From contig BEHR01000014.1 of NCBI GenBank assembly GCA_002898555.1, positions 1,416-65,415 of the forward strand: a DNA stretch of 64,000 nt, read 5' to 3'. Numbering within the stretch: the first letter of the stretch is position 1; every line of letters begins with the position of its first letter. Below, in pieces: positions 1 to 64,000 of this stretch. Source of the DNA: a bacterium HR15 (GTDB taxonomy: Bacteria > Armatimonadota > Fimbriimonadia > Fimbriimonadales > GBS-DC). The notes below the pieces were generated by a model that saw only the letters and a program-made list of their open reading frames with translations, had not been told where the DNA came from and made no database searches. The position numbers and the translations under genes are program-made.

Positions 1-1728
1 TGCTTCTATCCAGAACTGTCTCCGCCAAAATGTCCAACAATCGTCTGGCGGCGCATATGCCCCATAGTTATAACAATTACCATTCCATCCGAGGAATACA
101 CCATACTGTAGGCTGCCTGACTTAAAAACCGCACTTTGAAAGGCAAAATCATCTGCACCAATAGTTCCATCGATAGATCCACCAGCAGACTTGCATGAGT
201 CAATCCACACCAAGGCTGGGGGGTCTACCCAATTACCATAACCCACGCTTCTTGTTAATACACTTAGATCAAAGGAGACAAGCCCTCTTACTCCTCCCCC
301 TGATATAGTACTGTACCATGTATAAGGACCTATTCCAAAGAAAGGGCGAGGTAAACTGCCTCCGTGAGAATTCACATAAAATAATTGCAATCTTATTCTA
401 AAGTGATTATTGATTCTTTTGACTACTGTACTGTTGTTCAGCGATGGTTTTGCAATGTCACGGGAATCGATAGCAATCACACTTGGGTTGTCATAGGGTG
501 GTCCAACAAGGCGCAATCTATTCTTTATGAAATTTAAGTACTCCTTCCAAGAAGTTGCCCCCCCTGGAAAAATGCTTGTATCGGTTTCCAGCAGGATAAA
601 GACTTCACCTACTCGATTCTTATTGGTTTTACCTTTGCGTTGATGAAGCCCTCCCTGCACAACGAACTCGACCTCGTATACCCCATCTTCAGCCTCGGTA
701 CCCAAAGAAGTGTTACCGTCCCATACAACATCGATGAATGCGCTTGTGCCGCTGTAGGTTCGTACCACAGCGGGCGGCTCATCAATGCTAAGGATGCGAA
801 CTTCCCACGACTGCGATGTTTGTAAACTTGCGCGGATACGACAAACGGTGGGAACCTCACCATCCTGTGTGGATGGGTCAAAAATTGGATCGATGTATAT
901 TTGGGAAACCTGATTATAAAAAATCACCGATATACTTTTTTCATGACCATAGATGTCTCGAACCGTCAACACATGCTCACCATTAGCAAACTCATCGGTA
1001 TAGATAGGTAGACTTACAACAAACGGCTCGTAGGGTGACTCAACAATATCACCTGCCCATGCCACTGGGGTATTGTCCACGCTTAACTCTATGTCAGAAT
1101 ACTGATATAGTAGAAAAGGGATTTGCACACGAACGGACACCTCACCACTAAGCACTTGTCCCGCTTGTGGGCTGACAATTTTGAACGCTTCATTCGTGTC
1201 TGTTTGAGTGCGAAGCCATATGCCATCAGGTACATACACCTGGATTCGATAACGCCCGGGCTCTGGCACAGAAATTTGTACGGTGGCGGGATTGGAGAAA
1301 AGCACGACTTCTGCCCTATAAATAGCATCTGAGCCGAGTTTCTGGGCTTCAAGTACAATAGGTAATTGAATGTTGTAATTACGATACCCAACAAGATTTA
1401 CATCTATCTTAAGGTTGATATTGCCGTAGGCGGCATATCTTGTTCCTCTCAATGGTTCCGCCCCCACCAACCCGTAGTTGAAAAGTACTATGTTGATATC
1501 GCTATCATCTACAACGCCATCTCCATTAAAATCGCTATTTGTTGACTGCGTTCCAAAATAGAACAAAGCATTCACAAGATCAGCGTCATCAATGATATTA
1601 TCATGATTTGAATCCCCAGGAATTAGATTCACTGTAATCTGAGAAAAGGCGATCGGTAGTAAAACAAACCACACCAACATGCCCAAAAGTCCACGCACGA
1701 CTTCACGAGCAAGCCCTGTCCGCCTCAT
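1..1728 (-). CDS. Secreted multidomain protein, C-terminus cut by window edge: signal/TM anchor, dockerin-type repeat pair, Ig-like (FlgD-Ig-like) modules, C-terminal region with H-G...C spacing reminiscent of clan CD cysteine peptidases
   Basis: Absent from ORF track (no in-window stop). Hand translation of the minus strand from ATG 1728 (in-frame alternative ATG 1680) stays open for 576 codons to base 1. MRRTGLAREVVRGLLGMLVWFVLLPIAFSQ; DSNHDNIIDDADLVNALFYF and DFNGDGVVDDSDINIVLFNYG (dockerin-like); IDVVWDGNTSLGTEAEDGVYEVEF (FlgD-Ig-like); FYVNSHGG ... LVWIDSCKSAG. Confidence 0.75.
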   Translation of the reverse strand, partial: MRRTGLAREVVRGLLGMLVWFVLLPIAFSQITVNLIPGDSNHDNIIDDADLVNALFYFGTQSTNSDFNGDGVVDDSDINIVLFNYGLVGAEPLRGTRYAAYGNINLKIDVNLVGYRNYNIQLPIVLEAQKLGSDAIYRAEVVLFSNPATVQISVPEPGRYRIQVYVPDGIWLRTQTDTNEAFKIVSPQAGQVLSGEVSVRVQIPFLLYQYSDIELSVDNTPVAWAGDIVESPYEPFVVSLPIYTDEFANGEHVLTVRDIYGHEKSISVIFYNQVSQIYIDPIFDPSTQDGEVPTVCRIRASLQTSQSWEVRILSIDEPPAVVRTYSGTSAFIDVVWDGNTSLGTEAEDGVYEVEFVVQGGLHQRKGKTNKNRVGEVFILLETDTSIFPGGATSWKEYLNFIKNRLRLVGPPYDNPSVIAIDSRDIAKPSLNNSTVVKRINNHFRIRLQLFYVNSHGGSLPRPFFGIGPYTWYSTISGGGVRGLVSFDLSVLTRSVGYGNWVDPPALVWIDSCKSAGGSIDGTIGADDFAFQSAVFKSGSLQYGVFLGWNGNCYNYGAYAPPDDCWTFWRRQFWIEA

Positions 1729-2092
1729 CACGAACCACTTGCTTATAAGAACAGTTGTCAGTAGACACCTCTTGTACCCCCTCAGCAAGGGGCGCACATC
1801 CCGCAGCCCAAAGCCTTCCCAGCGCATCACCATGCATAGAGAGCAGCGTTCACCCGTCCGCACGCTCGGAACCCTCATCAAACTCTGTCTCTGCTGACTT
1901 ATCCCTTGCATCACCATCGCCTCCTTCGCCATTTCCAAAGGTTCGCTGCTATTGATGGCACATCCTGCAGGAGTTTGTCAAGGGGGGAACGAAAAAAGCT
2001 TTTGAGTTCAAAAAGTGCCGTCAAGACCCTGAAGACGCTAAAAACCGTCCGCTGCCCGCGCATTTTTTTTCAACTTTCCGAACAGCCCCACA

Positions 2093-2190
2093 GGGCAAGG
2101 ACACCCTTGCCCACAGCCGCACCTGCTGCCGCCCCATCGCCCTTGAAAAGGCGCACAGACTTCAGCTGGGCAGACACGGAGGTCTGCCCA
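2093..2190. other. Two perfect GC-rich hairpins in the 510-nt intergenic region
   Basis: GGGCAAGG-acac-CCTTGCCC (2093-2112) and TGGGCAGAC-acggag-GTCTGCCCA (2167-2190). Confidence 0.6.
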
Positions 2191-2227
2191 TACACAATTG
2201 TTCGAACGGTCTCCCGAGAAGTTGGGT

Positions 2228-2233
2228 TATAAT
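2228..2233 (+). promoter_or_regulatory. -10 box TATAAT, 6 nt before M14 carboxypeptidase ATG (leaderless-type)
   Basis: GGTTATAATACTTTTATG read directly. Confidence 0.5.
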
Positions 2234-2239
2234 ACTTTT

Positions 2240-3487
2240 ATGCGACGCGGGAGTGGAGTTATTGGGCTAAGCTTATTGTTCATCTTGCTCTGGGCGCAGA
2301 AGGTCGACTATTCAGGCTATCAAGTGCTGCGTCTGCAGATAGAGAGCTACAAGCAGCTCACGCACCTTGAGGAGCTGGTGCGCGATATCTGGACATGCAA
2401 TCCGCGCGGGCGCACGGTCGATGTGTGTGCTTCGCCGGAGGAGCGCGAGCGGCTGCGCAAGGCGGGCTACCGCTGGGAAGTGCTGATCGACGATGTGGGC
2501 GCGCTTATCCGCCAGCAGCAAGGTGAGTTCCGTCCCCAGGGCGATGATATCTTCTCGCGCTACCTGACCCTGCAGGAGGTCTATGCAGTGATGAGATCCC
2601 TTGCGGAGGCGAACCCGCGCCTGGTGCAGATGCTGCAGGTGGGGCAGTCGATAGAGGGGCGCCCAATCTATGCACTGCGCCTCACGAAGGAGCCGCGCCT
2701 CGCACGGGTCTATCGCAACCGCCCCCAAGTGGTGTTCAACGCCTGCCAGCACGCCCGCGAATGGATTACCGTCGCGGTTGCCCTCTATATAGCCTACGGA
2801 TTGGTCGCGGGCTACGGAACCGATACGCGCATCACCGAACTGCTGCAGCGCACGGAGGTCTACATCGTGCCGGTGGTGAACCCCGATGGTTATGAGTACA
2901 CCTGGACCACCGACCGCCTCTGGCGCAAGAACCGCCGCTATCTGGGCATTATCAATGGGCGCGCGACCTATGGGGTGGATTTGAACCGCAACTGGGGCTA
3001 TGCGTGGGGTGGAGAAGGCGCAAGCACCAATCCACGCTCGGAGACCTATCGCGGCGCGGCGCCCTTCTCGGAGCCAGAGACCTACTTTTTCAGCCGCTGG
3101 ATGACGAGCTTGCCACTGCTACGTGCCTCCATCGATATTCACAGCTATTCACAGTTGATTCTGTGGCCGTGGGGCTATACGAGCCAGCTCGCGCCTCATG
3201 ACCATGTGTTCCGCCGGATTGGACTGGAGATGCAGTCGCTCATCTTCAGCGTGCATGGCATGACCTATGTGGCGGGTCCCATCTATACCACCATCTATCC
3301 TGCCAGCGGGAACGCGACGGATTGGGTGTACGGTGCGCGGGGCGCACTGGCGTTCGCCTTCGAGCTGCGCGACACAGGTCAATATGGCTTTTTGCTACCG
3401 CCCGATCAGATTCGCCCGAACGGCGAGGAGATATTTCCTGCGGTGCTGCGCCTCATCCAGTGGGCATTAGAGCGTCGATGGGATTAG
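2240..3487 (+). CDS. Zinc carboxypeptidase, peptidase family M14
   Basis: ORF track 2198-3487 starts at TTG. ATG 2240 lies 6 nt after TATAAT 2228-2233 and gives signal-like MRRGSGVIGLSLLFILLWA. Motifs HAREWIT (HxxE Zn site), NPDGYEYT, GVDLNRNW, HSYSQLILWPWGY, AFAFELRD. Confidence 0.9.
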   Translation: MRRGSGVIGLSLLFILLWAQKVDYSGYQVLRLQIESYKQLTHLEELVRDIWTCNPRGRTVDVCASPEERERLRKAGYRWEVLIDDVGALIRQQQGEFRPQGDDIFSRYLTLQEVYAVMRSLAEANPRLVQMLQVGQSIEGRPIYALRLTKEPRLARVYRNRPQVVFNACQHAREWITVAVALYIAYGLVAGYGTDTRITELLQRTEVYIVPVVNPDGYEYTWTTDRLWRKNRRYLGIINGRATYGVDLNRNWGYAWGGEGASTNPRSETYRGAAPFSEPETYFFSRWMTSLPLLRASIDIHSYSQLILWPWGYTSQLAPHDHVFRRIGLEMQSLIFSVHGMTYVAGPIYTTIYPASGNATDWVYGARGALAFAFELRDTGQYGFLLPPDQIRPNGEEIFPAVLRLIQWALERRWD

Positions 3488-4149
3488 TCGCCCAGCAAGG
3501 CGCGTCCCATGACCAAATAGTCCGCCCCCCAACGCAGCGCGTCTTCTGGGGCAGCGATTCGTTTCTGGTCGGCAGCGGGTGTGCCTGCTGGGCGGATGCC
3601 AGGCGTGACGATCAGGAAGGGTGGTGGAAAACGGCGGCGTAGCGTGCGGATCTCCTGAGGCGAGGCAATCACTCCATCCAGTCCACACGCGTGTGCCAGC
3701 TGGGCAAGGCGTAATGCTTGGGCGCGCGGACCGCGTGGGATACCCAACACCCTGAGAGCCGGCACATCGAGGCTGGTCAGCACGGTCACGCCCATGAGGA
3801 GAGGGCGCATAGGACGATCCGCAACCGCTTCACGCGCTGCCTGTAGCATCGCTTCGCCACCACTGATGTGCAAGGTCAACATCCATACACCCAACTCCGC
3901 TGCCTGACGCACCGCCAGTGCAACCGCGTGGGGAATATCGTGAAACTTCAGGTCGAGAAAGAGGCGCGTTGCACCCGCTTGGCGCAACGGCTGGAGCCCC
4001 TCCAACCCATAGCGCACAACCAGCGCGCCGCCTACTTTGAAGGCGTGCACCTGATCGCGAAAGGAGCGTACCCAGGCGCACGCCTGATCGAGGTCAGGAG
4101 TATCCAAAGCCAGAATAACCCGACGCAGGAGGGTCTCATCAATCGCCAT
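3484..4149 (-). CDS. pyrF: Orotidine 5'-phosphate decarboxylase
   Basis: 221 aa; FLDLKFHDIPHAV (DxKxxDIP signature), LIVTPGIRP near C-terminus. Confidence 0.9.
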   Translation of the reverse strand: MAIDETLLRRVILALDTPDLDQACAWVRSFRDQVHAFKVGGALVVRYGLEGLQPLRQAGATRLFLDLKFHDIPHAVALAVRQAAELGVWMLTLHISGGEAMLQAAREAVADRPMRPLLMGVTVLTSLDVPALRVLGIPRGPRAQALRLAQLAHACGLDGVIASPQEIRTLRRRFPPPFLIVTPGIRPAGTPAADQKRIAAPEDALRWGADYLVMGRALLGD

Positions 4150-4152
4150 CCC

Positions 4153-4686
4153 TCATCGCGCTGCTACGGTCTCCTTCTGTTCTGCTTGGGCAATTGCCTT
4201 CTTGAGGGCATTTTCCAACTTCTCCTCCACACCTGGTCCGTAGCCGATCTGGATGAAAGCGATTTTGCCCTTCGCGTCGATCACCACGAAGTGCGGGATA
4301 CCGCGCACGCCGTAGGCGCGGGCGGTCATGCCCTCGCTATCCATCAGCACACGGAAGGTATAACGATTTTTCTCCATGAATTCCCGCACCGTCTCTTTAT
4401 CCTCCCGTACATTAATGGCGAGGATATGCGCCTTGCCTTTGTATTTCTCGGAGAACGCCTGCGTGTGAGGCAAAGCGCGCCGGCACGGACCACACCATGT
4501 TGCCCAGAAGTCCAGGAAGACCGGCTTCCCCTTCAGCTCGCTGAGCTTCACCTGTTGGTTGTCCAAACTGTCCAGCTCGAAATCGGGCGCGGGCGCGCCG
4601 GGCTTCAGTTGCTCCTGCAGAAGGGCGAACGCCCCCAACAGGCTCAACACACTCAACATTGCCAATGCGAACCATTTTTTGCCCAT
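4153..4686 (-). CDS. TlpA/ResA-like thiol-disulfide oxidoreductase (thioredoxin fold, exported)
   Basis: WATWCGPC CxxC motif; signal-like MGKKWFALAMLSVLSLLGAFA; GGAGG 9 nt upstream of ATG 4686 (ORF-track start 4704 is probably too long). Confidence 0.85.
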   Translation of the reverse strand: MGKKWFALAMLSVLSLLGAFALLQEQLKPGAPAPDFELDSLDNQQVKLSELKGKPVFLDFWATWCGPCRRALPHTQAFSEKYKGKAHILAINVREDKETVREFMEKNRYTFRVLMDSEGMTARAYGVRGIPHFVVIDAKGKIAFIQIGYGPGVEEKLENALKKAIAQAEQKETVAAR

Positions 4687-4714
4687 AGCGACAGTCCTCC
4701 GCACTGATAATACC

Positions 4715-5656
4715 TCATTTTGTCGGGCAGGTCGGACGAGATGAAGCGGTGCAGTGTTGGCGAAAGGCGCGAGGTGTCTTGCCGAAATATTGGCAGAACA
4801 CGCGCGAGAAGTGGCTCAGGCTCAAGTAGCCCACCTCCAATGCGATTTCGGAGACGGACATGCGTGTGGTGGCCAGTAAAGTCGCTGCGCGTTGCATGCG
4901 CAACTCGGTCAGACACTCCGATGGCGAGCGCCCCAGCGTGACGCGAAACAGTCGCTGGCACTGGCGCGGGCTGACCCCTAACTGGCGCGTCATCTTTTGG
5001 AGTACTTCTCCATCGTTCAGGTGCGTCTCCAGATAGGCTAACGCCTGTTGTAAGCGCGTCTCATCGGGTGCGACCACCACCTCAGGTTCGCGAAAGCAGA
5101 GAAACGAGAGCAGTTCACGCAGCTTCGCCTCATAAAACAGGCGCAAACTACCCACCGGCGGCGGATGCCGAATCGAATCGATCACGCGAGCCGTAAGCGG
5201 GTTGCTCGCAATCAAATAGAGTTGTTCAGGAAAAAGCGATTCGCCTCGCAGGAAGGGCATCAGCTCGTTCAGAACGCGCTCCGACTCGGGCGCCAGCAGG
5301 CTACGCAAGTAGCCCGGCTCTACGCGCACCACCAGATGATGGTGCAGATAGCGTAGGTCAGGGCGTGCCTTGCGCGGACAGGTCAGTTGTTTGGGGTCAG
5401 GCGGGCGCAGGCTAATGACAAATTCGCACCATCCTTCGGATGGCTCGAACTCCTGTGCCTGAATGGGGTCATCTGAGGAGAACCGTCGCTCAAAAATCAG
5501 GAACTGTTCTGTGCGGCACAGCAGGCATGAGCCACATGGGTTCGCACGCTCTTTCCCTGTAGAGAGGTGCGCCACTTGCGTTCCTCCTCTCTGCCCGGCT
5601 CTTAAACCGCTCATCGCAGCTATAAGTATACCCCCTCGTTGTAGGGCCGTGTTCAT
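4715..5656 (-). CDS. AraC-family transcriptional regulator
   Basis: C-terminal AraC-type HTH: MSVSEIALEVGYLSLSHFSRVFCQYFGKTPRAFRQ. Confidence 0.8.
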   Translation of the reverse strand: MNTALQRGGILIAAMSGLRAGQRGGTQVAHLSTGKERANPCGSCLLCRTEQFLIFERRFSSDDPIQAQEFEPSEGWCEFVISLRPPDPKQLTCPRKARPDLRYLHHHLVVRVEPGYLRSLLAPESERVLNELMPFLRGESLFPEQLYLIASNPLTARVIDSIRHPPPVGSLRLFYEAKLRELLSFLCFREPEVVVAPDETRLQQALAYLETHLNDGEVLQKMTRQLGVSPRQCQRLFRVTLGRSPSECLTELRMQRAATLLATTRMSVSEIALEVGYLSLSHFSRVFCQYFGKTPRAFRQHCTASSRPTCPTK

Positions 5657-5668
5657 GGCGCATCCATC

Positions 5669-6253
5669 TCACACCCACCATCGTGCCAGAATCAGCCCCG
5701 TCACCAGCGCGTTCCAGAACATCACCCAATGTTCACCATTCATCCAGACGGTGTGCCAATCGAACTGTCCCACAGGCGTATGCCAGTTCCGTCCGGGCAG
5801 CGGTATTAAAAGTGGCACCACTTGCCGATAGCGCGCGTGTTCAGGAAACAACTCGTTCAGGCGTCGCTCTTCCATCATGATGGCGCATCCATAGAGCACG
5901 GCAGAGTACATGCCCAGCAGGGCGCCATAGGGTAGCCAGCCAGCGAGCGTACACCAGCCGCTTAGAATGAGTAGCATCCCGCCATACAGAGGATGGCGTA
6001 CCCACGCATACGGACCTGCCGTGATCAGATGCGTATTTTTTTGCAGATAGCCTGCTGCCCACAAGCGGACGAATGAGCCGAGCAGCACCAGCGCACTGCC
6101 CGCGATGGTGCTGTCTACACTGGGATCTGCCAGCCCGATTAGCAGTGCAGGCACGGGCAAAAAGAGGCGACTACGCTTGCGTCCAATCCACACCACAAGC
6201 GCAGTCAGTCCGCGCGCGCTTGCATCGATGCGATCAAGTAATGCTCGATCCAT
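5669..6253 (-). CDS. Isoprenylcysteine carboxyl / phospholipid methyltransferase-family membrane protein
   Basis: Multi-TM protein with GPYAWVRHPLYGGMLL motif. Start uncertain: the ORF overlaps the lpxB 3' end by 49 nt. Confidence 0.65.
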   Translation of the reverse strand: MDRALLDRIDASARGLTALVVWIGRKRSRLFLPVPALLIGLADPSVDSTIAGSALVLLGSFVRLWAAGYLQKNTHLITAGPYAWVRHPLYGGMLLILSGWCTLAGWLPYGALLGMYSAVLYGCAIMMEERRLNELFPEHARYRQVVPLLIPLPGRNWHTPVGQFDWHTVWMNGEHWVMFWNALVTGLILARWWV

Positions 6254-7365
6254 TCGGGTCCCTCGCTCAACGGCTCACCTTCACCGAGCAGGTGTCGGAT
6301 CTCTCTAAACGATTCTTTTTGACGCTGCGCGTTTTCATCCTGCTGGAGCAACCCGATGAGATGGTGTGCCAAAGGGCTGGGTGAAGCCGCTTCCTGAATG
6401 AATTCGGGGCATACTTCCTGCTCCAGCAACAGGTTCGGTAGCCCAATATGGCGTAATGCCAGCTGTCGGCGTCGCAGGCGATACTCCAGATTCATCAGGC
6501 TGGAACCACGATAGACGATGAGCATCGGTGTGCCAAGCAACGCGGCTTCCAGCGTCGCCGTGCCTGAGCAGACGATGGCGGCATTGGCATAGCTAAGCAT
6601 GTCCCATACAGGGCGTGTCTCCGTAGGAACCCAGCTGCGCGAACCTTCCGCCCACAGTGAATGGAGCCGCTCGGTAGCGAAGCCCGGCGCGACCGACAGC
6701 ACGAACTGCACTTCGGGCAGACGGGCGTTGACCAGCTCAGCCACTCGCGCATACAGGGGCACATGGGCAGCAACTTCGTGTTGGCGGCTGCCTGGCAGGA
6801 GCGCAACGATAGGGCGGTCGGGATCAAGCCCCAGCCGTTCGCAGAACGCGCTTTTGGGCATCGATGGATGTGCCAGCCTGATCAGCGGATGACGAATGCG
6901 CACCGCGTTTGCTCCCATCGCCTGCAACCGCTGTGCCGACCATGGAAACGGGGTCAAAATCCAGTCTGTGATGGCGGGTAGGTCGCGCCCCTGCGCATCG
7001 CGCCGCCAGCTGCCCGGTGGCATATAGTAGCCCACTTTAAAACCTCGCTGCTTCGCCCAGCGACACAGCGGCACATTGAACGCGCCAAAATCGATAGGGA
7101 TCAGCAGGTCTGGCTGCAGGCGTCGCATCTGGCGTTTGAGCCGTCCGAAGGCACGCAGCACCGCCGGCAGCACCCGCAGCGATTCGACGACGCCAATTGC
7201 TCCCCAACGCTGACTGTTGGCAAGCAGTTGCACTCCTGCCTGTTGCATGCGCGCTCCGCCGACGCCAAGCAGCTCAAGCGTGGGGTGTTTCGCATGAAGA
7301 TGGCGTGCAAGGTCCGCCCCATACAGGTCGCCCGATGCCTCACCCGCAACAATCAGCACCCGCAT
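6205..7365 (-). CDS. lpxB: Lipid-A-disaccharide synthase
   Basis: MRVLIVAGEASGDLYGADLARHL N-terminus, 386 aa, located directly after lpxA. Confidence 0.9.
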   Translation of the reverse strand: MRVLIVAGEASGDLYGADLARHLHAKHPTLELLGVGGARMQQAGVQLLANSQRWGAIGVVESLRVLPAVLRAFGRLKRQMRRLQPDLLIPIDFGAFNVPLCRWAKQRGFKVGYYMPPGSWRRDAQGRDLPAITDWILTPFPWSAQRLQAMGANAVRIRHPLIRLAHPSMPKSAFCERLGLDPDRPIVALLPGSRQHEVAAHVPLYARVAELVNARLPEVQFVLSVAPGFATERLHSLWAEGSRSWVPTETRPVWDMLSYANAAIVCSGTATLEAALLGTPMLIVYRGSSLMNLEYRLRRRQLALRHIGLPNLLLEQEVCPEFIQEAASPSPLAHHLIGLLQQDENAQRQKESFREIRHLLGEGEPLSEGPEWIEHYLIASMQARAD

Positions 7366-7425
7366 TTTTTGCCGTTTTTTCTGAGTCGGATATGTCTAAC
7401 TTGTCCGAACTGTCTGAAAGAAAGA

Positions 7426-8226
7426 CTATTTGCGCGAAGGGCGATCCAGAAATCGCCCATTGCGACCCAAACGGGTCTCCTCCATAAACTGAAGCAGATA
7501 CTCCAGCTCTGGCGACATGGGCAGCTCGGTGCGAATACGCTCTATTGCCTGGGTCAGATTCAGGTTGGCATAGAACATCCAGCGACAGGCGGTCTTGAGC
7601 GCGGTGCGCACCTCCTCTGGAATACCTGCGCGGCGTAGCCCCACCAGATTAATGCCGTAAACCTTTGCCGGATTTCCCTCCACCAGCATAAAGGGTGGCA
7701 CATCCCGCACGATTCGGGACATCCCGCCCACCATCGCCAGTCGACCGATGCGTGTGAACTGATGCACGCCCGTCATGCCGCCGATGTTCGCGCCGTCATC
7801 AATCAGGCAGTGCCCGCTTATGCCCACCGAGTTTGCCATCACCACGCCACTGCCCACGCGACAGTTGTGCCCAATATGCACATACGCCATCAAAAAGTTG
7901 TTGTCGCCGATAATGGTCGCCTCGCCCTCGCCACTGGCGCGATGGATGGTCACATATTCGCGAATAAGGTTGTGATCGCCGATTCGCAGGAAGGTGCGCT
8001 CATGTTTGTACTTGCGATCTTGAGGGGGTGCGCCCAGCACCGCCCCATAGGAGATATGATTATTCTTGCCGATATAGGTGTTTTCTTCGATAATCACATG
8101 GGCTTCCACGATGGTGCCGCTATCGATCTGCACATTCGGGCCGATGACCGCATACGCGCCCACCTGCACATCGTCGGCGAGTTCGGCTTTGGGATGTACA
8201 ATTGCCGTCGGATGAATCGTTGCCAT
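7426..8226 (-). CDS. lpxA: Acyl-ACP--UDP-N-acetylglucosamine O-acyltransferase
   Basis: Hexapeptide-repeat beta-helix (MATIHPTAIVHPKAELADDVQVGAYAVIGPNVQI...), 266 aa, helical C-terminal domain, lpx gene context. Confidence 0.9.
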   Translation of the reverse strand: MATIHPTAIVHPKAELADDVQVGAYAVIGPNVQIDSGTIVEAHVIIEENTYIGKNNHISYGAVLGAPPQDRKYKHERTFLRIGDHNLIREYVTIHRASGEGEATIIGDNNFLMAYVHIGHNCRVGSGVVMANSVGISGHCLIDDGANIGGMTGVHQFTRIGRLAMVGGMSRIVRDVPPFMLVEGNPAKVYGINLVGLRRAGIPEEVRTALKTACRWMFYANLNLTQAIERIRTELPMSPELEYLLQFMEETRLGRNGRFLDRPSRK

Positions 8227-8236
8227 CGTCGTGTCC

Positions 8237-8731
8237 TCAAGGCTGCTGATTGAGCGTGCTGGATGGTGAGAGGGGTGCGGGTGTGAAGCGGTCGGGGTCT
8301 AACAGGGCGAAGGTGATTTCCGCCTCGGCAGCGACCTCATCGCCCACGCGGGCAACCGCGCGCACGCGCCCCACATCCCGACGCATCCACAGCATCTCCA
8401 CCTCGGTAATCAGCGTATCACCGGGCACCACTGGGCGGCGGAACCGCACATCATCCAGACCAGCCAGCAGGGCAATCTTATCCACCATGCCGGGCATTGT
8501 CATCACCATCACACCGCCCACCTGCGCCATCGATTCGACGATTAAGACGCCCGGCATAATCGCGCGAGCGGGGAAGTGCCCCTGAAAAAAGCTTTCGTTC
8601 ACCGTCACATTTTTCAGACCGACCGCGCGCTTGCCCGGCTCCAGTTCCAGAATCCGATCCACCAGCAGGAACGGATACCGGTGCGGGATCAGGCGGCGTA
8701 TCTGCTCCACATCCAGTGTCCAGTCAGCCAT
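8237..8731 (-). CDS. fabZ: 3-hydroxyacyl-ACP dehydratase
   Basis: LIPHRYPFLLVDRILELEPGKRAVGLKNVTVNESFFQGHFP. ORF-track start 8854 is over-extended; ATG 8731 overlaps the lpxC stop (ATGGCTGA). Confidence 0.9.
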   Translation of the reverse strand: MADWTLDVEQIRRLIPHRYPFLLVDRILELEPGKRAVGLKNVTVNESFFQGHFPARAIMPGVLIVESMAQVGGVMVMTMPGMVDKIALLAGLDDVRFRRPVVPGDTLITEVEMLWMRRDVGRVRAVARVGDEVAAEAEITFALLDPDRFTPAPLSPSSTLNQQP

Positions 8732-9677
8732 TTTGCGCCTCCATCCGTGCCAGCCATTGGGGTAGCCGCTGCGCAATCGCGCTTGCCAACTGCACATCCA
8801 ACGCATGCCCTGGCTTGACAGCCACCAACACAAAATCGCTGAGAGGTGCGCCACACAGCATCAGGTCACCGATGACATCTAGTATCTTATGGCGCAGCGG
8901 CTCGTCCCCAAATCGCGCGTTATTATAATACCCGTCGGGCGTGATAAGTAGCACATTGTCCAGCGATCCACCCAACGCCAGACCCTGCTGTTGCAGCGAT
9001 GCCACCTCATGGAGGAATCCGAAGGTGCGGGCGGGGGCGATTTGCTCGCGGAACTGGCGTAAGTCGAAATAGCCACCCTGCTCGCCCAGTGTGCCGGGGA
9101 AGGAGATATAGCCGAAGGCATACAAGTTGCCGGGCAGCACTCCCACAACCCGATCCTCCTGCTGCACCCAGACAGGTTCCAGCACGGGGATGGTGCCATG
9201 CACGCTGAGGGGCGTGGCTTCTGTCTGTCGGTGGTGTTGTTTCGGCTCGCCAGGAGGCTTATCCTCCCGTTTGTGGCTTGCCTTCCGGGTCTTTTTATTG
9301 TCGAGAGCCACGCGCATGGTGCCGCCTGACGCTTCGATAATTTCTATAAACGGCAACGCACTGCCGTCCAGAATAGGCACCTCGCGCCCTTGCAGCACTT
9401 CAATTAAGCAATCGGTCATGCCCAGCGCCCAGAATGCTGCCAGCAGATGCTCCACCGTGCCGAGGGTGAACTCCTCATTGCCCAGCGTAACGGCGCGGCG
9501 TGTATCGCGCACATAATCCCAGCGTACGGGGAACTCACTTGTGCCTTTGCGCACGCGCAGCCCGCCCTGATAGGGGTGCAAGCGTATTTGGGCAGACTCA
9601 CCTGTGTGCAAGCCCACGCCCGTGATGTCCACCGGCTGTGTGAGCGTCCATCGTTCAGTGGGGAGATGTGGACCCAC
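8724..9677 (-). CDS. lpxC: UDP-3-O-acyl-N-acetylglucosamine deacetylase
   Basis: GVGLHTGE, TVEHLLAAFWALG, FGFLHEV, HKILDVIGDL. Contains a basic segment KKTRKASHKREDKPPGEPKQHHRQ (about 9198-9305). Confidence 0.9.
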   Translation of the reverse strand: MGPHLPTERWTLTQPVDITGVGLHTGESAQIRLHPYQGGLRVRKGTSEFPVRWDYVRDTRRAVTLGNEEFTLGTVEHLLAAFWALGMTDCLIEVLQGREVPILDGSALPFIEIIEASGGTMRVALDNKKTRKASHKREDKPPGEPKQHHRQTEATPLSVHGTIPVLEPVWVQQEDRVVGVLPGNLYAFGYISFPGTLGEQGGYFDLRQFREQIAPARTFGFLHEVASLQQQGLALGGSLDNVLLITPDGYYNNARFGDEPLRHKILDVIGDLMLCGAPLSDFVLVAVKPGHALDVQLASAIAQRLPQWLARMEAQNG

Positions 9678-10998
9678 CGCCTTCCTCCTCTTCGGTGTAG
9701 TAAATTGTTCCTTGCACGCCCTCTGGTGCCCGCACCCACTCTTCGCCTTCCTTCGCCGATACGATCAGGCGCGGCGCTTTAAATTTACCATCTGGGTCTT
9801 CCAACACCACATTGCCCACCAGGGTCAAAATCTCGTTTTTCTGATCGTACTCGGCGCGGTCTGCGCTCAATTTGCGCTCGCGTCCATCCTTCAGACGTTG
9901 CACCGCTTTGATACCACCTGTGATGGAAGCCACTTTTTTGCGATAGAAATACTCGATCTGCCCACATTCGGCTTCGACGGGGTAGCGTTTTGCTTCCTGA
10001 AGTTTGTTCTCCTCTTGCTCTTCCGTGGATGGCTCGTTCGCGCTCTCGCGTGGCTTGATGAGCATGCGCACATTTTGAGTGAGCAGGGCGCGTTTCTGGT
10101 TCTCTGCATACCAGACCTCCAGCTTGTTTGCCTGGAGATCGAGGCGCGGATCTTTCAGCCAGAGGTCGCCTGTGGCGATTGCATATTTGCGCTTATTATC
10201 CACCTCGGCATAGGGGGCGAAGGCGGTGGTATCGCCATCGCGGAACTTCAGGTTCTGCCCCTTGCGAATATCGCCCCGATATTCGAAGACCCCAAATTCG
10301 ATCTCTATTTCGCGGCGCTTGCTCTGTTCATCTTGCAGCCGGAGCGTGCCTTTTTCGATGCGCAGATGCGAATCGCGCAAGGTCAGCACGAGCCGTTCAG
10401 CATGCGCTATTCCACCTTGCCACTCCAGGCTGAACGGCTGCTCGATGGTGATCTGCGCCTTGCGCAGGTCCCAGCGAATGGTTGGCGCGCGGAGGGTGAG
10501 TGGCAACGCGTTCGCCAGAATAGGATTGTGCAGTAGCGTGAGCGTAGGGGTGCCAGTGATGTACAGTTGCCGTGTCGGCTGGTTGTAAAGGATTTCGGTG
10601 GCGGAGGCGCGTCCCATCTCCTTACCCTGCTCATCATAGAAGACCCCTTCCCGTAGATGGACAGCGTGCCAGAGGATGCGGCTCTTTTCGATATCGATGC
10701 GCTCCACTTGAAGCCTTGCCAGCATTCGCTTGCCTTCACGCAGGGTGATGGCAGCATCGTTCAAGCGCAGCTCGATATTTTGCAAGCCTGACTGCGCCAT
10801 CTGGCGAGCCAGGCGGGCAAAGGGGTCTTGACGACGCAGCAGCTCCACGCCCCATAGCAGCGCAAGCGACGCCAAGACCATCAACAGAGCAAGAAGCAAA
10901 GCATGTTTAGCGGGGGCAGCGGGAGGCACACCGGACGGGGCGTGTGCCTCCCGTGCGTCGTGGTCGGTGGAAGAAAGTCGTTCAGGGACAATTCTCAT
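9655..10998 (-). CDS. Membrane-anchored protein, possible LptC/LptA (OstA-like) LPS-transport component
   Basis: One N-terminal TM (LLLALLMVLASLALLW). Repetitive beta-rich body; C-terminal ADRAEYDQKNEILTLVGNVVLEDPDG resembles the OstA/LptA pattern. Overlaps lpxC start by 23 nt. Family assignment is tentative. Confidence 0.45.
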   Translation of the reverse strand: MRIVPERLSSTDHDAREAHAPSGVPPAAPAKHALLLALLMVLASLALLWGVELLRRQDPFARLARQMAQSGLQNIELRLNDAAITLREGKRMLARLQVERIDIEKSRILWHAVHLREGVFYDEQGKEMGRASATEILYNQPTRQLYITGTPTLTLLHNPILANALPLTLRAPTIRWDLRKAQITIEQPFSLEWQGGIAHAERLVLTLRDSHLRIEKGTLRLQDEQSKRREIEIEFGVFEYRGDIRKGQNLKFRDGDTTAFAPYAEVDNKRKYAIATGDLWLKDPRLDLQANKLEVWYAENQKRALLTQNVRMLIKPRESANEPSTEEQEENKLQEAKRYPVEAECGQIEYFYRKKVASITGGIKAVQRLKDGRERKLSADRAEYDQKNEILTLVGNVVLEDPDGKFKAPRLIVSAKEGEEWVRAPEGVQGTIYYTEEEEGGGSTSPH

Positions 10999-11563
10999 CT
11001 ATCGGTGGGGGCGGCACATTCGGGTTGTTTGGAAAGACCTCAATCGTGCCGAAATCGATCAGACCCGGCGCCCCAAACACCACACTGACGATGCCCGCGC
11101 GTTCCGACGCAATCAAGCACCCACCACTGGTGTTGGGGTTTGCAGGCAGCTGAATGGTGCGCTTTTTCCCTGCGGGATCTATATGCTTAGCGATCGCCGT
11201 GTAACCTGCCGGGATTTGTACCCAGATACCCCGAAAGCGCACATTCGAAGGCACATTGCGCAGCAGGAAATCGCCCGCCCGCGCGTTCGGATTAAGCAAC
11301 CGTGCCACACTCAGCGTAATTTCATCGGGGTTGGACTGCCCTGTCACGATGCGTCGAAAGGTCAATTCACCTTGATCAGTTAGGAACTGAACGGTGGCTC
11401 CTGCAATGGGTTCTTTAGATATGGCGTCCACCACGCGCACATACGCGGCACGCTCCTGGATCACAACACTGCTGCCACCACCTGCGCTACCTCCGCCGCA
11501 CCCGCTCAGCAGCGACACAATCAGGAGCCATGTTGCCCATAGTTGCCAGTTCATTCGTCTCAT
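10982..11563 (-). CDS. Lipoprotein with carboxypeptidase-regulatory-like beta-sandwich segment
   Basis: Lipobox LLIVSLLSGCGGG; AYVRVVDAISKEPIAGATVQF. AGGAGG 11 nt upstream of ATG 11563 (ORF-track start 11623 probably too long). Confidence 0.6.
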   Translation of the reverse strand: MRRMNWQLWATWLLIVSLLSGCGGGSAGGGSSVVIQERAAYVRVVDAISKEPIAGATVQFLTDQGELTFRRIVTGQSNPDEITLSVARLLNPNARAGDFLLRNVPSNVRFRGIWVQIPAGYTAIAKHIDPAGKKRTIQLPANPNTSGGCLIASERAGIVSVVFGAPGLIDFGTIEVFPNNPNVPPPPIDENCP

Positions 11564-11628
11564 TCGCTCACTTGCCTCCTCAATATCTTCGACGATTCTC
11601 GCTTGGCTGCAATTTCCCTGCAAACAGG

Positions 11629-11634
11629 ATTATA
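11629..11634 (-). promoter_or_regulatory. -10 box TATAAT for the lipoprotein-lpt-lpx operon
   Basis: Minus strand GCGGTATAATCC. Leader contains GAGGAGG before ATG 11563. Back-to-back with the + strand box at 11656. Confidence 0.45.
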
Positions 11635-11655
11635 CCGCATTCCGATTCATGCAGG

Positions 11656-11661
11656 TATAAT
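11656..11661 (+). promoter_or_regulatory. -10 box TATAAT for the Rpn-like gene
   Basis: CAGGTATAATTG, 18 nt before ATG 11680. Confidence 0.45.
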
Positions 11662-11679
11662 TGCCGATAGAGGACCGCT

Positions 11680-12777
11680 ATGCGCGCACAAAGGACACGA
11701 GTAGATTTTGACAGCGCATGGAAGCTCGCGCTCGAAGCCTTCTTTCCTGCCTGTTTGGAGCTGCTCTTTCCACAGTTGCATGCGCTGATCGATTGGGAGC
11801 AGGAATATGTGTTTCTTAACACGGAGCTACAGCGGATTAAACCTCTGTTGCCTGGCTCGCGACGCTTCGTAGATGTGCTGGTGCGTGTCTCGTTCAAGGA
11901 TGGACGCGAGCGATTTGTGTTTTTGCATATCGAGATCCAAGCACAGCGAGATCCACACTTTGACCTGCGTATGTTTATCTACTATTATCACATTTTCGAT
12001 GCACTGGGTTATCCTGATCTCATCAGCTTGGCAATTCTGGCAGATGATGACCCGAATTGGCGTCCCGAGTCTTTCATCCGTTCATTGGGTGGATGTGAAC
12101 TCGCTTTTCGGTTTCCTGTGGTCAAGCTGCTTGATCTGGATGAAGCGATGCTTGCCGAACATCCCAATCCTTTTGCGGCGGTTGTGCTCACCCATCTCCG
12201 CGCCCTGAAAGCACGTGGTAATCTACAGCTTCTTTTTGAGGAGAAGGTGCGCATGATTCGCAATGTGCTGCAGCGCGGGTATAATGTCGAAGACATTCTC
12301 AATCTCTATAGGGTGGTGGACTATCTAATGGCATTACCGAAGGAGCTTGAGAGTCAGGTGAACCAGATTGTGCGGGAAGTGGCGCGTCGGCATGGTCTGC
12401 GCAGGCTGACCAGCTTAGAGCGCGAAGCCCTTGAACGCGGCGCACGACGAGGCTTGCAAAAGGGGCGTAGAGAGGGTTTACGCAGAGGACGCGAGGAAGG
12501 CTTGCAGCAAGGCTTGCAGCAAGGCTTGCAGCAGGGCTTGCAGCAAGGCTTGCAGCAGGGCTTGCAGCAGGGCTTGCAGCAGGGCATCGTGCGCGTAATC
12601 TTGCTCACACTGCGTTCCCGTTTTGGCAAGGTTCCTGCGCGAGTGGAACACGACCTGAAAAAGGTGAATGCTATTGAGCGATTGGAGGAGCTAAGCCTAT
12701 GTGCCAACAGCGTACCTACGCTCGCAGCGTTTGAGCAGGCATTACAAGAGGTATTAGCTGCCCAAGAATCGCACTGA
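11680..12777 (+). CDS. Rpn-family PD-(D/E)XK recombination-promoting nuclease / putative transposase with C-terminal DUF4351-like domain
   Basis: N-terminus DFDSAWKLALEAFFPACLELLFP...RRFVDVLVRV...FVFLHIEIQAQRD (D...ExQ nuclease-like core). Basic/Gln repeat RGLQKGRREGLRRGREEGLQQ then GLQQ x7. Tail VILLTLRSRFGKVPARVEHDLKKVNAIERLEEL. Confidence 0.7.
   Translation: MRAQRTRVDFDSAWKLALEAFFPACLELLFPQLHALIDWEQEYVFLNTELQRIKPLLPGSRRFVDVLVRVSFKDGRERFVFLHIEIQAQRDPHFDLRMFIYYYHIFDALGYPDLISLAILADDDPNWRPESFIRSLGGCELAFRFPVVKLLDLDEAMLAEHPNPFAAVVLTHLRALKARGNLQLLFEEKVRMIRNVLQRGYNVEDILNLYRVVDYLMALPKELESQVNQIVREVARRHGLRRLTSLEREALERGARRGLQKGRREGLRRGREEGLQQGLQQGLQQGLQQGLQQGLQQGLQQGIVRVILLTLRSRFGKVPARVEHDLKKVNAIERLEELSLCANSVPTLAAFEQALQEVLAAQESH
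12499..12582 (+). repeat. Tandem 12-bp repeat GGCTTGCAGCA(A/G) x7 inside the Rpn-like gene (encodes GLQQ x7)
   Basis: Seven head-to-tail units counted directly; units differ only at the last base. Confidence 0.95.
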
Positions 12778-12785
12778 TAGCTGGG

Positions 12786-13979
12786 CTATCCCCAGCATAG
12801 TTTGCCCAACGGCACGGGTTTCGAAACGCCTGTCGTGCCCGGATAGGCGACTGGCTCGCCTTGTAAAAAGCAATCTGCCAGTAGGGCGAAAGCAATCGCC
12901 TCTTTAAAATCGGGATCGATGCCGTAGGCAGCGGTGCTTTCGATGATTAGCTCAGGCAACAGTGCTTGCAGGCGTGCCATCAGCGTCTGATTATGAATCC
13001 CGCCGCCAGCCACGATTAACCGTTGGATCGGCGTTTTATTTAGCACCCACCGCTGCAAAGCGTGCGCAATTGAGCGCGCGGTCAGCTCCGTGAGCGTGGC
13101 AATCAGGTCATTGAGCTGGATACTGGGCAGTGCATATTGCATCAGAATCTCTTGCAGTAATGCCTCACCGAACACTTCACGCCCAGTCGATTTGGGGGGT
13201 GGTTGCTCGAAAAATGGGTGTGTAAGCAGCTGTTTCAGCAGCGCAGGTATCACCTGCCCCTGGGCAGCGCGTGTGCCGTTACCATCGTACCGTTCCCGTC
13301 CTTCTGTGCCCCAGCGCACTGCCAGATCAATCAGCGTGTTGCCCGGACCAGTATCAAAGGCATAAATAGCGTCAGGCGAACCGCCTGCTGGCAGAATGGT
13401 GAGGTTCGCCATGCCCCCGATATTAAGCACGGCGCGCGATTCGTGCGCATCGCTGAGTAGCAGCCAGTCCACAAAAGGCACCAGCGGCGCGCCCTGACCT
13501 CCGTATGCCATATCGCGCGTGCGAAAGTCGGCAACCACTGGCGCATGCAGCCGCGCAGCAATCACATCTGGTTGTCCGATCTGCAAGGTGTTTGGGGTGA
13601 GGTGCCCGAAGAGTCGTGCGGCTGGCGCGTGCCATATCGTCTGCCCGTGCGAGCCGATGAAATCGACCGTAGTTAGCCCCGCCTTCGTAAGGGCGCGTTG
13701 CCCCGCCTCAGCGAACCGCTCACCAAGGTAAGCGTCCCATGCAGCCAGAGCCTCCAAACCACCCTCGCGGATCAGCGTCTGCAGCCCCTCGCGCTCCGCA
13801 TCAGCGTAGGGTTCGAGATGGGTTGCCAGCGTTTGCACCCGCCGCTCGCGCCCAAACCCTTCGATGGTGACCACGGCGGCGTCGATACCGTCCATCGAAG
13901 TGCCCGCCATCAAGCCAAGTGCGGTGCGTCGTACCTGCCTGCAAAGCGCGTCCAATTGCTGCCACTTCCGCATGGTCAT
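12786..13979 (-). CDS. anmK: Anhydro-N-acetylmuramic acid kinase
   Basis: GLMAGTSMDGIDAAVV N-terminal signature, ~400 aa. Start at ATG 13979/13973 preferred over TTG 14072. Confidence 0.85.
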   Translation of the reverse strand: MTMRKWQQLDALCRQVRRTALGLMAGTSMDGIDAAVVTIEGFGRERRVQTLATHLEPYADAEREGLQTLIREGGLEALAAWDAYLGERFAEAGQRALTKAGLTTVDFIGSHGQTIWHAPAARLFGHLTPNTLQIGQPDVIAARLHAPVVADFRTRDMAYGGQGAPLVPFVDWLLLSDAHESRAVLNIGGMANLTILPAGGSPDAIYAFDTGPGNTLIDLAVRWGTEGRERYDGNGTRAAQGQVIPALLKQLLTHPFFEQPPPKSTGREVFGEALLQEILMQYALPSIQLNDLIATLTELTARSIAHALQRWVLNKTPIQRLIVAGGGIHNQTLMARLQALLPELIIESTAAYGIDPDFKEAIAFALLADCFLQGEPVAYPGTTGVSKPVPLGKLCWG

Positions 13980-14083
13980 CTGTGATTTGTCGGGGGGCGC
14001 AGGCGGGGAAACTGCGCCCCCCGTGTGGTGGGGTTGGTGAGGAAAGACGGTTGAAACAGCCGCCGCGCCCAATTCCCCTTTAT

Positions 14084-14089
14084 ATTATA
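14084..14089 (-). promoter_or_regulatory. -10 box TATAAT upstream of anmK
   Basis: Minus strand GGGTTATAATAT. Divergent from the plsY box. Confidence 0.4.
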
Positions 14090-14125
14090 ACCCATTTGCC
14101 CACTCCGCCGCAAGGCTACAGTCGG

Positions 14126-14131
14126 TATAAT
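14126..14131 (+). promoter_or_regulatory. -10 box TATAAT, 10 nt before plsY ATG
   Basis: TCGGTATAATCTTGGTTGGAATG. Confidence 0.5.
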
Positions 14132-14141
14132 CTTGGTTGGA

Positions 14142-15260
14142 ATGGAGTGGCAGAGGTTGTTGGTGGCGATGCTGGTCGCCTTCGGGATTGGCTCGTTGCC
14201 ATTCGGCTACTGGATTGGGCGCATGCGCGGGATCGACATTCGCCAGTATGGCAGCGGTAACATCGGTGCGACGAATGTGTTCCGTGTGTTGGGCGCGAAA
14301 GCGGCGATAGCCACGCTGCTGCTGGACGCTTTCAAGGGTTGGCTGCCTACCTTTGTGGTCATGCAGGCGATCCATAGGGACGCCTATGCGCTGCTGGTGG
14401 GTGCGGCAGCGATCTTGGGGCATACCTTCTCGCCCTGGATGGGCTTTCGTGGAGGCAAAGGTATTGCGACGGGATTAGGCGTGCTACTGGGTGCGGCACC
14501 TACCGTCGCCGGGATTGCTTTTCTCGTGTGGCTCGGAGCGTTCGGACTGACCCGCTGGGTGTCGCTTGGTTCCATCCTGGGCGCAGCTGCCGTGCCCATC
14601 GCTGCGTACTGGCTGGGACACTCACCCGAAGCAATCGCCATTCTTGCTATCGCCGCGGGGGTGGTCATCTGGCGACATCGGGCAAACATCGGGCGCATCT
14701 TACGCGGCCAAGAACCGAGGTTCACCTGGCGTCGGGCAGAACCCTCGCTGGAGCAGGCGGTCCTGGAGTTAGCGCAAGTGGCTGTCGAGCGATTTGTGTT
14801 GGAAGGCACGCTGATTGAACCTGACCTGAAGCGTTTGCCGCGTGCCCTGCGCGAGCCGGGCAGCGTGTTCGTTGCCCTCTATCAGGGAGAGCAGTTGCGT
14901 GGGTTGATGGGCAGTTTGAAGCCGCAGAAGCCGACCCGCGCCCACGAAATTATCCACCATGCCACCCGTGCTGCCCTGTTAGATCCGCACCGTCCCCCGG
15001 TGGAGCCAGAGGAACTACCCACCCTGCGCTATGTGGTCTATCTGGTCGAATCGTACGAGCCCCTGCGCGATAGCTCGCAGGTGGACCCGCAGCGGGACGC
15101 GGTGCTGGTGGAGTGGCATGGACGGGCGCAGGCGCTGGTGCCTCCAAGTCCCGATATACGCACTCCCCAGCAGCAGATTGAGCGCGCGTTTGCCCGTGGC
15201 GGCATCCCGCGCGAGGCATCCGCGCGCCTCTATCGCGTGCGCCTGAATCGGCTCGGATAA
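14142..15260 (+). CDS. plsY: Glycerol-3-phosphate acyltransferase PlsY fused to a C-terminal AMMECR1-like domain
   Basis: PlsY: GSLPFGYWIGRMRGIDIRQYGSGNIGATNVFRVLG, HTFSPWMGFRGGKG. C-terminal ~170 aa (from about 14745): GSVFVALYQGEQLRGLMGS, AALLDPHRPPVEPEELPTL. ATG 14142 lies 10 nt after TATAAT 14126-14131; ORF-track TTG 14133 abuts the -10 box. Confidence 0.85.
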   Translation: MEWQRLLVAMLVAFGIGSLPFGYWIGRMRGIDIRQYGSGNIGATNVFRVLGAKAAIATLLLDAFKGWLPTFVVMQAIHRDAYALLVGAAAILGHTFSPWMGFRGGKGIATGLGVLLGAAPTVAGIAFLVWLGAFGLTRWVSLGSILGAAAVPIAAYWLGHSPEAIAILAIAAGVVIWRHRANIGRILRGQEPRFTWRRAEPSLEQAVLELAQVAVERFVLEGTLIEPDLKRLPRALREPGSVFVALYQGEQLRGLMGSLKPQKPTRAHEIIHHATRAALLDPHRPPVEPEELPTLRYVVYLVESYEPLRDSSQVDPQRDAVLVEWHGRAQALVPPSPDIRTPQQQIERAFARGGIPREASARLYRVRLNRLG

Positions 15261-15379
15261 CGACGGATGGCATTTTTCTCTGACCCAGCTTGGCTCAAAA
15301 TTTTCTTCGCCGACCAAGCGCGATCGCCATCCGCAGGAGAAAGGGAAGCGAGGGCGAACTTTCCAACGGGATACCCTGA

Positions 15380-18300
15380 ATGGCACGGACGCTGACACAG
15401 ATACGGATACATGGCTTCAAGACCTTCGCTCAGCGGGTGGAGATCGAGCTGACGCACGATCTCGTCGCGGTGGTCGGTCCCAACGGATGTGGCAAAAGCA
15501 ACCTCGTCGACGCCATCGTCTGGGCGTTAGGGGAGGTCAGCGTACGCGCGCTGCGTGCCACCACGCCGACCGAAGTGCTTTTTAGTGGCTCCGCCACCGA
15601 GAAACCGCTTGGCATGGCGGAAGTCACGCTTTGGTTCGATAATGAATCACGCTGGCTGCCGCTGGACACCAACGAGGTACAGATCACGCGCCGCCTCTAT
15701 CGCTCCGGCGAATGGGAGTGCTGGATTAACCGCACTCCTGCGCGCCTACGGGATGTGGCCGATCTGTTCGCAGGCACGGGGCTGGGGCGCGGTGGCTATG
15801 CGATTGTGGGGCAAGGTGAAATCGAAGCCTTCCTCAGTGCAGATCCCGAAGAGCGACGCCGCTGGCTCGAAGAATTGGCTGGCATCGCCTTCTACCGCAA
15901 CCGCCGACGCGACACCTTGCGCGATCTGGAAGCGACTCGACTCCATCTCCAGCGCATCGAAGATGTGCTGCGCGAACTCATTCGGCAGCGTGAACCCCTG
16001 CGAGAACAAGCCGAACGCGCTCTTGCCTATCGCGAACTGCAGCAACAGCTGCACGCGATGGAGCGACAACTGTTGCTCCACGATTTCGCCCAGCTCAGCC
16101 ATCAGCTCAGCATCGTGCATCAAGAGCGTGCCCACCTGCGCCAAGCCATAGAAGAGGGGCGCGGGGCAATGCAAGCGGCGGAAATGCAAGCCGAGACGCA
16201 TGGCAAAGTCGTCGCCCACCTCGATGCCGAGATGGACACCTTGCGCACCATCTTGCAGAGCCAGCTGAGTGCCGAGCAGCGATTGCAGGGCGACCTGAAA
16301 GCCCTCAGCGAGCGTGAACGCACCTTGCAGGAACTCGCCCAAGCCCTTCACGAAGAGGCGGGCACACTCCAGGAGCAGGAAGCACGCCACAGCCGTACGG
16401 TCCACCTGTTGCAAGCGCGCCTGCAGACCGCCCGCGCCGCGTTGCAACAACTCCTGCCCCGTTTGCAAGCCGCCCGCGAAACCCTTCAGCAACACGAACA
16501 GGCACGCCAGGAGGTCGATGCCCGCTATCACGCCGCGCTACACGCCTACGCTCAGCGTGAACAACAAGAGCGTGAACGACTCGCCTTGCAGTCCCGCCTA
16601 CAGGAGCTGGACGAGCTGGAACCGACTATCCGCGCACGCCTGCAACAGACAGAGGCAGCCCTTCTCGCTGCCCAAAAACAAGAGCAACAGCTCCATCGCG
16701 AACTGGAAACCGCTCAGGCGGAATCCGACAGGTTGGACAAACAGCTCACTGCGCATCAGGCACAGACGGCCACACGCCAGTCGCTGCTGGCAAAACTCAC
16801 CGCGCAGGTGCAGGCGTTAGAGGCAAGTTTACAAGCGGGCGAAGGGGCGTCTCCTGCGGTGCGTCGCCTGCTGCAAGCGATCCAACGGGGTGAGCTGCAG
16901 GGCGAATTCTATCCCGTCGGGGCCATCCTCACCATACCACCTGAACTACAGCTTGCCATCGAAGCCGCGCTGGGCAGCAGCGTCAACGACATCATCACGC
17001 CCACCGAAGCCGAAGCACGCGCTGCCATCGAGTGGCTCAAACGCAACCAAGCAGGACGGCTCACCTTCCTGCCACTGGATATCCTCACGCCTGCTCCTGC
17101 GCCGCGACTCGCTCCACAACAAGCGAACGGCATTCTGGGTCTTGCTGCCGAATTGGTGCGATATGACCCCCGCTTCGAACGCGCGGTGCAGCACCTGCTG
17201 GGGCGCACCGTCGTCATCGACACCCTCGAGAACGCTATCCAGTGGCGAATGGCGAATGGAGGGCGAGAGCGCATGGTCACCTTAGAGGGTGAGCTAATCC
17301 AGCCAAGCGGCGCCATCACAGGCGGCAGGCAGGGCACAGAACGCAGGGGCTTGCTCGCGCTCAAACGCCAACTGGATGACGCCCGCCTTGCCCTCCAGCA
17401 GGTGCAGCAACAGGTGCAAACGGACGAAACCGCGCTGCAGTCCCTGCGCCAGCGACGCGAAACCGCCAAAACGCGAATCGAAGCCTTGCAAAGCGAGCTG
17501 CACGAAGCGATGCAGCAACGCCTGCTCGCCGAAACCGAGCATTCAAGGGTCGAACAGGCTCTGGCACAGCTGCTTCACGAGCGCAAGAGCCTGACCGAGC
17601 AGCTCGCCCAACTGGACATCCAGCTCGCCCAACAGCCTCTACCCGACCTCACTGCCCTGCAAGCCGAGCGCGACCAGATTCAGCATGCGTACGCCGAATC
17701 GGTGCAAGCCCTCGCTACCCTGCAAGCCGAACAGGAACGGCTCCAGCGTGAAATCGAGGAGACAACCGCCCGCCTGCAAAGTGAGCAGCAGCAACTCCAG
17801 CAAGTGCAACAGCGACTGCACCACCGCCACGAGCGTATGCAAGCGATCCAGCGCGAATATGACCAGATTCAGACCAGACGGGCACAGCTCCAGCAGGAGC
17901 GTGAAACACTGCTTGCCCAAATCGAGCATGCCCAGGCGCGTTTGGAGCAGCTGCGTGCCGAACGCCAGCAACAACTGACACAAAGCCTGCAATGGAGCGA
18001 GCAGGCGCGTCAGCTGCGTCAGCAGCTACAGCAGATGAACGAGCGCGACCGTGCCCTCGAACTACAAAGCGCGCGTATCGAAGTGCGCCTCGCGGAGCTA
18101 AGTGAGCAGTGGCAACGCCTCTTCCCTGACGAGCCGAAACTGGAGGGCAAGCTATCAATAGGCAATCCTCCATCCCGTAGCGCTGTCGAAAAAGTGCGCC
18201 GCGCCCTGCAAGCGATGGGTGAGGTCAACCTCGGCGCCGCGGAAGAATATGCCCGCCTGACTGAGCGCATCGACACACTGACCCAGCAGCGCGATGACCT

Positions 18301-18925
18301 GCTCAAAACCTGTGAGCAACTGGAGCACGCCCTGCACGAGATCGACATGCATGCCCGCCAGCGGTTTGAGGAAACTTTTGAAGCGGTGCGCGTCGCCTTC
18401 AACGAACGGTTCCAGCAGCTGTTCGAAGGCGGGCATGCCGACCTGATTTTGACCCAGCCACGCGACCCGCTTAGCGCAGGTGTGCTGATTGAAGCACAGC
18501 CGCCCGGCAAACGACGCCAGCGATTGGAGCTGCTCTCCGGTGGCGAGCGTGCGTTGACCGCCACTGCCCTGCTACTCGCCTTTATGCAGGTAAAGCCCAG
18601 CCCCCTCTGCGTGCTGGACGAGGTGGACGCCGCGCTCGACGGGCGCAATGTACAGCGATTTGCCGATCATCTGAAACAGATGGCACAAAACACGCAGGTG
18701 CTGATCGTCACCCACAACCCCATTACCACCGCGGTGGCGGGGCAGTGGATTGGCGTCTCGATGACGGGTGGTGTCTCACGTATCGTGCCCTATGTCCCGC
18801 GCCTTTCCGATTCGGAGACCGATGGGCTGGATGTGCGTCGTGCCGCGATCCACCTCCAGAGCCAGCCAACGCCCGCGCCCACGACCCAACCCATCACCCA
18901 GCCGCCAACCACATCGGATGGATAA
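15380..18925 (+). CDS. smc: Chromosome segregation protein SMC
   Basis: Walker A GPNGCGKSNLVDAI, long Q/E/L/R coiled coils, hinge region, signature LSGGERALTATALLLAF, Walker B CVLDEVDAALD; 1181 aa. Confidence 0.95.
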   Translation: MARTLTQIRIHGFKTFAQRVEIELTHDLVAVVGPNGCGKSNLVDAIVWALGEVSVRALRATTPTEVLFSGSATEKPLGMAEVTLWFDNESRWLPLDTNEVQITRRLYRSGEWECWINRTPARLRDVADLFAGTGLGRGGYAIVGQGEIEAFLSADPEERRRWLEELAGIAFYRNRRRDTLRDLEATRLHLQRIEDVLRELIRQREPLREQAERALAYRELQQQLHAMERQLLLHDFAQLSHQLSIVHQERAHLRQAIEEGRGAMQAAEMQAETHGKVVAHLDAEMDTLRTILQSQLSAEQRLQGDLKALSERERTLQELAQALHEEAGTLQEQEARHSRTVHLLQARLQTARAALQQLLPRLQAARETLQQHEQARQEVDARYHAALHAYAQREQQERERLALQSRLQELDELEPTIRARLQQTEAALLAAQKQEQQLHRELETAQAESDRLDKQLTAHQAQTATRQSLLAKLTAQVQALEASLQAGEGASPAVRRLLQAIQRGELQGEFYPVGAILTIPPELQLAIEAALGSSVNDIITPTEAEARAAIEWLKRNQAGRLTFLPLDILTPAPAPRLAPQQANGILGLAAELVRYDPRFERAVQHLLGRTVVIDTLENAIQWRMANGGRERMVTLEGELIQPSGAITGGRQGTERRGLLALKRQLDDARLALQQVQQQVQTDETALQSLRQRRETAKTRIEALQSELHEAMQQRLLAETEHSRVEQALAQLLHERKSLTEQLAQLDIQLAQQPLPDLTALQAERDQIQHAYAESVQALATLQAEQERLQREIEETTARLQSEQQQLQQVQQRLHHRHERMQAIQREYDQIQTRRAQLQQERETLLAQIEHAQARLEQLRAERQQQLTQSLQWSEQARQLRQQLQQMNERDRALELQSARIEVRLAELSEQWQRLFPDEPKLEGKLSIGNPPSRSAVEKVRRALQAMGEVNLGAAEEYARLTERIDTLTQQRDDLLKTCEQLEHALHEIDMHARQRFEETFEAVRVAFNERFQQLFEGGHADLILTQPRDPLSAGVLIEAQPPGKRRQRLELLSGGERALTATALLLAFMQVKPSPLCVLDEVDAALDGRNVQRFADHLKQMAQNTQVLIVTHNPITTAVAGQWIGVSMTGGVSRIVPYVPRLSDSETDGLDVRRAAIHLQSQPTPAPTTQPITQPPTTSDG

Positions 18926-19374
18926 TGCACGCCCACATAAACGCGCGAGAATCCCACCAGCAGCGGCAGCCAGAGGAGCGAAAGGGCAGTCCGCCAATGG
19001 ACCACCTCCCCTGCTAATCCCACCAGCGCTGCCATGTTCGCTGCATGGGCGGAAGGAAACGAAGGGGAGGTGAGCCTTCCTGTGAGTGGTTCAATCGGCA
19101 GCGCAACGCATGGGCGCACGCGCCCCACCCAATTCTTTAGCAAATCGCACGCCTCGTTCGCCACGATCAGGGTTGGCACAAGCAACAGCGCGAAGAGGCG
19201 CGCCCGTCCCCCTCGCCACACTAACAACAGCCACAGCAGCAGCAAGCCGATGCGTACACTCCACCACTTGTTGCCCTCCGAAAGGAACAGCATCAGTGGC
19301 GTGAGCCAATCCGTGCGCAATCCCTCAAAGACCCAGTAGAACAACTGAGTATCCCAGTGCTGGAGAGTGCTCAT
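18790..19374 (-). CDS. PAP2-family lipid phosphatase (undecaprenyl-diphosphatase / PgpB-like)
   Basis: SFPSAHAANMAAL and SRVYVGVHYPSDVVGG phosphatase motifs, multi-TM. Start overlaps the Lon-like stop (ATGA). Confidence 0.8.
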   Translation of the reverse strand: MSTLQHWDTQLFYWVFEGLRTDWLTPLMLFLSEGNKWWSVRIGLLLLWLLLVWRGGRARLFALLLVPTLIVANEACDLLKNWVGRVRPCVALPIEPLTGRLTSPSFPSAHAANMAALVGLAGEVVHWRTALSLLWLPLLVGFSRVYVGVHYPSDVVGGWVMGWVVGAGVGWLWRWIAARRTSSPSVSESERRGT

Positions 19375-21803
19375 TCTTCGGAGGAAGGAGGCGATTCGCC
19401 AAAGCGTGTCGCTTGCTGCACGAGACGGCTGAACTCCCGCAAGCGCCCTTCGACACGGGCATTAAAACTGCCTTCGGGGAATTTACCGTCCGCGTCACGC
19501 TCTCCTGCTGATAGCCCACTCAAAATTTCCAGGCCCTCGTTCACATGCGAGATAGCCCAGATATGGAATTTGCCCTCACGCACCGCTTCGACCACCTCGT
19601 CCTTGAGCATCAAGTGCTGCAGGTTCGCCTTCGGAATAATCACACCCTGCTCGCCTGTCAGCCCATGTGCTTTGCACACCTCATAGAAGCCTTCGATCTT
19701 CTCGTTCACGCCACCAATTGCCTGAATCTCGCCTCGCTGGTTCACGGACCCCGTGACAGCGATAGATTGCTTGAGCGGGACATTCGCGATGGCAGAGAGC
19801 AAGGCAAACAGTTCCGCACTGGACGCGCTATCGCCCTCCACGCCCTCATAACTCTGCTCAAACACCAGCCGTGCCGAGAGGGTAAGCGGCGCGTCTGGGA
19901 GATAGGTCGCTGCCAGATAGCCTGTCAAAATCATTACCCCCTTGCTGTGAATCGGCCCACCCAGCTTCACCTCGCGCTCGATATCGACAATCCCCGCGCT
20001 GCCTGGACGCACGGTTGCCGTGATCCGGCTGGGACGCCCGAACTCATAATCGACCAGATTAATCACCGATAGCCCGTTCACCTGTCCGATGGCCTCGCCC
20101 TGCGTGTCAATAAGAATCACGCCGCGTCGAATCAGCTCCTGAATGCGTTCTTGGAGCAGGCTGGAACGATAGACCTTTTGCTCTAATGCCTTGTCGACAT
20201 GGCGCGCGGAGATGGTGTTTGCGCTATCCTGCATCGCCCAATAATGCGCTTCCAGCACGACGCTAACCAGCGAGCCGAAATGGGTGGAGAGCTTCTGCTG
20301 GTCGCTTGCCAGCCGCATGGCATACTCCAGCATACGCGCTGCGCCCGTGTTGTCAAGCGGTAGCAGGTTCTGCTTGCAGCAAACCGAGCAGAGGAAGCGC
20401 AAGAAATTTTGCTGATTGCGCTCGTTCAGCTCCATGCGGGTGTCGAACTCCGCCCGCACACGGAACAGCTCGCCGAACTCATCGTCAAGCAGGCTTAGTA
20501 GATAGTAATACAGGGGTGGTCCGACCAAGATGATTTTGGCGCGGAGCGGCATCGGTTGGGGGCGAATGGTCTTGGCGACCGCAAAGCCAATCGTTTCGAA
20601 GGGGTCCTCAATCTCGATCTGTCCACTGCGCAGGGCGCGCAACAGGCTCTCATAACTGAAGGGGCTGCGCAGCAGTTCTTCGATAGGGATAATTAGGTAG
20701 CCCCCGTTGGCGCGATGGAGCGAGCCGGGCTTGATGAGCGTGAAGTCGGTATAAAGCGCGCCAAACTGCGCCTCCTTCTCCACGCGCCCGAACAGGTTGC
20801 TGTGGCTGGGATTATGCTCGATAATCACGGGCGCGCCCAGCTGCTTGCTGTTATCCACCAGCACATTCACCTGATACTTGCGGAAGGCGACCTCCTGCAG
20901 CCAGAGCAGCGGGATAGGCATTCCTTCGGGCAGCCAGGCGGGACGTTCCCCACGAAACAGCCCGATATTCTCCAAAATGTCCTGTTGCGTGCGTTCCAGA
21001 TAGGCTCGGACGGCAGGCAAGTCGCTATACTTCTCGATAAGGTCCTCCATCAGTCCCCCGACGGCAGCGAGCGCGACCTGCCTATCCAGCTGCTCCAGCT
21101 GCTCGCGGGCATGCCGTTCCAGCTCGCGAATCTGGCGCAGGGTCTGTTTGAGTTCTGTTTCGAGCGAGGTGCGCCGCTGTTGGATCTCCTCGCGGATTGG
21201 CGCGGGGAGCGCTTGATAATCCTGCTCGCTGATGGGGCGGCCGCCGATCAGCGGGATGAGCGCGATGCCAATGGGCGTAACCTGGAACAGAAAGCCGTTC
21301 TGCTGTGCCTTCTCGCCCAGCGATTCCATCAAGCGGTTGCGCTCCTGATCAAGCTGGCGACCGAGTTCATCACGACGGTTAGTGTATTCCTCACTTTCGA
21401 AGGCGCGAGGCAGTTCGCGGCGCGCCTGTTCCAGCAAATGGCGCATATCCTGTTGCAGCTCGCGCCCCCGTCCGGGCGGTAGCTCCAACACGAGGGGTTG
21501 ATAGGGGTCGTCGTAATTATGCACATAGCACCAGTCAGGGGGTGTCGGCTTTTGTTTCGCCATTTCCTCCAAGAAGAGGCGCACCATGGTCATCTTACCG
21601 ATGCTGGGCGGACCCGCCACGAAGATATGGAACCCTTCCGCTTGCACACCCAGCCCGAATCGGAGCGCAGCAGCCGCACGCTCCTGCCCCACGATGCCCT
21701 CCAACGGCTCCAGCTCCGACAGCGTTTCGAAGCCGAGCGTCGCCGCATCGAACCGATACCGTAGCTGCTCCGGCGCGACCCGCAAGTCCAATCGGTTCAT
21801 CAC
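19371..21803 (-). CDS. Lon-like protease with degenerate AAA module (LonC/LonB-like)
   Basis: GPPSIGKM in place of Walker A GxxGxGK[ST]. C-terminal Lon proteolytic domain GDSASSAELFALLSAIANVPL ... GGVNEKIEGF. GTG 21803 or ATG 21800 start. Confidence 0.85.
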   Translation of the reverse strand: MMNRLDLRVAPEQLRYRFDAATLGFETLSELEPLEGIVGQERAAAALRFGLGVQAEGFHIFVAGPPSIGKMTMVRLFLEEMAKQKPTPPDWCYVHNYDDPYQPLVLELPPGRGRELQQDMRHLLEQARRELPRAFESEEYTNRRDELGRQLDQERNRLMESLGEKAQQNGFLFQVTPIGIALIPLIGGRPISEQDYQALPAPIREEIQQRRTSLETELKQTLRQIRELERHAREQLEQLDRQVALAAVGGLMEDLIEKYSDLPAVRAYLERTQQDILENIGLFRGERPAWLPEGMPIPLLWLQEVAFRKYQVNVLVDNSKQLGAPVIIEHNPSHSNLFGRVEKEAQFGALYTDFTLIKPGSLHRANGGYLIIPIEELLRSPFSYESLLRALRSGQIEIEDPFETIGFAVAKTIRPQPMPLRAKIILVGPPLYYYLLSLLDDEFGELFRVRAEFDTRMELNERNQQNFLRFLCSVCCKQNLLPLDNTGAARMLEYAMRLASDQQKLSTHFGSLVSVVLEAHYWAMQDSANTISARHVDKALEQKVYRSSLLQERIQELIRRGVILIDTQGEAIGQVNGLSVINLVDYEFGRPSRITATVRPGSAGIVDIEREVKLGGPIHSKGVMILTGYLAATYLPDAPLTLSARLVFEQSYEGVEGDSASSAELFALLSAIANVPLKQSIAVTGSVNQRGEIQAIGGVNEKIEGFYEVCKAHGLTGEQGVIIPKANLQHLMLKDEVVEAVREGKFHIWAISHVNEGLEILSGLSAGERDADGKFPEGSFNARVEGRLREFSRLVQQATRFGESPPSSEE

Positions 21804-21816
21804 AAAAGGCTATTTC

Positions 21817-21876
21817 GGCTTTTCGGAAGCCGTTCCTGCTGGCGGGCGAATAGAATGCACTCCTGTGCCCCGCCAG
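21817..21876 (-). terminator. Two hairpins between the TIM-barrel gene stop and the Lon-like gene start
   Basis: CTGGCGGG (21839-21846) pairs with CCCGCCAG (21869-21876), 8-bp stem with a large loop. GGCTT-ttcgg-AAGCC at 21817-21831. No clear U-tract. Confidence 0.25.
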
Positions 21877-21882
21877 TTCAAA

Positions 21883-22704
21883 TTAGCTCCATATCTCACG
21901 GACCATCTTCTGCAAAAATGCCAGCGAGCGGCAAAAGCCTGCGTCGCCTTCCGGTTGACCATCCTCAATGCTCAGATAGCCTGTGTAGCCGTGCGCGTGC
22001 AGAATCTTCAGCAGCGGGCGAAAAGGCACTTTGCCTTCGCCCAGCACACAGTGCTGATATTCGCCCGGCAAGCGGTCGCCTGCATGCACATGGTGAACCT
22101 TATGCACCACACGCTGCAGCAGTGCTATGGGGTCCGCCCCGACCATCAGCGGGTTCGCAAAGTCGAAATTGACGCGCACAGGTGTTGGCTCGATTCGCTC
22201 GAAGATGCGCAGAAACCGCTCTGGCAAGAAAGAGAAGTCCTCGCGCGTCCAGCGACGGTCTTTGTAATGGTTCTCGTAGCAGGGATAGACGCCCGCTAAA
22301 ATCGCGTACTCTGCCAACAGGACCATGCACTCCACCGCATAGTGGATGCCATCTTCCTCGCGCAAGTTGTCGTGCTGCATACCAGCGGTGACGCGCACAG
22401 CATTCGCTCCAAGCGTGGCTGCCCACTCCACACGCTGGCGCATTCGCTCCAGCTCGCGCTGGCGCACGGCGGGGTCGGGATTGGTGAAATCGGGCGCGCA
22501 GGTAATTTGACTTACCTGCAGTCCCAACGATTGAAGTGCTTGCTTCACGCGCGGCAAGTTCTGCTCATTCAGAAAATCGTGATAGAGTTCCACAGCGGAC
22601 ACACCAAAGGCAGGCACGCGCTCCAGCCACTCCAAGAGCGACATCTGTCCCTCCACGATGGCGTGAATGTGCCGCACAGGGAGCCACGCAATAGTGGGTC
22701 GCAT
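21883..22704 (-). CDS. Sugar phosphate isomerase/epimerase (xylose-isomerase-like TIM barrel)
   Basis: 273 aa; pattern AVELY...GANAVRV...YENH...NFDFAN...HVHAGD...SIE typical of the AP-endonuclease-2/TIM-barrel family. Start could be the internal ATG at 22644. Confidence 0.7.
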   Translation of the reverse strand: MRPTIAWLPVRHIHAIVEGQMSLLEWLERVPAFGVSAVELYHDFLNEQNLPRVKQALQSLGLQVSQITCAPDFTNPDPAVRQRELERMRQRVEWAATLGANAVRVTAGMQHDNLREEDGIHYAVECMVLLAEYAILAGVYPCYENHYKDRRWTREDFSFLPERFLRIFERIEPTPVRVNFDFANPLMVGADPIALLQRVVHKVHHVHAGDRLPGEYQHCVLGEGKVPFRPLLKILHAHGYTGYLSIEDGQPEGDAGFCRSLAFLQKMVREIWS

Positions 22705-22748
22705 AGGGGTGATTGTACCCTATGAAGGGGCGGGGCAGCGTGGCATGC

Positions 22749-22754
22749 TATACT
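22749..22754 (+). promoter_or_regulatory. -10-like TATACT upstream of the SPOR gene
   Basis: GCTATACTTTATAAC, 47 nt before ATG 22802, which has its own AGGAGG. Confidence 0.3.
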
Positions 22755-22801
22755 TTATAACGATCAACCGCGGTGATGGAATAGATCAGGAGGTGTTGCT
22801 T

Positions 22802-23593
22802 ATGCCGCTCGATTTTCGAACGGTAGACGAAGATGAGGGCTTTTCGATGAGACGATTCTTACGCACGATGGGCTTAGGCGTGGCGGTGTTTCTGCTGTTT
22901 CTGGCGTTGGGCTACTATGTGATCGGTCCGCGTCTTACCTTCACGCCAGAGGGTATTCCGCAGCTGCGGTGGCGTGTAGGCGAGCAGGGTTCCACCGCTG
23001 TGCCTTCCAATCAGCCCCCACCACCGCCCAAGGTAGAGATTTACGAGAAATTGCCGACCGATGTGGTCGCGGCAACGGGCGCGGAGATCGGCGCGCGTGA
23101 GGTCGCGCCCTTTGATTATGACCAGTACCTGAAGCGACGTGCCAAAACACGCCCACCAAAGCAATCATCGCCTTCAGAATCGTCTGCAGGGTCAGATGCA
23201 TCCTCTGAGGAGGAGCCACTTGTGGTGCCTGAGGAGGCTGAGGCATCCCCGATGGACGCGCCCGCCGATACGACCCGCCCACCTGCCCCCCAGGAGCCTG
23301 CACCCGCGCCACAGCCCACACCGTCGCCACAGCCCACATCACATCCACCGACAGAAAGCGGCTCCCGCTTGTACCGAGTACAAGTCGGCGTGTATGAGCA
23401 GCGGGAAAATGCCAATGTTGTTGCCCAGACTCTGATCGCCAGCGGATTTTCCGCCAGCATTGTGCCGTTTCAGACGGAGGGACACACACGCTATCGGGTG
23501 CAGGTGCTGGTCACGCGCGACCGCTCGAAAGCCGAGCAGATGAAGCAGCAGTTGGAGAGCAAGGGCTTCACCGCCTATATCGCGGAGCTATGA
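22802..23593 (+). CDS. SPOR-domain membrane protein (Pro-rich linker)
   Basis: AGGAGG 8 nt upstream of ATG 22802. TM GLGVAVFLLFLALGYYVIG; Pro/Ala/Ser-rich linker. C-terminal SPOR-like YRVQVGVYEQRENANVVAQTLIASGFSASIV...YRVQVLV. Confidence 0.75.
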   Translation: MPLDFRTVDEDEGFSMRRFLRTMGLGVAVFLLFLALGYYVIGPRLTFTPEGIPQLRWRVGEQGSTAVPSNQPPPPPKVEIYEKLPTDVVAATGAEIGAREVAPFDYDQYLKRRAKTRPPKQSSPSESSAGSDASSEEEPLVVPEEAEASPMDAPADTTRPPAPQEPAPAPQPTPSPQPTSHPPTESGSRLYRVQVGVYEQRENANVVAQTLIASGFSASIVPFQTEGHTRYRVQVLVTRDRSKAEQMKQQLESKGFTAYIAEL

Positions 23594-23596
23594 CGC

Positions 23597-24592
23597 TTAG
23601 CCGTCTGAAGGAGCGTAGTAATGCTGATAGGCGAGGGCGCGGAACTTCTCGATGGCGCGGCGCTCCAGCTGACGCATCCGTTCACGCGATAGCCGAGTCA
23701 CGCAACCCGGCGGCACCTCGCTGACTTCCAGTCCCAGCCAGCGATGGATAGCCCAGCATTCGCGCGGCGTCAGATATTTTTTCGCCAGCTCCAACAGTTC
23801 CGACAGCCAGACCCGATAGAACGCCACCGTCTCCGGGTCTTCCTCCTCCGGATTGGATAGCAACGCGCCCAACGGTGCATCCTGCTCCGCGTCGGCTTTC
23901 TGGTCGAGCGAGAGATGCATCTGGGTGTATTTGAGGAGGCGATGGACCTTACTCAGTGGCATGCCAAGGTGGGCAGCGATTTGGTCTGGGGTTGGCTCCT
24001 CGCCATTCATCAGGCGCAATTCCGCTCGCGCCCGTTCAATCCGACGCAATGATTCGATGGCATGGTTCGGCAGACGGATGAGACCGGATTGCGAATCGGC
24101 AGCGCGCCCAATCGCCTGGCGAATCCACCAAGTGGCGTAGGTACTGAAGCGCAGCCCGCGATCGAGGTCAAAGTGATGGATAGCTTTGATCAATCCAATC
24201 GCACCCTCCTGCACAAGGTCTTCGAGGGCGAGTCCTGGACGCACATAGCGGCGTGCCACGCTGAGTACCAAGCGCAGGTTGCATTCCACGAGGCGATTAC
24301 GTGCCTCCTCGTCGCCTGCTTTCGCCCGCTGAAGCAGCTCCAGCTCTTCTTCCGCGCTCAGCAGCGGTTGGCGCAGCGCATGCCCTAACACACTATCGAG
24401 CGTACTGCCGCGCAGCCCCTGCTCCATACCCTCATCCTGCTCCGAATAATCGTCGATAAGCGGCTCATCCTCTATATAATAGCCTTGTGATGCGAACATT
24501 CCCATACCCCGCTGATGGTGAAGCAGCAACTTTCGTGCCATTCCACCGAACGAATCAGCGGCTATAGGGGTTCCCCGCCCCCCCCCTTCCAC
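23597..24592 (-). CDS. RNA polymerase sigma factor, sigma-70 family (RpoD/group 1-2 like)
   Basis: NLRLVLSVARRY, LEDLVQEGAIGLIKAIHHFD, FSTYATWWIRQAIGRA, region 4 HTH. N-terminus uncertain (internal ATGs at 24505/24499). Confidence 0.9.
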   Translation of the reverse strand: MEGGGRGTPIAADSFGGMARKLLLHHQRGMGMFASQGYYIEDEPLIDDYSEQDEGMEQGLRGSTLDSVLGHALRQPLLSAEEELELLQRAKAGDEEARNRLVECNLRLVLSVARRYVRPGLALEDLVQEGAIGLIKAIHHFDLDRGLRFSTYATWWIRQAIGRAADSQSGLIRLPNHAIESLRRIERARAELRLMNGEEPTPDQIAAHLGMPLSKVHRLLKYTQMHLSLDQKADAEQDAPLGALLSNPEEEDPETVAFYRVWLSELLELAKKYLTPRECWAIHRWLGLEVSEVPPGCVTRLSRERMRQLERRAIEKFRALAYQHYYAPSDG

Positions 24593-24637
24593 TGTGGTGG
24601 AAGAGGGGGGCGATGTGAGAGGAGTTACGGAGCAAGC

Positions 24638-26371
24638 TTACCAGTTGCGCAGGATGATATCGGGCCCCAACGGTGGACATTCAAAGGTGTCCGCGCCACG
24701 CTTGCGCAGATGCACCCCATACCAGAACACAATATCCTGGTTAACCACCGACTCGCCGTTCACATATTGGCTGAGGTTGGCAAACGAGCCACCGCTGCCA
24801 ATTAGCTCCTGATCGGCGCCGCCACTGGCTTTGCTGCCTTTGTAGCGCACAATCCATACATCGCCCTCGCCAGTAGTCGGGAGTTCGAAGTTGCCATCTT
24901 TTGGTCCGGGAATAATCTCCACGGCTCGGCGTGTGAGCGTGTTGGTGATGCGCCAGCGGCGGTTGCGACCGGGTTGGCGGAAGCGTTTTGCCTCCAACCG
25001 GATCAGGTTCCAGCGCGGGTGGGGTTCACGCAGCGGCGCATCGGCTTCCTCCACGATGTGGTTGCCCATCTCGTCGATATCGAAATCGAGGCGCCAATAG
25101 GCGTTATGCAGTCGTCCGTAGCACACGCAGCCGCTGTCGACATAGCCGTACAGGAATCGCGGGCGAATGATGCCGTCGGGGTGGAAACGCCAGCCGGTGA
25201 TGTAGCGATACCAGCCCGCGCTACACTCGCTGATCAGCACCAGCTCGCCCTTGTCGGGGTCTTCGAACACGCCCACACCGCGGAAGTTGCCTGCATCGTT
25301 GGCGTCGTCGCAGATGGTGATGGCGCGGGTGCCCGGATCGGCGAAACGCAAGCCGTTGCCCAGGTCGACACCCGTGCACTTGAAGCATGTCTCGCTGTAG
25401 AGCCAGTCGCGATAGGGACCGCAGGCGTTGCCGTCATAGAACACATTCAGCACGGGTATACCTCCTCGGCGAAGAACGAGACGCCCGCGGTAGAACACAT
25501 CGCGAATCTCCACGCCTGCGCCGTAGCTCTGGTCGGAGGTGGTGGCGGAGGGGCGACGCACCAGCATCTGCCAGATGGGATTGCTCTGGGGCCAGGCGAG
25601 CGCTTGCCATGCGGTGCCGTTGGGACCACTGCAGCTGCCGCCGGAAGCAGGACCGTTGCAGGCAGCGGGGAAGAAATCACTACTGCCCGTACCATAGCCT
25701 GCCACGCGCCGATCCACCATGTCGATAAAGAAGGTGCCGATCTCGCGCTCGCGCCCGCTGCCAGGGCGGAAATGCATCAGCACGGCAACGGTGCGGTGCT
25801 CTGGTGGTTTTCCCCCGATGGGCACACCGTCATACCGCTCCAGCACATTGGGGGGGGCGACCTCCGTCAGCACGGGGGGCATACCCGGTGAGCAGAAGGC
25901 TATCCCGCGACGCAGAGGTTCACCATACTTCGGATCCGCCATCAGAATCTCGACTGCTTCACGGAACTCCTCTTCCGAGAAGATATACGGCTGCTCGCGC
26001 AGCGGTTCTACCTTCACCTGGCGGGCGCGTGGGAAATCCGCCACCACCCGATAGCCGATGTTGTTCGTGTAGTCGTAGATAATCAGGATGGCGTTATCGG
26101 GAGGTGGCAGCGTGCCCGGCTCGCGTCCCCATGGATAGTTCAGCCCGGTTTGCAACACATTGTAGCGCACCTTTTCCAGAAAGCGCATGGCGGGGTGCGC
26201 CATTAGGTTACGGGCGAACTCGACTGTATCGCGCTCAGTAATCACATGGAAGATGCCTACGCGCACATTGGTGCCCTTGACAGGCACCGCTTCACGAACA
26301 GAACGCACCAGCGGCAATCCTAACGGATTATCCGCCTGAAGCGACTGCACAGCGTTCAATAACTTTACCAT
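24638..26371 (-). CDS. Divergent copper-amine-oxidase-like protein (fold-level resemblance only; canonical TPQ/His motifs altered)
   Basis: Blocks GVEIRDVFYRGRLVLRRGGIPVLNVFYDG, SAGWYRYITGWRFHPDGIIRPRF, LHNAYWRLDFDIDEMGNHIVEE, DIVFWYGVHLRK resemble CuAO catalytic-domain blocks as I remember them. No obvious signal peptide. Confidence 0.5.
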   Translation of the reverse strand: MVKLLNAVQSLQADNPLGLPLVRSVREAVPVKGTNVRVGIFHVITERDTVEFARNLMAHPAMRFLEKVRYNVLQTGLNYPWGREPGTLPPPDNAILIIYDYTNNIGYRVVADFPRARQVKVEPLREQPYIFSEEEFREAVEILMADPKYGEPLRRGIAFCSPGMPPVLTEVAPPNVLERYDGVPIGGKPPEHRTVAVLMHFRPGSGREREIGTFFIDMVDRRVAGYGTGSSDFFPAACNGPASGGSCSGPNGTAWQALAWPQSNPIWQMLVRRPSATTSDQSYGAGVEIRDVFYRGRLVLRRGGIPVLNVFYDGNACGPYRDWLYSETCFKCTGVDLGNGLRFADPGTRAITICDDANDAGNFRGVGVFEDPDKGELVLISECSAGWYRYITGWRFHPDGIIRPRFLYGYVDSGCVCYGRLHNAYWRLDFDIDEMGNHIVEEADAPLREPHPRWNLIRLEAKRFRQPGRNRRWRITNTLTRRAVEIIPGPKDGNFELPTTGEGDVWIVRYKGSKASGGADQELIGSGGSFANLSQYVNGESVVNQDIVFWYGVHLRKRGADTFECPPLGPDIILRNW

Positions 26372-26385
26372 TGGTCTTTACCTCC

Positions 26386-28227
26386 TTAGGGTTGCGTGCG
26401 CACCCGAACGATGTTGCTTATAGGCGACCCATTGCCGCCCATATCGATGGCGCGCACATAGTATTCATACTCCGTGTCGGGATGGAGTCCTGCATCATCG
26501 AAGGTGGTCTCGCTGCTGAAGGTGCTGGCGATGCGGCGGAACTTGCTTTCATAGGGGGCGCGTCGCCAGATTTCGTAGTAGACCACCTTCTCGTTATCGC
26601 TCGATGCGCTCCAGCTCAGTCGGATGCGTGTGGAGGAGAGGGCATTCCCGGTGAGGTTCGCTGGCTGGGTTGGAGGCATCTTGTCGGGTGGGTAGACGGC
26701 GGTGGCGATGGCGATCGGGGGCGCCTTATCGGTCGCCAGCCACGCCTGATAGAGCCGTTCACCCCAGTCGTCGGTCGTGTTGGCATTCCGCAGAAACTCG
26801 ATGTACTCGCGGGTAATCACCTGATAGTAGAGCGTGGCGCGCACCTTGACCGTTCCGCGTGGCAGAGGATAAGCAGAATCGTCCCAGAACTGCCCGTCGC
26901 GATACACAGCGCCCACGGGCGCGGCGCGCCGCTGCGCAAATGTGCTGTTCCGAAAGCCCATCGGTGGAATGCGGTTATCGAACAATACATTGTCTGCCCG
27001 CACCATGTGGAAGGTTGCGTTCGTGCCTTCCGCCAACTTCGCGCGATAAACTTTCGCCTGAGCATCCTCGATCAGGGTGGCGGTTTCAAAATCGTAGCGT
27101 CCCGATTCGCCAATCACATTGCCCTGTGCGTCGAGGAACTCCACATGCAGCCAGGCACGACGCGATTCGGGATCGCCCGTTGGAAACTTGTGCCCGGTAC
27201 GGTTGTAGACCCGAAAGACAATGGGGTTGCCATATTTCGGTACCTGCTCGATGTTGAGTTTGGCGGCTTTGCGCACCTGTTCGATGGCGCGATAGCGCCC
27301 TGCGGTGAGCGCGTCTAATGCCCACTCGTCATATTCCCAGAACATCGGCAAGATTTGCAGCACCCAGTAGTTGCCGCCCGTGAAAGTATGCCGATGCAGA
27401 TCGGGGCGTACGGGGGCTGCCTCTTCTTCCGCTGCCTTGCCCACCGTTTTCGGCATATGGCAGGTCTGGCACTTCACACCGCGCCGCGCGTAGTCGCTCA
27501 ACAGCCATTCGCTGTAGATGCGCGTAATGGGCATGTACTCGTGAGGGGGCTGATTCACGGGATCCTGCGCCATCGCGGGGTTGCTCACATCGTGGCACAC
27601 GCCACAGAAGTCCCCGCGAGTGTGATAGGGTGAATAGAGCCAGTCGTGGTTGGCGCGTGAATCGGCGCGAGGACCGCGTTTGGCGTTGTTGTCCGAGATG
27701 ACCATCATGCCGTTGCCGTAGCCAGGCACAGGATGGTCGCTAAGGCTGCGCCCTTCGTCGCTAAGCGGATCCACCATGCGATGGCACACATCGCACTGCA
27801 CGCCATCTAAGTCATCGGGTTGGAAGTTCGAGCCATCATAGGGTTGTGAGCGCATTTCCAGCCATGCGGTGGGCGAGTGGCAACGCCAGCAGAACTGCCC
27901 CACCCCAGGCGCATCCTGTTCAGCAATGGTCAGCGCGGCACGAAAGATGGGATCACGCGCCGACTGCGCTTTCATCGAACCCATCCACTGGAAGTGCGGC
28001 TCCTGTTCTGTGGTGAAGTAGCGGTTCACACCGCCTGTTTCGGGGTCATATGCATAGCGGCTATTGCCGTGGCAATACTGGCAAAGTTGCGTGGATTGAA
28101 AAGCATAGCCCGCTGCGTTTGGCTGGGAGCCCGGTAGATAAAATCCACCCCCACCACCCAGCGCCATCAACATTATCGATGGCACAAGATACATGCCTGC
28201 CAAAACCACCCGTTTGCCTAACATCAT
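26386..28227 (-). CDS. Pentahaem c-type cytochrome with C-terminal fibronectin type III domain
   Basis: Five CxxCH: CQYCH, CWRCH, CDVCH, CGVCH, CQTCH. Signal/TM MMLGKRVVLAGMYLVPSIMLMALGG. FN3-like PANLTGNALSSTRIRLSWSASSDNEKVVYYEIWRR...EYEYYVRAID. ORF-track start 28284 lies upstream of the TATAAT at 28278-28273, so it would be outside the transcript that box drives. Confidence 0.85.
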   Translation of the reverse strand: MMLGKRVVLAGMYLVPSIMLMALGGGGGFYLPGSQPNAAGYAFQSTQLCQYCHGNSRYAYDPETGGVNRYFTTEQEPHFQWMGSMKAQSARDPIFRAALTIAEQDAPGVGQFCWRCHSPTAWLEMRSQPYDGSNFQPDDLDGVQCDVCHRMVDPLSDEGRSLSDHPVPGYGNGMMVISDNNAKRGPRADSRANHDWLYSPYHTRGDFCGVCHDVSNPAMAQDPVNQPPHEYMPITRIYSEWLLSDYARRGVKCQTCHMPKTVGKAAEEEAAPVRPDLHRHTFTGGNYWVLQILPMFWEYDEWALDALTAGRYRAIEQVRKAAKLNIEQVPKYGNPIVFRVYNRTGHKFPTGDPESRRAWLHVEFLDAQGNVIGESGRYDFETATLIEDAQAKVYRAKLAEGTNATFHMVRADNVLFDNRIPPMGFRNSTFAQRRAAPVGAVYRDGQFWDDSAYPLPRGTVKVRATLYYQVITREYIEFLRNANTTDDWGERLYQAWLATDKAPPIAIATAVYPPDKMPPTQPANLTGNALSSTRIRLSWSASSDNEKVVYYEIWRRAPYESKFRRIASTFSSETTFDDAGLHPDTEYEYYVRAIDMGGNGSPISNIVRVRTQP

Positions 28228-28272
28228 CGTTATGCCCCTTTCTGGCTTGAACGGGATGTCCAAGCCACAGGT

Positions 28273-28278
28273 ATTATA
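28273..28278 (-). promoter_or_regulatory. -10 box TATAAT for the cytochrome / CuAO-like operon
   Basis: Minus strand GGGGTATAATAC, 45 nt before ATG 28227. Confidence 0.5.
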
Positions 28279-28299
28279 CCCCATTTTACCCTGAAAGGG

Positions 28300-28305
28300 T
28301 ATACT
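28300..28305 (+). promoter_or_regulatory. -10 box TATACT, 9 nt before recO ATG
   Basis: AAGGGTATACTTCATCCTGCATG. Confidence 0.4.
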
Positions 28306-28314
28306 TCATCCTGC

Positions 28315-29070
28315 ATGGCGCGGGAGCAGATTGTGGAAGGGTTGGTACTGCGCCGTTGGAACACCCATGAGACCGATAAATGGGTCAGTCTCCTCACGCG
28401 CGAACAAGGCAAATTGCGTCTGCGCGTGCGTGGCGCGCATAAATCAGGCAGCAAGATGGGGATGCTTTCAGAACCGCTCAACATTGTGCGCACGCGCGTG
28501 ATTCGGGGGCGGCATCAGCAATTGATGGTGCAACCGCAGATGGTCGCGACCTTCCTGAAGGTGCGAAGCGACCTGGAGCGGCTCAGTGCGGCGCTTGCGC
28601 TGGTGGAGCTGCTGGATCGTTGGCTCCCCGAAGAACATGCTGAGCCACTAGTCTACGAGACGGCGCTTGCCGCCCTGAACACCTTGGAGGCAGGTCAGCA
28701 CGCACCATCGGTGTTGGGTTGGGCGATCTGGCGGCTGCTTAAGCTGTTCGGCTACTGCCCCGAACTGGATGGCTGCATGCGCTGCCAGAGGTCCCAGGAG
28801 GAGGGGGAATGGCTGCTGGATCCTGGTGAGGGCGGTTTGCTGTGCGCTCGCTGCGCGGGCACGGTGCAATCCCTACCGCGCTTGAATTCAGCACAACTCG
28901 CTCTTCTGCGCGATTGGCTTCAGAGGGGTTCTCCGGTTGGACAAGGCGAGCAGGAAGCCGCTCTGGCATTGCTCAAGTGCGCCGTGTGCTATGCGGAACA
29001 CTATCTGGAAGATTCCCCGCGCTGGCTGGCTTTCCTCGCCCACTTGAACGCTCTCCCAGAGACCGAATAA
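28315..29070 (+). CDS. recO: DNA repair protein RecO
   Basis: OB-fold N-terminus EGLVLRRWNTHETDKWVSLLTREQGKLRLRVRGA; Cys4 zinc motif CMRCQRS...LLCARC; 251 aa. Confidence 0.85.
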   Translation: MAREQIVEGLVLRRWNTHETDKWVSLLTREQGKLRLRVRGAHKSGSKMGMLSEPLNIVRTRVIRGRHQQLMVQPQMVATFLKVRSDLERLSAALALVELLDRWLPEEHAEPLVYETALAALNTLEAGQHAPSVLGWAIWRLLKLFGYCPELDGCMRCQRSQEEGEWLLDPGEGGLLCARCAGTVQSLPRLNSAQLALLRDWLQRGSPVGQGEQEAALALLKCAVCYAEHYLEDSPRWLAFLAHLNALPETE

Positions 29071-29867
29071 AGCATTCCCAACCCTACCATCAGCCCCAGC
29101 CAAGTGGCAGGCTCCGGAATCACATCGGGAGGTCCCCCGCCACCCCTCGGGATGAACAGGAGACCAAGCATTGGCAATATTGCCCACCAGCCACCTGCGT
29201 GCGCGGCAGGTGCGATGGGCACCTGGGGGGTAACAGCAACAGGTGCAACGATCGGGGGCGGCTCAGGCGCCGATTCGGGCAGCGTCTCCAGCTCGCTCAA
29301 AATGGCAGGCGGAAACAGATCGGCAGCAACCGCTTCCTCCAGCGGCACTTCCACAATTTCCACGCCGGGCAAAACAGGCTCCGACACGGTCGCCATCAGC
29401 TCAGGTTTTGTGGGAGACACCACCGCGGGCGTCGCTGGCGCGCTGAGGGTGGCATCGGGCGGTCGCGGCAAGCTCACCGCGGGAGTCACCGGGTTGCCAC
29501 ACTCCGCCAGCAGCACCGGCTTGTTGTTGCTTTTCAGCACAAACACTTCCTTGCCACGCGGCAACAGACGCCGTTTCACCAGTAGCTGCCCATCGGGTGG
29601 GGCATAATAGACAAAAAACTCGCCGCTGCGTTCCAGCCGGGTCAGGCGCAGATTTTTTTCAAAGAAATCGGCGAGCGCATAGGCAGGCTGCTTGAAGTGG
29701 CGAGCGTAGCGCTGCGCCACCTCAGGTTCCCCGCGAATCTGCTGTGCCAGTTCGCGTGCGCTACTTACCGGACGCACAAGGTAGCTATTGGGCGGCATTC
29801 GCAGAAGTGGATTCGCTCCTGCTCCAGCCGCTACCAACAGGGCGATAAGCATTAACGCAAAGCGCAT
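29001..29867 (-). CDS. PEP-CTERM-anchored secreted protein
   Basis: GGAGG 7 nt upstream of ATG 29867. Signal MRFALMLIALLVAAGAGA. C-terminal VIPEPATWLGLMVGLGMLYSVSGRAFKWARK (PEP + TM + basic tail). Confidence 0.6.
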   Translation of the reverse strand: MRFALMLIALLVAAGAGANPLLRMPPNSYLVRPVSSARELAQQIRGEPEVAQRYARHFKQPAYALADFFEKNLRLTRLERSGEFFVYYAPPDGQLLVKRRLLPRGKEVFVLKSNNKPVLLAECGNPVTPAVSLPRPPDATLSAPATPAVVSPTKPELMATVSEPVLPGVEIVEVPLEEAVAADLFPPAILSELETLPESAPEPPPIVAPVAVTPQVPIAPAAHAGGWWAILPMLGLLFIPRGGGGPPDVIPEPATWLGLMVGLGMLYSVSGRAFKWARKASQRGESSR

Positions 29868-29992
29868 CGAAATTCCTCCTCTCGATGTTTTTCCACATCG
29901 GGTTATGCCCTGTGACCGTGCCATCGCGACAGTAACCCAAGTCGGCTCCTATTTAGACGATGATGACGGTTTCCCTGTTCCCTGGAGGTGCC

Positions 29993-31045
29993 TTATTCGT
30001 GGTTGTGTAGTTCCAGTGTGTGCTGAAGCCCCGTGCGAGGCGGTTCCAACTTCAGATGTGCCCAGGCCGCAGGGGTGGCTAATCGCCCGCGCGGTGTGCG
30101 CTGCAAAAAGCCCAGCTGCATCAGGTACGGCTCGTACATATCTTCGATGGTGCCTGCATCTTCCTGGATGGCTGCGGCGAGCGTATCCAGCCCGACAGGT
30201 CCCCCGCCGAACTTTTCGGTCAGCGTGCGCAGAATCTTGTGATCCATCTCATCGAGTCCCAGCTCATCCACGCCGAGTCGTTGGAGGGCATCGCGTGTGA
30301 TTTCTAAGGTGATTTTGCCCTCGCCCAGCACCTGCGCAAAGTCGCGGATACGTCTCAATAGTCGGTTGGCAATGCGGGGCGTGCCGCGCGAGCGTGCTGC
30401 AATCTCCTGCACCGCCACCTCCTCGATCTCCACCTGCAGAATTCGCGCTGAGCGACGCACAATCTGTGCCAGTTCCTCCACCGTGTAGAACTGGAAGTAA
30501 TGCACGATGCCGAATCGGTCGCGTAGGGGCGAGGTAAGCAGCCCTGCGCGGGTGGTCGCGCCCACCACCGTGAAGGGCGGCAGGTCTAACCGCAGCGAGC
30601 GTGCACCTGCCCCCTTGCCCAGCACGATATCGATCTGGAAATCCTCCATCGCCGGATACAGCACTTCCTCCACGGGGCGACTGAGACGGTGAATCTCGTC
30701 GATAAACAGCACCTGCCCCGGCTCCATGCTGGTTAAAATCGCTGCCAGGTCTCCGGGTCGCTCGATGGCGGGACCGGAAGTGATATGGATGGGCACGCCC
30801 ATCTCGTTCGCGATAATCGTCGCGATGGTGGTTTTGCCCAGCCCAGGTGGACCAAAAAGCAACACATGGTCCAACGGTTCGCCACGCCCGCGAGCCGCCT
30901 GAATAAACACCGATAGGTTCTCCTTCAACTGCTGCTGACCGATGAACTCACTCAGGCGGCGGGGACGCAAAGTCGCTTCGCTCTCCACCTCGTCCCGATG
31001 GCGAGCAGGGTCCACTAAACGCGCGTGCATATTGATTTCTGCCAT
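29993..31045 (-). CDS. ruvB: Holliday junction branch migration helicase RuvB
   Basis: [12 protein letters not shown], Walker [21 protein letters not shown] 31045 lies 8 nt after TAGAAT; ORF-track start 31336 is over-extended. Confidence 0.95.
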
Positions 31046-31053
31046 TCGCTTCG

Positions 31054-31059
31054 ATTCTA
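31054..31059 (-). promoter_or_regulatory. -10 box TAGAAT, 8 nt before ruvB ATG
   Basis: Minus strand GGGGTAGAATCGAAGCGAATG. Confidence 0.45.
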
Positions 31060-31113
31060 CCCCATTCGAGTCGGTCAGCCATTGTTGAACGGGTCGCACC
31101 GGTTGGAATAGGG

Positions 31114-31119
31114 TACAAT
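31114..31119 (+). promoter_or_regulatory. -10 box TACAAT, 4-7 nt before ribBA ATGATG
   Basis: AGGGTACAATTTTGATGATG. Confidence 0.45.
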
Positions 31120-31123
31120 TTTG

Positions 31124-32392
31124 ATGATGGAGGCAATACGACCTGTTGCCAGTACGGTCGGATCGCCTGCTGAGCGCGATCCCACCGTGTTCGCCACGGT
31201 GGAGGAGGCGATCGAGATTATCCGCAACGGTGGCATGCTCATCGTGGTGGACGATGAGGATCGCGAGAACGAGGGCGACTTCGTTATGGCAGCGGAGAAG
31301 GTCACGCCCGAAGCTGTGAACTTCATGCTGCTGCATGGGCGTGGGCTACTTTGCTTACCCACCGAGGGCTGGCGACTGGACGAACTGAACATCCCGATGA
31401 TGACCCAGGTCAATGCGCCGTTCGGCACGCCGATGGCGGAGGCGATCGACGCGCGTGAAGGGATTACCACCGGCATCTCCGCTTTTGATCGCGCCCACAC
31501 CATCCGCTTGTTCGTCAGCCCTGACGCGAAGCCGAGCGATTTTGTGCGCCCAGGGCATGTGTTTCCCCTACGCGCTGCGCCCGGCGGCGTGTTGAAGCGT
31601 GCGGGGCACACCGAAGCAGCGGTGGACCTTGCCAAACTTGCCGGACTGTTCCCTGCGGGGATTATCTGTGAGATTCTGAACGAGGACGGTTCAATGGCGC
31701 GGATGCCTCAGCTGATTGAAATTGCACGCCAGCACCATCTGAAAATCTTGACCATCGCAGATCTGATCGCCTACCGTCGTCGCCACGAGAAGCTCATTCG
31801 CAAAGTGGTGCCCCCTATCCACCTGCCCACACGCTATGGCATCTTCGCTCTCCATGCCTACGAAAGCGAGGTGGATCCACATCCCTATCTCGCGTTGGTG
31901 ATGGGCAAGGTGGATGATGGCGAGCCAGTGCTGGTGCGCGTGCATTCCAGCTGCGTCACTGGGGATTTGCTCGGTTCCCTCCGCTGCGATTGCGGCTCGC
32001 AGCTCCAGCTTGCGCTCCAAAAGATCGGCGAGGAGGGGCGCGGCGTGCTGGTCTATATTCTGCAGGAGGGACGCGGCATCGGACTGCTGAACAAGCTGCG
32101 TGCCTATCACCTGCAGGATCAGGGACTGGACACGGTGGAGGCGAATCGTGCGCTCGGTTTCAAACCCGACCTGCGCGACTATGGCATCGGCGCTCAGATT
32201 CTGGTGGACCTCGGCGTGCGCAAACTGCGCCTAATGACCAACAATCCGACCAAAATCGCGGGACTGGAGGGTTACGGACTGGAAGTGGTGGAGCATGTGC
32301 CCCTGATTGCCCCACCGACCGAATACAATCAGCGCTACCTACGCACCAAAGCCGAAAAGCTCGGACACCTGCTGGAGCTGGAGACGGAGTAG
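31124..32392 (+). CDS. ribBA: Bifunctional 3,4-dihydroxy-2-butanone-4-phosphate synthase / GTP cyclohydrolase II
   Basis: [18 protein letters not shown] (RibB), CDCGSQL zinc site and EGRGIGL (RibA). ATG 31124/31127 directly after TACAAT 31114-31119. Confidence 0.95.
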
Positions 32393-32394
32393 GA

Positions 32395-32973
32395 TTAACC
32401 CCCCAAAGCGACTGCCTGCAGCTCGGTATAGCGCGAGCCAGAAGGGCGCAACTCGCTCCGCATCAAGCTTAGATAGGTGGCGGTGAACTGCCCCACAGTG
32501 GCAGGTTGCAACCGGGCGACTGCTTTCTGCAAGCGTTCAGGCAAGGGTGTTGCCGGGGATGATTTCTGCCGGTTCATCTTGATACGCGCCAGCGTCACAT
32601 GAGCGTGGAATGGCTTGTCGGCTTTGCCCATCAGCAGCCGTTCCAGCGTTGCGGCCACTTTGCCCATTGGCTCCGCACCCGCCTTGGCACCGACCCACAA
32701 CACGGTGGGGCGTCGCCAATCCGGGAACGCGCCCAGTTCCCCGATGGTCACTTCAAATGGCTGTACCTGCTGCGCCGCGGTGCGCATCGCCTGCTCGATA
32801 ACGGGCAATCGCTCTTCAGATTGCTCGCCCAGAAAAAGCAAGGTGAAGTGAAAGTTTTCGGGTGCAACCCAGCGCAAAGCAGGGTCAGGCAGCTGCGCTT
32901 TCAGCTGCGCCTGCAATCTGCCCAGTTGCTGCATCAAATCGGGCGGGATCAGGATCGCGATAAAGAGTCGCAT
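32395..32973 (-). CDS. thpR: RNA 2',3'-cyclic phosphodiesterase (2H family, LigT/ThpR)
   Basis: Two HxT motifs HFTLLFLG and HVTLARI. MRLFIAILIP start at ATG 32973. Confidence 0.85.
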   Translation of the reverse strand: MRLFIAILIPPDLMQQLGRLQAQLKAQLPDPALRWVAPENFHFTLLFLGEQSEERLPVIEQAMRTAAQQVQPFEVTIGELGAFPDWRRPTVLWVGAKAGAEPMGKVAATLERLLMGKADKPFHAHVTLARIKMNRQKSSPATPLPERLQKAVARLQPATVGQFTATYLSLMRSELRPSGSRYTELQAVALGG

Positions 32974-34208
32974 CCGCCTTTCAGGATACCCTGCCGCAGC
33001 AGGGTGAGAGCGGCTTGGGACGCGCGCCATTTAATCGTGTGGCGATCGCCCAGAAAGAGGTGGCGCTGTACCATCGTGCCGGTTGGGTCGCTCAGGCTGA
33101 TATAGACCATCCCGACAGGTTTCTCGGGTGTGCCGCCCGAGGGCCCTGCGATCCCTGTGATGCCGATGCCCCAGTAGCTGCCGAGCCGTGCGCGCACCCC
33201 TTCTGCCATCGCGCGGGCAGTCTGCTCGCTCACCGCGCCATATTGCTCCAGAATCGTGCGCGGCACCCCAAGTTCCTGTTCCTTAACGGCATTGCTATAG
33301 GCAACGATACCGCCGATGAACACCTCGGAGCTGCCCGGCACCTCGGTGATACGGTGGCTGAGCAGCCCGCCCGTGCACGATTCGGCATTCGCCAAGCTCT
33401 GTCCATGCTCGCGCAAGAGATTCACCACCACTTGCTCCAGTGTGGTTTCGTCCGTGCCATAGATAGAGTCGCCCAGCCGCTCGCGCACGGCACGCTCCAT
33501 CTGGGCGATTAGCTGTTCAGCTTCATCGGGCGAGCTGGCTTTTGCGGTGATGCGCAGATGGACCTCCCCCAAGTGTGCCAGTGGTGCCAGTGTTGGGTTC
33601 GATTGGCGCACCAGGTCTTGCAGCTGCGCTTCGGCATCCGCTTCGCCAATGCCACATAGGCGCAGCACGCGTGAGCGAATCACCATGCCCGCGGTGCGCC
33701 CCTTGAGCAAGGGGATTATTTGCTCGTGCACCATCGGCTCGAACTCGTTAGGCGGTCCGGGCAAGGCAAAGAGCCACTTGCCCTCGCGTTCCACTTTCAA
33801 TCCCGGCGCGGTGCCGTAAGGATTGGGGATGGTTTCGGCGGAGGGTGGACGATATGCCTGCCGCAGTTGACTCGGGGTCGCTTCGCGCCCACGCGCGGCA
33901 AAGAGCTGTTGCAGATGTGCGCCCAGCACCGGGTCATATTCCAGAGGTTCGCCCAGTGCATCGGCAATCGCTTCGCGGGTAAGGTCATCCTCCGTGGGCC
34001 CCAGCCCGCCGATGGTGATGACCACATCCGCGCGTGCAAGGGCGGTACGCAGCGCGGCGGTAATTCGGTCGCGATTATCGCCCACGGTGGTACGCCAAAA
34101 CACTTGCACACCGATTGCCGCCAACTCGCGCGAGAGGAAGGCGGCGTTCGTGTCCACAATCTGCCCCAGCAATAGCTCCGTGCCCACCGAGACAATCTCG
34201 CAAGTCAT
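32949..34208 (-). CDS. cinA: CinA (competence/damage-inducible protein; MoCF-biosynthesis-like + PncC nicotinamide-nucleotide amidase domains)
   Basis: MTCEIVSVGTELLLGQIVDTNAAFLSREL, ITIGGLGPTEDDLT, C-terminal ESCTGGLL. Confidence 0.9.
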   Translation of the reverse strand: MTCEIVSVGTELLLGQIVDTNAAFLSRELAAIGVQVFWRTTVGDNRDRITAALRTALARADVVITIGGLGPTEDDLTREAIADALGEPLEYDPVLGAHLQQLFAARGREATPSQLRQAYRPPSAETIPNPYGTAPGLKVEREGKWLFALPGPPNEFEPMVHEQIIPLLKGRTAGMVIRSRVLRLCGIGEADAEAQLQDLVRQSNPTLAPLAHLGEVHLRITAKASSPDEAEQLIAQMERAVRERLGDSIYGTDETTLEQVVVNLLREHGQSLANAESCTGGLLSHRITEVPGSSEVFIGGIVAYSNAVKEQELGVPRTILEQYGAVSEQTARAMAEGVRARLGSYWGIGITGIAGPSGGTPEKPVGMVYISLSDPTGTMVQRHLFLGDRHTIKWRASQAALTLLRQGILKGGCDSLSRS

Positions 34209-34531
34209 TCTGACCTTCCTTCCATCGTTGATCGCTTCAGGATATCCACACGCTTTAGAGCGCCAACCCGACGAGAGATTAACTGATGATTTGCTGTGGA
34301 TATCTTTCCAGGACGCGCAAAACTGGTGATCTTTAATGAGCCGGTAGAGAAGTCTTCATTGACAATCTGCACGGCATGTGGATCTCCATAAGGGTTGCTG
34401 GTGACTTGAGATAGAATCCAGTCATTATGAGGTACGGAAGCGAAGATAATTGCAGGGCGGAACCTATACTGGCTGAGGTCAGAAAATGGAAAGGGTACCA
34501 GCACCACATCGCCTACTGTAAGCGGCTCCAT
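34205..34531 (-). CDS. PemK/MazF-family toxin
   Basis: GDVVLVPFPFSDLSQYRFRPAIIFAS ... ILSQVTS; 108 aa. Stop overlaps cinA start by 4 nt. Confidence 0.8.
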   Translation of the reverse strand: MEPLTVGDVVLVPFPFSDLSQYRFRPAIIFASVPHNDWILSQVTSNPYGDPHAVQIVNEDFSTGSLKITSFARPGKISTANHQLISRRVGALKRVDILKRSTMEGRSE

Positions 34532-34728
34532 GCGCTGTCCTCCTCGGGGCGGTTCCAGTCCTCGGCCAAAGCAGCTTCACTCAGGAGCGCGGTTTCACTG
34601 ACCTCAGCCACCGGCTCGTCCAGTATCAGCAACAAGGCACGCCGGCGTGTCGGGAGTTGGACGGGCTGCAACAATATGACCGTTCCGTCCCGTTCCACAA
34701 CCGCTTCAACGGTTAACACCTTACTCAT
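34513..34728 (-). CDS. Putative antitoxin of the MazF-like toxin
   Basis: 71 aa from ATG 34728, 19-nt overlap with the toxin. C-terminal LSEAALAEDWNRPEEDSAW acidic tail common in small antitoxins. TATCAT 8 nt upstream. Confidence 0.55.
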   Translation of the reverse strand: MSKVLTVEAVVERDGTVILLQPVQLPTRRRALLLILDEPVAEVSETALLSEAALAEDWNRPEEDSAWSRLQ

Positions 34729-34736
34729 CACCAAAC

Positions 34737-34742
34737 ATGATA
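34737..34742 (-). promoter_or_regulatory. -10 box TATCAT, 8 nt before antitoxin ATG 34728
   Basis: Minus strand GGGGTATCATGTTTGGTGATG. Confidence 0.4.
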
Positions 34743-34746
34743 CCCC

Positions 34747-35832
34747 TCAAAACACCAAGGTGCGGGAGACACTGAGCGGGAACTCTTGTGAATAAGCGAA
34801 GTTGAACCCGCCGATACCCAGCCCTGCTGTCCAGCCAGTGCGCGAGGCATAGCCTGAGCGCAAGATGAGCGGTCCCAGCCGCTGCTCCGCGCCGAAGCGC
34901 AGCTCGCTGCGTCCTGTGCGATTGCCGATATCGATGATGTCGAGCGCAAACAGTGTGCCTGTCCCTGTCTCCATCGCGAAGCCGGCATGCACCGCGCGAC
35001 GTAACGGCTGTAGCCGAATCGGATTACCGTTCCGATCGGTTGCGTCGATGCGCACATCGGGTTCCACGAGATTTTCTACCACCAGCGCCAGGGTGTATGG
35101 AATGGTGCTATCGGGCTTCCAGATAAACCCAATATCGACACCGGTGGTGCGCCGCTCCATGAAGTCGCGCCCACCCAGTTCGGGGGCGCGGGCAGCGCTC
35201 CCATTATCGCGTAGTGCTTGCTCATCTGCAAAGTAGTGGGTGTAGAACACGCGCAAAGTACGCATGCGCGCCCCGATTGCCAGCTCGCCACCTTGCAACG
35301 GCAGGCGGATGCCGCCTGTGACATCGGGCAGGCTGACCGCAGCCAACGCGATAATGTCGCCCCGGGCATCGTTCGGGATATTGGCGGGATTGCCGTCGGT
35401 ACGCGCCCAGTTGCGCAACGAAGCGTTCGGCAGGAAGCGGGCATCCATTACACCGCCTACCGAAAGACCGAACCCATTCACGATGAGACCGAAGTCACCT
35501 TGCAAGGTCATGCGGGTGTCTTCATCGGCGAAGCGGCGGAGCAGGCGTGCACCTTTGTCGATATCGACACCGCTTCCCTGCCGGAATTCCAGCGCGTCGA
35601 ACAGGTCGTCCAATGCAGCCCCTTGCGCCCCTATATCGAAGTTGCCCATCCCCAGCCGAAAGCCACGCACATAGGCAATCGCGGCGGGATTCAGATAGGA
35701 CTGTGAGGCAGGGTCGCGTAGAATTGCCAGCCCGGCGCCGCCCATCCCTTTATTCACCGAGCCACCAATCGAAATATCTGCCCAGCAGCTCATCGCTGCC
35801 CATCCTAAAAGCGCAAGTGCTATCCTTCGCAT
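34747..35832 (-). CDS. Putative outer-membrane beta-barrel protein
   Basis: GGAGG 7 nt before ATG 35832. Signal MRRIALALLGWAAMSCWA. Gly/aromatic-rich alternating strands; C-terminal ...SVSRTLVF (terminal Phe). Confidence 0.5.
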   Translation of the reverse strand: MRRIALALLGWAAMSCWADISIGGSVNKGMGGAGLAILRDPASQSYLNPAAIAYVRGFRLGMGNFDIGAQGAALDDLFDALEFRQGSGVDIDKGARLLRRFADEDTRMTLQGDFGLIVNGFGLSVGGVMDARFLPNASLRNWARTDGNPANIPNDARGDIIALAAVSLPDVTGGIRLPLQGGELAIGARMRTLRVFYTHYFADEQALRDNGSAARAPELGGRDFMERRTTGVDIGFIWKPDSTIPYTLALVVENLVEPDVRIDATDRNGNPIRLQPLRRAVHAGFAMETGTGTLFALDIIDIGNRTGRSELRFGAEQRLGPLILRSGYASRTGWTAGLGIGGFNFAYSQEFPLSVSRTLVF

Positions 35833-35887
35833 CGTCATGCCTCCTCGCCCTCTATTTTGATGGGCGCGGCGGGTTTCCTGCTGTATT

Positions 35888-36766
35888 CTATGCGAATCGC
35901 ACTTGCAGGCGGTTGCGCAGGTAGATGGCAAGCGCATTCATCGTGAGCAGGAGTGCCAGTAGCACGATAATGGCGGCTGCTGCGTTCTGATGGAAGCCGG
36001 GCTGCGGGCGTGAAATCCAGTCGTAAATCTGTACGGGCAGCACGGTGAATGGCGAGAAGACGCTGGTCGGCAGGGAGGCGATATAGGCAAACGCGCCCAC
36101 CACTAATAGCGGCGCGGTCTCGCCCACCACGCGAGACATCGAAAGGATCACACCCGTGAGAATGGTGGGCATCGCGACAGGCAGCACGGCATGGCGCACG
36201 GTTTGCCACTGCGTTGCGCCCAGTGCAAGGGAGCCTTCGCGCAGGCTACGCGGAACCGCGCGCAGACCCTCACGCGCCGCGGTGATAATCACGGGCAAAG
36301 CCAGCAACGCCATCGTGCATGCGCCCGCCAGCAGGCTGCGTTCCATCATCAGCGTGCGCACAAACACCTGCAGCCCCAGCAAGCCGTAAATCACGGACGG
36401 CACACCTGCCAGATTGGTGATATTAATTTCGATCAGGCGTGTCCACCAGTTGCGTCGGGCGAACTCCTCCAGATAAATCGCCGCACCAACCCCAATCGGC
36501 ACGGACATCGCTGCGGTCAGCAACATCAGGTAGAAACTGCCGACCAGCGCGGCTTTGATGCCCGCATTCTCCGCGCGGCGTGAAGCGTACTCGGTCAAAA
36601 AGCTAACGCCCAGTCGTGCATAGCCGTCCAACAGGATTTTGATCAGCAGCACGGTGAGCATCGTCATGGCGAACAGCACCATCGCGGCGCCGATCATCTG
36701 GAACATCACTTCGCGCCGATGTTCACGCGCTCGCCAGCGTTTGGCATCTGCAACGGCAATGCTCAT
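35888..36766 (-). CDS. pstA: Phosphate ABC transporter permease PstA
   Basis: Six-TM permease; EAA-loop region [31 protein letters not shown]. Overlaps pstC stop by 4 nt. Confidence 0.9.
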
Positions 36767-37740
36767 AGCTTCGCCTCCTTATAACGCGCCCGAAACGCCT
36801 CGCTGATTAGGTTCAGCCCTAAGGTGATGACGAAGAGCAGCAGCCCGACGGCAAAAATGGTGCTGTATTCCAGCGTGCCGTGCGGCACATCGCCCATCGC
36901 AATCTGCACGATGTAAGTGGTCATCGTTTCGACGGCACGCAGCGGGTTGACAGTGAAGTTCGGCTGTTGCCCTGCCGCGATGGCAACAATCATCGTCTCG
37001 CCCACCGCGCGAGAGATACCCAGCAGGAACGAGGCGGAGATACCCGACATCGCAGCGGGCACAACCACGCCCCACGCGGTCTGCAATCGGGTTGCGCCCA
37101 GCGCAAGCGAGGCATAGCGTAAACTGTTCGGCACCGCATAGAGCGCGTCCTCACTGAGTGAAGCCACTGTGGGCAAAATCATAAGCCCCATCACCAGCCC
37201 TGCCGAGAGCGCATTAAAGCCCTCCAGTCCTGGAATGAACCGCTGCAGCAGAGGCGTTACGAAGGTGAGCGCGAAGTAGCCATACACCACGGTCGGAATG
37301 CCCGCCAACACCTCCAGTATCGGTTTGACCGTCCGGCGCACGCGAGGCGAAGCATACTCACTGAGATAGACCGCCACAATCAACCCTACCGGGGCGGCGA
37401 CCGCCATCGCAATCAGCGTGGTCAGCAGGGTGCCCATCACCAGCGGCAGCACCCCAAACGCCTGCGGACGAAACAGCGGCGCCCACTGCGTGCCCGTGAG
37501 AAACTCCACCAGCGAAACGCGCTTGAAGAAGCCCAGACTCTCACTAACCAGAATAAACACAATCGCAAAGGTGGTCGCGATTCCAAGCAAGGCGCAAAGA
37601 AAGAGGAAAGTGCGCATGATATGCTCCTCGATGCGCACCCGCCGCCGGACACGCGGGGATACCTGCACCACCGCCTGTTTCATACCTGCGGTCCTGCTAT
37701 GCTGGGATGGGGATGGCTGAAGCGAGGTTCTATTCGCCAT
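36763..37740 (-). CDS. pstC: Phosphate ABC transporter permease PstC
   Basis: [28 protein letters not shown], multi-TM, sits between pstS and pstA. Confidence 0.9.
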
Positions 37741-38785
37741 GCTCGCCAGATTCCTCGATTTTGTAGAGATCTTCCAGCTTCACGCCCACCTGCGAACCGT
37801 GCGCCCCAAACACCGAGCCTGTGATGCGCTTCTCTAATCGCTGTTTCGCCAGCGCATACACTTGCTGGGGCAACGGCACATAGCCTACTTCCTTCGCCAA
37901 CTGCGCCGCATGCTCAATATAGAACTCCACGAACGCACGCACCTGCGGCTTCTCCAGCGATTTCACATTCACATAGATAAAGAGGGGGCGTGAAAGCGGT
38001 TGATAGCTCCCGTTACTGACCGTCTCTTCGCTGGGCAAAATGGGCCCGTTGCCGTTGTTCGGGTTTTCATCGTCGATGGCAACCGCTTTGAGTTTGTCTC
38101 TATTTTGTATGTAGTACGCCAGTCCGAAATAGCCCAGCGCGTTCTCGTTGTTCGCCACACCCTGCACCAGAATATTGTCGTCCTCGCTGGAGCTGTAATC
38201 GCTGCGACTGCTATGCTCCTCACCGACAATCGCGGCGGTGAAATAGTCGAAAGTGCCTGAGTCGACGCCTGGACCGAACAGCACCAGTGGGCGATTAGGA
38301 AAGCCGGAGCGCACCTGCGACCAATTTTTAATCTTGCCTGTCGCCGCAGGCTCCCAGATTTTTTTGAGTTCGCGCACGGTGAGATGGTCGCACCATGTGT
38401 TTTTGGGGTTCACCACGACGGCAAGCGCGTCATAGGCGACGGGGATTTCGATATACTCGATGCCGTTTTTGCGGCACGCCTCATCTTCAACAGCGCGAAC
38501 AGGGCGTGACGCGCCCGTGATGTCAACTTCGCCGTTGGCAAACTTTTTGAAACCGCCCCCCGTGCCCGACTTGCCCACTACGGGGTTTGTTTCGGGGTAT
38601 TCGCGTTTGAACTCCTCTGCCACCGCCTCCGATATGGGCAACACAGTGCTGGAGCCGTCCACCACAATCTTTCCACTAAGGCTCGAGGTGCCCGCGGAGC
38701 TGCCGGTGCCCCCTGAAGGGCGACCGCAACTCGCCACCAGTCCCATCAGCCCCATCCAACCCAGTAAAATCGTCCATTTTTTCAT
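37730..38785 (-). CDS. pstS: Phosphate-binding lipoprotein PstS
   Basis: Lipobox GLVASCG; [20 protein letters not shown]; periplasmic-binding-protein size; first gene of the pst block. Confidence 0.9.
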
Positions 38786-38810
38786 GGCATACCCATGATG
38801 GCATCCGCTC

Positions 38811-38839
38811 TGTTAAGAAGGGGTTAACGGTTCTGACAA
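38811..38839 (-). promoter_or_regulatory. Candidate Pho box: three direct repeats TTGTCA-N6-TTAACC-N5-TTAACA upstream of pstS
   Basis: Minus-strand hexamers at 38839-38834, 38827-38822 and 38816-38811 (12- and 11-nt periodicity), 26-54 nt upstream of pstS ATG 38785. PhoB/PhoP-type boxes are 11-bp-periodic direct repeats. Confidence 0.4.
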
Positions 38840-38894
38840 GTGGTTATGAGGGTGTTCGAAAAATTGCGTGGGCACCCTACACCCTCGAGCCCCC

Positions 38895-38924
38895 TTGACT
38901 TTTTTGTCCTGAAGTAGGTATTCT
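38895..38924 (+). promoter_or_regulatory. Promoter for the Moco operon: TTGACT -18 nt- TATTCT
   Basis: -35 TTGACT 38895-38900, -10 (gg)TATTCT 38919-38924. Implies a ~296-nt leader before moaA ATG 39227. Confidence 0.5.
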
Positions 38925-38989
38925 ACCTATTAGTCCGATATGGTCTAACAGGTGGACTAAGAGGCGCCATGAGCCGAGAGATGGGTTGC

Positions 38990-39200
38990 AGGAGCTTTCT
39001 GAAGCTGTCCCTGGGCGGTGCTGGGATGTTTTTGACTGTCTCCAGCAGGAAGATGTTTGGCAAGAGGTCTACTTTTTTGACCCCGTAGATGTGGGGAACC
39101 AGCTGAAGTTTTACCTAAATCGGGATAGAGAGGCAGTCTGCAGGGAGCTACGGAGCCCCCAGGGCGTCCTATCAAAGAGGATTCGGTAGGAGGCGCAGAG
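38990..39200 (+). ncRNA. Candidate cis-regulatory leader, possibly a Moco (moaA-motif) riboswitch
   Basis: Long leader before moaA. A 7-bp long-range helix pairs CCCTGGG (39009-39015) with CCCAGGG (39158-39164), followed by GCGTCCTATCAAAGAGG. This resembles what I recall of the E. coli moaA element (CCAGGGCG...GCCUCCC...GGAAAGG). Not verified by a covariance model. Confidence 0.3.
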
Positions 39201-39226
39201 AATGAAGTAGAACAGGAGACCAGGCG

Positions 39227-40225
39227 ATGCCGTTGCGTGACCGGTTCGGACGAGTGATAGAGTACCTGCGAGTTTCGGTGACGGAGCGCTGCAATATGCG
39301 CTGCGTCTATTGTGTTTCACCTGACCAACGCATCTATGAACCGCATGGGGAACAACTCTCCTTTGAGGAGATAGCCACCGTGGTACGGACACTTGCCCCG
39401 CACGGCTTGCGTCGTGTGCGTATCACGGGAGGTGAGCCTTTGGTACGCCCGCACATTCCCGAACTGGTTGGCATGTTAGCACAGATCCCCGGCATAACGG
39501 ACCTCTCCCTCAGCACAAACGGCATCTTATTGCCGCGCTATGCCGATGCGCTGAAACGCAACGGGCTGAAACGAGTGAACATTTCGCTGGATACGCTCCA
39601 GCCCCTTAAGTTTCGCCAGATTTCGCCCGCCGGACGCTGGGAAGATGTCTGGGCAGGGATTGAGGCTGCGCTTGCGGTGGGGCTGTCGCCTGTCAAGCTC
39701 AATTGCGTGTTGATGAAGGGCATTAATGACGATGAAATCCTGGACCTTGCGCGGTTGACCTTGAATCAGCCCTTGCATGTGCGCTTCATTGAACTGATGC
39801 CGATTGGTAATCTGGCGTTTTATCGGCAGGGACATATGTTGCCGATTAGCGAGGCAAAGGCGCGCTGCGCTCAGTTAGGCGAGTTGATTCCGGTAGTTCA
39901 GGGTGAAGCAGTTGGGGGCGGACCTGCGGAAGTGTTTCGGTTGCCCGGTGCCCAGGGAACGCTTGGTTTTATTGGCGCATGCACCGCAAACTTCTGCCAT
40001 CGGTGCAACCGCATGCGGCTCAGTGCCGACGGCTATCTCTACCCCTGCTTGGGGCATGGCGTGCGCGTCGATCTGAAACCCGCCCTGCAGCTTCCACAGG
40101 GTCAGCGTGAAGAGGCGATTCTATCAGCAGTAGAGCGCGCTCTGCATCGTAAACCGGTAGGGCATCAGTTCGTCGCCCTTTTACCTCATCCAATCTTCCG
40201 TACAATGCGGGCAATCGGGGGCTAA
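39227..40225 (+). CDS. moaA: GTP 3',8-cyclase (radical SAM)
   Basis: CNMRCVYC radical-SAM cluster motif, C-terminal CxxCxRxR (CHRCNRMRLSADG), 332 aa. Confidence 0.95.
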   Translation: MPLRDRFGRVIEYLRVSVTERCNMRCVYCVSPDQRIYEPHGEQLSFEEIATVVRTLAPHGLRRVRITGGEPLVRPHIPELVGMLAQIPGITDLSLSTNGILLPRYADALKRNGLKRVNISLDTLQPLKFRQISPAGRWEDVWAGIEAALAVGLSPVKLNCVLMKGINDDEILDLARLTLNQPLHVRFIELMPIGNLAFYRQGHMLPISEAKARCAQLGELIPVVQGEAVGGGPAEVFRLPGAQGTLGFIGACTANFCHRCNRMRLSADGYLYPCLGHGVRVDLKPALQLPQGQREEAILSAVERALHRKPVGHQFVALLPHPIFRTMRAIGG

Positions 40226-40226
40226 G

Positions 40227-41192
40227 ATGCGCATGATCGATATTGGTGAGAAGGCGGCAACGCTGCGCGAGGCAGAAGCTGAGGCGATCCTGCGCGGTGA
40301 CCCGCAGGTGCTGCATGCGCTCTGGACAGGCAAACTGCCTAAAGGCGAGGCACGCGCTGCTGCCCAGGTGGCGGGTATGCTTGCTGCCAAGCGCACTCCC
40401 GAACTGTTGCCCATGTGCCATCCAATACGCATCGACAATATCGAGGTGAACTTGAGCTTGGAAGGTGATCAGCTCGTTATTCGTGCCCGGGCACGCACAC
40501 ATGACCGCACAGGCGTCGAGATGGAGGCGTTGACTGCGGCGAGCATTGCTGCGCTCACCTTGTACGACTGGGCGAAAGCGCACGATCCATCGATGGAGTT
40601 CACGGTGCGCCTGATCCGAAAATCGGGCGGCAAGTCGGGCGCGTGGGAACGGATGCCAAGCCTCCAAGAGCCGCTATCACACCCCTTGAAAGGGGTCCGC
40701 GCTGCCGTGCTGACAATTAGCGATCGTGCCAGTCAGGGCATCTATTCGGATGAGAGCGGTCCACTGATCCAGCAGTGGCTACAGCAGCAGGGCGCGGAAC
40801 TGGTCGCTTATGCGCTTGTGCCCGACGAGAGAGACCAGATTAGCGCGGAGCTAATCCGCCTGACCGACACTTTCCTGCCCGACCTGCTTTTGACAACAGG
40901 CGGCACAGGGCTGGCTCCCCGCGATGACACGCCTGAGGCGACCCGTGCCGTGCTCGAGCGCGAGATGCCCAGCATTGCCGAGTGGCTGCGTTTGCGGACC
41001 AGCATCTCCACACCCCTTGCTTATCTCTCACGCGCGACAGCGGGCGTTCGTGGGCGTACTTTAATCATTAACTTGCCGGGCAGTCCACGCGCCGTTTGGG
41101 AGCATTTGGAAGCACTCTTGCCGCTACTGCCTCATGCGCTGGAGATGGTGCGGGGGGCAACGCATGCGCAAGGAGGCTGCTCCAATGGCTGA
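40227..41192 (+). CDS. moaC: Fusion of cyclic pyranopterin monophosphate synthase MoaC with a MoaB/MogA-type molybdopterin-binding domain
   Basis: N-terminal half MCHPIRIDNIEV, TGVEMEALTAASIAALTLYD. C-terminal half AAVLTISDRASQG..., LLLTTGGTGLAPRDDTPEA. Confidence 0.85.
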   Translation: MRMIDIGEKAATLREAEAEAILRGDPQVLHALWTGKLPKGEARAAAQVAGMLAAKRTPELLPMCHPIRIDNIEVNLSLEGDQLVIRARARTHDRTGVEMEALTAASIAALTLYDWAKAHDPSMEFTVRLIRKSGGKSGAWERMPSLQEPLSHPLKGVRAAVLTISDRASQGIYSDESGPLIQQWLQQQGAELVAYALVPDERDQISAELIRLTDTFLPDLLLTTGGTGLAPRDDTPEATRAVLEREMPSIAEWLRLRTSISTPLAYLSRATAGVRGRTLIINLPGSPRAVWEHLEALLPLLPHALEMVRGATHAQGGCSNG

Positions 41193-41934
41193 GAGTCTGC
41201 TTCCCGTCGGCTTCTTTATTGTGGCGGCGCTCTACGCTTCGGTAGGGCATGGTGGCGCGACAGGCTATCTCGCCCTTCTGGCACTGCTTATGCCCACTCT
41301 GCCCACGCATGAAGCGTCCACCACGGCTCTGATGCTCAACACGATTGTTTCGGGATTGGCGTTGGTGCAGTTCGAAAGGGCAGGGCACTTCCCTACACGG
41401 TTAGCTCTCCCGTTCCTGGTCGCCTCGATCCCGGCGGCATTTCTGGGGGGCATGTTGCAGGTGTCGCGATGGCTGTTTAATCTTTTACTCCTGATTGGGT
41501 TATTGATGGCGGTTGTACGCCTGCTGTTACTTCATACCAACCGCTTGGATGACCTCACCTGCCTCAAGCCTCCCTCGGTTGGAATGGCGCTGGGTGTGGG
41601 CGGTTTAATTGGTCTGATATCGGGTATCGTGGGCATTGGTGGTGGCATCTTCTTGAGTCCGTTGCTTATTCTATTGCGCTGGGCGACACCGCGTGACACG
41701 GCAGGAGTTGCCGCCTCATTTGTGTTGTGCAATTCGTTGGCGGGGTTGCTGGCGCGAGGGATGGTGGGCACGCTGGTCGTCGGCTCGCTCGGGCTGCCGA
41801 TGGTCGCGGCGATGATGGGTGGATATCTCGGCTCCTATATGGGAGCGCGCTATCTGATGCCCATCACCCTGAATCGTCTGTTGGCGGTCGTGCTGACCGT
41901 TGCTTGTGGCAAACTTGCCCTCATGCTCATCTGA
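41185..41934 (+). CDS. TSUP (TauE/SafE) family anion exporter-like membrane protein
   Basis: AGGAGG 8 nt before ATG 41185. 8-TM-like hydrophobic protein with GxGGG repeats (GIVGIGGGIFLSPLL). Confidence 0.75.
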   Translation: MAESLLPVGFFIVAALYASVGHGGATGYLALLALLMPTLPTHEASTTALMLNTIVSGLALVQFERAGHFPTRLALPFLVASIPAAFLGGMLQVSRWLFNLLLLIGLLMAVVRLLLLHTNRLDDLTCLKPPSVGMALGVGGLIGLISGIVGIGGGIFLSPLLILLRWATPRDTAGVAASFVLCNSLAGLLARGMVGTLVVGSLGLPMVAAMMGGYLGSYMGARYLMPITLNRLLAVVLTVACGKLALMLI

Positions 41935-41986
41935 GTTTCGGCTCACCCTCCGATGGGGGTGCTAATTGGGTGGTTTGGAGGCAACG

Positions 41987-43216
41987 ATGATAAGCATAGA
42001 GGAAGCGTTGACGAAGGTACTAAATGGGGTGGCTCCTTTAGGTGTGGAGTCGATAGACCTAATGGAATGTACAGGGCGCGTGCTTGCTGAACCGCTCTAC
42101 GCACCCCACGACCTGCCGCCGTTCGACAACGCTGCGATGGACGGCTATGCGCTGCGAGTGGAGGACACACGGCAGGCAACGCCAGACACGCCCGTTTCCC
42201 TTCGCATTGTGGGCGAAGCAGCTGCGGGCAGAGGTTATGGAGCACCCCTGCAACCAGGTGAGGCGGTGCTCATCAACACAGGTGCCCCTGTCCCTGCTCA
42301 TGCCGCCGCCGTTCTGCCCCTTGAACAAGCGCAGGTTCACGACCAATGGCTCATTATCAGCGAACCAGTAAAGCCAGCAGACCATATCCGCCGGAAGGGG
42401 CTGGATGTGCAGGCAGGGATGAAACTGCTCGAAGCGGGCACGCGCCTCCAACAGCCACATATCGGGCTGCTTGCTGCGCTGGGGCTGACCCCGTTGAAAG
42501 TCTATCGACGCCCGCGCGTGGCAATTATCACCACCGGCAACGAACTGCTCCCCTACGATGCACCGCTCCGTCCCGACTCTATTCGGGATTCGAACAGTGT
42601 GATGGTGCTTCAGTGGTTGCGGGCATGGGGGATTCCATGCCCCTTCAGAAGCATGGCACCCGATGAGTTGCCCGCTTTGACAGAGCGAATAGAACAGGCG
42701 TTGAGCGAGGCGGAAGTCGTGCTGCTAACAGGGGGTGTCTCTGTTGGAAGGCACGATTTGGTTCAAGCCGCCCTGCAACAGATAGGTGCAGAAGTAGTGT
42801 TCTGGCGCGTGAATATAAAGCCTGGCAAGCCCCTGCTTTTCGCGCGACACGGCAACCAAGCGATTTTCGGATTGCCTGGCAATCCGCTTGCGGTGGTGGT
42901 GGGATTGTATCTGTTTGTACGATCTTACCTCGCTGCGCAGGAGGGCGAAACGGTTGAGCGGAGCTGTTTCCTCCGCGCTCGCCTGAATACGCCAATTCAC
43001 AAAAAAGAGTCGCGTGCCGAATTCCTTACTGCATATCTCCGCGCGGAACCCGACGGTACTTTGAGCATCACGCCAACACCGGCGCAAGGCTCCTCACTCC
43101 TCGGTGCCCTGGCACAAGCGAACGCCTTTCTCTATCTGCCCGCTGGGGAGAGCGACTATCCAGCGGGTACCCTGGTGAGGGCGTTACCTATTGCCCCAAT
43201 GGAGGGATACCGATGA
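41987..43216 (+). CDS. moeA: Molybdopterin molybdenumtransferase
   Basis: GGAGG 5 nt before ATG 41987. MISIEEAL..., PPFDNAAMDGYAL, TTGGVSVGRHD, GLPGNPLA. Confidence 0.9.
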   Translation: MISIEEALTKVLNGVAPLGVESIDLMECTGRVLAEPLYAPHDLPPFDNAAMDGYALRVEDTRQATPDTPVSLRIVGEAAAGRGYGAPLQPGEAVLINTGAPVPAHAAAVLPLEQAQVHDQWLIISEPVKPADHIRRKGLDVQAGMKLLEAGTRLQQPHIGLLAALGLTPLKVYRRPRVAIITTGNELLPYDAPLRPDSIRDSNSVMVLQWLRAWGIPCPFRSMAPDELPALTERIEQALSEAEVVLLTGGVSVGRHDLVQAALQQIGAEVVFWRVNIKPGKPLLFARHGNQAIFGLPGNPLAVVVGLYLFVRSYLAAQEGETVERSCFLRARLNTPIHKKESRAEFLTAYLRAEPDGTLSITPTPAQGSSLLGALAQANAFLYLPAGESDYPAGTLVRALPIAPMEGYR

Positions 43217-43458
43217 CCGTGTGTGTGCTGATATTCGCCCATCTCAAATCGGTACTGGGCGCGGACGCGCTGACACTGAGCCAGCCCGAAGGGGCGACTG
43301 TGCGCGACCTGCTGCACCAATTGCAAGAGGTGTACCCAGCGTTGACCCCCTGGCTGGAATCGACGCGCGTCGCAGTGAACCGCGAATATGCCACGCTGGA
43401 CACGCTCCTCCACCACGGTGACGAAGTGGCATTGATACCCCCAGTAAGCGGAGGCTGA
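43213..43458 (+). CDS. moaD: Molybdopterin synthase sulfur carrier subunit
   Basis: 81 aa, ubiquitin-like, ends in ...ALIPPVSGG. 4-nt overlap with moeA. Confidence 0.8.
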   Translation: MTVCVLIFAHLKSVLGADALTLSQPEGATVRDLLHQLQEVYPALTPWLESTRVAVNREYATLDTLLHHGDEVALIPPVSGG

Positions 43459-43462
43459 TCCC

Positions 43463-43840
43463 ATGAGCTATCTGACCCGTGAGCCGCTATCGCCCAAAGA
43501 GTGGCATCGCGAAGCCGTCAGTGAGCATTCGGGTGCGTCGGTGGAGTTCCTTGGCATTGTGCGTCGGATGGAAGGGGGACAGCCCATTGAATATCTGGAG
43601 TATGAAGCCTACGAACCGATGGCGGAACAGATGTTGGAGCGATACATTCAGCAGGCACAAGAGCAGTTTGGGCTGAGCAAAGTCTACTTCCGCCATCGGC
43701 TGGGCAAGATTCGGGTGGGGGAGATTGCTGTGATTATTGGCGTGCACGCACCGCACCGTGCGGAAGCCTTCGCAGGCTGCCAGTTCCTCCTGGAAGCGCT
43801 CAAGCGTGATGTGCCCATCTGGAAGGTGAGGGCCGGATGA
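43463..43840 (+). CDS. moaE: Molybdopterin synthase catalytic subunit
   Basis: 125 aa; GASVEFLGIVR, LEYEAYEPMAE, VGEIAVIIGVHAPHR, PIWK. Confidence 0.85.
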   Translation: MSYLTREPLSPKEWHREAVSEHSGASVEFLGIVRRMEGGQPIEYLEYEAYEPMAEQMLERYIQQAQEQFGLSKVYFRHRLGKIRVGEIAVIIGVHAPHRAEAFAGCQFLLEALKRDVPIWKVRAG

Positions 43841-44574
43841 ACTTGACAGGAGCCGTGCTGGCAGGGGGACGTTCACAACGGTTTGGTCAACCGAAGGCAA
43901 CCTTTAAACTGAGGGGTAAGCCGTTGCTGCTGTACACACTGGACGCCTTGCAGCCCATCTGCACGGAACGAGTGGTAGTAGCTAAACCCGATACCCCTTT
44001 GCCATCCCTGCCCCCCACGGTGCGCCTGCTATACGATGAGTTTGAGACCCAGCATCCGCTAAGCGGGATTCTCACCGTGCTGCACCATGCAAACTGTGAA
44101 TGGGTTTTCATCTGTGCAGTGGATATGCCGTTCCTGAATCCTGCCTTGCTTCAATGGATGGCGACTCTCTCCGTCGGGCCCATGCAAGAATATGATGTGA
44201 TTGTGCCCGAATCGGAAGGGCGTCTGCAACCGCTGCATGCCTTCTATTGGCGTAAGTCCCTTGAGAAGTTGCGTGCCATTGTGTCCGACTGGAGGATGGT
44301 TCTCCCAGCGAGCCGAATGCCTTCATCCCCCGCCCCTCCCTTCGAGAGCGAGGGGCGTATAGAAGCAAACCCGTATGTCTGCCCCAAAAAACACCCTCCG
44401 CAGGCAGCACCGCCTTCAGCGAGCCGAGAGGACACGCTTGCAACGGAATGGCTTCCTTCCTTACAGGCGATTCTGCGCCATCCGTCCCTCCGAGTGCGGG
44501 TGCTAACGCCCGACGAATGGCGCATTTATGACCCTGAGGGGCGTAGCTTTGCCAATCTGAACATGCCGCCTTAA
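43837..44574 (+). CDS. mobA: Molybdenum cofactor guanylyltransferase with extended C-terminal region
   Basis: GAVLAGGRSQRFGQPKA N-terminal motif, CAVDMPFL. 245 aa, longer than the ~200 aa I expect for MobA. Confidence 0.75.
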   Translation: MNLTGAVLAGGRSQRFGQPKATFKLRGKPLLLYTLDALQPICTERVVVAKPDTPLPSLPPTVRLLYDEFETQHPLSGILTVLHHANCEWVFICAVDMPFLNPALLQWMATLSVGPMQEYDVIVPESEGRLQPLHAFYWRKSLEKLRAIVSDWRMVLPASRMPSSPAPPFESEGRIEANPYVCPKKHPPQAAPPSASREDTLATEWLPSLQAILRHPSLRVRVLTPDEWRIYDPEGRSFANLNMPP

Positions 44575-46115
44575 TGCAGGGGACCCACCACCGCTTCGAC
44601 CGCGCGTCGCAGTGTGCCTGCCAACATCAATGTGCGCACTGCCTGGACATCGGGGGTCAGGATGCGGTCGGCTTCTAACGGAGGTACCACGGTGCGAATT
44701 GCTTGGAGCGCGGCTTTGACGCCTGGTCCTGGCTCCAGGGGTTTGTGGAACTCCAGCGCCTGCGCGGCGTTCACCAGCTCAATTGCAATCACCCAGCGCG
44801 CGTTCTCTAAGATCATCCGTGCTTGGCGCGCCGCCGTCGCCCCCATCGAGACATGGTCCTCTTGATTCGCGCTGGTGGGGATCGAATCGACCGAGGCGGG
44901 ATGTGCCAGCACCTTGTTTTCCGACACGAGGCTCGCCGCGGTGTACTGCGAGAGCATCAGTCCCGAATGCAGCCCGCTCTGCTTTGCGAGGAAGGCAGGT
45001 AATCCCGACAGGTCGGGATCCAGCATATACTCGATGCGTCGCTCGCTGATGTTGGCAAGCTCGGCAATGGCGATTTTGGCGTAGTCCATCGCGAGTGCCA
45101 CAGGCTGCCCGTGAAAGTTGCCTGCGGACAGAACCTCATCCTCATCGGGGAACACAAGCGGGTTGTCCGTGACGCTGTTGATTTCCCGCTCGATCACTTC
45201 GTGCACATGGCCCAGGGCGTCGCGCGTTGCCCCGTGCACCTGCGGGATGCAACGCAGGGAGTAAGCATCTTGCACCTTGTCGCAAAATTCGTGCGATTTA
45301 TGAATGGGGCTATTGGCACCCAGTTTGCGGATATTGTCCGCCACTAGGGCGGCCCCCGGATGGGGTCGCACCCGCGCCACTTTGGGGTCAAAGGGGCGCA
45401 AGCTTCCCTTGAGCGCTTCAAGGCTCATCGCACCCGCAATATCGGCCAGTGTGCAGAGTTCAAGGGCGTCATACACGAGCAACGCGCCGATAGCTGTCAT
45501 CGCTTGCGTGCCGTTGATGAGGGCAAGCCCCTCCTTGGCTTCCAGTTCCACCGGTTCCAGCCCAGCAACGCGAAGCGCATCGCCCCCTTTGAGAAGCTGC
45601 CCCTCATACTCCGCTTCCCCCTCGCCGATTAATGGTAGGCTCATATGTGCCAATGGGGCAAGATCGCCACTTGCCCCGACCGACCCCTGCGACGGCACCA
45701 CCGGATGCACCCGCCGATTGAGCATCTCCAGCAGCAGGTCGATGACCTGTTCGCGCACGCCACTGTAACCCAGCGCAAGGCTCTGCGCCCGCAGCAGCAT
45801 CATAGCACGCACCACCTCTGTGGGAAACGGCTCTCCGACACCCATGGCGTGGGAGAGCAACAGATTGCGCTGGAGGGTACGGGTCTGTTCGGAGCTGATG
45901 CGCTGGTTCACTAACTTGCCCAGCCCGGTGGTGACGCCATACACGACGCGGTTCTCGGCAAGCAACTGCTCCACATAACGGCGGCTTTTGCGTACTCGCT
46001 GGCGTGCATCCTCGTCCAGCTGGACAGGCGCGTATTCACGCGCCACGCGCACCACATCCTCAATCGTAAGGGGTTTCCCCACCACAACAGGCTCCACTGC
46101 CTCGTTGCCCTGCAT
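44571..46115 (-). CDS. hutH: Histidine ammonia-lyase (MIO-dependent aromatic amino acid lyase family)
   Basis: GSVGASGDLAPLAHM (Ala-Ser-Gly MIO triad), 514 aa. Confidence 0.85.
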   Translation of the reverse strand: MQGNEAVEPVVVGKPLTIEDVVRVAREYAPVQLDEDARQRVRKSRRYVEQLLAENRVVYGVTTGLGKLVNQRISSEQTRTLQRNLLLSHAMGVGEPFPTEVVRAMMLLRAQSLALGYSGVREQVIDLLLEMLNRRVHPVVPSQGSVGASGDLAPLAHMSLPLIGEGEAEYEGQLLKGGDALRVAGLEPVELEAKEGLALINGTQAMTAIGALLVYDALELCTLADIAGAMSLEALKGSLRPFDPKVARVRPHPGAALVADNIRKLGANSPIHKSHEFCDKVQDAYSLRCIPQVHGATRDALGHVHEVIEREINSVTDNPLVFPDEDEVLSAGNFHGQPVALAMDYAKIAIAELANISERRIEYMLDPDLSGLPAFLAKQSGLHSGLMLSQYTAASLVSENKVLAHPASVDSIPTSANQEDHVSMGATAARQARMILENARWVIAIELVNAAQALEFHKPLEPGPGVKAALQAIRTVVPPLEADRILTPDVQAVRTLMLAGTLRRAVEAVVGPLH

Positions 46116-46122
46116 GGTTATA

Positions 46123-46128
46123 AAGATA
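46123..46128 (-). promoter_or_regulatory. -10-like TATCTT, 7 nt before hutH ATG
   Basis: Minus strand GGGTATCTTTATAACCATG. Confidence 0.3.
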
Positions 46129-46156
46129 CCCTGCTACTGGGTGCCGCTCGTGGCTT

Positions 46157-46172
46157 TGTTCAACTTTGAACA
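46157..46172. promoter_or_regulatory. Perfect palindrome TGTTCAA-CT-TTGAACA upstream of hutH (candidate operator)
   Basis: 7-bp inverted arms read directly; centre about 50 nt upstream of hutH ATG 46115. Confidence 0.3.
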
Positions 46173-46207
46173 GGGTTGTTGAAAGCAGGCAAGAGGCAGG
46201 TCGTGCG

Positions 46208-46232
46208 GGGGAGGGGCATCGCGCCCCTCCCC
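46208..46232 (-). terminator. GC-rich hairpin downstream of the dockerin-protein gene
   Basis: GGGGAGGGGC-atcgc-GCCCCTCCCC, perfect 10-bp stem, 16 nt after the stop at 46248. No U-tract, so terminator function is uncertain. Confidence 0.35.
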
Positions 46233-46247
46233 ATACCGCAACGGTCC

Positions 46248-47528
46248 CTACGGATTCACTCGGTAGATGTCGAGGCGGTCGTCGCCGGCAACAAAGTTCG
46301 CCTGGATGACGAAGAGGTAGCGGGCGATGGGGCTGGAGCCGAAGTTGAACAGCACTGTGAGCAGGTCCGCATCGTCCACCGTGCCGTCCCCGTTCACATC
46401 CGCGCTCGGATCGCTGCTGCCAAAGGCGAACAGCACCGCCAGCAGATCGGCATCGTCCACCGTGCCGTCCAGATTCACATCGCCCGCGGACGGGTCAGGT
46501 CCGTCGCCATAGGTGAAGTTCAGCACATCGCGGGCAAACGGGTCCGGGGTGGTACCATCAGGCAGCGGCTCGCTCCCGTCCAACTCCAGATAGGGTGTCC
46601 ATGTGGCGCCGCTACCTTGATAGACGAAGACTTTGCGAAAGCTGTTATTCCCATCGCGCCGATTGAAGAGCAGCAGGTCGCCGGAGGGAGTGGGCAGGTA
46701 AAGGACATTAATCAGCACCTGGAACGCGCTGTCGCTGGAGAGGTCTATCAACAGGTTCGCCCGATTACCCGCCACCGTGTCTGTACCTGTACGCTGGGCA
46801 TACCAGACGCTGTTGTCCACACGCAGATAGGCATCGCCATTCGGGGCGAAGCTAATGTCGCGCATGCCGGTCGTGGTACTGTTGTCGGGTCGGGTGGGCG
46901 TCGCCAGAATGTTGGGCAGTGCAGCCCCAGTGGCAAAGTCGCGCCGAAAAATGAACCCGCGCCCGCGTGCCAGAATCGCCAGCGACTCGCCGCTACCCTG
47001 ATAGCCCGGATCGATGGCAACACACTCCATGCGTGTGGTGGTGCCTGGCGTTAAGTCGGCAGGCATGACCACGCCGGTGCCGTTCCAATTCATGTCTTGG
47101 GCGCCGGTGGCCGCGTCGAACTTACGCACGCCCGTGCGTGCGGGATTGCCGCTCCCATCGCCCAGCCCCGTGCCCAAATAGAGGAAACCGTCCTTATACA
47201 CGACATAGGTGGAACGGCTCTGTGCCGCTTGAGTGAGCGAAATGAGCGGGAGAAAGTTCCACTGGTTCACATCGGGCGAGAGAACATTCTCGATCTTCAG
47301 CACACCCACAGGTACAGGGTCCGCGGTATTCGCGACCGAGAAACCCGCCACATAGAGATTACGCCCATCGAAGGCGACATCGGACACGCTATCACCTTGT
47401 GGACCGCCCGCGGTGAAGTAGCTGGAGAGATCCACCGTCTTCAGGTGGACGAAAGTGGGCTGCGCCCACAGTGCGCTCGCGCCTATGCCGAGCGCCAAAA
47501 GCCCTGTCAACACACTCATCCTCATCAT
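46248..47528 (-). CDS. Secreted protein with C-terminal dockerin-type repeat pair
   Basis: AGGAGG 6 nt before ATG 47528. Signal MMRMSVLTGLLALGIGASALWA. DVNLDGTVDDADLLAVLFAFGS and DVNGDGTVDDADLLTVLFNFGS. Confidence 0.7.
   Translation of the reverse strand: MMRMSVLTGLLALGIGASALWAQPTFVHLKTVDLSSYFTAGGPQGDSVSDVAFDGRNLYVAGFSVANTADPVPVGVLKIENVLSPDVNQWNFLPLISLTQAAQSRSTYVVYKDGFLYLGTGLGDGSGNPARTGVRKFDAATGAQDMNWNGTGVVMPADLTPGTTTRMECVAIDPGYQGSGESLAILARGRGFIFRRDFATGAALPNILATPTRPDNSTTTGMRDISFAPNGDAYLRVDNSVWYAQRTGTDTVAGNRANLLIDLSSDSAFQVLINVLYLPTPSGDLLLFNRRDGNNSFRKVFVYQGSGATWTPYLELDGSEPLPDGTTPDPFARDVLNFTYGDGPDPSAGDVNLDGTVDDADLLAVLFAFGSSDPSADVNGDGTVDDADLLTVLFNFGSSPIARYLFVIQANFVAGDDRLDIYRVNP
46369..46470 (-). 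repeat. Internal duplication encoding the two dockerin segments
   Basis: 21-nt exact repeat GCATCGTCCACCGTGCCGTCC at 46369-46389 and 46450-46470 (81-nt period). Confidence 0.9.
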
Positions 47529-47556
47529 CGATGACCTCCTTTCTAAGGGTACTTCC

Positions 47557-47562
47557 ATTATA
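47557..47562 (-). promoter_or_regulatory. -10 box TATAAT for the dockerin-protein gene
   Basis: Minus strand GGGGTATAATGG. Leader carries AGGAGG before ATG 47528. Confidence 0.45.
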
Positions 47563-47700
47563 CCCCATGCTTACAGGGTTTTTCAAGGGGAACCCCATAC
47601 TCGCCGCTGTGGCAGATGGGGTATCTCCTTATAGAAAAGCTGAGCGGGTTTGGAGAGAGTGAAAGATCAGGAGAGTAGGCACAAAGTGTGCCCTCTATAT

Positions 47701-48888
47701 TTAACTTGCTCTTTGATCGGGTAGTTGCTCGGCTTCGGCAGCGGGTAAAAAGATAGAGAAGCGCGTGCCCTTACCCACTTCGCTCGCTACCTGAATTTGT
47801 CCATTATGCTCCAGCACCACCTGTCGCGCGATGGAGAGTCCCAGCCCCGTACCTTCCGCCTTGTGCGTGTAGAATGGCTCAAAGATATGCTCCAGTGCAT
47901 CGGGCGGAATGCCTTCACCCGTGTCTTCTATATGCACCCAGACACCCTTTGGGTCGTTGGATGACTCACTGATGACGGTGACGACACCTCCGGAAGGCGT
48001 TGCTTGCTGCGCGTTAATCAGCAAATTGGTAAACACCTGTTGCAAGCGCGCGGCGTTGCCCCACACGGGCGGTAACTCAGGTGCCAGCTGCTTTTGCAAC
48101 ACAATCCCTTGCCGCAGCAACACATGCTCGGTAAATACGAACGAATCGTGCAGTACCTGATTAATGTTTACCAGGTGGCGTTGTTCGGGGTGGGAGGTGC
48201 GCGCGAATCGCAGCAGCGTGCCTACGATATCGCGTGCCCGATAGACGCCCTGCATCATGTTCTCCAGCGCTTGCAGTAGTCGCTCGTATTCGGCATCGGA
48301 CCAATTTTCTGGGCGTCGGCTTCGGAGCTTTTCGTAAATCATCTGGGCGAAACCCAGCACGGCGGTCAGCGGATTGTTTAGTTCGTGTGCCACTCCTGCT
48401 GCCAGCTGCCCAATAGCCGACATCTTCTCGTTCTGGATTAGCGCTTCCGATTTGCGCTTCAACTCCTCGTAGGCTTGCTGCAGTTGCTCAAAGAGCATGC
48501 GGTTGTGCCGTCGCAAGTTGCGCCGCTCCAGGGCACGCTCCACGATGGTATTCAACACCGCGATATCGTCCAGAGGCTTGAGCAGATATTCAAAGATGTT
48601 GCCTGCTTTGAATGCCTGCAGTGCGTTTTCGAGCGTGCCATGCCCTGTCAGCACGATGACCTCGGTTTCTGGGTGGAGTTCATGAGCCGCGCTGATGACG
48701 CTTAACCCGTCCTTGCGGGGCATTTTCATATCGGTGATGACGACGGGGTACTCGCGTTCGTGCAGCTTCTGGATGGCTTCCTCGCCGTTGCAGGCGGTCT
48801 CCACTTGAAAGCCCCCCATTTGCAGCTGCCGCGCCAAGATATAGCGCAGATCTTCCTCGTCGTCCACAATCAGAATAGGCTCCTCCAC
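47701..48888 (-). CDS. Hybrid response-regulator receiver / histidine kinase
   Basis: REC: ILIVDDEEDL...VITDMKMPRKDG. HisKA H-box AHELNNPLTAV. HATPase: DTGEGI, GTGLGLSIARQVV. Confidence 0.85.
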   Translation of the reverse strand: MEEPILIVDDEEDLRYILARQLQMGGFQVETACNGEEAIQKLHEREYPVVITDMKMPRKDGLSVISAAHELHPETEVIVLTGHGTLENALQAFKAGNIFEYLLKPLDDIAVLNTIVERALERRNLRRHNRMLFEQLQQAYEELKRKSEALIQNEKMSAIGQLAAGVAHELNNPLTAVLGFAQMIYEKLRSRRPENWSDAEYERLLQALENMMQGVYRARDIVGTLLRFARTSHPEQRHLVNINQVLHDSFVFTEHVLLRQGIVLQKQLAPELPPVWGNAARLQQVFTNLLINAQQATPSGGVVTVISESSNDPKGVWVHIEDTGEGIPPDALEHIFEPFYTHKAEGTGLGLSIARQVVLEHNGQIQVASEVGKGTRFSIFLPAAEAEQLPDQRAS

Positions 48889-49023
48889 GATGGTTCACCA
48901 ACCCGTTAGTTAGTTCCCTTGGTTTGTCAGGATAAGATTTTCGGCATGTGGGGTGGCGTTTTGGAGGAGGCGAAGCAACTGTGTCGCCTCGGTGGGTTGG
49001 GTATTCTACTTCACGCACGCGGC

Positions 49024-50238
49024 ATGGACACCTATCGTCAGCTGGAGGCGTTCATCCAGACTTTCGGGGCGCGCCCTGCCACCTCTGAGAGGGAGCGCAG
49101 GGCGCGTGAATATCTTGCGCGGCAGCTGCAAGCGCACGGTGTTAAAACGGTGATGCAGCCGTTCCACAGCGTGCCGTCGCTGACCCTTCCATGGCTGACT
49201 GTCGCACTGCTTTTTGCGCTGTCGGGCGCGCTGGTCTGGCTCACACACAGCGGATGGCTGCAAGGGGGCGCGGCACTCGGCAGCCTGACCGCCTGTGCCC
49301 TCTACTGGGGGCTGATCAGCGGCAGGTGGGATGTGATGCGCCTCTTCCCTAAGCGGGAGAGCGCCAACCTTATCGGTATCGTCCCAGCGAGGGAGCAAAC
49401 GCTTCACCAAATCGTGCTCATGGCGCATATCGATACGCAGCGTGCCACTCTGTTATGGCATCCTCGGTTAGTGCGCCGGTTCGGGCAGAACTTCACGATT
49501 CAAACCGTGTTGCTTGGATTGCACGGGCTGGGTGCATTGGGATGGCTCGCGCATCTCCTGCTGCAGAACCCGGCTCTCCATCCCCCATTCCTCAAGCCCG
49601 ATTACCTTCTGATAGGGGCACGGTGGCTGATGCTGCCCGGTTCACTGCTCTCCCTCTGGGGCATCGTTGTGTTGCTCCATCGGGAACTCGTGCTGGATTG
49701 GGTGCAGGGCGCGAATGATAATGGTTCTGGTGTGGCGGTCGTGCTGAGTCTATTGATGGAGCTGGCGCGGCAGCCGTTGGCGCATGTGGAGGTATGGGGT
49801 GTGTTCACAGGTTGCGAGGAGGTGGGTATGCCTGCCGGGGCATTCGCCTTTGAGCGCGAATACGGCTGGCAGCTACGCGACGCCTCGTTTCTGATCATCG
49901 ACCATGTGGGGCTGGGTGGAGCCCGTTATCTGATTGCCGAAGGCATGCTGCCACGCGCCCATGCCCACCCTGAAATGATTGCATGGATGCAGTCGCTTGC
50001 TAATGCTCATCCCGAATGGTCGCTGCAACCGAGCGCAGTACCCCCTGGCGCCTATACCGACGCCTTGCCGCTACTGATCAAGGGCTACCGCGCAATCGCC
50101 CTCTGGTGCGAGCAGCAACCGGGCATCCCACCCCACTGGCACTGGATAACCGATGTGCTGGAGCATGTGAACCCGTCTGATTTGGAGCGTGTGCGGGTAA
50201 TTGTTCGGACCGCGCTGGAAACGGCCCCGATTCGTTAA
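49024..50238 (+). CDS. Membrane-associated M28-family metallopeptidase
   Basis: MAHIDTQRA, GANDNGSGVAVVLSL, FTGCEEVGMPAGA, interspersed hydrophobic helices. Start uncertain (TTG 48919 vs ATG 49024). Confidence 0.6.
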   Translation: MDTYRQLEAFIQTFGARPATSERERRAREYLARQLQAHGVKTVMQPFHSVPSLTLPWLTVALLFALSGALVWLTHSGWLQGGAALGSLTACALYWGLISGRWDVMRLFPKRESANLIGIVPAREQTLHQIVLMAHIDTQRATLLWHPRLVRRFGQNFTIQTVLLGLHGLGALGWLAHLLLQNPALHPPFLKPDYLLIGARWLMLPGSLLSLWGIVVLLHRELVLDWVQGANDNGSGVAVVLSLLMELARQPLAHVEVWGVFTGCEEVGMPAGAFAFEREYGWQLRDASFLIIDHVGLGGARYLIAEGMLPRAHAHPEMIAWMQSLANAHPEWSLQPSAVPPGAYTDALPLLIKGYRAIALWCEQQPGIPPHWHWITDVLEHVNPSDLERVRVIVRTALETAPIR

Positions 50239-50585
50239 AGCTCGAAGGCACGACGCAGACATTCACGAACCTGTTGCCAGTCCTGTTCGCTGAGTCTGCC
50301 CAATCTTGATTTGACTCGTTCTATACGAATGGTGGCAGGGCGACAGCGTACAGCAGACACTGTTTTCAAACCCGCATCCTGCCAATCCCAATGCGGACAA
50401 TCGGTCTCACAGGCAGCTCGCTCTATTTGCGAAGTGATCATCAATACAATAACCTCATTCTCACAATCAGGATAGGAGGGCGAACTTACAACCACGGCGG
50501 GGCGTAGTTTGCTGCCCGTCATATCGCTGAAAGGAAACTCGACCAAGACGACATCGCGAGGGTAAGGTTTAGCCTCCGCTGCCAT
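50235..50585 (-). CDS. PemK/MazF-family toxin
   Basis: RDVVLVEFPFSDMTGSKLRPAVVVSS ... VLMITSQ; 116 aa. Confidence 0.8.
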   Translation of the reverse strand: MAAEAKPYPRDVVLVEFPFSDMTGSKLRPAVVVSSPSYPDCENEVIVLMITSQIERAACETDCPHWDWQDAGLKTVSAVRCRPATIRIERVKSRLGRLSEQDWQQVRECLRRAFEL

Positions 50586-50865
50586 TTTTGTCCCATGTCT
50601 CAGCAGTCAGCATGAGCCAGCCCATCGTTTCAGCAACTTGAAACAACTCGTCTTCATCTACATAGTCCTGCGCTTGTAGCAATTGGGACGACGACAAGCA
50701 GAAAGCGTACAGCGAATCTGAGGAATCGGCAGAAGGGCTGATCGTTTGGAGATGCCTGCGTTGCCTGCGACAAACCTTTAGCAGCCCCTCTTCAATCCAG
50801 CTGCGGATTATCTCCTGCGATGTTCCCAGACGCTGTGCTGCCTGTTCAATCGTGATTTTGCCCAT
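50569..50865 (-). CDS. HTH-domain antitoxin (MerR/excisionase-like)
   Basis: MGKITIEQAAQRLGTSQEIIRSWIEEGLLKV. 17-nt overlap with the toxin. ATG 50865 lies 7 nt after TATAAT. Confidence 0.6.
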   Translation of the reverse strand: MGKITIEQAAQRLGTSQEIIRSWIEEGLLKVCRRQRRHLQTISPSADSSDSLYAFCLSSSQLLQAQDYVDEDELFQVAETMGWLMLTAETWDKNGSGG

Positions 50866-50872
50866 CGTGTAG

Positions 50873-50878
50873 ATTATA
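50873..50878 (-). promoter_or_regulatory. -10 box TATAAT, 7 nt before HTH-antitoxin ATG (leaderless-type)
   Basis: Minus strand AAGGTATAATCTACACGATG. Confidence 0.5.
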
Positions 50879-50884
50879 CCTTAA

Positions 50885-51655
50885 TCATCTTGTTGGTGAG
50901 AGAGGGGTGGCTTGCTGTAATATGAGTGCCATGCAGTAGCCTGCTCCGAAGCCGTTGTCGATATTAACCACGCACACGCCGGGCGCACAGGAGTTGAGCA
51001 TGGTAAGCAGGGGCGCCAGTCCGCCCAAATGGGCACCGTAGCCAACGCTGGTCGGCACAGCGATCACGGGGCATGGCACTAACCCGCCCACCACGCTGGC
51101 TAATGCGCCTTCCATACCCGCAACCACCACAATCGCCCTCGCTTCCATCAGCAGCGTGCGATGATCCAGCAAGCGGTGGATGCCTGCCACGCCCACATCA
51201 AAAAGCGTTTCCACCCGTACGCCCATAAAGCGAGCTGTTAGTATCGCCTCCTGCGCCACGGGCATGTCGGCTGTGCCTGCCGAGACCACCACCCCGTAGG
51301 GTTGTTCTGGTGGCTGGGGGAAATCACCCACCGTCAGTGCCCGTGCCTCTTCATGATAAACCGCCTGCGGCACCCGCTGCTGGGCCGCTTCATACTGTGC
51401 GGGGTCTACGCGCGTGGCAAGCACGCGCCCGCGGGCAGCGAGCCGCTCCACCAACACCGCGACCTGCTCCGGGGTTTTGCCTTGTCCAAACACCACTTCA
51501 GGGAAGCCTTTGCGCAGGGCGCGATGATGGTCGATACGGGCGAACCCCAGCGTTTCATAGGGTAGATCGCGTAGCTGTTGGAGTGCCTCTTCCACGCTGA
51601 GCGTGCCCGCCTGCACCGCTTGAAGCACCTGATGCAACCAGTCCGCGCCTTGCAC
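50885..51655 (-). CDS. larB: Nickel-pincer cofactor biosynthesis protein LarB (AIR-carboxylase-like)
   Basis: VVSAGTADMPVAQEA and VVAGMEGALASVVGGLVPCPVIAVPTSVGYG with an N-terminal extension. Confidence 0.75.
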   Translation of the reverse strand: MQGADWLHQVLQAVQAGTLSVEEALQQLRDLPYETLGFARIDHHRALRKGFPEVVFGQGKTPEQVAVLVERLAARGRVLATRVDPAQYEAAQQRVPQAVYHEEARALTVGDFPQPPEQPYGVVVSAGTADMPVAQEAILTARFMGVRVETLFDVGVAGIHRLLDHRTLLMEARAIVVVAGMEGALASVVGGLVPCPVIAVPTSVGYGAHLGGLAPLLTMLNSCAPGVCVVNIDNGFGAGYCMALILQQATPLSPTR

Positions 51656-51715
51656 GATCTGCTCCCAAATTTTTTCTCCGACCCCGCAGGCGCCCTGAAG
51701 AAAAATTTTGTTAGT

Positions 51716-53065
51716 TCATTGGTGCGGGATTTTCTCCCTGATTTTCGCCCGCACCGTGTCGGGTTCCAGCGTGCGCCAGTTGCCATCTTGATAGAGAATG
51801 ACGCCATCCACCATTGTCAGGGCAACATCCTCGCCTTGTGCAACCAGCACCAGCGCGGTATAGGGGTCAGGCATCTGGCTAAAGGCGAGTCGATGCGTGC
51901 GCACAGCGATCAGATCGGCGCGCTTACCCGGCTCTAAGGAGCCAATCTGGTCATCCGCACCGAGGCTGCGCGCACCCTCCAGCGTGGCAATCGCCACCCA
52001 ATCGCGCCAACTCGGCTGTGCTGTGTAAGCGTGCGCGCGCTGCATCAATGCGCCGAAGCGCATCTCCTCCAACAAATCGAAGCTGCCGCTGCTCACCACG
52101 CTATCCGTGCCCAGCCCGATACGCACCCCGCGCCGGCGCAGCTCATAGATGGGCGCGACACCTGTCAGCAGCCGCGCGTTGGAACGCGGACAGTGTGCCA
52201 CCGAAGCCATCGACTCAGCAATAAAACGCATTTCGTAAGGCTCGACACGCACGCAATGCACCAGTTGTGTGGAGGGGGTCAACACACCCGCTTGATGGAG
52301 ATACTCCACGGGCGGCACACGGGGGTGCAGATAATCTATGCCGCGTTGAGCAAACATCTCGGCAAAGGGACCTGACCCGGAGCGTGTCAGCGCGACCTCT
52401 TCCGACGATTCGGACGCATGGATGCTTAGAGGGAGCTGTTCCTGTTGGGCAGAGCGTGCTATCGCTTTGAGCAGGCTATCGCGCACGGTGTAGACCGCGT
52501 GGGGTGAGATGCCCAGCGAGACGCGCTCCATTGCCCCATACTTCTCGATGGTCTTGCGTAGCGTGCCCAGCCGCTCCTGCAGCTGCTGCAGAAGGGTGTC
52601 ATCGTCAGGCTCCTTGCCGAGACCGAACACCTCCTGATAGACGCGCCCGCGCAAACCTGCCCGCGCGAGGACCTCCGCGCTCACGCCCGTATCGGTGTTA
52701 TCCGCGACAAAGGTGATGCCGTTGGCGATGCACTCGGCGGCACCCAGCATGGCGGATGGCAGCCACAGCTCGTCGGGCATCTGCGCCTTCAGTTCCACCA
52801 GTCCGCGCAGCCACTGAAAGAACGGGGTGCGATCATTCAACCCGCGTAGCGCGGTGTATTCCAAGTGGCAGTGCGCGTTCACTAACCCCGGCATCAAGAT
52901 TGCATCGCCCAAATCGAGAACATTGTTCGCCTTACGCGATTGCGGGCGCACCTCCGCGATTTGCCCATGCTCGACGACCACCTCGCCGTTCGGCAACGGC
53001 TCACTGCTGATAGGCAGCACCCAATTCGCTCGCAGGATCAGAGGGGTGTGTTCCATGCGCGCCAC
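51716..53065 (-). CDS. Amidohydrolase (chlorohydrolase / MTA-SAH deaminase-like subgroup)
   Basis: [13 protein letters not shown] metal-binding HxH, SIHASES, GLGTDS; 449 aa. Confidence 0.8.
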
Positions 53066-53697
53066 ATCTCCTCTAAGGTGATGTTCTTCACATGCAGGTC
53101 AGCAAACAGGCAGTTGTAGCGGTAGCCGGGATCGGGCGGGTAGTCTGCCGAAAACCAGCTCTTACTTCCATGCCATTTGCCTGTGCCGTCAAAGAGCATA
53201 TTGATCTGTGAGCTAAACTGGAAGCTGCCCACGCGCATCAAGCGGAAGGCGATTTCGGTGCGAAACAGATAACTCGTGCCGTATCGCTCGTAGGATGACG
53301 GGCGTGTATCGAACGGCTCGCCCGTGAAGTCCTGGACGGTGTAGCCCACATCGGCGGGGCAGCGCCATATCTCGCGGCTCTTTTGATAGGGCTGCAACAC
53401 CTCGTGCAGAAACGGCATGTAGGGAATCCACTGCTGCCACTGCGGAAAGTCGCGCCATATCTGGGGGGTATAGCGGTCGGTCGGATCCACCGCGAAGGGA
53501 TAAAGGTCATCGTGATCCATGGCATACATGTCGATAGACATCCCGATCTGGCGCAGGTTGGAAAGACATTGGCTCTGGCGGGCTTTGGCGCGTGCGGTGG
53601 CGAACACGGGGAACAAGAGTGCCGCCAGCACCGCGATAATCGCTATCACCACCAGCAATTCAATTAAGGTAAACCCCACGCGTTTCATGATAGGCAC
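53038..53697 (-). CDS. Prepilin-type N-terminal cleavage/methylation-domain protein (DUF1559-like)
   Basis: [30 protein letters not shown]-terminal [13 protein letters not shown] resembles the DUF1559 tail. Confidence 0.8.
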
Positions 53698-53812
53698 CCA
53701 CTTGCCATGATACCTAATGGAAGAGGAAGATGTCCCAACCCATGCGGGAGGGCAGGGTTTCTACTGAGCCGTCGGTTTTTCTCGGCTTATTGGGCGGCTC
53801 GTCCCTCACAGG

Positions 53813-54832
53813 CTATGAAAATTGTCGTGTAAAGGCGATATAGTCTTCCAGTGTTTCGAGGGCGCGCCCCGTTTCGATGGCGTGGAGGGCGACCGTTACG
53901 CCATCGCGTGGGTCGTCCACCCGCCCTGCCACCCAGAGCGCCATCGCGGCGCCAGGCAAGAGGGCAAGCATTCGCTGCTCGTCTTCGCCTGCCAGCGCGG
54001 CGCGTAGATAGTGCGCGTTCTGTTCTGGCGTCGCGCCGGCTATGATCGCTGCGCCCGGCAGTCGCGGTAGACCGAGATCTTCGGGGGTGAACTCGAAGGT
54101 GTCTACTGCACCGTCGGGCTTCAGGTGCGCCGCGACGGTTGTGCCGATGGGCGAGACCTCGTCCAGCCCGTCCATCCCATGCACGACCAGCGCACGCTCC
54201 GCGCCCAGTTTGCCCAGCGCCTCCGCCAGAATCGCGATCCACTGCCAGTGGAACACCCCCAGCAGTTGATGGCGTGCGCCGGCGGGGTTGGTCAGCGGTC
54301 CCAGCAAGTTGAACACGGTGCGGATGCCCAATTCACGGCGCACGGGCGCGACATGGCGCATCGCGGGGTGATGCAACGGCGCGAACAGGAAGCCAATGCC
54401 CACCTGCTGAATCGCTTCCGCCGCCTGTTCAGGAGTCAGATTGAGATTTGCGCCCAGCGATTCCAGCACATCCGCGCTGCCACACTTGCTGCTCACGGCG
54501 CGATTCCCATGCTTAGCCACAGGCACGCCTGCTGCCGCGACGACAAAGGCGACCCCGGTAGACAGGTTCCAGGTCTTTATCGCATCGCCTCCTGTGCCGC
54601 AGGTATCCAGCAGGTTCGGCAAAGAGACGGGCACCTGCACCGAGTGGGCGCGCATTGCGCGGGCGAAGCCGACAATCTCCGCTAAGGTCTCTCCGCGCGT
54701 GCGCAACGCGACCAGGATGCCCGCCATCTGCACAGGGGTCAACTCACCCCCCATCAGCGCGTGCATCAACTGTTCCGCCTCCACTTCGCTCAGCGACTCG
54801 CCTTCCAGCACCTTTTGCAGCAGCGCGTTCAT
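53813..54832 (-). CDS. trpD: Anthranilate phosphoribosyltransferase
   Basis: DTCGTGGD, KHGNRAVSSKCGSADVLE. ATG 54832 preferred because ORF-track start 54910 lies upstream of the TATAAT at 54898-54893. Confidence 0.9.
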   Translation of the reverse strand: MNALLQKVLEGESLSEVEAEQLMHALMGGELTPVQMAGILVALRTRGETLAEIVGFARAMRAHSVQVPVSLPNLLDTCGTGGDAIKTWNLSTGVAFVVAAAGVPVAKHGNRAVSSKCGSADVLESLGANLNLTPEQAAEAIQQVGIGFLFAPLHHPAMRHVAPVRRELGIRTVFNLLGPLTNPAGARHQLLGVFHWQWIAILAEALGKLGAERALVVHGMDGLDEVSPIGTTVAAHLKPDGAVDTFEFTPEDLGLPRLPGAAIIAGATPEQNAHYLRAALAGEDEQRMLALLPGAAMALWVAGRVDDPRDGVTVALHAIETGRALETLEDYIAFTRQFS

Positions 54833-54892
54833 CGCCAGTCCACACCTGTCTTGATCGGGGTAGACCCGCAGGCATGCCCCCACCACCTTGCG

Positions 54893-54898
54893 ATTATA
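54893..54898 (-). promoter_or_regulatory. -10 box TATAAT for trpD
   Basis: Minus strand GGAGGTATAATCGCAAGGTGG. Shares GAGGTATAATCG with the two island promoters. Confidence 0.45.
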
Positions 54899-54899
54899 C

Positions 54900-54929
54900 C
54901 TCCAGCACACGCAGGGCGGTTAGCCGCAG
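54900..54929 (-). repeat. Left copy of the island-flanking direct repeat (remnant of a glmM-like 3' end)
   Basis: On the minus strand CTGCGGCTAACCGCCCTGCGTGTGCTGGAGGTATAA reads LRLTALRVLEV-stop in the glmM frame, versus LLLTALRTLEN-stop at the real glmM end. Its TAA lies inside the trpD TATAAT box. The res stop codon lies inside this repeat. Confidence 0.6.
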
Positions 54930-57925
54930 CCGTTCTGCGACATGGGCGCAGCATTGTCATCGCGGCGGTTCACCGATGCGTGTACACGCTTCACAAGCTG
55001 TTCCAACTTGTCGAACCAGTAAAACCGCTCATCTTCAGGCAGTTGATTGCGGTCACTTGTATAAAATAATAACATTATACGAGCTGTAAATTTATCATGC
55101 TGAAAAGCTATAGGTTGATTGTTCGAATCCTCGAACAAACGGCGATAACCCTCCAGTTTCCGCAGCCAATCAGTGTGTTCTGTGCCTTTTGGATCTACAA
55201 AAACTATCCAGTACTTGTCGCCTTTGCAAAGCCAGAAAATGAAGTCAGGCTTGAACCTGGCGGTTCGGTTGGTTTTGGGATCGTAGTAGGGGATATAGAC
55301 CTCGTCCAGGCTCTCGTCCAGTTTGCTGAAAAACCACCAATCGAACTCCCCGAACCGGTTGCCAGATTGGTCGAGATGCCGTTCTAAATCGTTGACAAAT
55401 CTCACCTCGCTGGGCGTCCTGATGATGTGGCGGATGTAGTCCACCCGTTCATCCTCGCTGAGAACGACAGGCAGATAATAGTGCTGGGCAATATGTTTGA
55501 TGACGATTCGCTTTCCATCATGGAAGAATTCTCCTGAGGGACCGACTTCCCGAGCTTTCGCTTCATACTCCTCAGGGGGAACCTTCCCATACAGTTCTCG
55601 CAACTCCCTAACCCTATCAGGATAGCGCCTTACCGCTTCAGCTCTATTCTGTAATCCGCTGATATCCTTCAGCGTCACCGTGATATGGCGGAAGTGGCGA
55701 ATCTCATCTTCCAATTTCTTCAGTCCGTCCACCTCTTCCGGCACCATATTCATATAGTCCAGCACCCGCCCGAGGAGCCGTCGCATATCCCCATACCGCC
55801 GCCCGTTGAAGCGGTAGAAATCGTCAGGTTGATCCAGGCTGCGACGCAGGAGCCGCAGGAGCCTGGGGTCCTTCTCCGTCAATGCCAGGAGCACACGGTC
55901 ATCCGTCGCACTGACAAACCGCTCCAAGACCTCAAACTCCTCCCGGTCAATCTCAAATTTGGCGATGGGACGGAGTTCTGCCATCGGTTGGGAGGACTGC
56001 CGGTAGACCGGGATAAGGAGTGTCTGATTTTCTGCTTCGGGATTGACCTCAAAAATGGTCAGTTGCTTCTCGCTGGGGCGAGTCTGTTCCTGCTTCAGGT
56101 CACAAATCACCTTTTGCAGCGCCTGGCGGTTCGTCCCGAAGACGAAAAGCGTCTCCAGGGGTTGAATGCTGTCCTTCAGCTTATCAAAGAGCGACCTGTC
56201 CACTTCTCCCGCGTTGCAGAGCGGAAGGAGGCGCTTGCGCTTGTTCTTCACCGGCTCGATGCGCACGCCGCGCCCGACCGATTGGAGGATGAACTTCCGC
56301 GCATCCTCGCCCACGCCGATGTTGATGTAGCAGATTACATTCGGACGATTGGAATCCCAGCCCTCGTAGAAGGTGCGCGAACCCATGAGGATGGTGATGT
56401 CCGAATCCTCTGCGTTCAGCCGGGCAAAGTAGCTTTCATCCTCAAACCGCTCGGCGATCTCGTAGCCTGTAAGTTTCTCCTTGAGCCAGCTGGAGATGTC
56501 GCCGATTTTGATGAGTGCAAAGGGACGGTCGACCGTCTTGAGTTTGAAAGCCAGCTCCTTGCGGTCGGAAGGACGAATCAGGACTTCAATCTCTCCTGGC
56601 GCTGTGGCGTTGAAGACGAAGCGGAGTAAATCGCTCGGCTGAAGGGTATCCCACACATTTCGCAGAAGCACCGCGTTTTCCTCTTCAAACATGAAGGCGG
56701 GGCTCTGCTTTAACTCCTGCTCCAACTCATCCTTTGCGGACTTCCAGAGGTCGCTGCCAACTCCCCCACGGGCGATGCGTTCCAACTGCTCGAAAAAGAG
56801 CTTCAAATCGGCCTCCTCGGTGTTGACGGAGTTCACCAGAACCAGCATCAACGGGCGATGGTAACCCCCCGTGGACCGAACCAGCTCGTAGGCTTTATGG
56901 GCATACACCAGCATCATTAGCGCCTTGAGGACGATCTTTTGCTTTTCCTCATCTTTGTAGTCCTCCTTATCCCGAAATGCCCGCATCTCCTGCTGCAAAA
57001 TAACGATGTGTTTGCCGTAGCCTGCCCGGATGTATTCGGACAGGTTGAAGTTGAAGACGGTGGTGGCGATATCCCGTGGGTCGGTAAAAGTGGCGGAGAA
57101 GTTGAACAGGAAGCCGTTGCGAGAAAGAATACTGTAAATGTGCTGGCGTTTGGAGTCCTCCCTGTCGCCTTTGTGCGCCTCGTCCAGCAGCACATACCAG
57201 CGCCCATCGTTGTCGTAATTGCGGAAGTTCACAATACGCTCTTTCTGCTCATCGCTCAGGTTGTCGGAACGGTAGTAGAAAACCGTCACCTCCTGTTCTT
57301 GGTAAAGGGAAGGCGTATTCCGCTTGACAGCTGCATAGTCCCGCAGTTCTCGAAGGACAATGCGGAAGTCGCTGCGAGCACGGTTGAACTCCTCCACATG
57401 CCTGTTGAGTTGCTCTATCAGATCGTCGCGGTGGGTGAGGAAAAGAATCCCGCAGGGCGGGATCTCGCCTCGTTGGATCAGGCGAGCCAGCACTTCGATC
57501 AGTTTCACGATGACCAGCGTCTTGCCGCTCCCTGTCGCCATCCAGAACGCCATGCGGTTGATGAAGTGCTCGTAGGGAAGCTTGCTCCCATTGGCTTCGT
57601 AATGCTCCTTAAGAAGCGAGGCAATACGATGGTTCAGAGAAGAAAGGGCAAGGTCGTAGTTCTCCTGTAGCCCGTTATCCTGATACCATTTCCAGAGCTT
57701 CTCTTTGCGCTTGGCGTTGACCTCGTTCGCTTCGCCTGGCTGGTAATCGCCGAAGTCCTCGTAATACTTCCACAGCGCTTTCAGCGCGTTGCGGAGCGCA
57801 CTCTGCTGGTAGTCCCACAGAGTCTTCTCCTTCGAGAACGAAGCAAGGTCGAAGTCAGCCCAGTTCGCGGGCAAATTTTCATCAGGAATGACTTCCACCA
57901 TGTGTTGCAGGTAGATGCGTGCCAT
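54920..57925 (-). CDS. res: Type III restriction enzyme Res subunit (SF2 helicase + C-terminal PD-(D/E)xK nuclease)
   Basis: Walker A MATGSGKT, DEAH-like LLDEAHKG, QSVGRGVR. C-terminal FKPDFIF...IVFVDPKG nuclease-like motif; 1001 aa. Confidence 0.85.
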   Translation of the reverse strand: MARIYLQHMVEVIPDENLPANWADFDLASFSKEKTLWDYQQSALRNALKALWKYYEDFGDYQPGEANEVNAKRKEKLWKWYQDNGLQENYDLALSSLNHRIASLLKEHYEANGSKLPYEHFINRMAFWMATGSGKTLVIVKLIEVLARLIQRGEIPPCGILFLTHRDDLIEQLNRHVEEFNRARSDFRIVLRELRDYAAVKRNTPSLYQEQEVTVFYYRSDNLSDEQKERIVNFRNYDNDGRWYVLLDEAHKGDREDSKRQHIYSILSRNGFLFNFSATFTDPRDIATTVFNFNLSEYIRAGYGKHIVILQQEMRAFRDKEDYKDEEKQKIVLKALMMLVYAHKAYELVRSTGGYHRPLMLVLVNSVNTEEADLKLFFEQLERIARGGVGSDLWKSAKDELEQELKQSPAFMFEEENAVLLRNVWDTLQPSDLLRFVFNATAPGEIEVLIRPSDRKELAFKLKTVDRPFALIKIGDISSWLKEKLTGYEIAERFEDESYFARLNAEDSDITILMGSRTFYEGWDSNRPNVICYINIGVGEDARKFILQSVGRGVRIEPVKNKRKRLLPLCNAGEVDRSLFDKLKDSIQPLETLFVFGTNRQALQKVICDLKQEQTRPSEKQLTIFEVNPEAENQTLLIPVYRQSSQPMAELRPIAKFEIDREEFEVLERFVSATDDRVLLALTEKDPRLLRLLRRSLDQPDDFYRFNGRRYGDMRRLLGRVLDYMNMVPEEVDGLKKLEDEIRHFRHITVTLKDISGLQNRAEAVRRYPDRVRELRELYGKVPPEEYEAKAREVGPSGEFFHDGKRIVIKHIAQHYYLPVVLSEDERVDYIRHIIRTPSEVRFVNDLERHLDQSGNRFGEFDWWFFSKLDESLDEVYIPYYDPKTNRTARFKPDFIFWLCKGDKYWIVFVDPKGTEHTDWLRKLEGYRRLFEDSNNQPIAFQHDKFTARIMLLFYTSDRNQLPEDERFYWFDKLEQLVKRVHASVNRRDDNAAPMSQNGCG

Positions 57926-57931
57926 ATTCTC

Positions 57932-58342
57932 TCACCCGTTTGGAGCGAATCCCTTTTCCTTGAGCCTGGTCAACACGAACGCTTTGGTCTTTTCCGCCAG
58001 TTCTATGGCTTCACGGGTCTCCTCCAGGCTGGGGGTATAAAACTCCTCACCATACCGCAAGGTTGTCGCATAGCGACTGAGGCGGTCTACTTCCCAGTCC
58101 ATTAGCGTTTGAAATTCCGGGTCAATTTGAGAACAGAGGCCTACAAGCACGGCGATCCGATGTGTTTTGGGGTACTCCTTGCCGTGGAAAATCAGGAACG
58201 CCTTCAGGTACTTCTCCACGCACTGCTGCATATGGAAACATACCATATCCGTCACGGGATCCCCGACAGACATCTCATCTTTCCCGATCTTCAGGTCATT
58301 TTCCGCCTTACGGATCCAGTTGCGCACGGTTTCCTCATTCAT
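57932..58342 (-). CDS. HEPN-domain protein (HEPN1)
   Basis: 136 aa; IRKAENDL, CFHMQQCVEKYLKAFLIFHG, KTHRIAVL, LSRYATTLRYG. 4-nt ATGA overlap with the upstream MNT gene. Paralogue of 61775-62188. Confidence 0.75.
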   Translation of the reverse strand: MNEETVRNWIRKAENDLKIGKDEMSVGDPVTDMVCFHMQQCVEKYLKAFLIFHGKEYPKTHRIAVLVGLCSQIDPEFQTLMDWEVDRLSRYATTLRYGEEFYTPSLEETREAIELAEKTKAFVLTRLKEKGFAPNG

Positions 58343-58692
58343 ATCGGCACTCCCTCCTTCAGGGCATAGTAGGTGAGGCGACCCGTGTCGGTTTTCCGCT
58401 CTTCCACGGTTTTCTCGGATTGCACAAAGACATCGGCGAAGATCCCCTCCTGAGCCAGCCGCCAGCAGATGCGGGAAGCGAGGTCTTCTCGTTCGTGGAA
58501 GGACGCTTCTCTGTCCACCACCACGAAGAGATCCCAGTCGCTATCCGGGCGCGCCTCACCTCGGGCTCGGCTCCCAAAGAGCAGGATGCGCCGCACCCGG
58601 TAGCCCGCTCGCTCTACCTCCTCCGTGATAATAACCTTCGCGTGTGCAAGCAGGATATCGTTGAGCAAAACCCGAATGTCCCGCTTAGACAT
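58339..58692 (-). CDS. Minimal nucleotidyltransferase (MNT1), partner of HEPN1
   Basis: LLFGSRARGEARPDSDWDLFVV (GSx3Gx5SDxD pol-beta NTase motif); 117 aa. Confidence 0.8.
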   Translation of the reverse strand: MSKRDIRVLLNDILLAHAKVIITEEVERAGYRVRRILLFGSRARGEARPDSDWDLFVVVDREASFHEREDLASRICWRLAQEGIFADVFVQSEKTVEERKTDTGRLTYYALKEGVPI

Positions 58693-58981
58693 AGGTCAAC
58701 TCCTTCTCGATGGCTTGCCAGAGGAGAGGCTTTCTTAGGAGGGCTCCCTTGGTGACAAGGTCCACTCGCATGCCCAGAATCTCCTCCAAATAGCACCGAA
58801 GGTCCACCACCTCCCAGCCCACGGGTCGGTCAAACTCCACCATAATGTCCACATCGCTCTCTGCACCTTGCTCGCCCCGAACGCAGGAGCCGAAGAGGGC
58901 AAGGCTTTTCACATGGAACTGCTTTCGCAACTCCTCTTTATGTTCTTTGAGCCGTTCTTTGATTTCTGTGAGCGTTTTCAT
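58685..58981 (-). CDS. MntA-like minimal nucleotidyltransferase (COG1669-type) without a cognate HepT/DUF86 partner
   Basis: SLALFGSCVRGEQGAESDVDIMVEF ... RVDLVTKGALLRKPLLWQAIEKELTYV. ATG 58981 is 5 nt after the mod stop (TTG 58996 would overlap it). Confidence 0.8.
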   Translation of the reverse strand: MKTLTEIKERLKEHKEELRKQFHVKSLALFGSCVRGEQGAESDVDIMVEFDRPVGWEVVDLRCYLEEILGMRVDLVTKGALLRKPLLWQAIEKELTYV

Positions 58982-58986
58982 GATGT

Positions 58987-61662
58987 TCACCACCAAATCA
59001 GGGGTTTAATGAGCCGCCAGTCGGGGTTCTTCAAGTCGGCGGTCGTGCCGTCGGCGAACTCCACCGTGCCGGGTCGGGTGGGGTCTTCAGAATCAGGGAG
59101 GATGCGCTTGATCCATTTGCCCGTCAGGTTGGAAAGCGTCTCCGCCAGATCGATGTCCGGGTAGAGCTCGGAGAGGTCCACGCGGACCACATTATTTTCC
59201 GTGTCCACTTCCACCACCGGCTCGCCCGTCTCGGCGTTGTCCAGCATCTTCGGGTCCCTAAGAAAGATGTAATGGCAGGGATCCTCCGTCTCGGGCGGCG
59301 TGAACAGATCGTCATCCTCGTCATCCAGGTAGCGCGTCCGGCGCAGGGTGTCCTCGTATTGCTCCAGCTCGTAGTATTTCACGAAATGGCTGATGCCCTG
59401 CCCGTCGGGCTGCGCCCTGCCATCTCGCCACTTATCGGAGAAGACCACCTTCTTGATGCGGGGCAGGAGTACCGTGTAGAAGTAGTCCGCCATCTCCACC
59501 AGGATGTATTTCCGCCGTCCGCCGTCCTCTCGGTTCAGGTTAATGACCGCGTGAGCCGTAGTGCCAGAGCCAGCGAAGAAGTCGAGGATTATGCCTTTAC
59601 CCTTGTTGATAATTTCAGAGTGGCGAAGGATTTCTTCCATGAGATGGATTGACTTGGGATACTTAAACTCTTCGGCAAGATGTTTTCCAAGAATGTTCTG
59701 AAGTGCTTTTGTTCCATACTCACTCGCGTCAAATTGACTTCCATACCAAACAGTACGAGCCATTTGAAGATCTTTGGATAGATAAATTTGTATACCTGAT
59801 GCCGTTTTGACTGCTGCCAATCGATCAGCTACTTTTTCAATTGATTGTCTAGCATAGCGCCACTTACGCTCTTTACCTTCGGAGTCAATAGGCCAGACAT
59901 AGATGATTCCATCTATTTCTTCGTTTGCAGCACTCGGGTGGTAATCATCCGGAGGCACCTCTCCAAAACCAATGATTTTGTCGTCTTTTACAAGAATTGG
60001 ATAAAAGCAGTTAGCAGCATCTTTCCTGAAGGATTCAGTTCCAGAGTCACGCAGATTCCTGAAATCAATGTCTTCTCTGGGACGGTCACTAATATACTTT
60101 TCCTCATCATTACGGTAAAGGAAGTAAAGGTACTCATGCACAACTGAAAAATTTTTTCCCTGTTGCCCTCTCTGATTATGAACTACTGTTACAAAGTTTT
60201 TTGACCAGTCATCAAACACCGTGTCCAGCAATTCGCTAAGCTTTGAATTTTCCACATCATCAATTGATATGCTATAAATCGCACGCGGACTCAACCAGTT
60301 TTTGCTTACTACCAAACGGTTTTCTATAAGGGATATCCACGACGCGTGCTTATATCGGTTCAAATAGGCAATCTCACTATATTGGGTATTGTATGGCGGA
60401 TCAATATAGACGAAATCTAACCGCTCCCGAAACTTTGGGAGCATTGTATTCAACGCCTGGTAGTTCTCGCTCTTAATCAGCCAGCCATCCAGAGCCTCGT
60501 CCAGGTTGTCGAAGAGGGCCAGGATCTGGAGTTCGAGGTCCTTGAAGTAGCGGGTGTCAATGGGCAGGAAGCGGTAACGGGGATGGAGATGCTTGCCTTC
60601 TATCAGGTTCGTATCCCAGAGCGCGTCGGCGGTGAAGGATTCATCCACCATGCCCAGCTCCTGCCACTCCTTCACCTGCTCGGCGAAGCCGGGGTGCGCG
60701 ATGAGGCGTTCCAGCAGGGGCACAGCACACTGTGCCCCTACCTCCATAATGCGGTCCAGCGTAATGACATAGCCCGAGCGCAGGATAAACTTCGGCTTGT
60801 TCCAGATGCGCACCAGTTCGTCCTCAAAGGCGGCGATGAAGTCAATCACCCGATAGGCGATGCGCTTGAGGGCCTGGAGTTGCTTGATCCGTTGTTCGGT
60901 CCACTGCGTCTCAGGCTCCTCGCCTGGCTTGCCCAGAAGATACTGCCACAGCCACAGGTCAAACTGCTCCCGCAGAAAAGACCTGGCGTCCTTGCAGAGG
61001 AAGTAGTCCACCTCGCTCTGCCGCTCAAAGAGGCGGAAGGCTTTCTCTAAGGTCTCCTCGGAAGGGACGGCGTCGGTATAATGGGACAAGCCCAGGGAAT
61101 CCCGAATCTTCCGGCGGATCTCGGTGATATTCGTGGCGCGACCGCGCTCGGAGTAGGAAACGGCGAAAACCAGAGCGCCGCCATCCCGCCGCTCCTTGAA
61201 GTCAAAGACCAGCTCCCGCTTCTCGTTGGCTTTCTTGTGCTCCAGGTTGGAGACATCAAAGACGAAGCGGAAGCCGTCCACCTCCACCTGCATTCTGCGG
61301 AAAAGCCGGTCGGTCTTCACATAGTAGAGGCGGGCAGTCTTCCAAAAGAGGATAACATCCTGGTCGTCGGTGTAGACCCGCTCGTAGATGCTCTGGTGGT
61401 AGGGCGTGAAGAAGAAGCCGATGGAGCCGCTCTCGGTGAAGTAGCGCTTGAAGAAGGTGTAGAGCTTGTCAAAGAGCTCCTCGCGGAAGTCGGGAAAGGG
61501 TTGGAGAGCTTCGCCAATCTCCTTTTGCAAACAGGGCTTCATCACTTGCTCGAAGTAGCGGGCTTTGATGCGCATGAGGTTGATGTAGCCCGATTTGCCT
61601 TCCACAGGTACGCCGACAAACAGGTTCCCCAGCACCTGGTAGAAGCGGTGCTCCTTTGTCAT
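58987..61662 (-). CDS. mod: Type III R-M DNA methyltransferase Mod (beta-class N6-adenine/N4-cytosine MTase) with ~420-aa N-terminal region
   Basis: Motif IV VYIDPPYNT (60391-60402 = DPPY), motif I DFFAGSGTTAHAV (about 59560-59583), order IV-TRD-I. ATG 61662 is 7 nt after TATAAT. ORF-track start 61941 would overlap HEPN2. Confidence 0.85.
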   Translation of the reverse strand: MTKEHRFYQVLGNLFVGVPVEGKSGYINLMRIKARYFEQVMKPCLQKEIGEALQPFPDFREELFDKLYTFFKRYFTESGSIGFFFTPYHQSIYERVYTDDQDVILFWKTARLYYVKTDRLFRRMQVEVDGFRFVFDVSNLEHKKANEKRELVFDFKERRDGGALVFAVSYSERGRATNITEIRRKIRDSLGLSHYTDAVPSEETLEKAFRLFERQSEVDYFLCKDARSFLREQFDLWLWQYLLGKPGEEPETQWTEQRIKQLQALKRIAYRVIDFIAAFEDELVRIWNKPKFILRSGYVITLDRIMEVGAQCAVPLLERLIAHPGFAEQVKEWQELGMVDESFTADALWDTNLIEGKHLHPRYRFLPIDTRYFKDLELQILALFDNLDEALDGWLIKSENYQALNTMLPKFRERLDFVYIDPPYNTQYSEIAYLNRYKHASWISLIENRLVVSKNWLSPRAIYSISIDDVENSKLSELLDTVFDDWSKNFVTVVHNQRGQQGKNFSVVHEYLYFLYRNDEEKYISDRPREDIDFRNLRDSGTESFRKDAANCFYPILVKDDKIIGFGEVPPDDYHPSAANEEIDGIIYVWPIDSEGKERKWRYARQSIEKVADRLAAVKTASGIQIYLSKDLQMARTVWYGSQFDASEYGTKALQNILGKHLAEEFKYPKSIHLMEEILRHSEIINKGKGIILDFFAGSGTTAHAVINLNREDGGRRKYILVEMADYFYTVLLPRIKKVVFSDKWRDGRAQPDGQGISHFVKYYELEQYEDTLRRTRYLDDEDDDLFTPPETEDPCHYIFLRDPKMLDNAETGEPVVEVDTENNVVRVDLSELYPDIDLAETLSNLTGKWIKRILPDSEDPTRPGTVEFADGTTADLKNPDWRLIKPLIWW

Positions 61663-61667
61663 GGTTA

Positions 61668-61709
61668 CGATTATACCTCGCGTGGGTGCGAAACTTCGCC
61701 ACCTTGACC
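61668..61709 (-). repeat. 42-nt perfect repeat, copy 1 (promoter of mod)
   Basis: Minus strand GGTCAAGGTGGCGAAGTTTCGCACCCACGCGAGGTATAATCG; identical to 62577-62618. Confidence 0.95.
61670..61675 (-). promoter_or_regulatory. -10 box TATAAT, 7 nt before mod ATG (leaderless-type)
   Basis: Minus strand GAGGTATAATCGTAACCATG. Confidence 0.55.
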
Positions 61710-61774
61710 GTTGCTTGCAGATTCCTCCTGACCCCCCTTCTACAGAAATCCCGTGTTCCACTATATGTTCCGCA

Positions 61775-62188
61775 TCATTCCTGTTCCAATACCATGCCTG
61801 CTTGAACCAATCTTTGTCGCACAAGCGACCGTGTTCGCTCAGCCAGTTCGATGGCTCTTTGCGTCTCTTTCTGGTCAGGTGTGTAAGGTTCCTCACCGTA
61901 GCGGAAGATAATGGCGTATCTCGTAAGCTCGCGCACCCCACGAGACTTCAATTGACCAAAGGAGGGATCAATCTCTGCACAGAGGTTGACGAGGGCGGGA
62001 ATGTTGTGCGTTCGCGGCTGCTCGCGCCCGTGAAAGATGAGGAATGCCTTCAGGTATTTCTCTACACACTGCTGCATGTGAAAGCAGACAATCCAGGTAA
62101 TAGGATTCTCCGTCTGCATCAGCAGTTTGCCTGCTTGGAGGTCGTCCTCGGCTTTTTGAACCCATAGCCGAACCGCTTCCTCGTTCAA
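61775..62188 (-). CDS. HEPN-domain protein (HEPN2)
   Basis: 137 aa; VQKAEDDL, CFHMQQCVEKYLKAFLIFHG, RTHNIPAL, LTRYAIIFRYG. 4-nt overlap with MNT2. Confidence 0.75.
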   Translation of the reverse strand: MNEEAVRLWVQKAEDDLQAGKLLMQTENPITWIVCFHMQQCVEKYLKAFLIFHGREQPRTHNIPALVNLCAEIDPSFGQLKSRGVRELTRYAIIFRYGEEPYTPDQKETQRAIELAERTRSLVRQRLVQAGMVLEQE

Positions 62189-62571
62189 ATCTCCACCCCC
62201 TCTTTGAACACATAATAGGTCAGGTATCCGGTGTTGCTTGCCCGTCTTGCAGCGGTTTCTTCAGACTGAACAAGCACATCGGCACAAATGCCCTCATCTG
62301 CCAGCCGCTCGCAAATGCGGTCGGCAATCGCCCAGCGGGTCTTCGAAGGCGCGGTGGGGGTGATGAGGATATAAAAGTCCCAGTCGCTGTCGGGTAGGGC
62401 TTCGCGACGAGCGCGACTGCCAAACAGGATCACGCGGCATACTCGGTACCCTGCGTGCTCCACCTCGTCATAGATAATCTGTTTGGCTTTGCGCAGAACT
62501 TCGTTCACTGCTCCACTCCCGGCTCCCCAGCTTCGCTCTCTTCCAAGGCGGGTGCTGCTTGCCTTTGCCAT
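62185..62571 (-). CDS. Minimal nucleotidyltransferase (MNT2), partner of HEPN2
   Basis: ILFGSRARREALPDSDWDFYILI; paralogue of MNT1 (shared AGYRV.R..LFGSRAR, ...YY..KEGV.I). Confidence 0.8.
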   Translation of the reverse strand: MAKASSTRLGRERSWGAGSGAVNEVLRKAKQIIYDEVEHAGYRVCRVILFGSRARREALPDSDWDFYILITPTAPSKTRWAIADRICERLADEGICADVLVQSEETAARRASNTGYLTYYVFKEGVEI

Positions 62572-62576
62572 TAGCG

Positions 62577-62618
62577 CGATTATACCTCGCGTGGGTGCGA
62601 AACTTCGCCACCTTGACC
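62577..62618 (-). repeat. 42-nt perfect repeat, copy 2 (promoter of MNT2-HEPN2)
   Basis: Identical to 61668-61709; ends 5 nt before ATG 62571. Confidence 0.95.
62579..62584 (-). promoter_or_regulatory. -10 box TATAAT, 7 nt before MNT2 ATG (leaderless-type)
   Basis: Minus strand GAGGTATAATCGCGCTAATG. Confidence 0.55.
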
Positions 62619-62640
62619 TTCTTCTGCAGGGGGAGCCGTG

Positions 62641-63999
62641 TTAGTTCTCCAGTGTGCGCAGGGCGGTTAGCAGCAGGTGCAGGCATTCGTCCACCAGCTC
62701 AACGGTTTCGGCTTCCACCATCACGCGAATGGCGCTTTCGGTGCCGGAGGCGCGGATATTGAGCCGTCCTCGTCCGTTGAGCATCATCTGCACCTGTTCC
62801 ATCGCTGCCTGCACCGTTGGATGGTCGCGCCATGCATGCTTATCGCGCACCGCGATGCTCACCAAGCGTTGCGGGAAGGGTTCGAACGGGTGGGCGATTT
62901 CGGAGAAGGGCTGGTCGCTTTGGAGATAGAGGTACAGGGTCTGCAGCATGGTGATCAGTCCGTCGCCTGTGGTGGCGACCTCGCGGAAAATGATATGTCC
63001 CGATTGCTCACCCCCGATTAGGGCATGGTGCTGGCACATCGCCTCGGCAACATATCGGTCGCCCACGCGCGTGCGTATGAGTTGAATGCCTTCTGCTTGC
63101 AGCCTGCGTTCCATGCCGAGGTTGCTCATCTCGGTGGCAACCACGAGAGGTGGGTTCAGCGTGCCTTGTGCGTGTCGCCGGAGCGCCCACAGCGTCATGA
63201 TGCAGTCGCCATCGGCAGGGTCGGCGTTCTCATCACAGAACAGGGCACGGTCCGCATCCCCGTCGAACGCCACGCCCAGCTCCGCGCCCGATTGCAGCAC
63301 CGCTTGCTGCAGGTTCTCCAGATGGGTGGAACCGCAGCCCGCGTTGATGTTGTCGCCATCTGGCTCGCACGCAAAGAGGCTTACGCGGGCGCCCAGTTCG
63401 CTGAGCAAGGCAGGTGCGTAGTGGCTGGCGGCGCCGTTCGCGCAATCGACGGCGATATGGATGCCCTGTAGTGGCTCGCGCTCGCCTGTCCACTCGCGCA
63501 TCAGGTGCAGCAGGTGGAGCAGATACTGCTCGCCTTCCCGCTCGTCATAGCGCCACAGCCCGATAGCCGATGCAGGTGGGTAAGAAAACGGTTCGCAGGT
63601 CTCCTCCAGCAGCGTCTCGATCGTCCGCTCCGCCTCGTCAGGGAACTTGTAGCCGTCGCTGCCGATGAGTTTGATGCCGTTATCTTGTGCGGGGTTGTGC
63701 GAGGCGGACAAAACGATCCCCAGATCGTAGTGCCCTTCACGCACGAGATAGGCAATAGCAGGGGTGGGCAACACCCCGGCGGAGGTCACATGCGCCCCCA
63801 TCGCGCAGAGTCCACTGATGAGCGCGGCTTCGAGCATGGCGCCGCTGCGGCGGGTATCGCGTCCAATCAGGATTCGGGGTGTGGGCGACTGTTCGTGTAG
63901 ATACAGGGCAATTGCGCGTCCCAATCGTAGTGCGAACTCGGGCGTGAGCAGCTCGTTCGCCACACCCCGAATGCCGTCCGTGCCAAAATAGCGTTTCAT
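62641..63999 (-). CDS. glmM: Phosphoglucosamine mutase
   Basis: MKRYFGTDGIRGVANE, phosphoserine loop SASHNPAQDNGIK, 452 aa. ATG at 63999, one base from the window edge. Confidence 0.95.
   Translation of the reverse strand: MKRYFGTDGIRGVANELLTPEFALRLGRAIALYLHEQSPTPRILIGRDTRRSGAMLEAALISGLCAMGAHVTSAGVLPTPAIAYLVREGHYDLGIVLSASHNPAQDNGIKLIGSDGYKFPDEAERTIETLLEETCEPFSYPPASAIGLWRYDEREGEQYLLHLLHLMREWTGEREPLQGIHIAVDCANGAASHYAPALLSELGARVSLFACEPDGDNINAGCGSTHLENLQQAVLQSGAELGVAFDGDADRALFCDENADPADGDCIMTLWALRRHAQGTLNPPLVVATEMSNLGMERRLQAEGIQLIRTRVGDRYVAEAMCQHHALIGGEQSGHIIFREVATTGDGLITMLQTLYLYLQSDQPFSEIAHPFEPFPQRLVSIAVRDKHAWRDHPTVQAAMEQVQMMLNGRGRLNIRASGTESAIRVMVEAETVELVDECLHLLLTALRTLEN
62647..62676 (-). repeat. 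Right copy of the island-flanking direct repeat (functional 3' end of glmM)
   Basis: See left copy; offset 7747 bp. The four consecutive mismatches are CACA vs TGTG (all transitions). Confidence 0.6.
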
Positions 64000-64000
64000 C

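Follow-up and report, generated by a model that had tools for sequence, protein, structure and literature searches.

What are genes for minimal nucleotidyltransferases (MNT) and HEPN proteins doing inside a restriction-modification (R-M) operon of Type III? The question is raised by a 64,000-nucleotide stretch of DNA (the window) from bacterium HR15, a hot-spring bacterium, in which three small genes lie between the methyltransferase gene mod and the restriction gene res, with two more upstream of mod. An initial annotation, made from the sequence alone, took Type III systems to have mod directly followed by res, implied that this layout was unique, and knew of no described system like it. The observation is confirmed; the interpretation finds only partial support, since other loci share the layout.

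Layout of the HR15 locus

An ORF check recovered all seven minus-strand open reading frames (ORFs) at 54920-62571, in the order and at the coordinates first given (Table 1), and profile searches (ResIII, N6_N4_Mtase, PF05168, PF01909), joined by PADLOC for all but the HEPNs, confirm their domain identities.

Table 1. Features of the HR15 locus, in order along the minus strand (positions in the window).
Feature	Position	Strand	Remarks
glmM 3' end (last 10 codons)	62647-62676	-	upstream copy of 30-nt imperfect direct repeat
Promoter-like repeat, copy 1	62562-62629	-	TATAAT 62584-62579, 7 nt, ATG 62571 (MNT2)
MNT2	62185-62571	-	minimal nucleotidyltransferase, putative antitoxin
HEPN2	61775-62188	-	PF05168 HEPN protein, putative toxin
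Promoter-like repeat, copy 2	61653-61720	-	TATAAT 61675-61670, 7 nt, mod ATG 61662
mod	58987-61662	-	891 aa counted from ATG; Type III DNA methyltransferase
MntA-like NTase	58685-58981 (ATG) or 58996 (TTG)	-	98 or 103 aa
MNT1	58339-58692	-	minimal nucleotidyltransferase, putative antitoxin of HEPN1
HEPN1	57932-58342	-	PF05168 HEPN protein, putative toxin
res	54920-57925	-	1001 aa
Downstream island boundary	54890-54929	-	glmM-tail-like 30-mer overlapping res stop codon

Mod and Res look intact. Mod matches N6_N4_Mtase (88 bits) and, over its full length (residues 2-855), PADLOC MTase_III (693.6 bits); its motif order, DPPY at residue 421 and FAGSG at 696, is that of the beta class, and no alignment with the closest relatives is obtained over its central target-recognition part (blastn gaps, island positions 2365-3162). 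Res, the Type III restriction subunit, matches ResIII (59.9 bits) and PADLOC REase_III. Its SF2 helicase motifs are GSGKT (132) and DEAH (248), and its C-terminal PF27151 YagJ-like domain contains the nuclease motif PD...DxK (893-913); the motif residues are invariant across a 22-sequence alignment.

The junctions, read directly from the sequence, are as originally described: a 5-nt gap between mod and the NTase (TGA, ACATC, ATG), an 8-nt overlap of NTase and MNT1 (ATGTCTAA), a 4-nt overlap of MNT1 and HEPN1 (ATGA), and a 6-nt gap before res (TGA, GAGAAT, ATG). HEPN2 starts at a TTG, with a 4-nt overlap at the MNT2 stop. A scan from 58996 to 57925 found no sigma-70-like promoter and no convincing terminator, its matches being no better than expected from shuffled sequence. 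The annotation's picture of a compact single operon comprising mod, res and the small genes, with predicted translational coupling, is upheld by these junctions as the likely one. Of the two NTase starts it left open, ATG 58981 is preferred over TTG 58996, because the homologues in loci L001 and L111 open with an identical ATGAAAACGCT... within a few nt of the mod stop.

The two promoter-like copies form a 68-nt repeat (84% identity) that includes a 42-nt identical block before both MNT2 and mod (two matches, vs none in 100 shuffles); the MNT2-HEPN2 pair, ahead of mod, is flanked by what appears to be a promoter duplication. The geometry of copy 1 is leaderless, and its small inverted repeat, GCGAA-GT-TTCGC (5+5 bp), is too short for significance. 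The whole 7.7-kb island is bracketed by the 30-nt direct repeat (25 of 30 positions match 54900-54929; spacing 7747); directly after the glmM-tail-like 30-mer, upstream of trpD, GGTATAATCG occurs for the third time.

MNT-HEPN pairs and an orphan NTase

All three NTases match PF01909 and PADLOC PDC-S09 and retain the catalytic GSx(9-13)DxD motif (GSx11DxD in MNT2, GSRARGEARPDSDWD in MNT1), and MNT1 and MNT2 each match PF18765 as well; against the NCBIfam MntA equivalog all three fall below the 60-bit cut-off (43.1, 38.8 and 32.9). MNT2 has an alternative start, GTG 62508, preceded by GGAG, which would yield a product of 107 aa, as in most homologues. Both HEPN proteins belong to PF05168 (HEPN1, 88.4 bits; HEPN2, 85.5 bits), and neither matches a PADLOC model, PDC-M05A scoring only weakly (E about 1e-4 to 1e-5). 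As the annotation had judged by eye, Rx4-6H occurs at no conserved position in either, so that RNase activity is uncertain. The subfamily invariants are H37, Q39, Q40, E43, K44, H61, R96 and Y97 (HEPN1 numbering), and all four proteins of the two pairs are full length, with every subfamily-invariant residue and catalytic NTase motif present.

That the pairs are paralogous holds good (MNT1/MNT2, 58.7% identity; HEPN1/HEPN2, 58.6%), and the stretch previously singled out as common to both HEPNs, CFHMQQCVEKYLKAFLIFHG, is indeed shared, but it marks the entire subfamily. HEPN2 is 74.6% identical to P0202 from another genome vs 58.6% to HEPN1, and each pair's relatives in other genomes are 74-78% identical vs 58.6% between HR15's own two pairs; by these identities, MNT2-HEPN2 appears to be an acquisition separate from MNT1-HEPN1, though of the same subfamily. 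MNT1 is 97% identical to its copy in L001 and 84% to that in L172. In L001, the closest relative, HEPN1 has been lost by a clean in-frame deletion, with both NTases retained. This deletion, the position of MNT 5' of HEPN, the ATGA overlaps and the report that in MNT-HEPN dyads HEPN is the toxin and MNT the antitoxin (PMC3710099) suggest the same putative polarity here.

The 98-aa NTase (PF01909, 58.3 bits; PDC-S09, 92.7 bits, full length; NCBIfam MntA, 43.1 vs 60) was correctly seen as MntA-like and lacking a HepT partner: the ORF list and domain search revealed no HepT (PF01934) at the locus, and homologous NTases in the same position elsewhere are followed by one (L082, L099, L101, L109), truncated in L023. 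It is probably what remains, on the antitoxin side, of an MntA-HepT cassette since lost.

The mod-res junction as a cargo slot

Among the 160 best-scoring relatives of this one Res family we found 134 homologous mod-res loci. In 85, res starts 0-190 nt (mostly 4-9 nt) past mod; in 49 (37%, an approximate figure, because the loci are not de-replicated, e.g. L044/L045, L167/L168 and L158-L161, and only the 160 best were used) more than 250 nt intervene, contrary to the premise that res comes directly after mod. Inserted ORFs are co-oriented with mod and res, save for a small number of short, probably spurious ORFs on the reverse strand. The ...IWW-TGA end of HR15 mod supplies a GGTGA Shine-Dalgarno sequence for the following gene, and TGGTGG-stop is kept in all loci inspected; in direct loci a start codon follows 4-9 nt further on, and in occupied loci the first cassette gene starts at the position where res would otherwise start.

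At least 12 kinds of cargo, unrelated to one another, are found in this slot. The HR15 subfamily of MNT-HEPN pairs occupies it in at least seven other loci (L003, L006, L052, L092, L093, L110, L172), which disposes of the layout's supposed uniqueness, and MntA-HepT is found in L023, L082, L099, L101 and L109; further cargo includes ImmA/IrrE+DUF4411, Bro-N, RhuM-Fic, DUF6119, AlbA_2+HATPase_c_4 (Schlafen/AlbA_2), PHP+AAA_21, OLD-like ATPases (AAA_15+TOPRIM), Piwi+SIR2 (short pAgo+SIR2; L041), and SMODS+Cap15 CBASS (L131 and the RefSeq Rhodothermus marinus plasmid NC_015970.1). Several cassettes are stacked in L052 and L082, and remnants persist in L023 (the truncated HepT) and L114/L119 (a 404-nt ORF-less gap). 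Close Res relatives include both occupied (L003, L006, L092) and empty loci (L010, 70% Res identity; L091, 69%; HR16, L007). Retention of MNT-HEPN in several of the closest (L003, L006, L092, L093; 73-63% identity) might also point to a functional link between the pair and this R-M clade.

Elsewhere this HEPN/MNT subfamily occurs by itself (L174, L178, L179) or as tandem pairs (L175-177). At L178 only MNT-HEPN is present, at the chromosomal site of the L001 R-M block (flanking genes 88.8% identical in nucleotide sequence), and in L172 the pair is intact, with mod missing residues 216-644 and res split. These arrangements show that the subfamily occurs independently and outlasts decayed R-M genes.

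We therefore consider it probable that the HR15 genes are autonomous cassettes of toxin-antitoxin or abortive-infection type, lodged in an intact Type III operon at a cargo slot with translational coupling. Across this Mod/Res family, the C-terminal end of Mod (...IWW-stop, TGGTGGTGA) would provide a built-in ribosome-binding site, with the next start 4-9 nt downstream; a gene entering the slot would therefore be co-transcribed and coupled, provided that it passed ribosomes on to res. The HR15 slot would hold two stacked cassettes, the orphan MntA-like NTase and a complete MNT1-HEPN1, with MNT2-HEPN2 acquired separately ahead of mod behind a duplicated mod promoter. In each pair, HEPN would be a toxin that arrests growth, probably as an RNase whose active site is non-canonical, and would be neutralized by the upstream MNT via binding and/or nucleotidylation. 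The pairs would act as addiction modules stabilizing the island, possibly also as second-line abortive defence, and would neither regulate the restriction enzyme nor belong to it as subunits.

Alternatively, Mod/Res together with MNT might hold the HEPNs inactive until a phage inhibits or overwhelms restriction, freeing the RNases as a second, abortive line. Such a guardian has a precedent in prrC, inside the Type Ic EcoprrI locus, and the same logic has been proposed for R-M-linked HEPNs in general (PMC3710099); the tight co-expression layout and the persistence of MNT-HEPN in close Res relatives fit it, and CBASS, pAgo-SIR2 and OLD in the same slot suggest layered immunity. We nonetheless regard it as unlikely: the cassette has its own neutralizer, the subfamily stands alone or survives mod/res decay or absence (L172, L174, L178, L179), 63% of the family lacks an insert while the slot takes such varied cargo, and a domain search found no ATPase or sensor domain like those fused to HEPN in PrrC and RloC. 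Slightly less credible still are inert passengers or decaying debris, selfish or degenerating insertions at a permissive site that merely do not disrupt res expression. Decay does occur in the slot, as the orphan NTase, the remnants elsewhere and the loss of HEPN1 in L001 show, but both pairs are complete, start/stop overlaps and Shine-Dalgarno sequences are intact, and NTase and MNT1 share 94-97% identity with their L001 counterparts vs 79% for Res, which argues for constraint or recent exchange. Regulation of R-M by the NTases and HEPNs, whether by delaying or attenuating res translation in a new host or by covalently modifying Mod/Res, is the least plausible, even though a coding insert of ~1.05 kb should, judging by the junctions, alter Res stoichiometry and timing relative to Mod, MNT2-HEPN2 and mod share a promoter block, and all three NTases keep their catalytic motif: res directly follows mod in most homologous systems (L010 and L091 among them), slot cargo is functionally heterogeneous, the domain search gave no DNA-binding domain in the small proteins, the promoter's inverted repeat carries no weight, and the NTase control of Mod/Res first suggested finds no support, because most family members function without an insert.

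Comparison with known systems

Like EcoP1I and EcoP15I, HR15 has mod upstream of res on one strand, a Mod N6_N4 methyltransferase with DPPY, and a Res in which an SF2 helicase is combined with a PD-(D/E)xK nuclease motif at the C-terminus. In canonical Type III systems, by contrast, mod and res are adjacent, and the sole extra gene reported among Type III variants is an ATPase 5' of mod (PMC8259958). The prrC/EcoprrI locus likewise places a HEPN-superfamily toxin gene within, and co-expresses it with, an R-M operon; PrrC, however, is an ABC-ATPase-HEPN fusion with Rx4-6H, silenced by the R-M complex itself, whereas HR15 has small PF05168 HEPNs with their own MNT partner, no ATPase and a Type III host.

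HepT-MntA (DUF86/COG1669) type VII toxin-antitoxin systems, for example Shewanella SO_3166/SO_3165 and the HEPN-MNT of Songailiene et al. 2020 (cited in PMC12988326), share with HR15 the order NTase then HEPN, overlapping stop/start codons and GSx(9-13)DxD, and the 98-aa NTase falls in the class that partners HepT at sister loci. Unlike them, HR15 has PF05168 HEPNs lacking Rx4-6H in place of PF01934, and NTases that score under the MntA cut-off. Thermophile MNT-HEPN dyads of the HEPN-T family (PMC3710099; 1UFB TT1696, 1WOL, MNT 1WOT) share the Pfam families, the gene order, a C-terminal ...RY... in the place of Rx4-6H, and a conserved His elsewhere; similarity to these solved proteins, none functionally characterized, is low (E 1e-5 to 1e-3), and PMC3710099 does not describe the specific placement between mod and res of a Type III system.

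Contrary to the view that nothing similar was known, clustering of PF05168 HEPNs with R-M operons was listed in 2013 (PMC3710099, Table 1), and Payne et al. 2024 (bioRxiv 10.1101/2024.01.29.577857) have described genes embedded in multi-gene defence systems, with Hma, BREX, DISARM and Type I R-M as hosts; in the papers searched we found no account of it at the Type III mod-res junction in particular. The embedded genes of that study, 96.7% of them same-strand, include the PADLOC candidates PDC-S09, an NTase, and PDC-M05, an NTase with a HEPN protein. HR15 resembles these cases in its extra same-strand genes nested in a defence operon, in the diversity of cargo, much of it known or candidate defence or toxin-antitoxin genes, and in the match of its NTases to PDC-S09; it differs in its unmatched HEPNs, its Type III host and its slot, one defined junction from mod stop to res start. 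The HR15 operon is thus one case of a common, little-described habit, in which a Type III family hosts varied defence genes at the mod-res junction.

Gene content and layout of the operon

The two enzymes that bracket the small genes are both recognizable as Type III R-M (restriction-modification) proteins. Mod matches PF01555 (88.1 bits in a Pfam profile search) and, end to end (residues 2-855), the PADLOC model MTase_III PDLC03638 (693.6 bits), with motifs in beta-class order (DPPY at 421 precedes FAGSG at 696). Res matches PF04851 (ResIII) with 59.9 bits and the REase_III model of PADLOC with 111.5 bits; it combines a helicase region of ResIII/SWI2_SNF2 type (GSGKT at 132, DEAH at 248) with a C-terminal PF27151 domain holding a PD...DPK nuclease motif (893-913), and the residues of these motifs are invariant across 22 homologues (alignment A1). 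The protein is 100% identical to NCBI entry HRbin15_01324; ‘bacterium HR15’, the source of the window, is a bin from a hot-spring metagenome. Order and strand of the Type III genes are kept, but res does not directly follow mod, as ~1.05 kb (three genes) intervenes. The centre of mod (~nt 2365-3162 of the island, the 7.7-kb R-M block) has no alignment to mod of the related loci L003, L006 and L092, while both ends of the gene are 77-81% identical; this segment is presumed to be the target-recognition domain, and its divergence would fit the swaps of specificity that Type III Mod proteins typically show.

All open reading frames (ORFs) listed in the initial annotation are present on the minus strand where it had placed them, their proposed identities are borne out by Pfam, PADLOC and NCBIfam profile searches, and the compact junctions it described read exactly so in the sequence (see table). 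A promoter and terminator scan found neither a sigma-70-like promoter nor a convincing terminator in the mod-res interval; its matches did not exceed shuffled expectation and none lay within the cassette (the gene set between mod and res), so that the scan adds nothing beyond the argument from the junctions themselves.

The mod-res junction and its cargo

Window Res has more than 5,600 homologues. We looked for the mod end and the res start in 80 loci from species-representative genomes (found with a 22-sequence profile; GTDB set) and 80 from metagenomes, counted as fetched and not de-replicated. Both landmarks were present in 65 GTDB loci, with res 0-190 nt after mod in 41 and more than 250 nt between them in 24, and in 69 metagenomic loci (44 and 25, respectively). 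Inserted sequence is thus carried by 49 of the 134 loci (37%), the other 85 being direct, which contradicts the earlier premise that res immediately follows mod. Inserted ORFs lie on the R-M strand; the few short ones on the opposite strand are probably spurious. The closest Res relatives differ among themselves: the junction is occupied in L003, L006 and L092, and empty in L010, in L091 and in HR16, a sister bin. The interposed genes noticed in the initial annotation are real, and its interpretation of them stands in part; the architecture of the operon is not unusual within its Res family.

In every locus whose junction was read, mod ends in ...ATCTGGTGG-TGA/TAA, encoding a conserved ...KPLIWW, and its last 9 nt (...IWW-stop, TGGTGGTGA/TAA) are conserved across phyla. 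In direct loci the res ATG mostly follows 4-9 nt past this stop. GGTGA complements the 16S rRNA 3' end, so the Mod stop region appears, from its sequence, to double as the Shine-Dalgarno element of the following gene. Where the junction is occupied, it is the first cassette gene that stands in the position of res (e.g., TGAAAACTATG in L003, TGAAGCATG in L099 and TGAACATCATG in the window), and the last cassette gene would supply res with a new Shine-Dalgarno element or an overlap. The cassette would accordingly sit inside a translational relay from mod to res, and the compact junctions would follow from the first gene using the Mod-stop site and the last re-supplying the res signal; a ribosome-binding site at the Mod stop would provide a simple mechanistic reason for the existence of the slot.

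The cargo, identified by Pfam scans plus blastp propagation, is nested, shares the orientation of its host genes, recurs, and varies widely (see table), the features expected of embedded cassettes. Schlafen AlbA_2 + HATPase_c_4 proteins are the commonest. Two or three cassettes are stacked in L052 and L082, and the orphan nucleotidyltransferase (NTase) and MNT-HEPN pair of the window are a stack of the same sort. Inserts without a Pfam match are, by the logic of embedding, candidates for unknown defence genes, and a junction that some third of loci in a very large Res family have filled offers a place to mine for such genes. The CBASS genes of the Rhodothermus marinus plasmid pRHOM17201 are annotated in RefSeq merely as ‘nucleotidyltransferase’ and ‘hypothetical protein’; their host, a cultured thermophile with the same mod/res family, would make this culturable and fully sequenced example a tractable model of the slot.

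Features of the window and of homologous loci (L numbers); window junctions were read from the sequence
Feature	Locus	Position	Strand	Remarks
mod-NTase junction	window	58981 (NTase ATG)	minus	mod TGA, ACATC, NTase ATG
NTase-MNT1 junction	window		minus	ATGTCTAA overlap
MNT1-HEPN1 junction	window		minus	ATGA overlap
HEPN1-res junction	window		minus	TGA, GAGAAT, res ATG
Final 9 nt of mod	window	58987-58995
68-nt repeat, before MNT2	window	62562-62629	-	spacing 909 nt
68-nt repeat, before mod	window	61653-61720	-	spacing 909 nt
GAGGTATAATCG, before MNT2	window	62578-62589
GAGGTATAATCG, before mod	window	61669-61680
Island boundary holding GAGGTATAATCG, before trpD	window	54890-54929
glmM, last 30 nt	window	62676-62647
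glmM-tail copy across res stop	window	54929-54900		25/30 identical
HEPN1 deletion (codons 6-136)	L001	1796-1823		versus window 57925-58342
Decayed mod-res locus with pair	L172	3130-8423
Tandem MNT-HEPN pairs	L175-L177	4618-6269		Aminicenantes
MNT-HEPN pair only	L178	4681-5405		Fimbriimonadales GCA_026003075.1
MNT-HEPN cargo, same subfamily	L003 (= L004/L005, probably L090), L006, L052, L092, L093, L110, L172
MntA-HepT cargo	L082, L099, L101, L109			truncated HepT in L023; NTase alone in L111
ImmA/IrrE + DUF4411 cargo	L049, L052, L058, L072, L073, L082
Bro-N proteins; RhuM-Fic; PHP + AAA_21 ATPases; DUF6119				further cargo
Trypsin-like protein	L046
OLD-type AAA_15 + TOPRIM protein	L139	4965-7004
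Short pAgo (Piwi) + SIR2	L041	4955-7916
Minimal CBASS (SMODS + Cap15)	L131	1755-3247
Minimal CBASS (SMODS CD-NTase + Cap15)	L180 (NC_015970.1)	15684-22819		R. marinus SG0.5JP17-172, pRHOM17201
Insert without Pfam match	L009	6306-7004
Insert without Pfam match	L074	6757-7987
Insert without Pfam match	L080	7017-7745
Insert without Pfam match	L081	7251-7925
Insert without Pfam match	L152	3893-6664
Insert without Pfam match	L058	3600-4046

The small proteins and the boundaries of the island

HEPN1 and HEPN2 are single-domain proteins of 136-137 aa that match PF05168 with 88.4 and 85.5 bits (Pfam gathering threshold 22) and no PADLOC model. As the initial annotation had judged by eye, neither has an Rx4-6H motif at a conserved position: R.{4,6}H is absent from HEPN1, and its sole occurrence in HEPN2 (R55...H61) is unconserved, HEPN1 having K there. 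What the subfamily keeps instead is R96-Y97 with acidic residues after it, along with H37 and H61, a variant that matches the description of HEPN-T (PMC3710099 Table 1); the polar residues invariant among 119 members are D16, D32, H37, Q39, Q40, E43, K44, K47, H61, R96, Y97 and E108. Both proteins are members of the classical MNT-associated ‘HEPN-T’ family, and Y97 is a candidate counterpart of a tyrosine named in a quoted passage (not reproduced here). The nearest solved structures by sequence (1WOL and 1UFB for HEPN, 1WOT for MNT) are uncharacterised structural-genomics proteins.

All three small nucleotidyltransferases match PF01909/PF18765 and carry a GSx11DxD motif, within the GSx(9-13)DxD of the class; MNT1 and MNT2 each lie 5' of a HEPN gene with a 4-nt overlap. 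The 98-aa NTase matches PDC-S09, a PADLOC candidate for an embedded single-gene NTase, over the full model PDLC04906 (92.7 bits), and MNT1 (42.8) and MNT2 (42.4) match PDC-S09 less strongly; the match and the location inside or beside a Type III operon are those by which PDC-S09 is recognized. PDC-M05 is represented just by weak M05A matches (E 2e-5 to 7e-3). Against the NCBIfam MntA model NF047752 (cut-off 60 bits), the scores of NTase, MNT1 and MNT2 are 43.1, 38.8 and 32.9. The initial annotation had described an MntA-class NTase lacking its HepT partner, and indeed none of the seven island proteins matches PF01934 (DUF86 HepT), for which the overlap between NTase stop and MNT1 start leaves no room. 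Because homologous NTases in sister loci (L082, L099, L109) are followed by HepT, we interpret the NTase as a putative MntA-class orphan antitoxin; speculatively, it might act as an anti-addiction or immunity gene.

The two pairs are paralogous, as proposed, MNT1/MNT2 and HEPN1/HEPN2 each being about 58.6% identical. Relatives in other genomes are closer (76-78% for HEPN1, 74-75% for HEPN2), which argues for separate acquisitions from one subfamily and led us to reject a recent tandem duplication as their source. A 68-nt direct repeat precedes both MNT2 and mod, with an identical 42-nt core (0 matches expected by chance), and reaches three or four codons into each gene (ATGGCAAAGG vs ATGACAAAGG). 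Its copies thus flank MNT2-HEPN2, as expected if this pair had been inserted behind a duplicated mod promoter, and recombination between them would remove the pair precisely. Both copies read TATAAT, 7 nt, ATG, a spacing that would correspond to leaderless-mRNA geometry; an alternative MNT2 start, GTG 62508, is preceded by GGAG, gives 107 aa as in homologues, and may be the true one. A GCGAA-GT-TTCGC inverted repeat within the duplicated promoter was discarded as an autoregulation operator, having just 5+5 bp, and MNT and HEPN proteins having no DNA-binding domain.

The end of glmM recurs across the res stop codon, so that an imperfect 30-nt direct repeat brackets the block; directly after this copy, and before trpD, stands a third GGTATAATCG, and GAGGTATAATCG is likewise found before MNT2, mod and trpD. 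GC content is 52-59% in island genes (GC3 0.59-0.71) and 62-65% in glmM and trpD (GC3 0.74-0.76). From these features the 7.7-kb block looks like an insertion that entered between glmM and trpD by horizontal transfer. There is no recombinase gene in sight at the island, and neither Rfam (E up to 0.1) nor a tRNA scan gave a match in island or flanks, hence there is neither a tRNA-type attachment site nor a regulatory RNA. An island-free allele was not found; both Logan contigs with identical GlmM end 52 nt past glmM, inside the 42-nt repeat, and are therefore uninformative on the insertion. Elsewhere, window 1-1800 (~1.8 kb) has 41-51% GC, compared with 58% for the window, and contains neither an ORF of at least 110 aa nor tandem repeats, nor any Rfam match that reaches the gathering score; a strong AT-skew anomaly at 16-18 kb is the coiled-coil region (Q/E/A/R-rich) of a 1181-aa SMC protein (15380-18925).

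Probable autonomy of the cassettes and comparison with known systems

We consider it probable that an intact Type III operon here houses autonomous toxin-antitoxin/Abi-type cassettes, in a cargo slot with translational coupling. Tracing the closest HEPN1 homologues to their contigs revealed pairs in several settings. In L172, an MNT-HEPN pair (the MNT 84% identical to MNT1, the HEPN 76% to HEPN1) lies intact between a mod without residues 216-644, including the catalytic motif, and a res in two ORFs (ResIII, YagJ), which reads as a decayed Type III locus with a surviving pair. Pairs stand alone beside housekeeping genes in L174 and L179; in L175-L177, two pairs of the same subfamily, with a third NTase, adjoin an HsdM-like methyltransferase (HsdM_N/N6_Mtase/Eco57I-type). 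In L178 a pair without mod or res lies upstream of corA-pfkB-GFO-pyr_redox, and L001, the closest Res relative (79%), shares this flank (88.8% nucleotide identity) but holds mod-NTase-MNT-res there. In L001 (a contig of Logan ERR15113703), the NTase is 94% identical to its window counterpart and MNT1 97%, and an in-frame deletion joins the first five HEPN1 codons to res; loss of the HEPN with retention of the NTases is the asymmetry expected if the HEPN is the toxic partner. The L001 mod is not read as truncated, since the contig begins inside the gene, and a single frame change near nt 150-210 could reflect either a pseudogene or a misassembly.

A guardian role of the embedded HEPNs like that of PrrC would find its precedent in prrC, which is nested inside EcoprrI as the small genes are nested here; PrrC and RloC are ABC-ATPases fused to a C-terminal HEPN with Rx4-6H, whereas the window HEPNs are single-domain, and we regard this role as unlikely. 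Just as doubtful is a broader reading in which the junction of this widespread family is a dedicated, translationally hard-wired, integron-like acceptor for defence cassettes: IWW-stop/GGTGA would ensure insert expression, the modules (MNT-HEPN here; CBASS, pAgo-SIR2 and OLD elsewhere) would be subordinate guardians firing on inhibition of Mod/Res, the non-canonical PF05168 HEPN would act as an effector gated by R-M, and three NTases and two HEPNs would form a cross-neutralising network. That the small genes are inert passengers is more improbable still. That the small genes regulate the R-M enzymes is very improbable. HEPN-only deletion, cassettes outliving their R-M host and an orphan antitoxin constitute natural experiments on MNT-HEPN, and the defined slot, the breadth of its cargo and this natural decay series merit a short follow-up.

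The locus reveals no new kind of system. Type VII HepT-MntA differs in having an adjacent HepT and an NTase above the MntA cut-off. The initial annotation knew of no such architecture, yet gene nesting inside defence operons is already established (EcoprrI, Hma, BREX, DISARM, Type I R-M), and the principle would not surprise a specialist. The ‘guilt-by-embedding’ study (bioRxiv 10.1101/2024.01.29.577857) yielded PDC-S09, a name with no text match in the supplement of that preprint, and, according to PMC12988326, also the NTase + HEPN candidate PDC-M05. In the Type III literature consulted the sole extra gene reported is an ATPase 5' of mod, and full-text searches, incomplete in coverage, returned no description of genes between mod and res. 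The hosts in the embedding study (Payne et al. 2024) were Hma, BREX, DISARM and Type I R-M, to the exclusion of Type III, whereas the host here is Type III; the family-wide junction survey, a more useful product than the single locus, carries ‘guilt by embedding’ over to Type III R-M.
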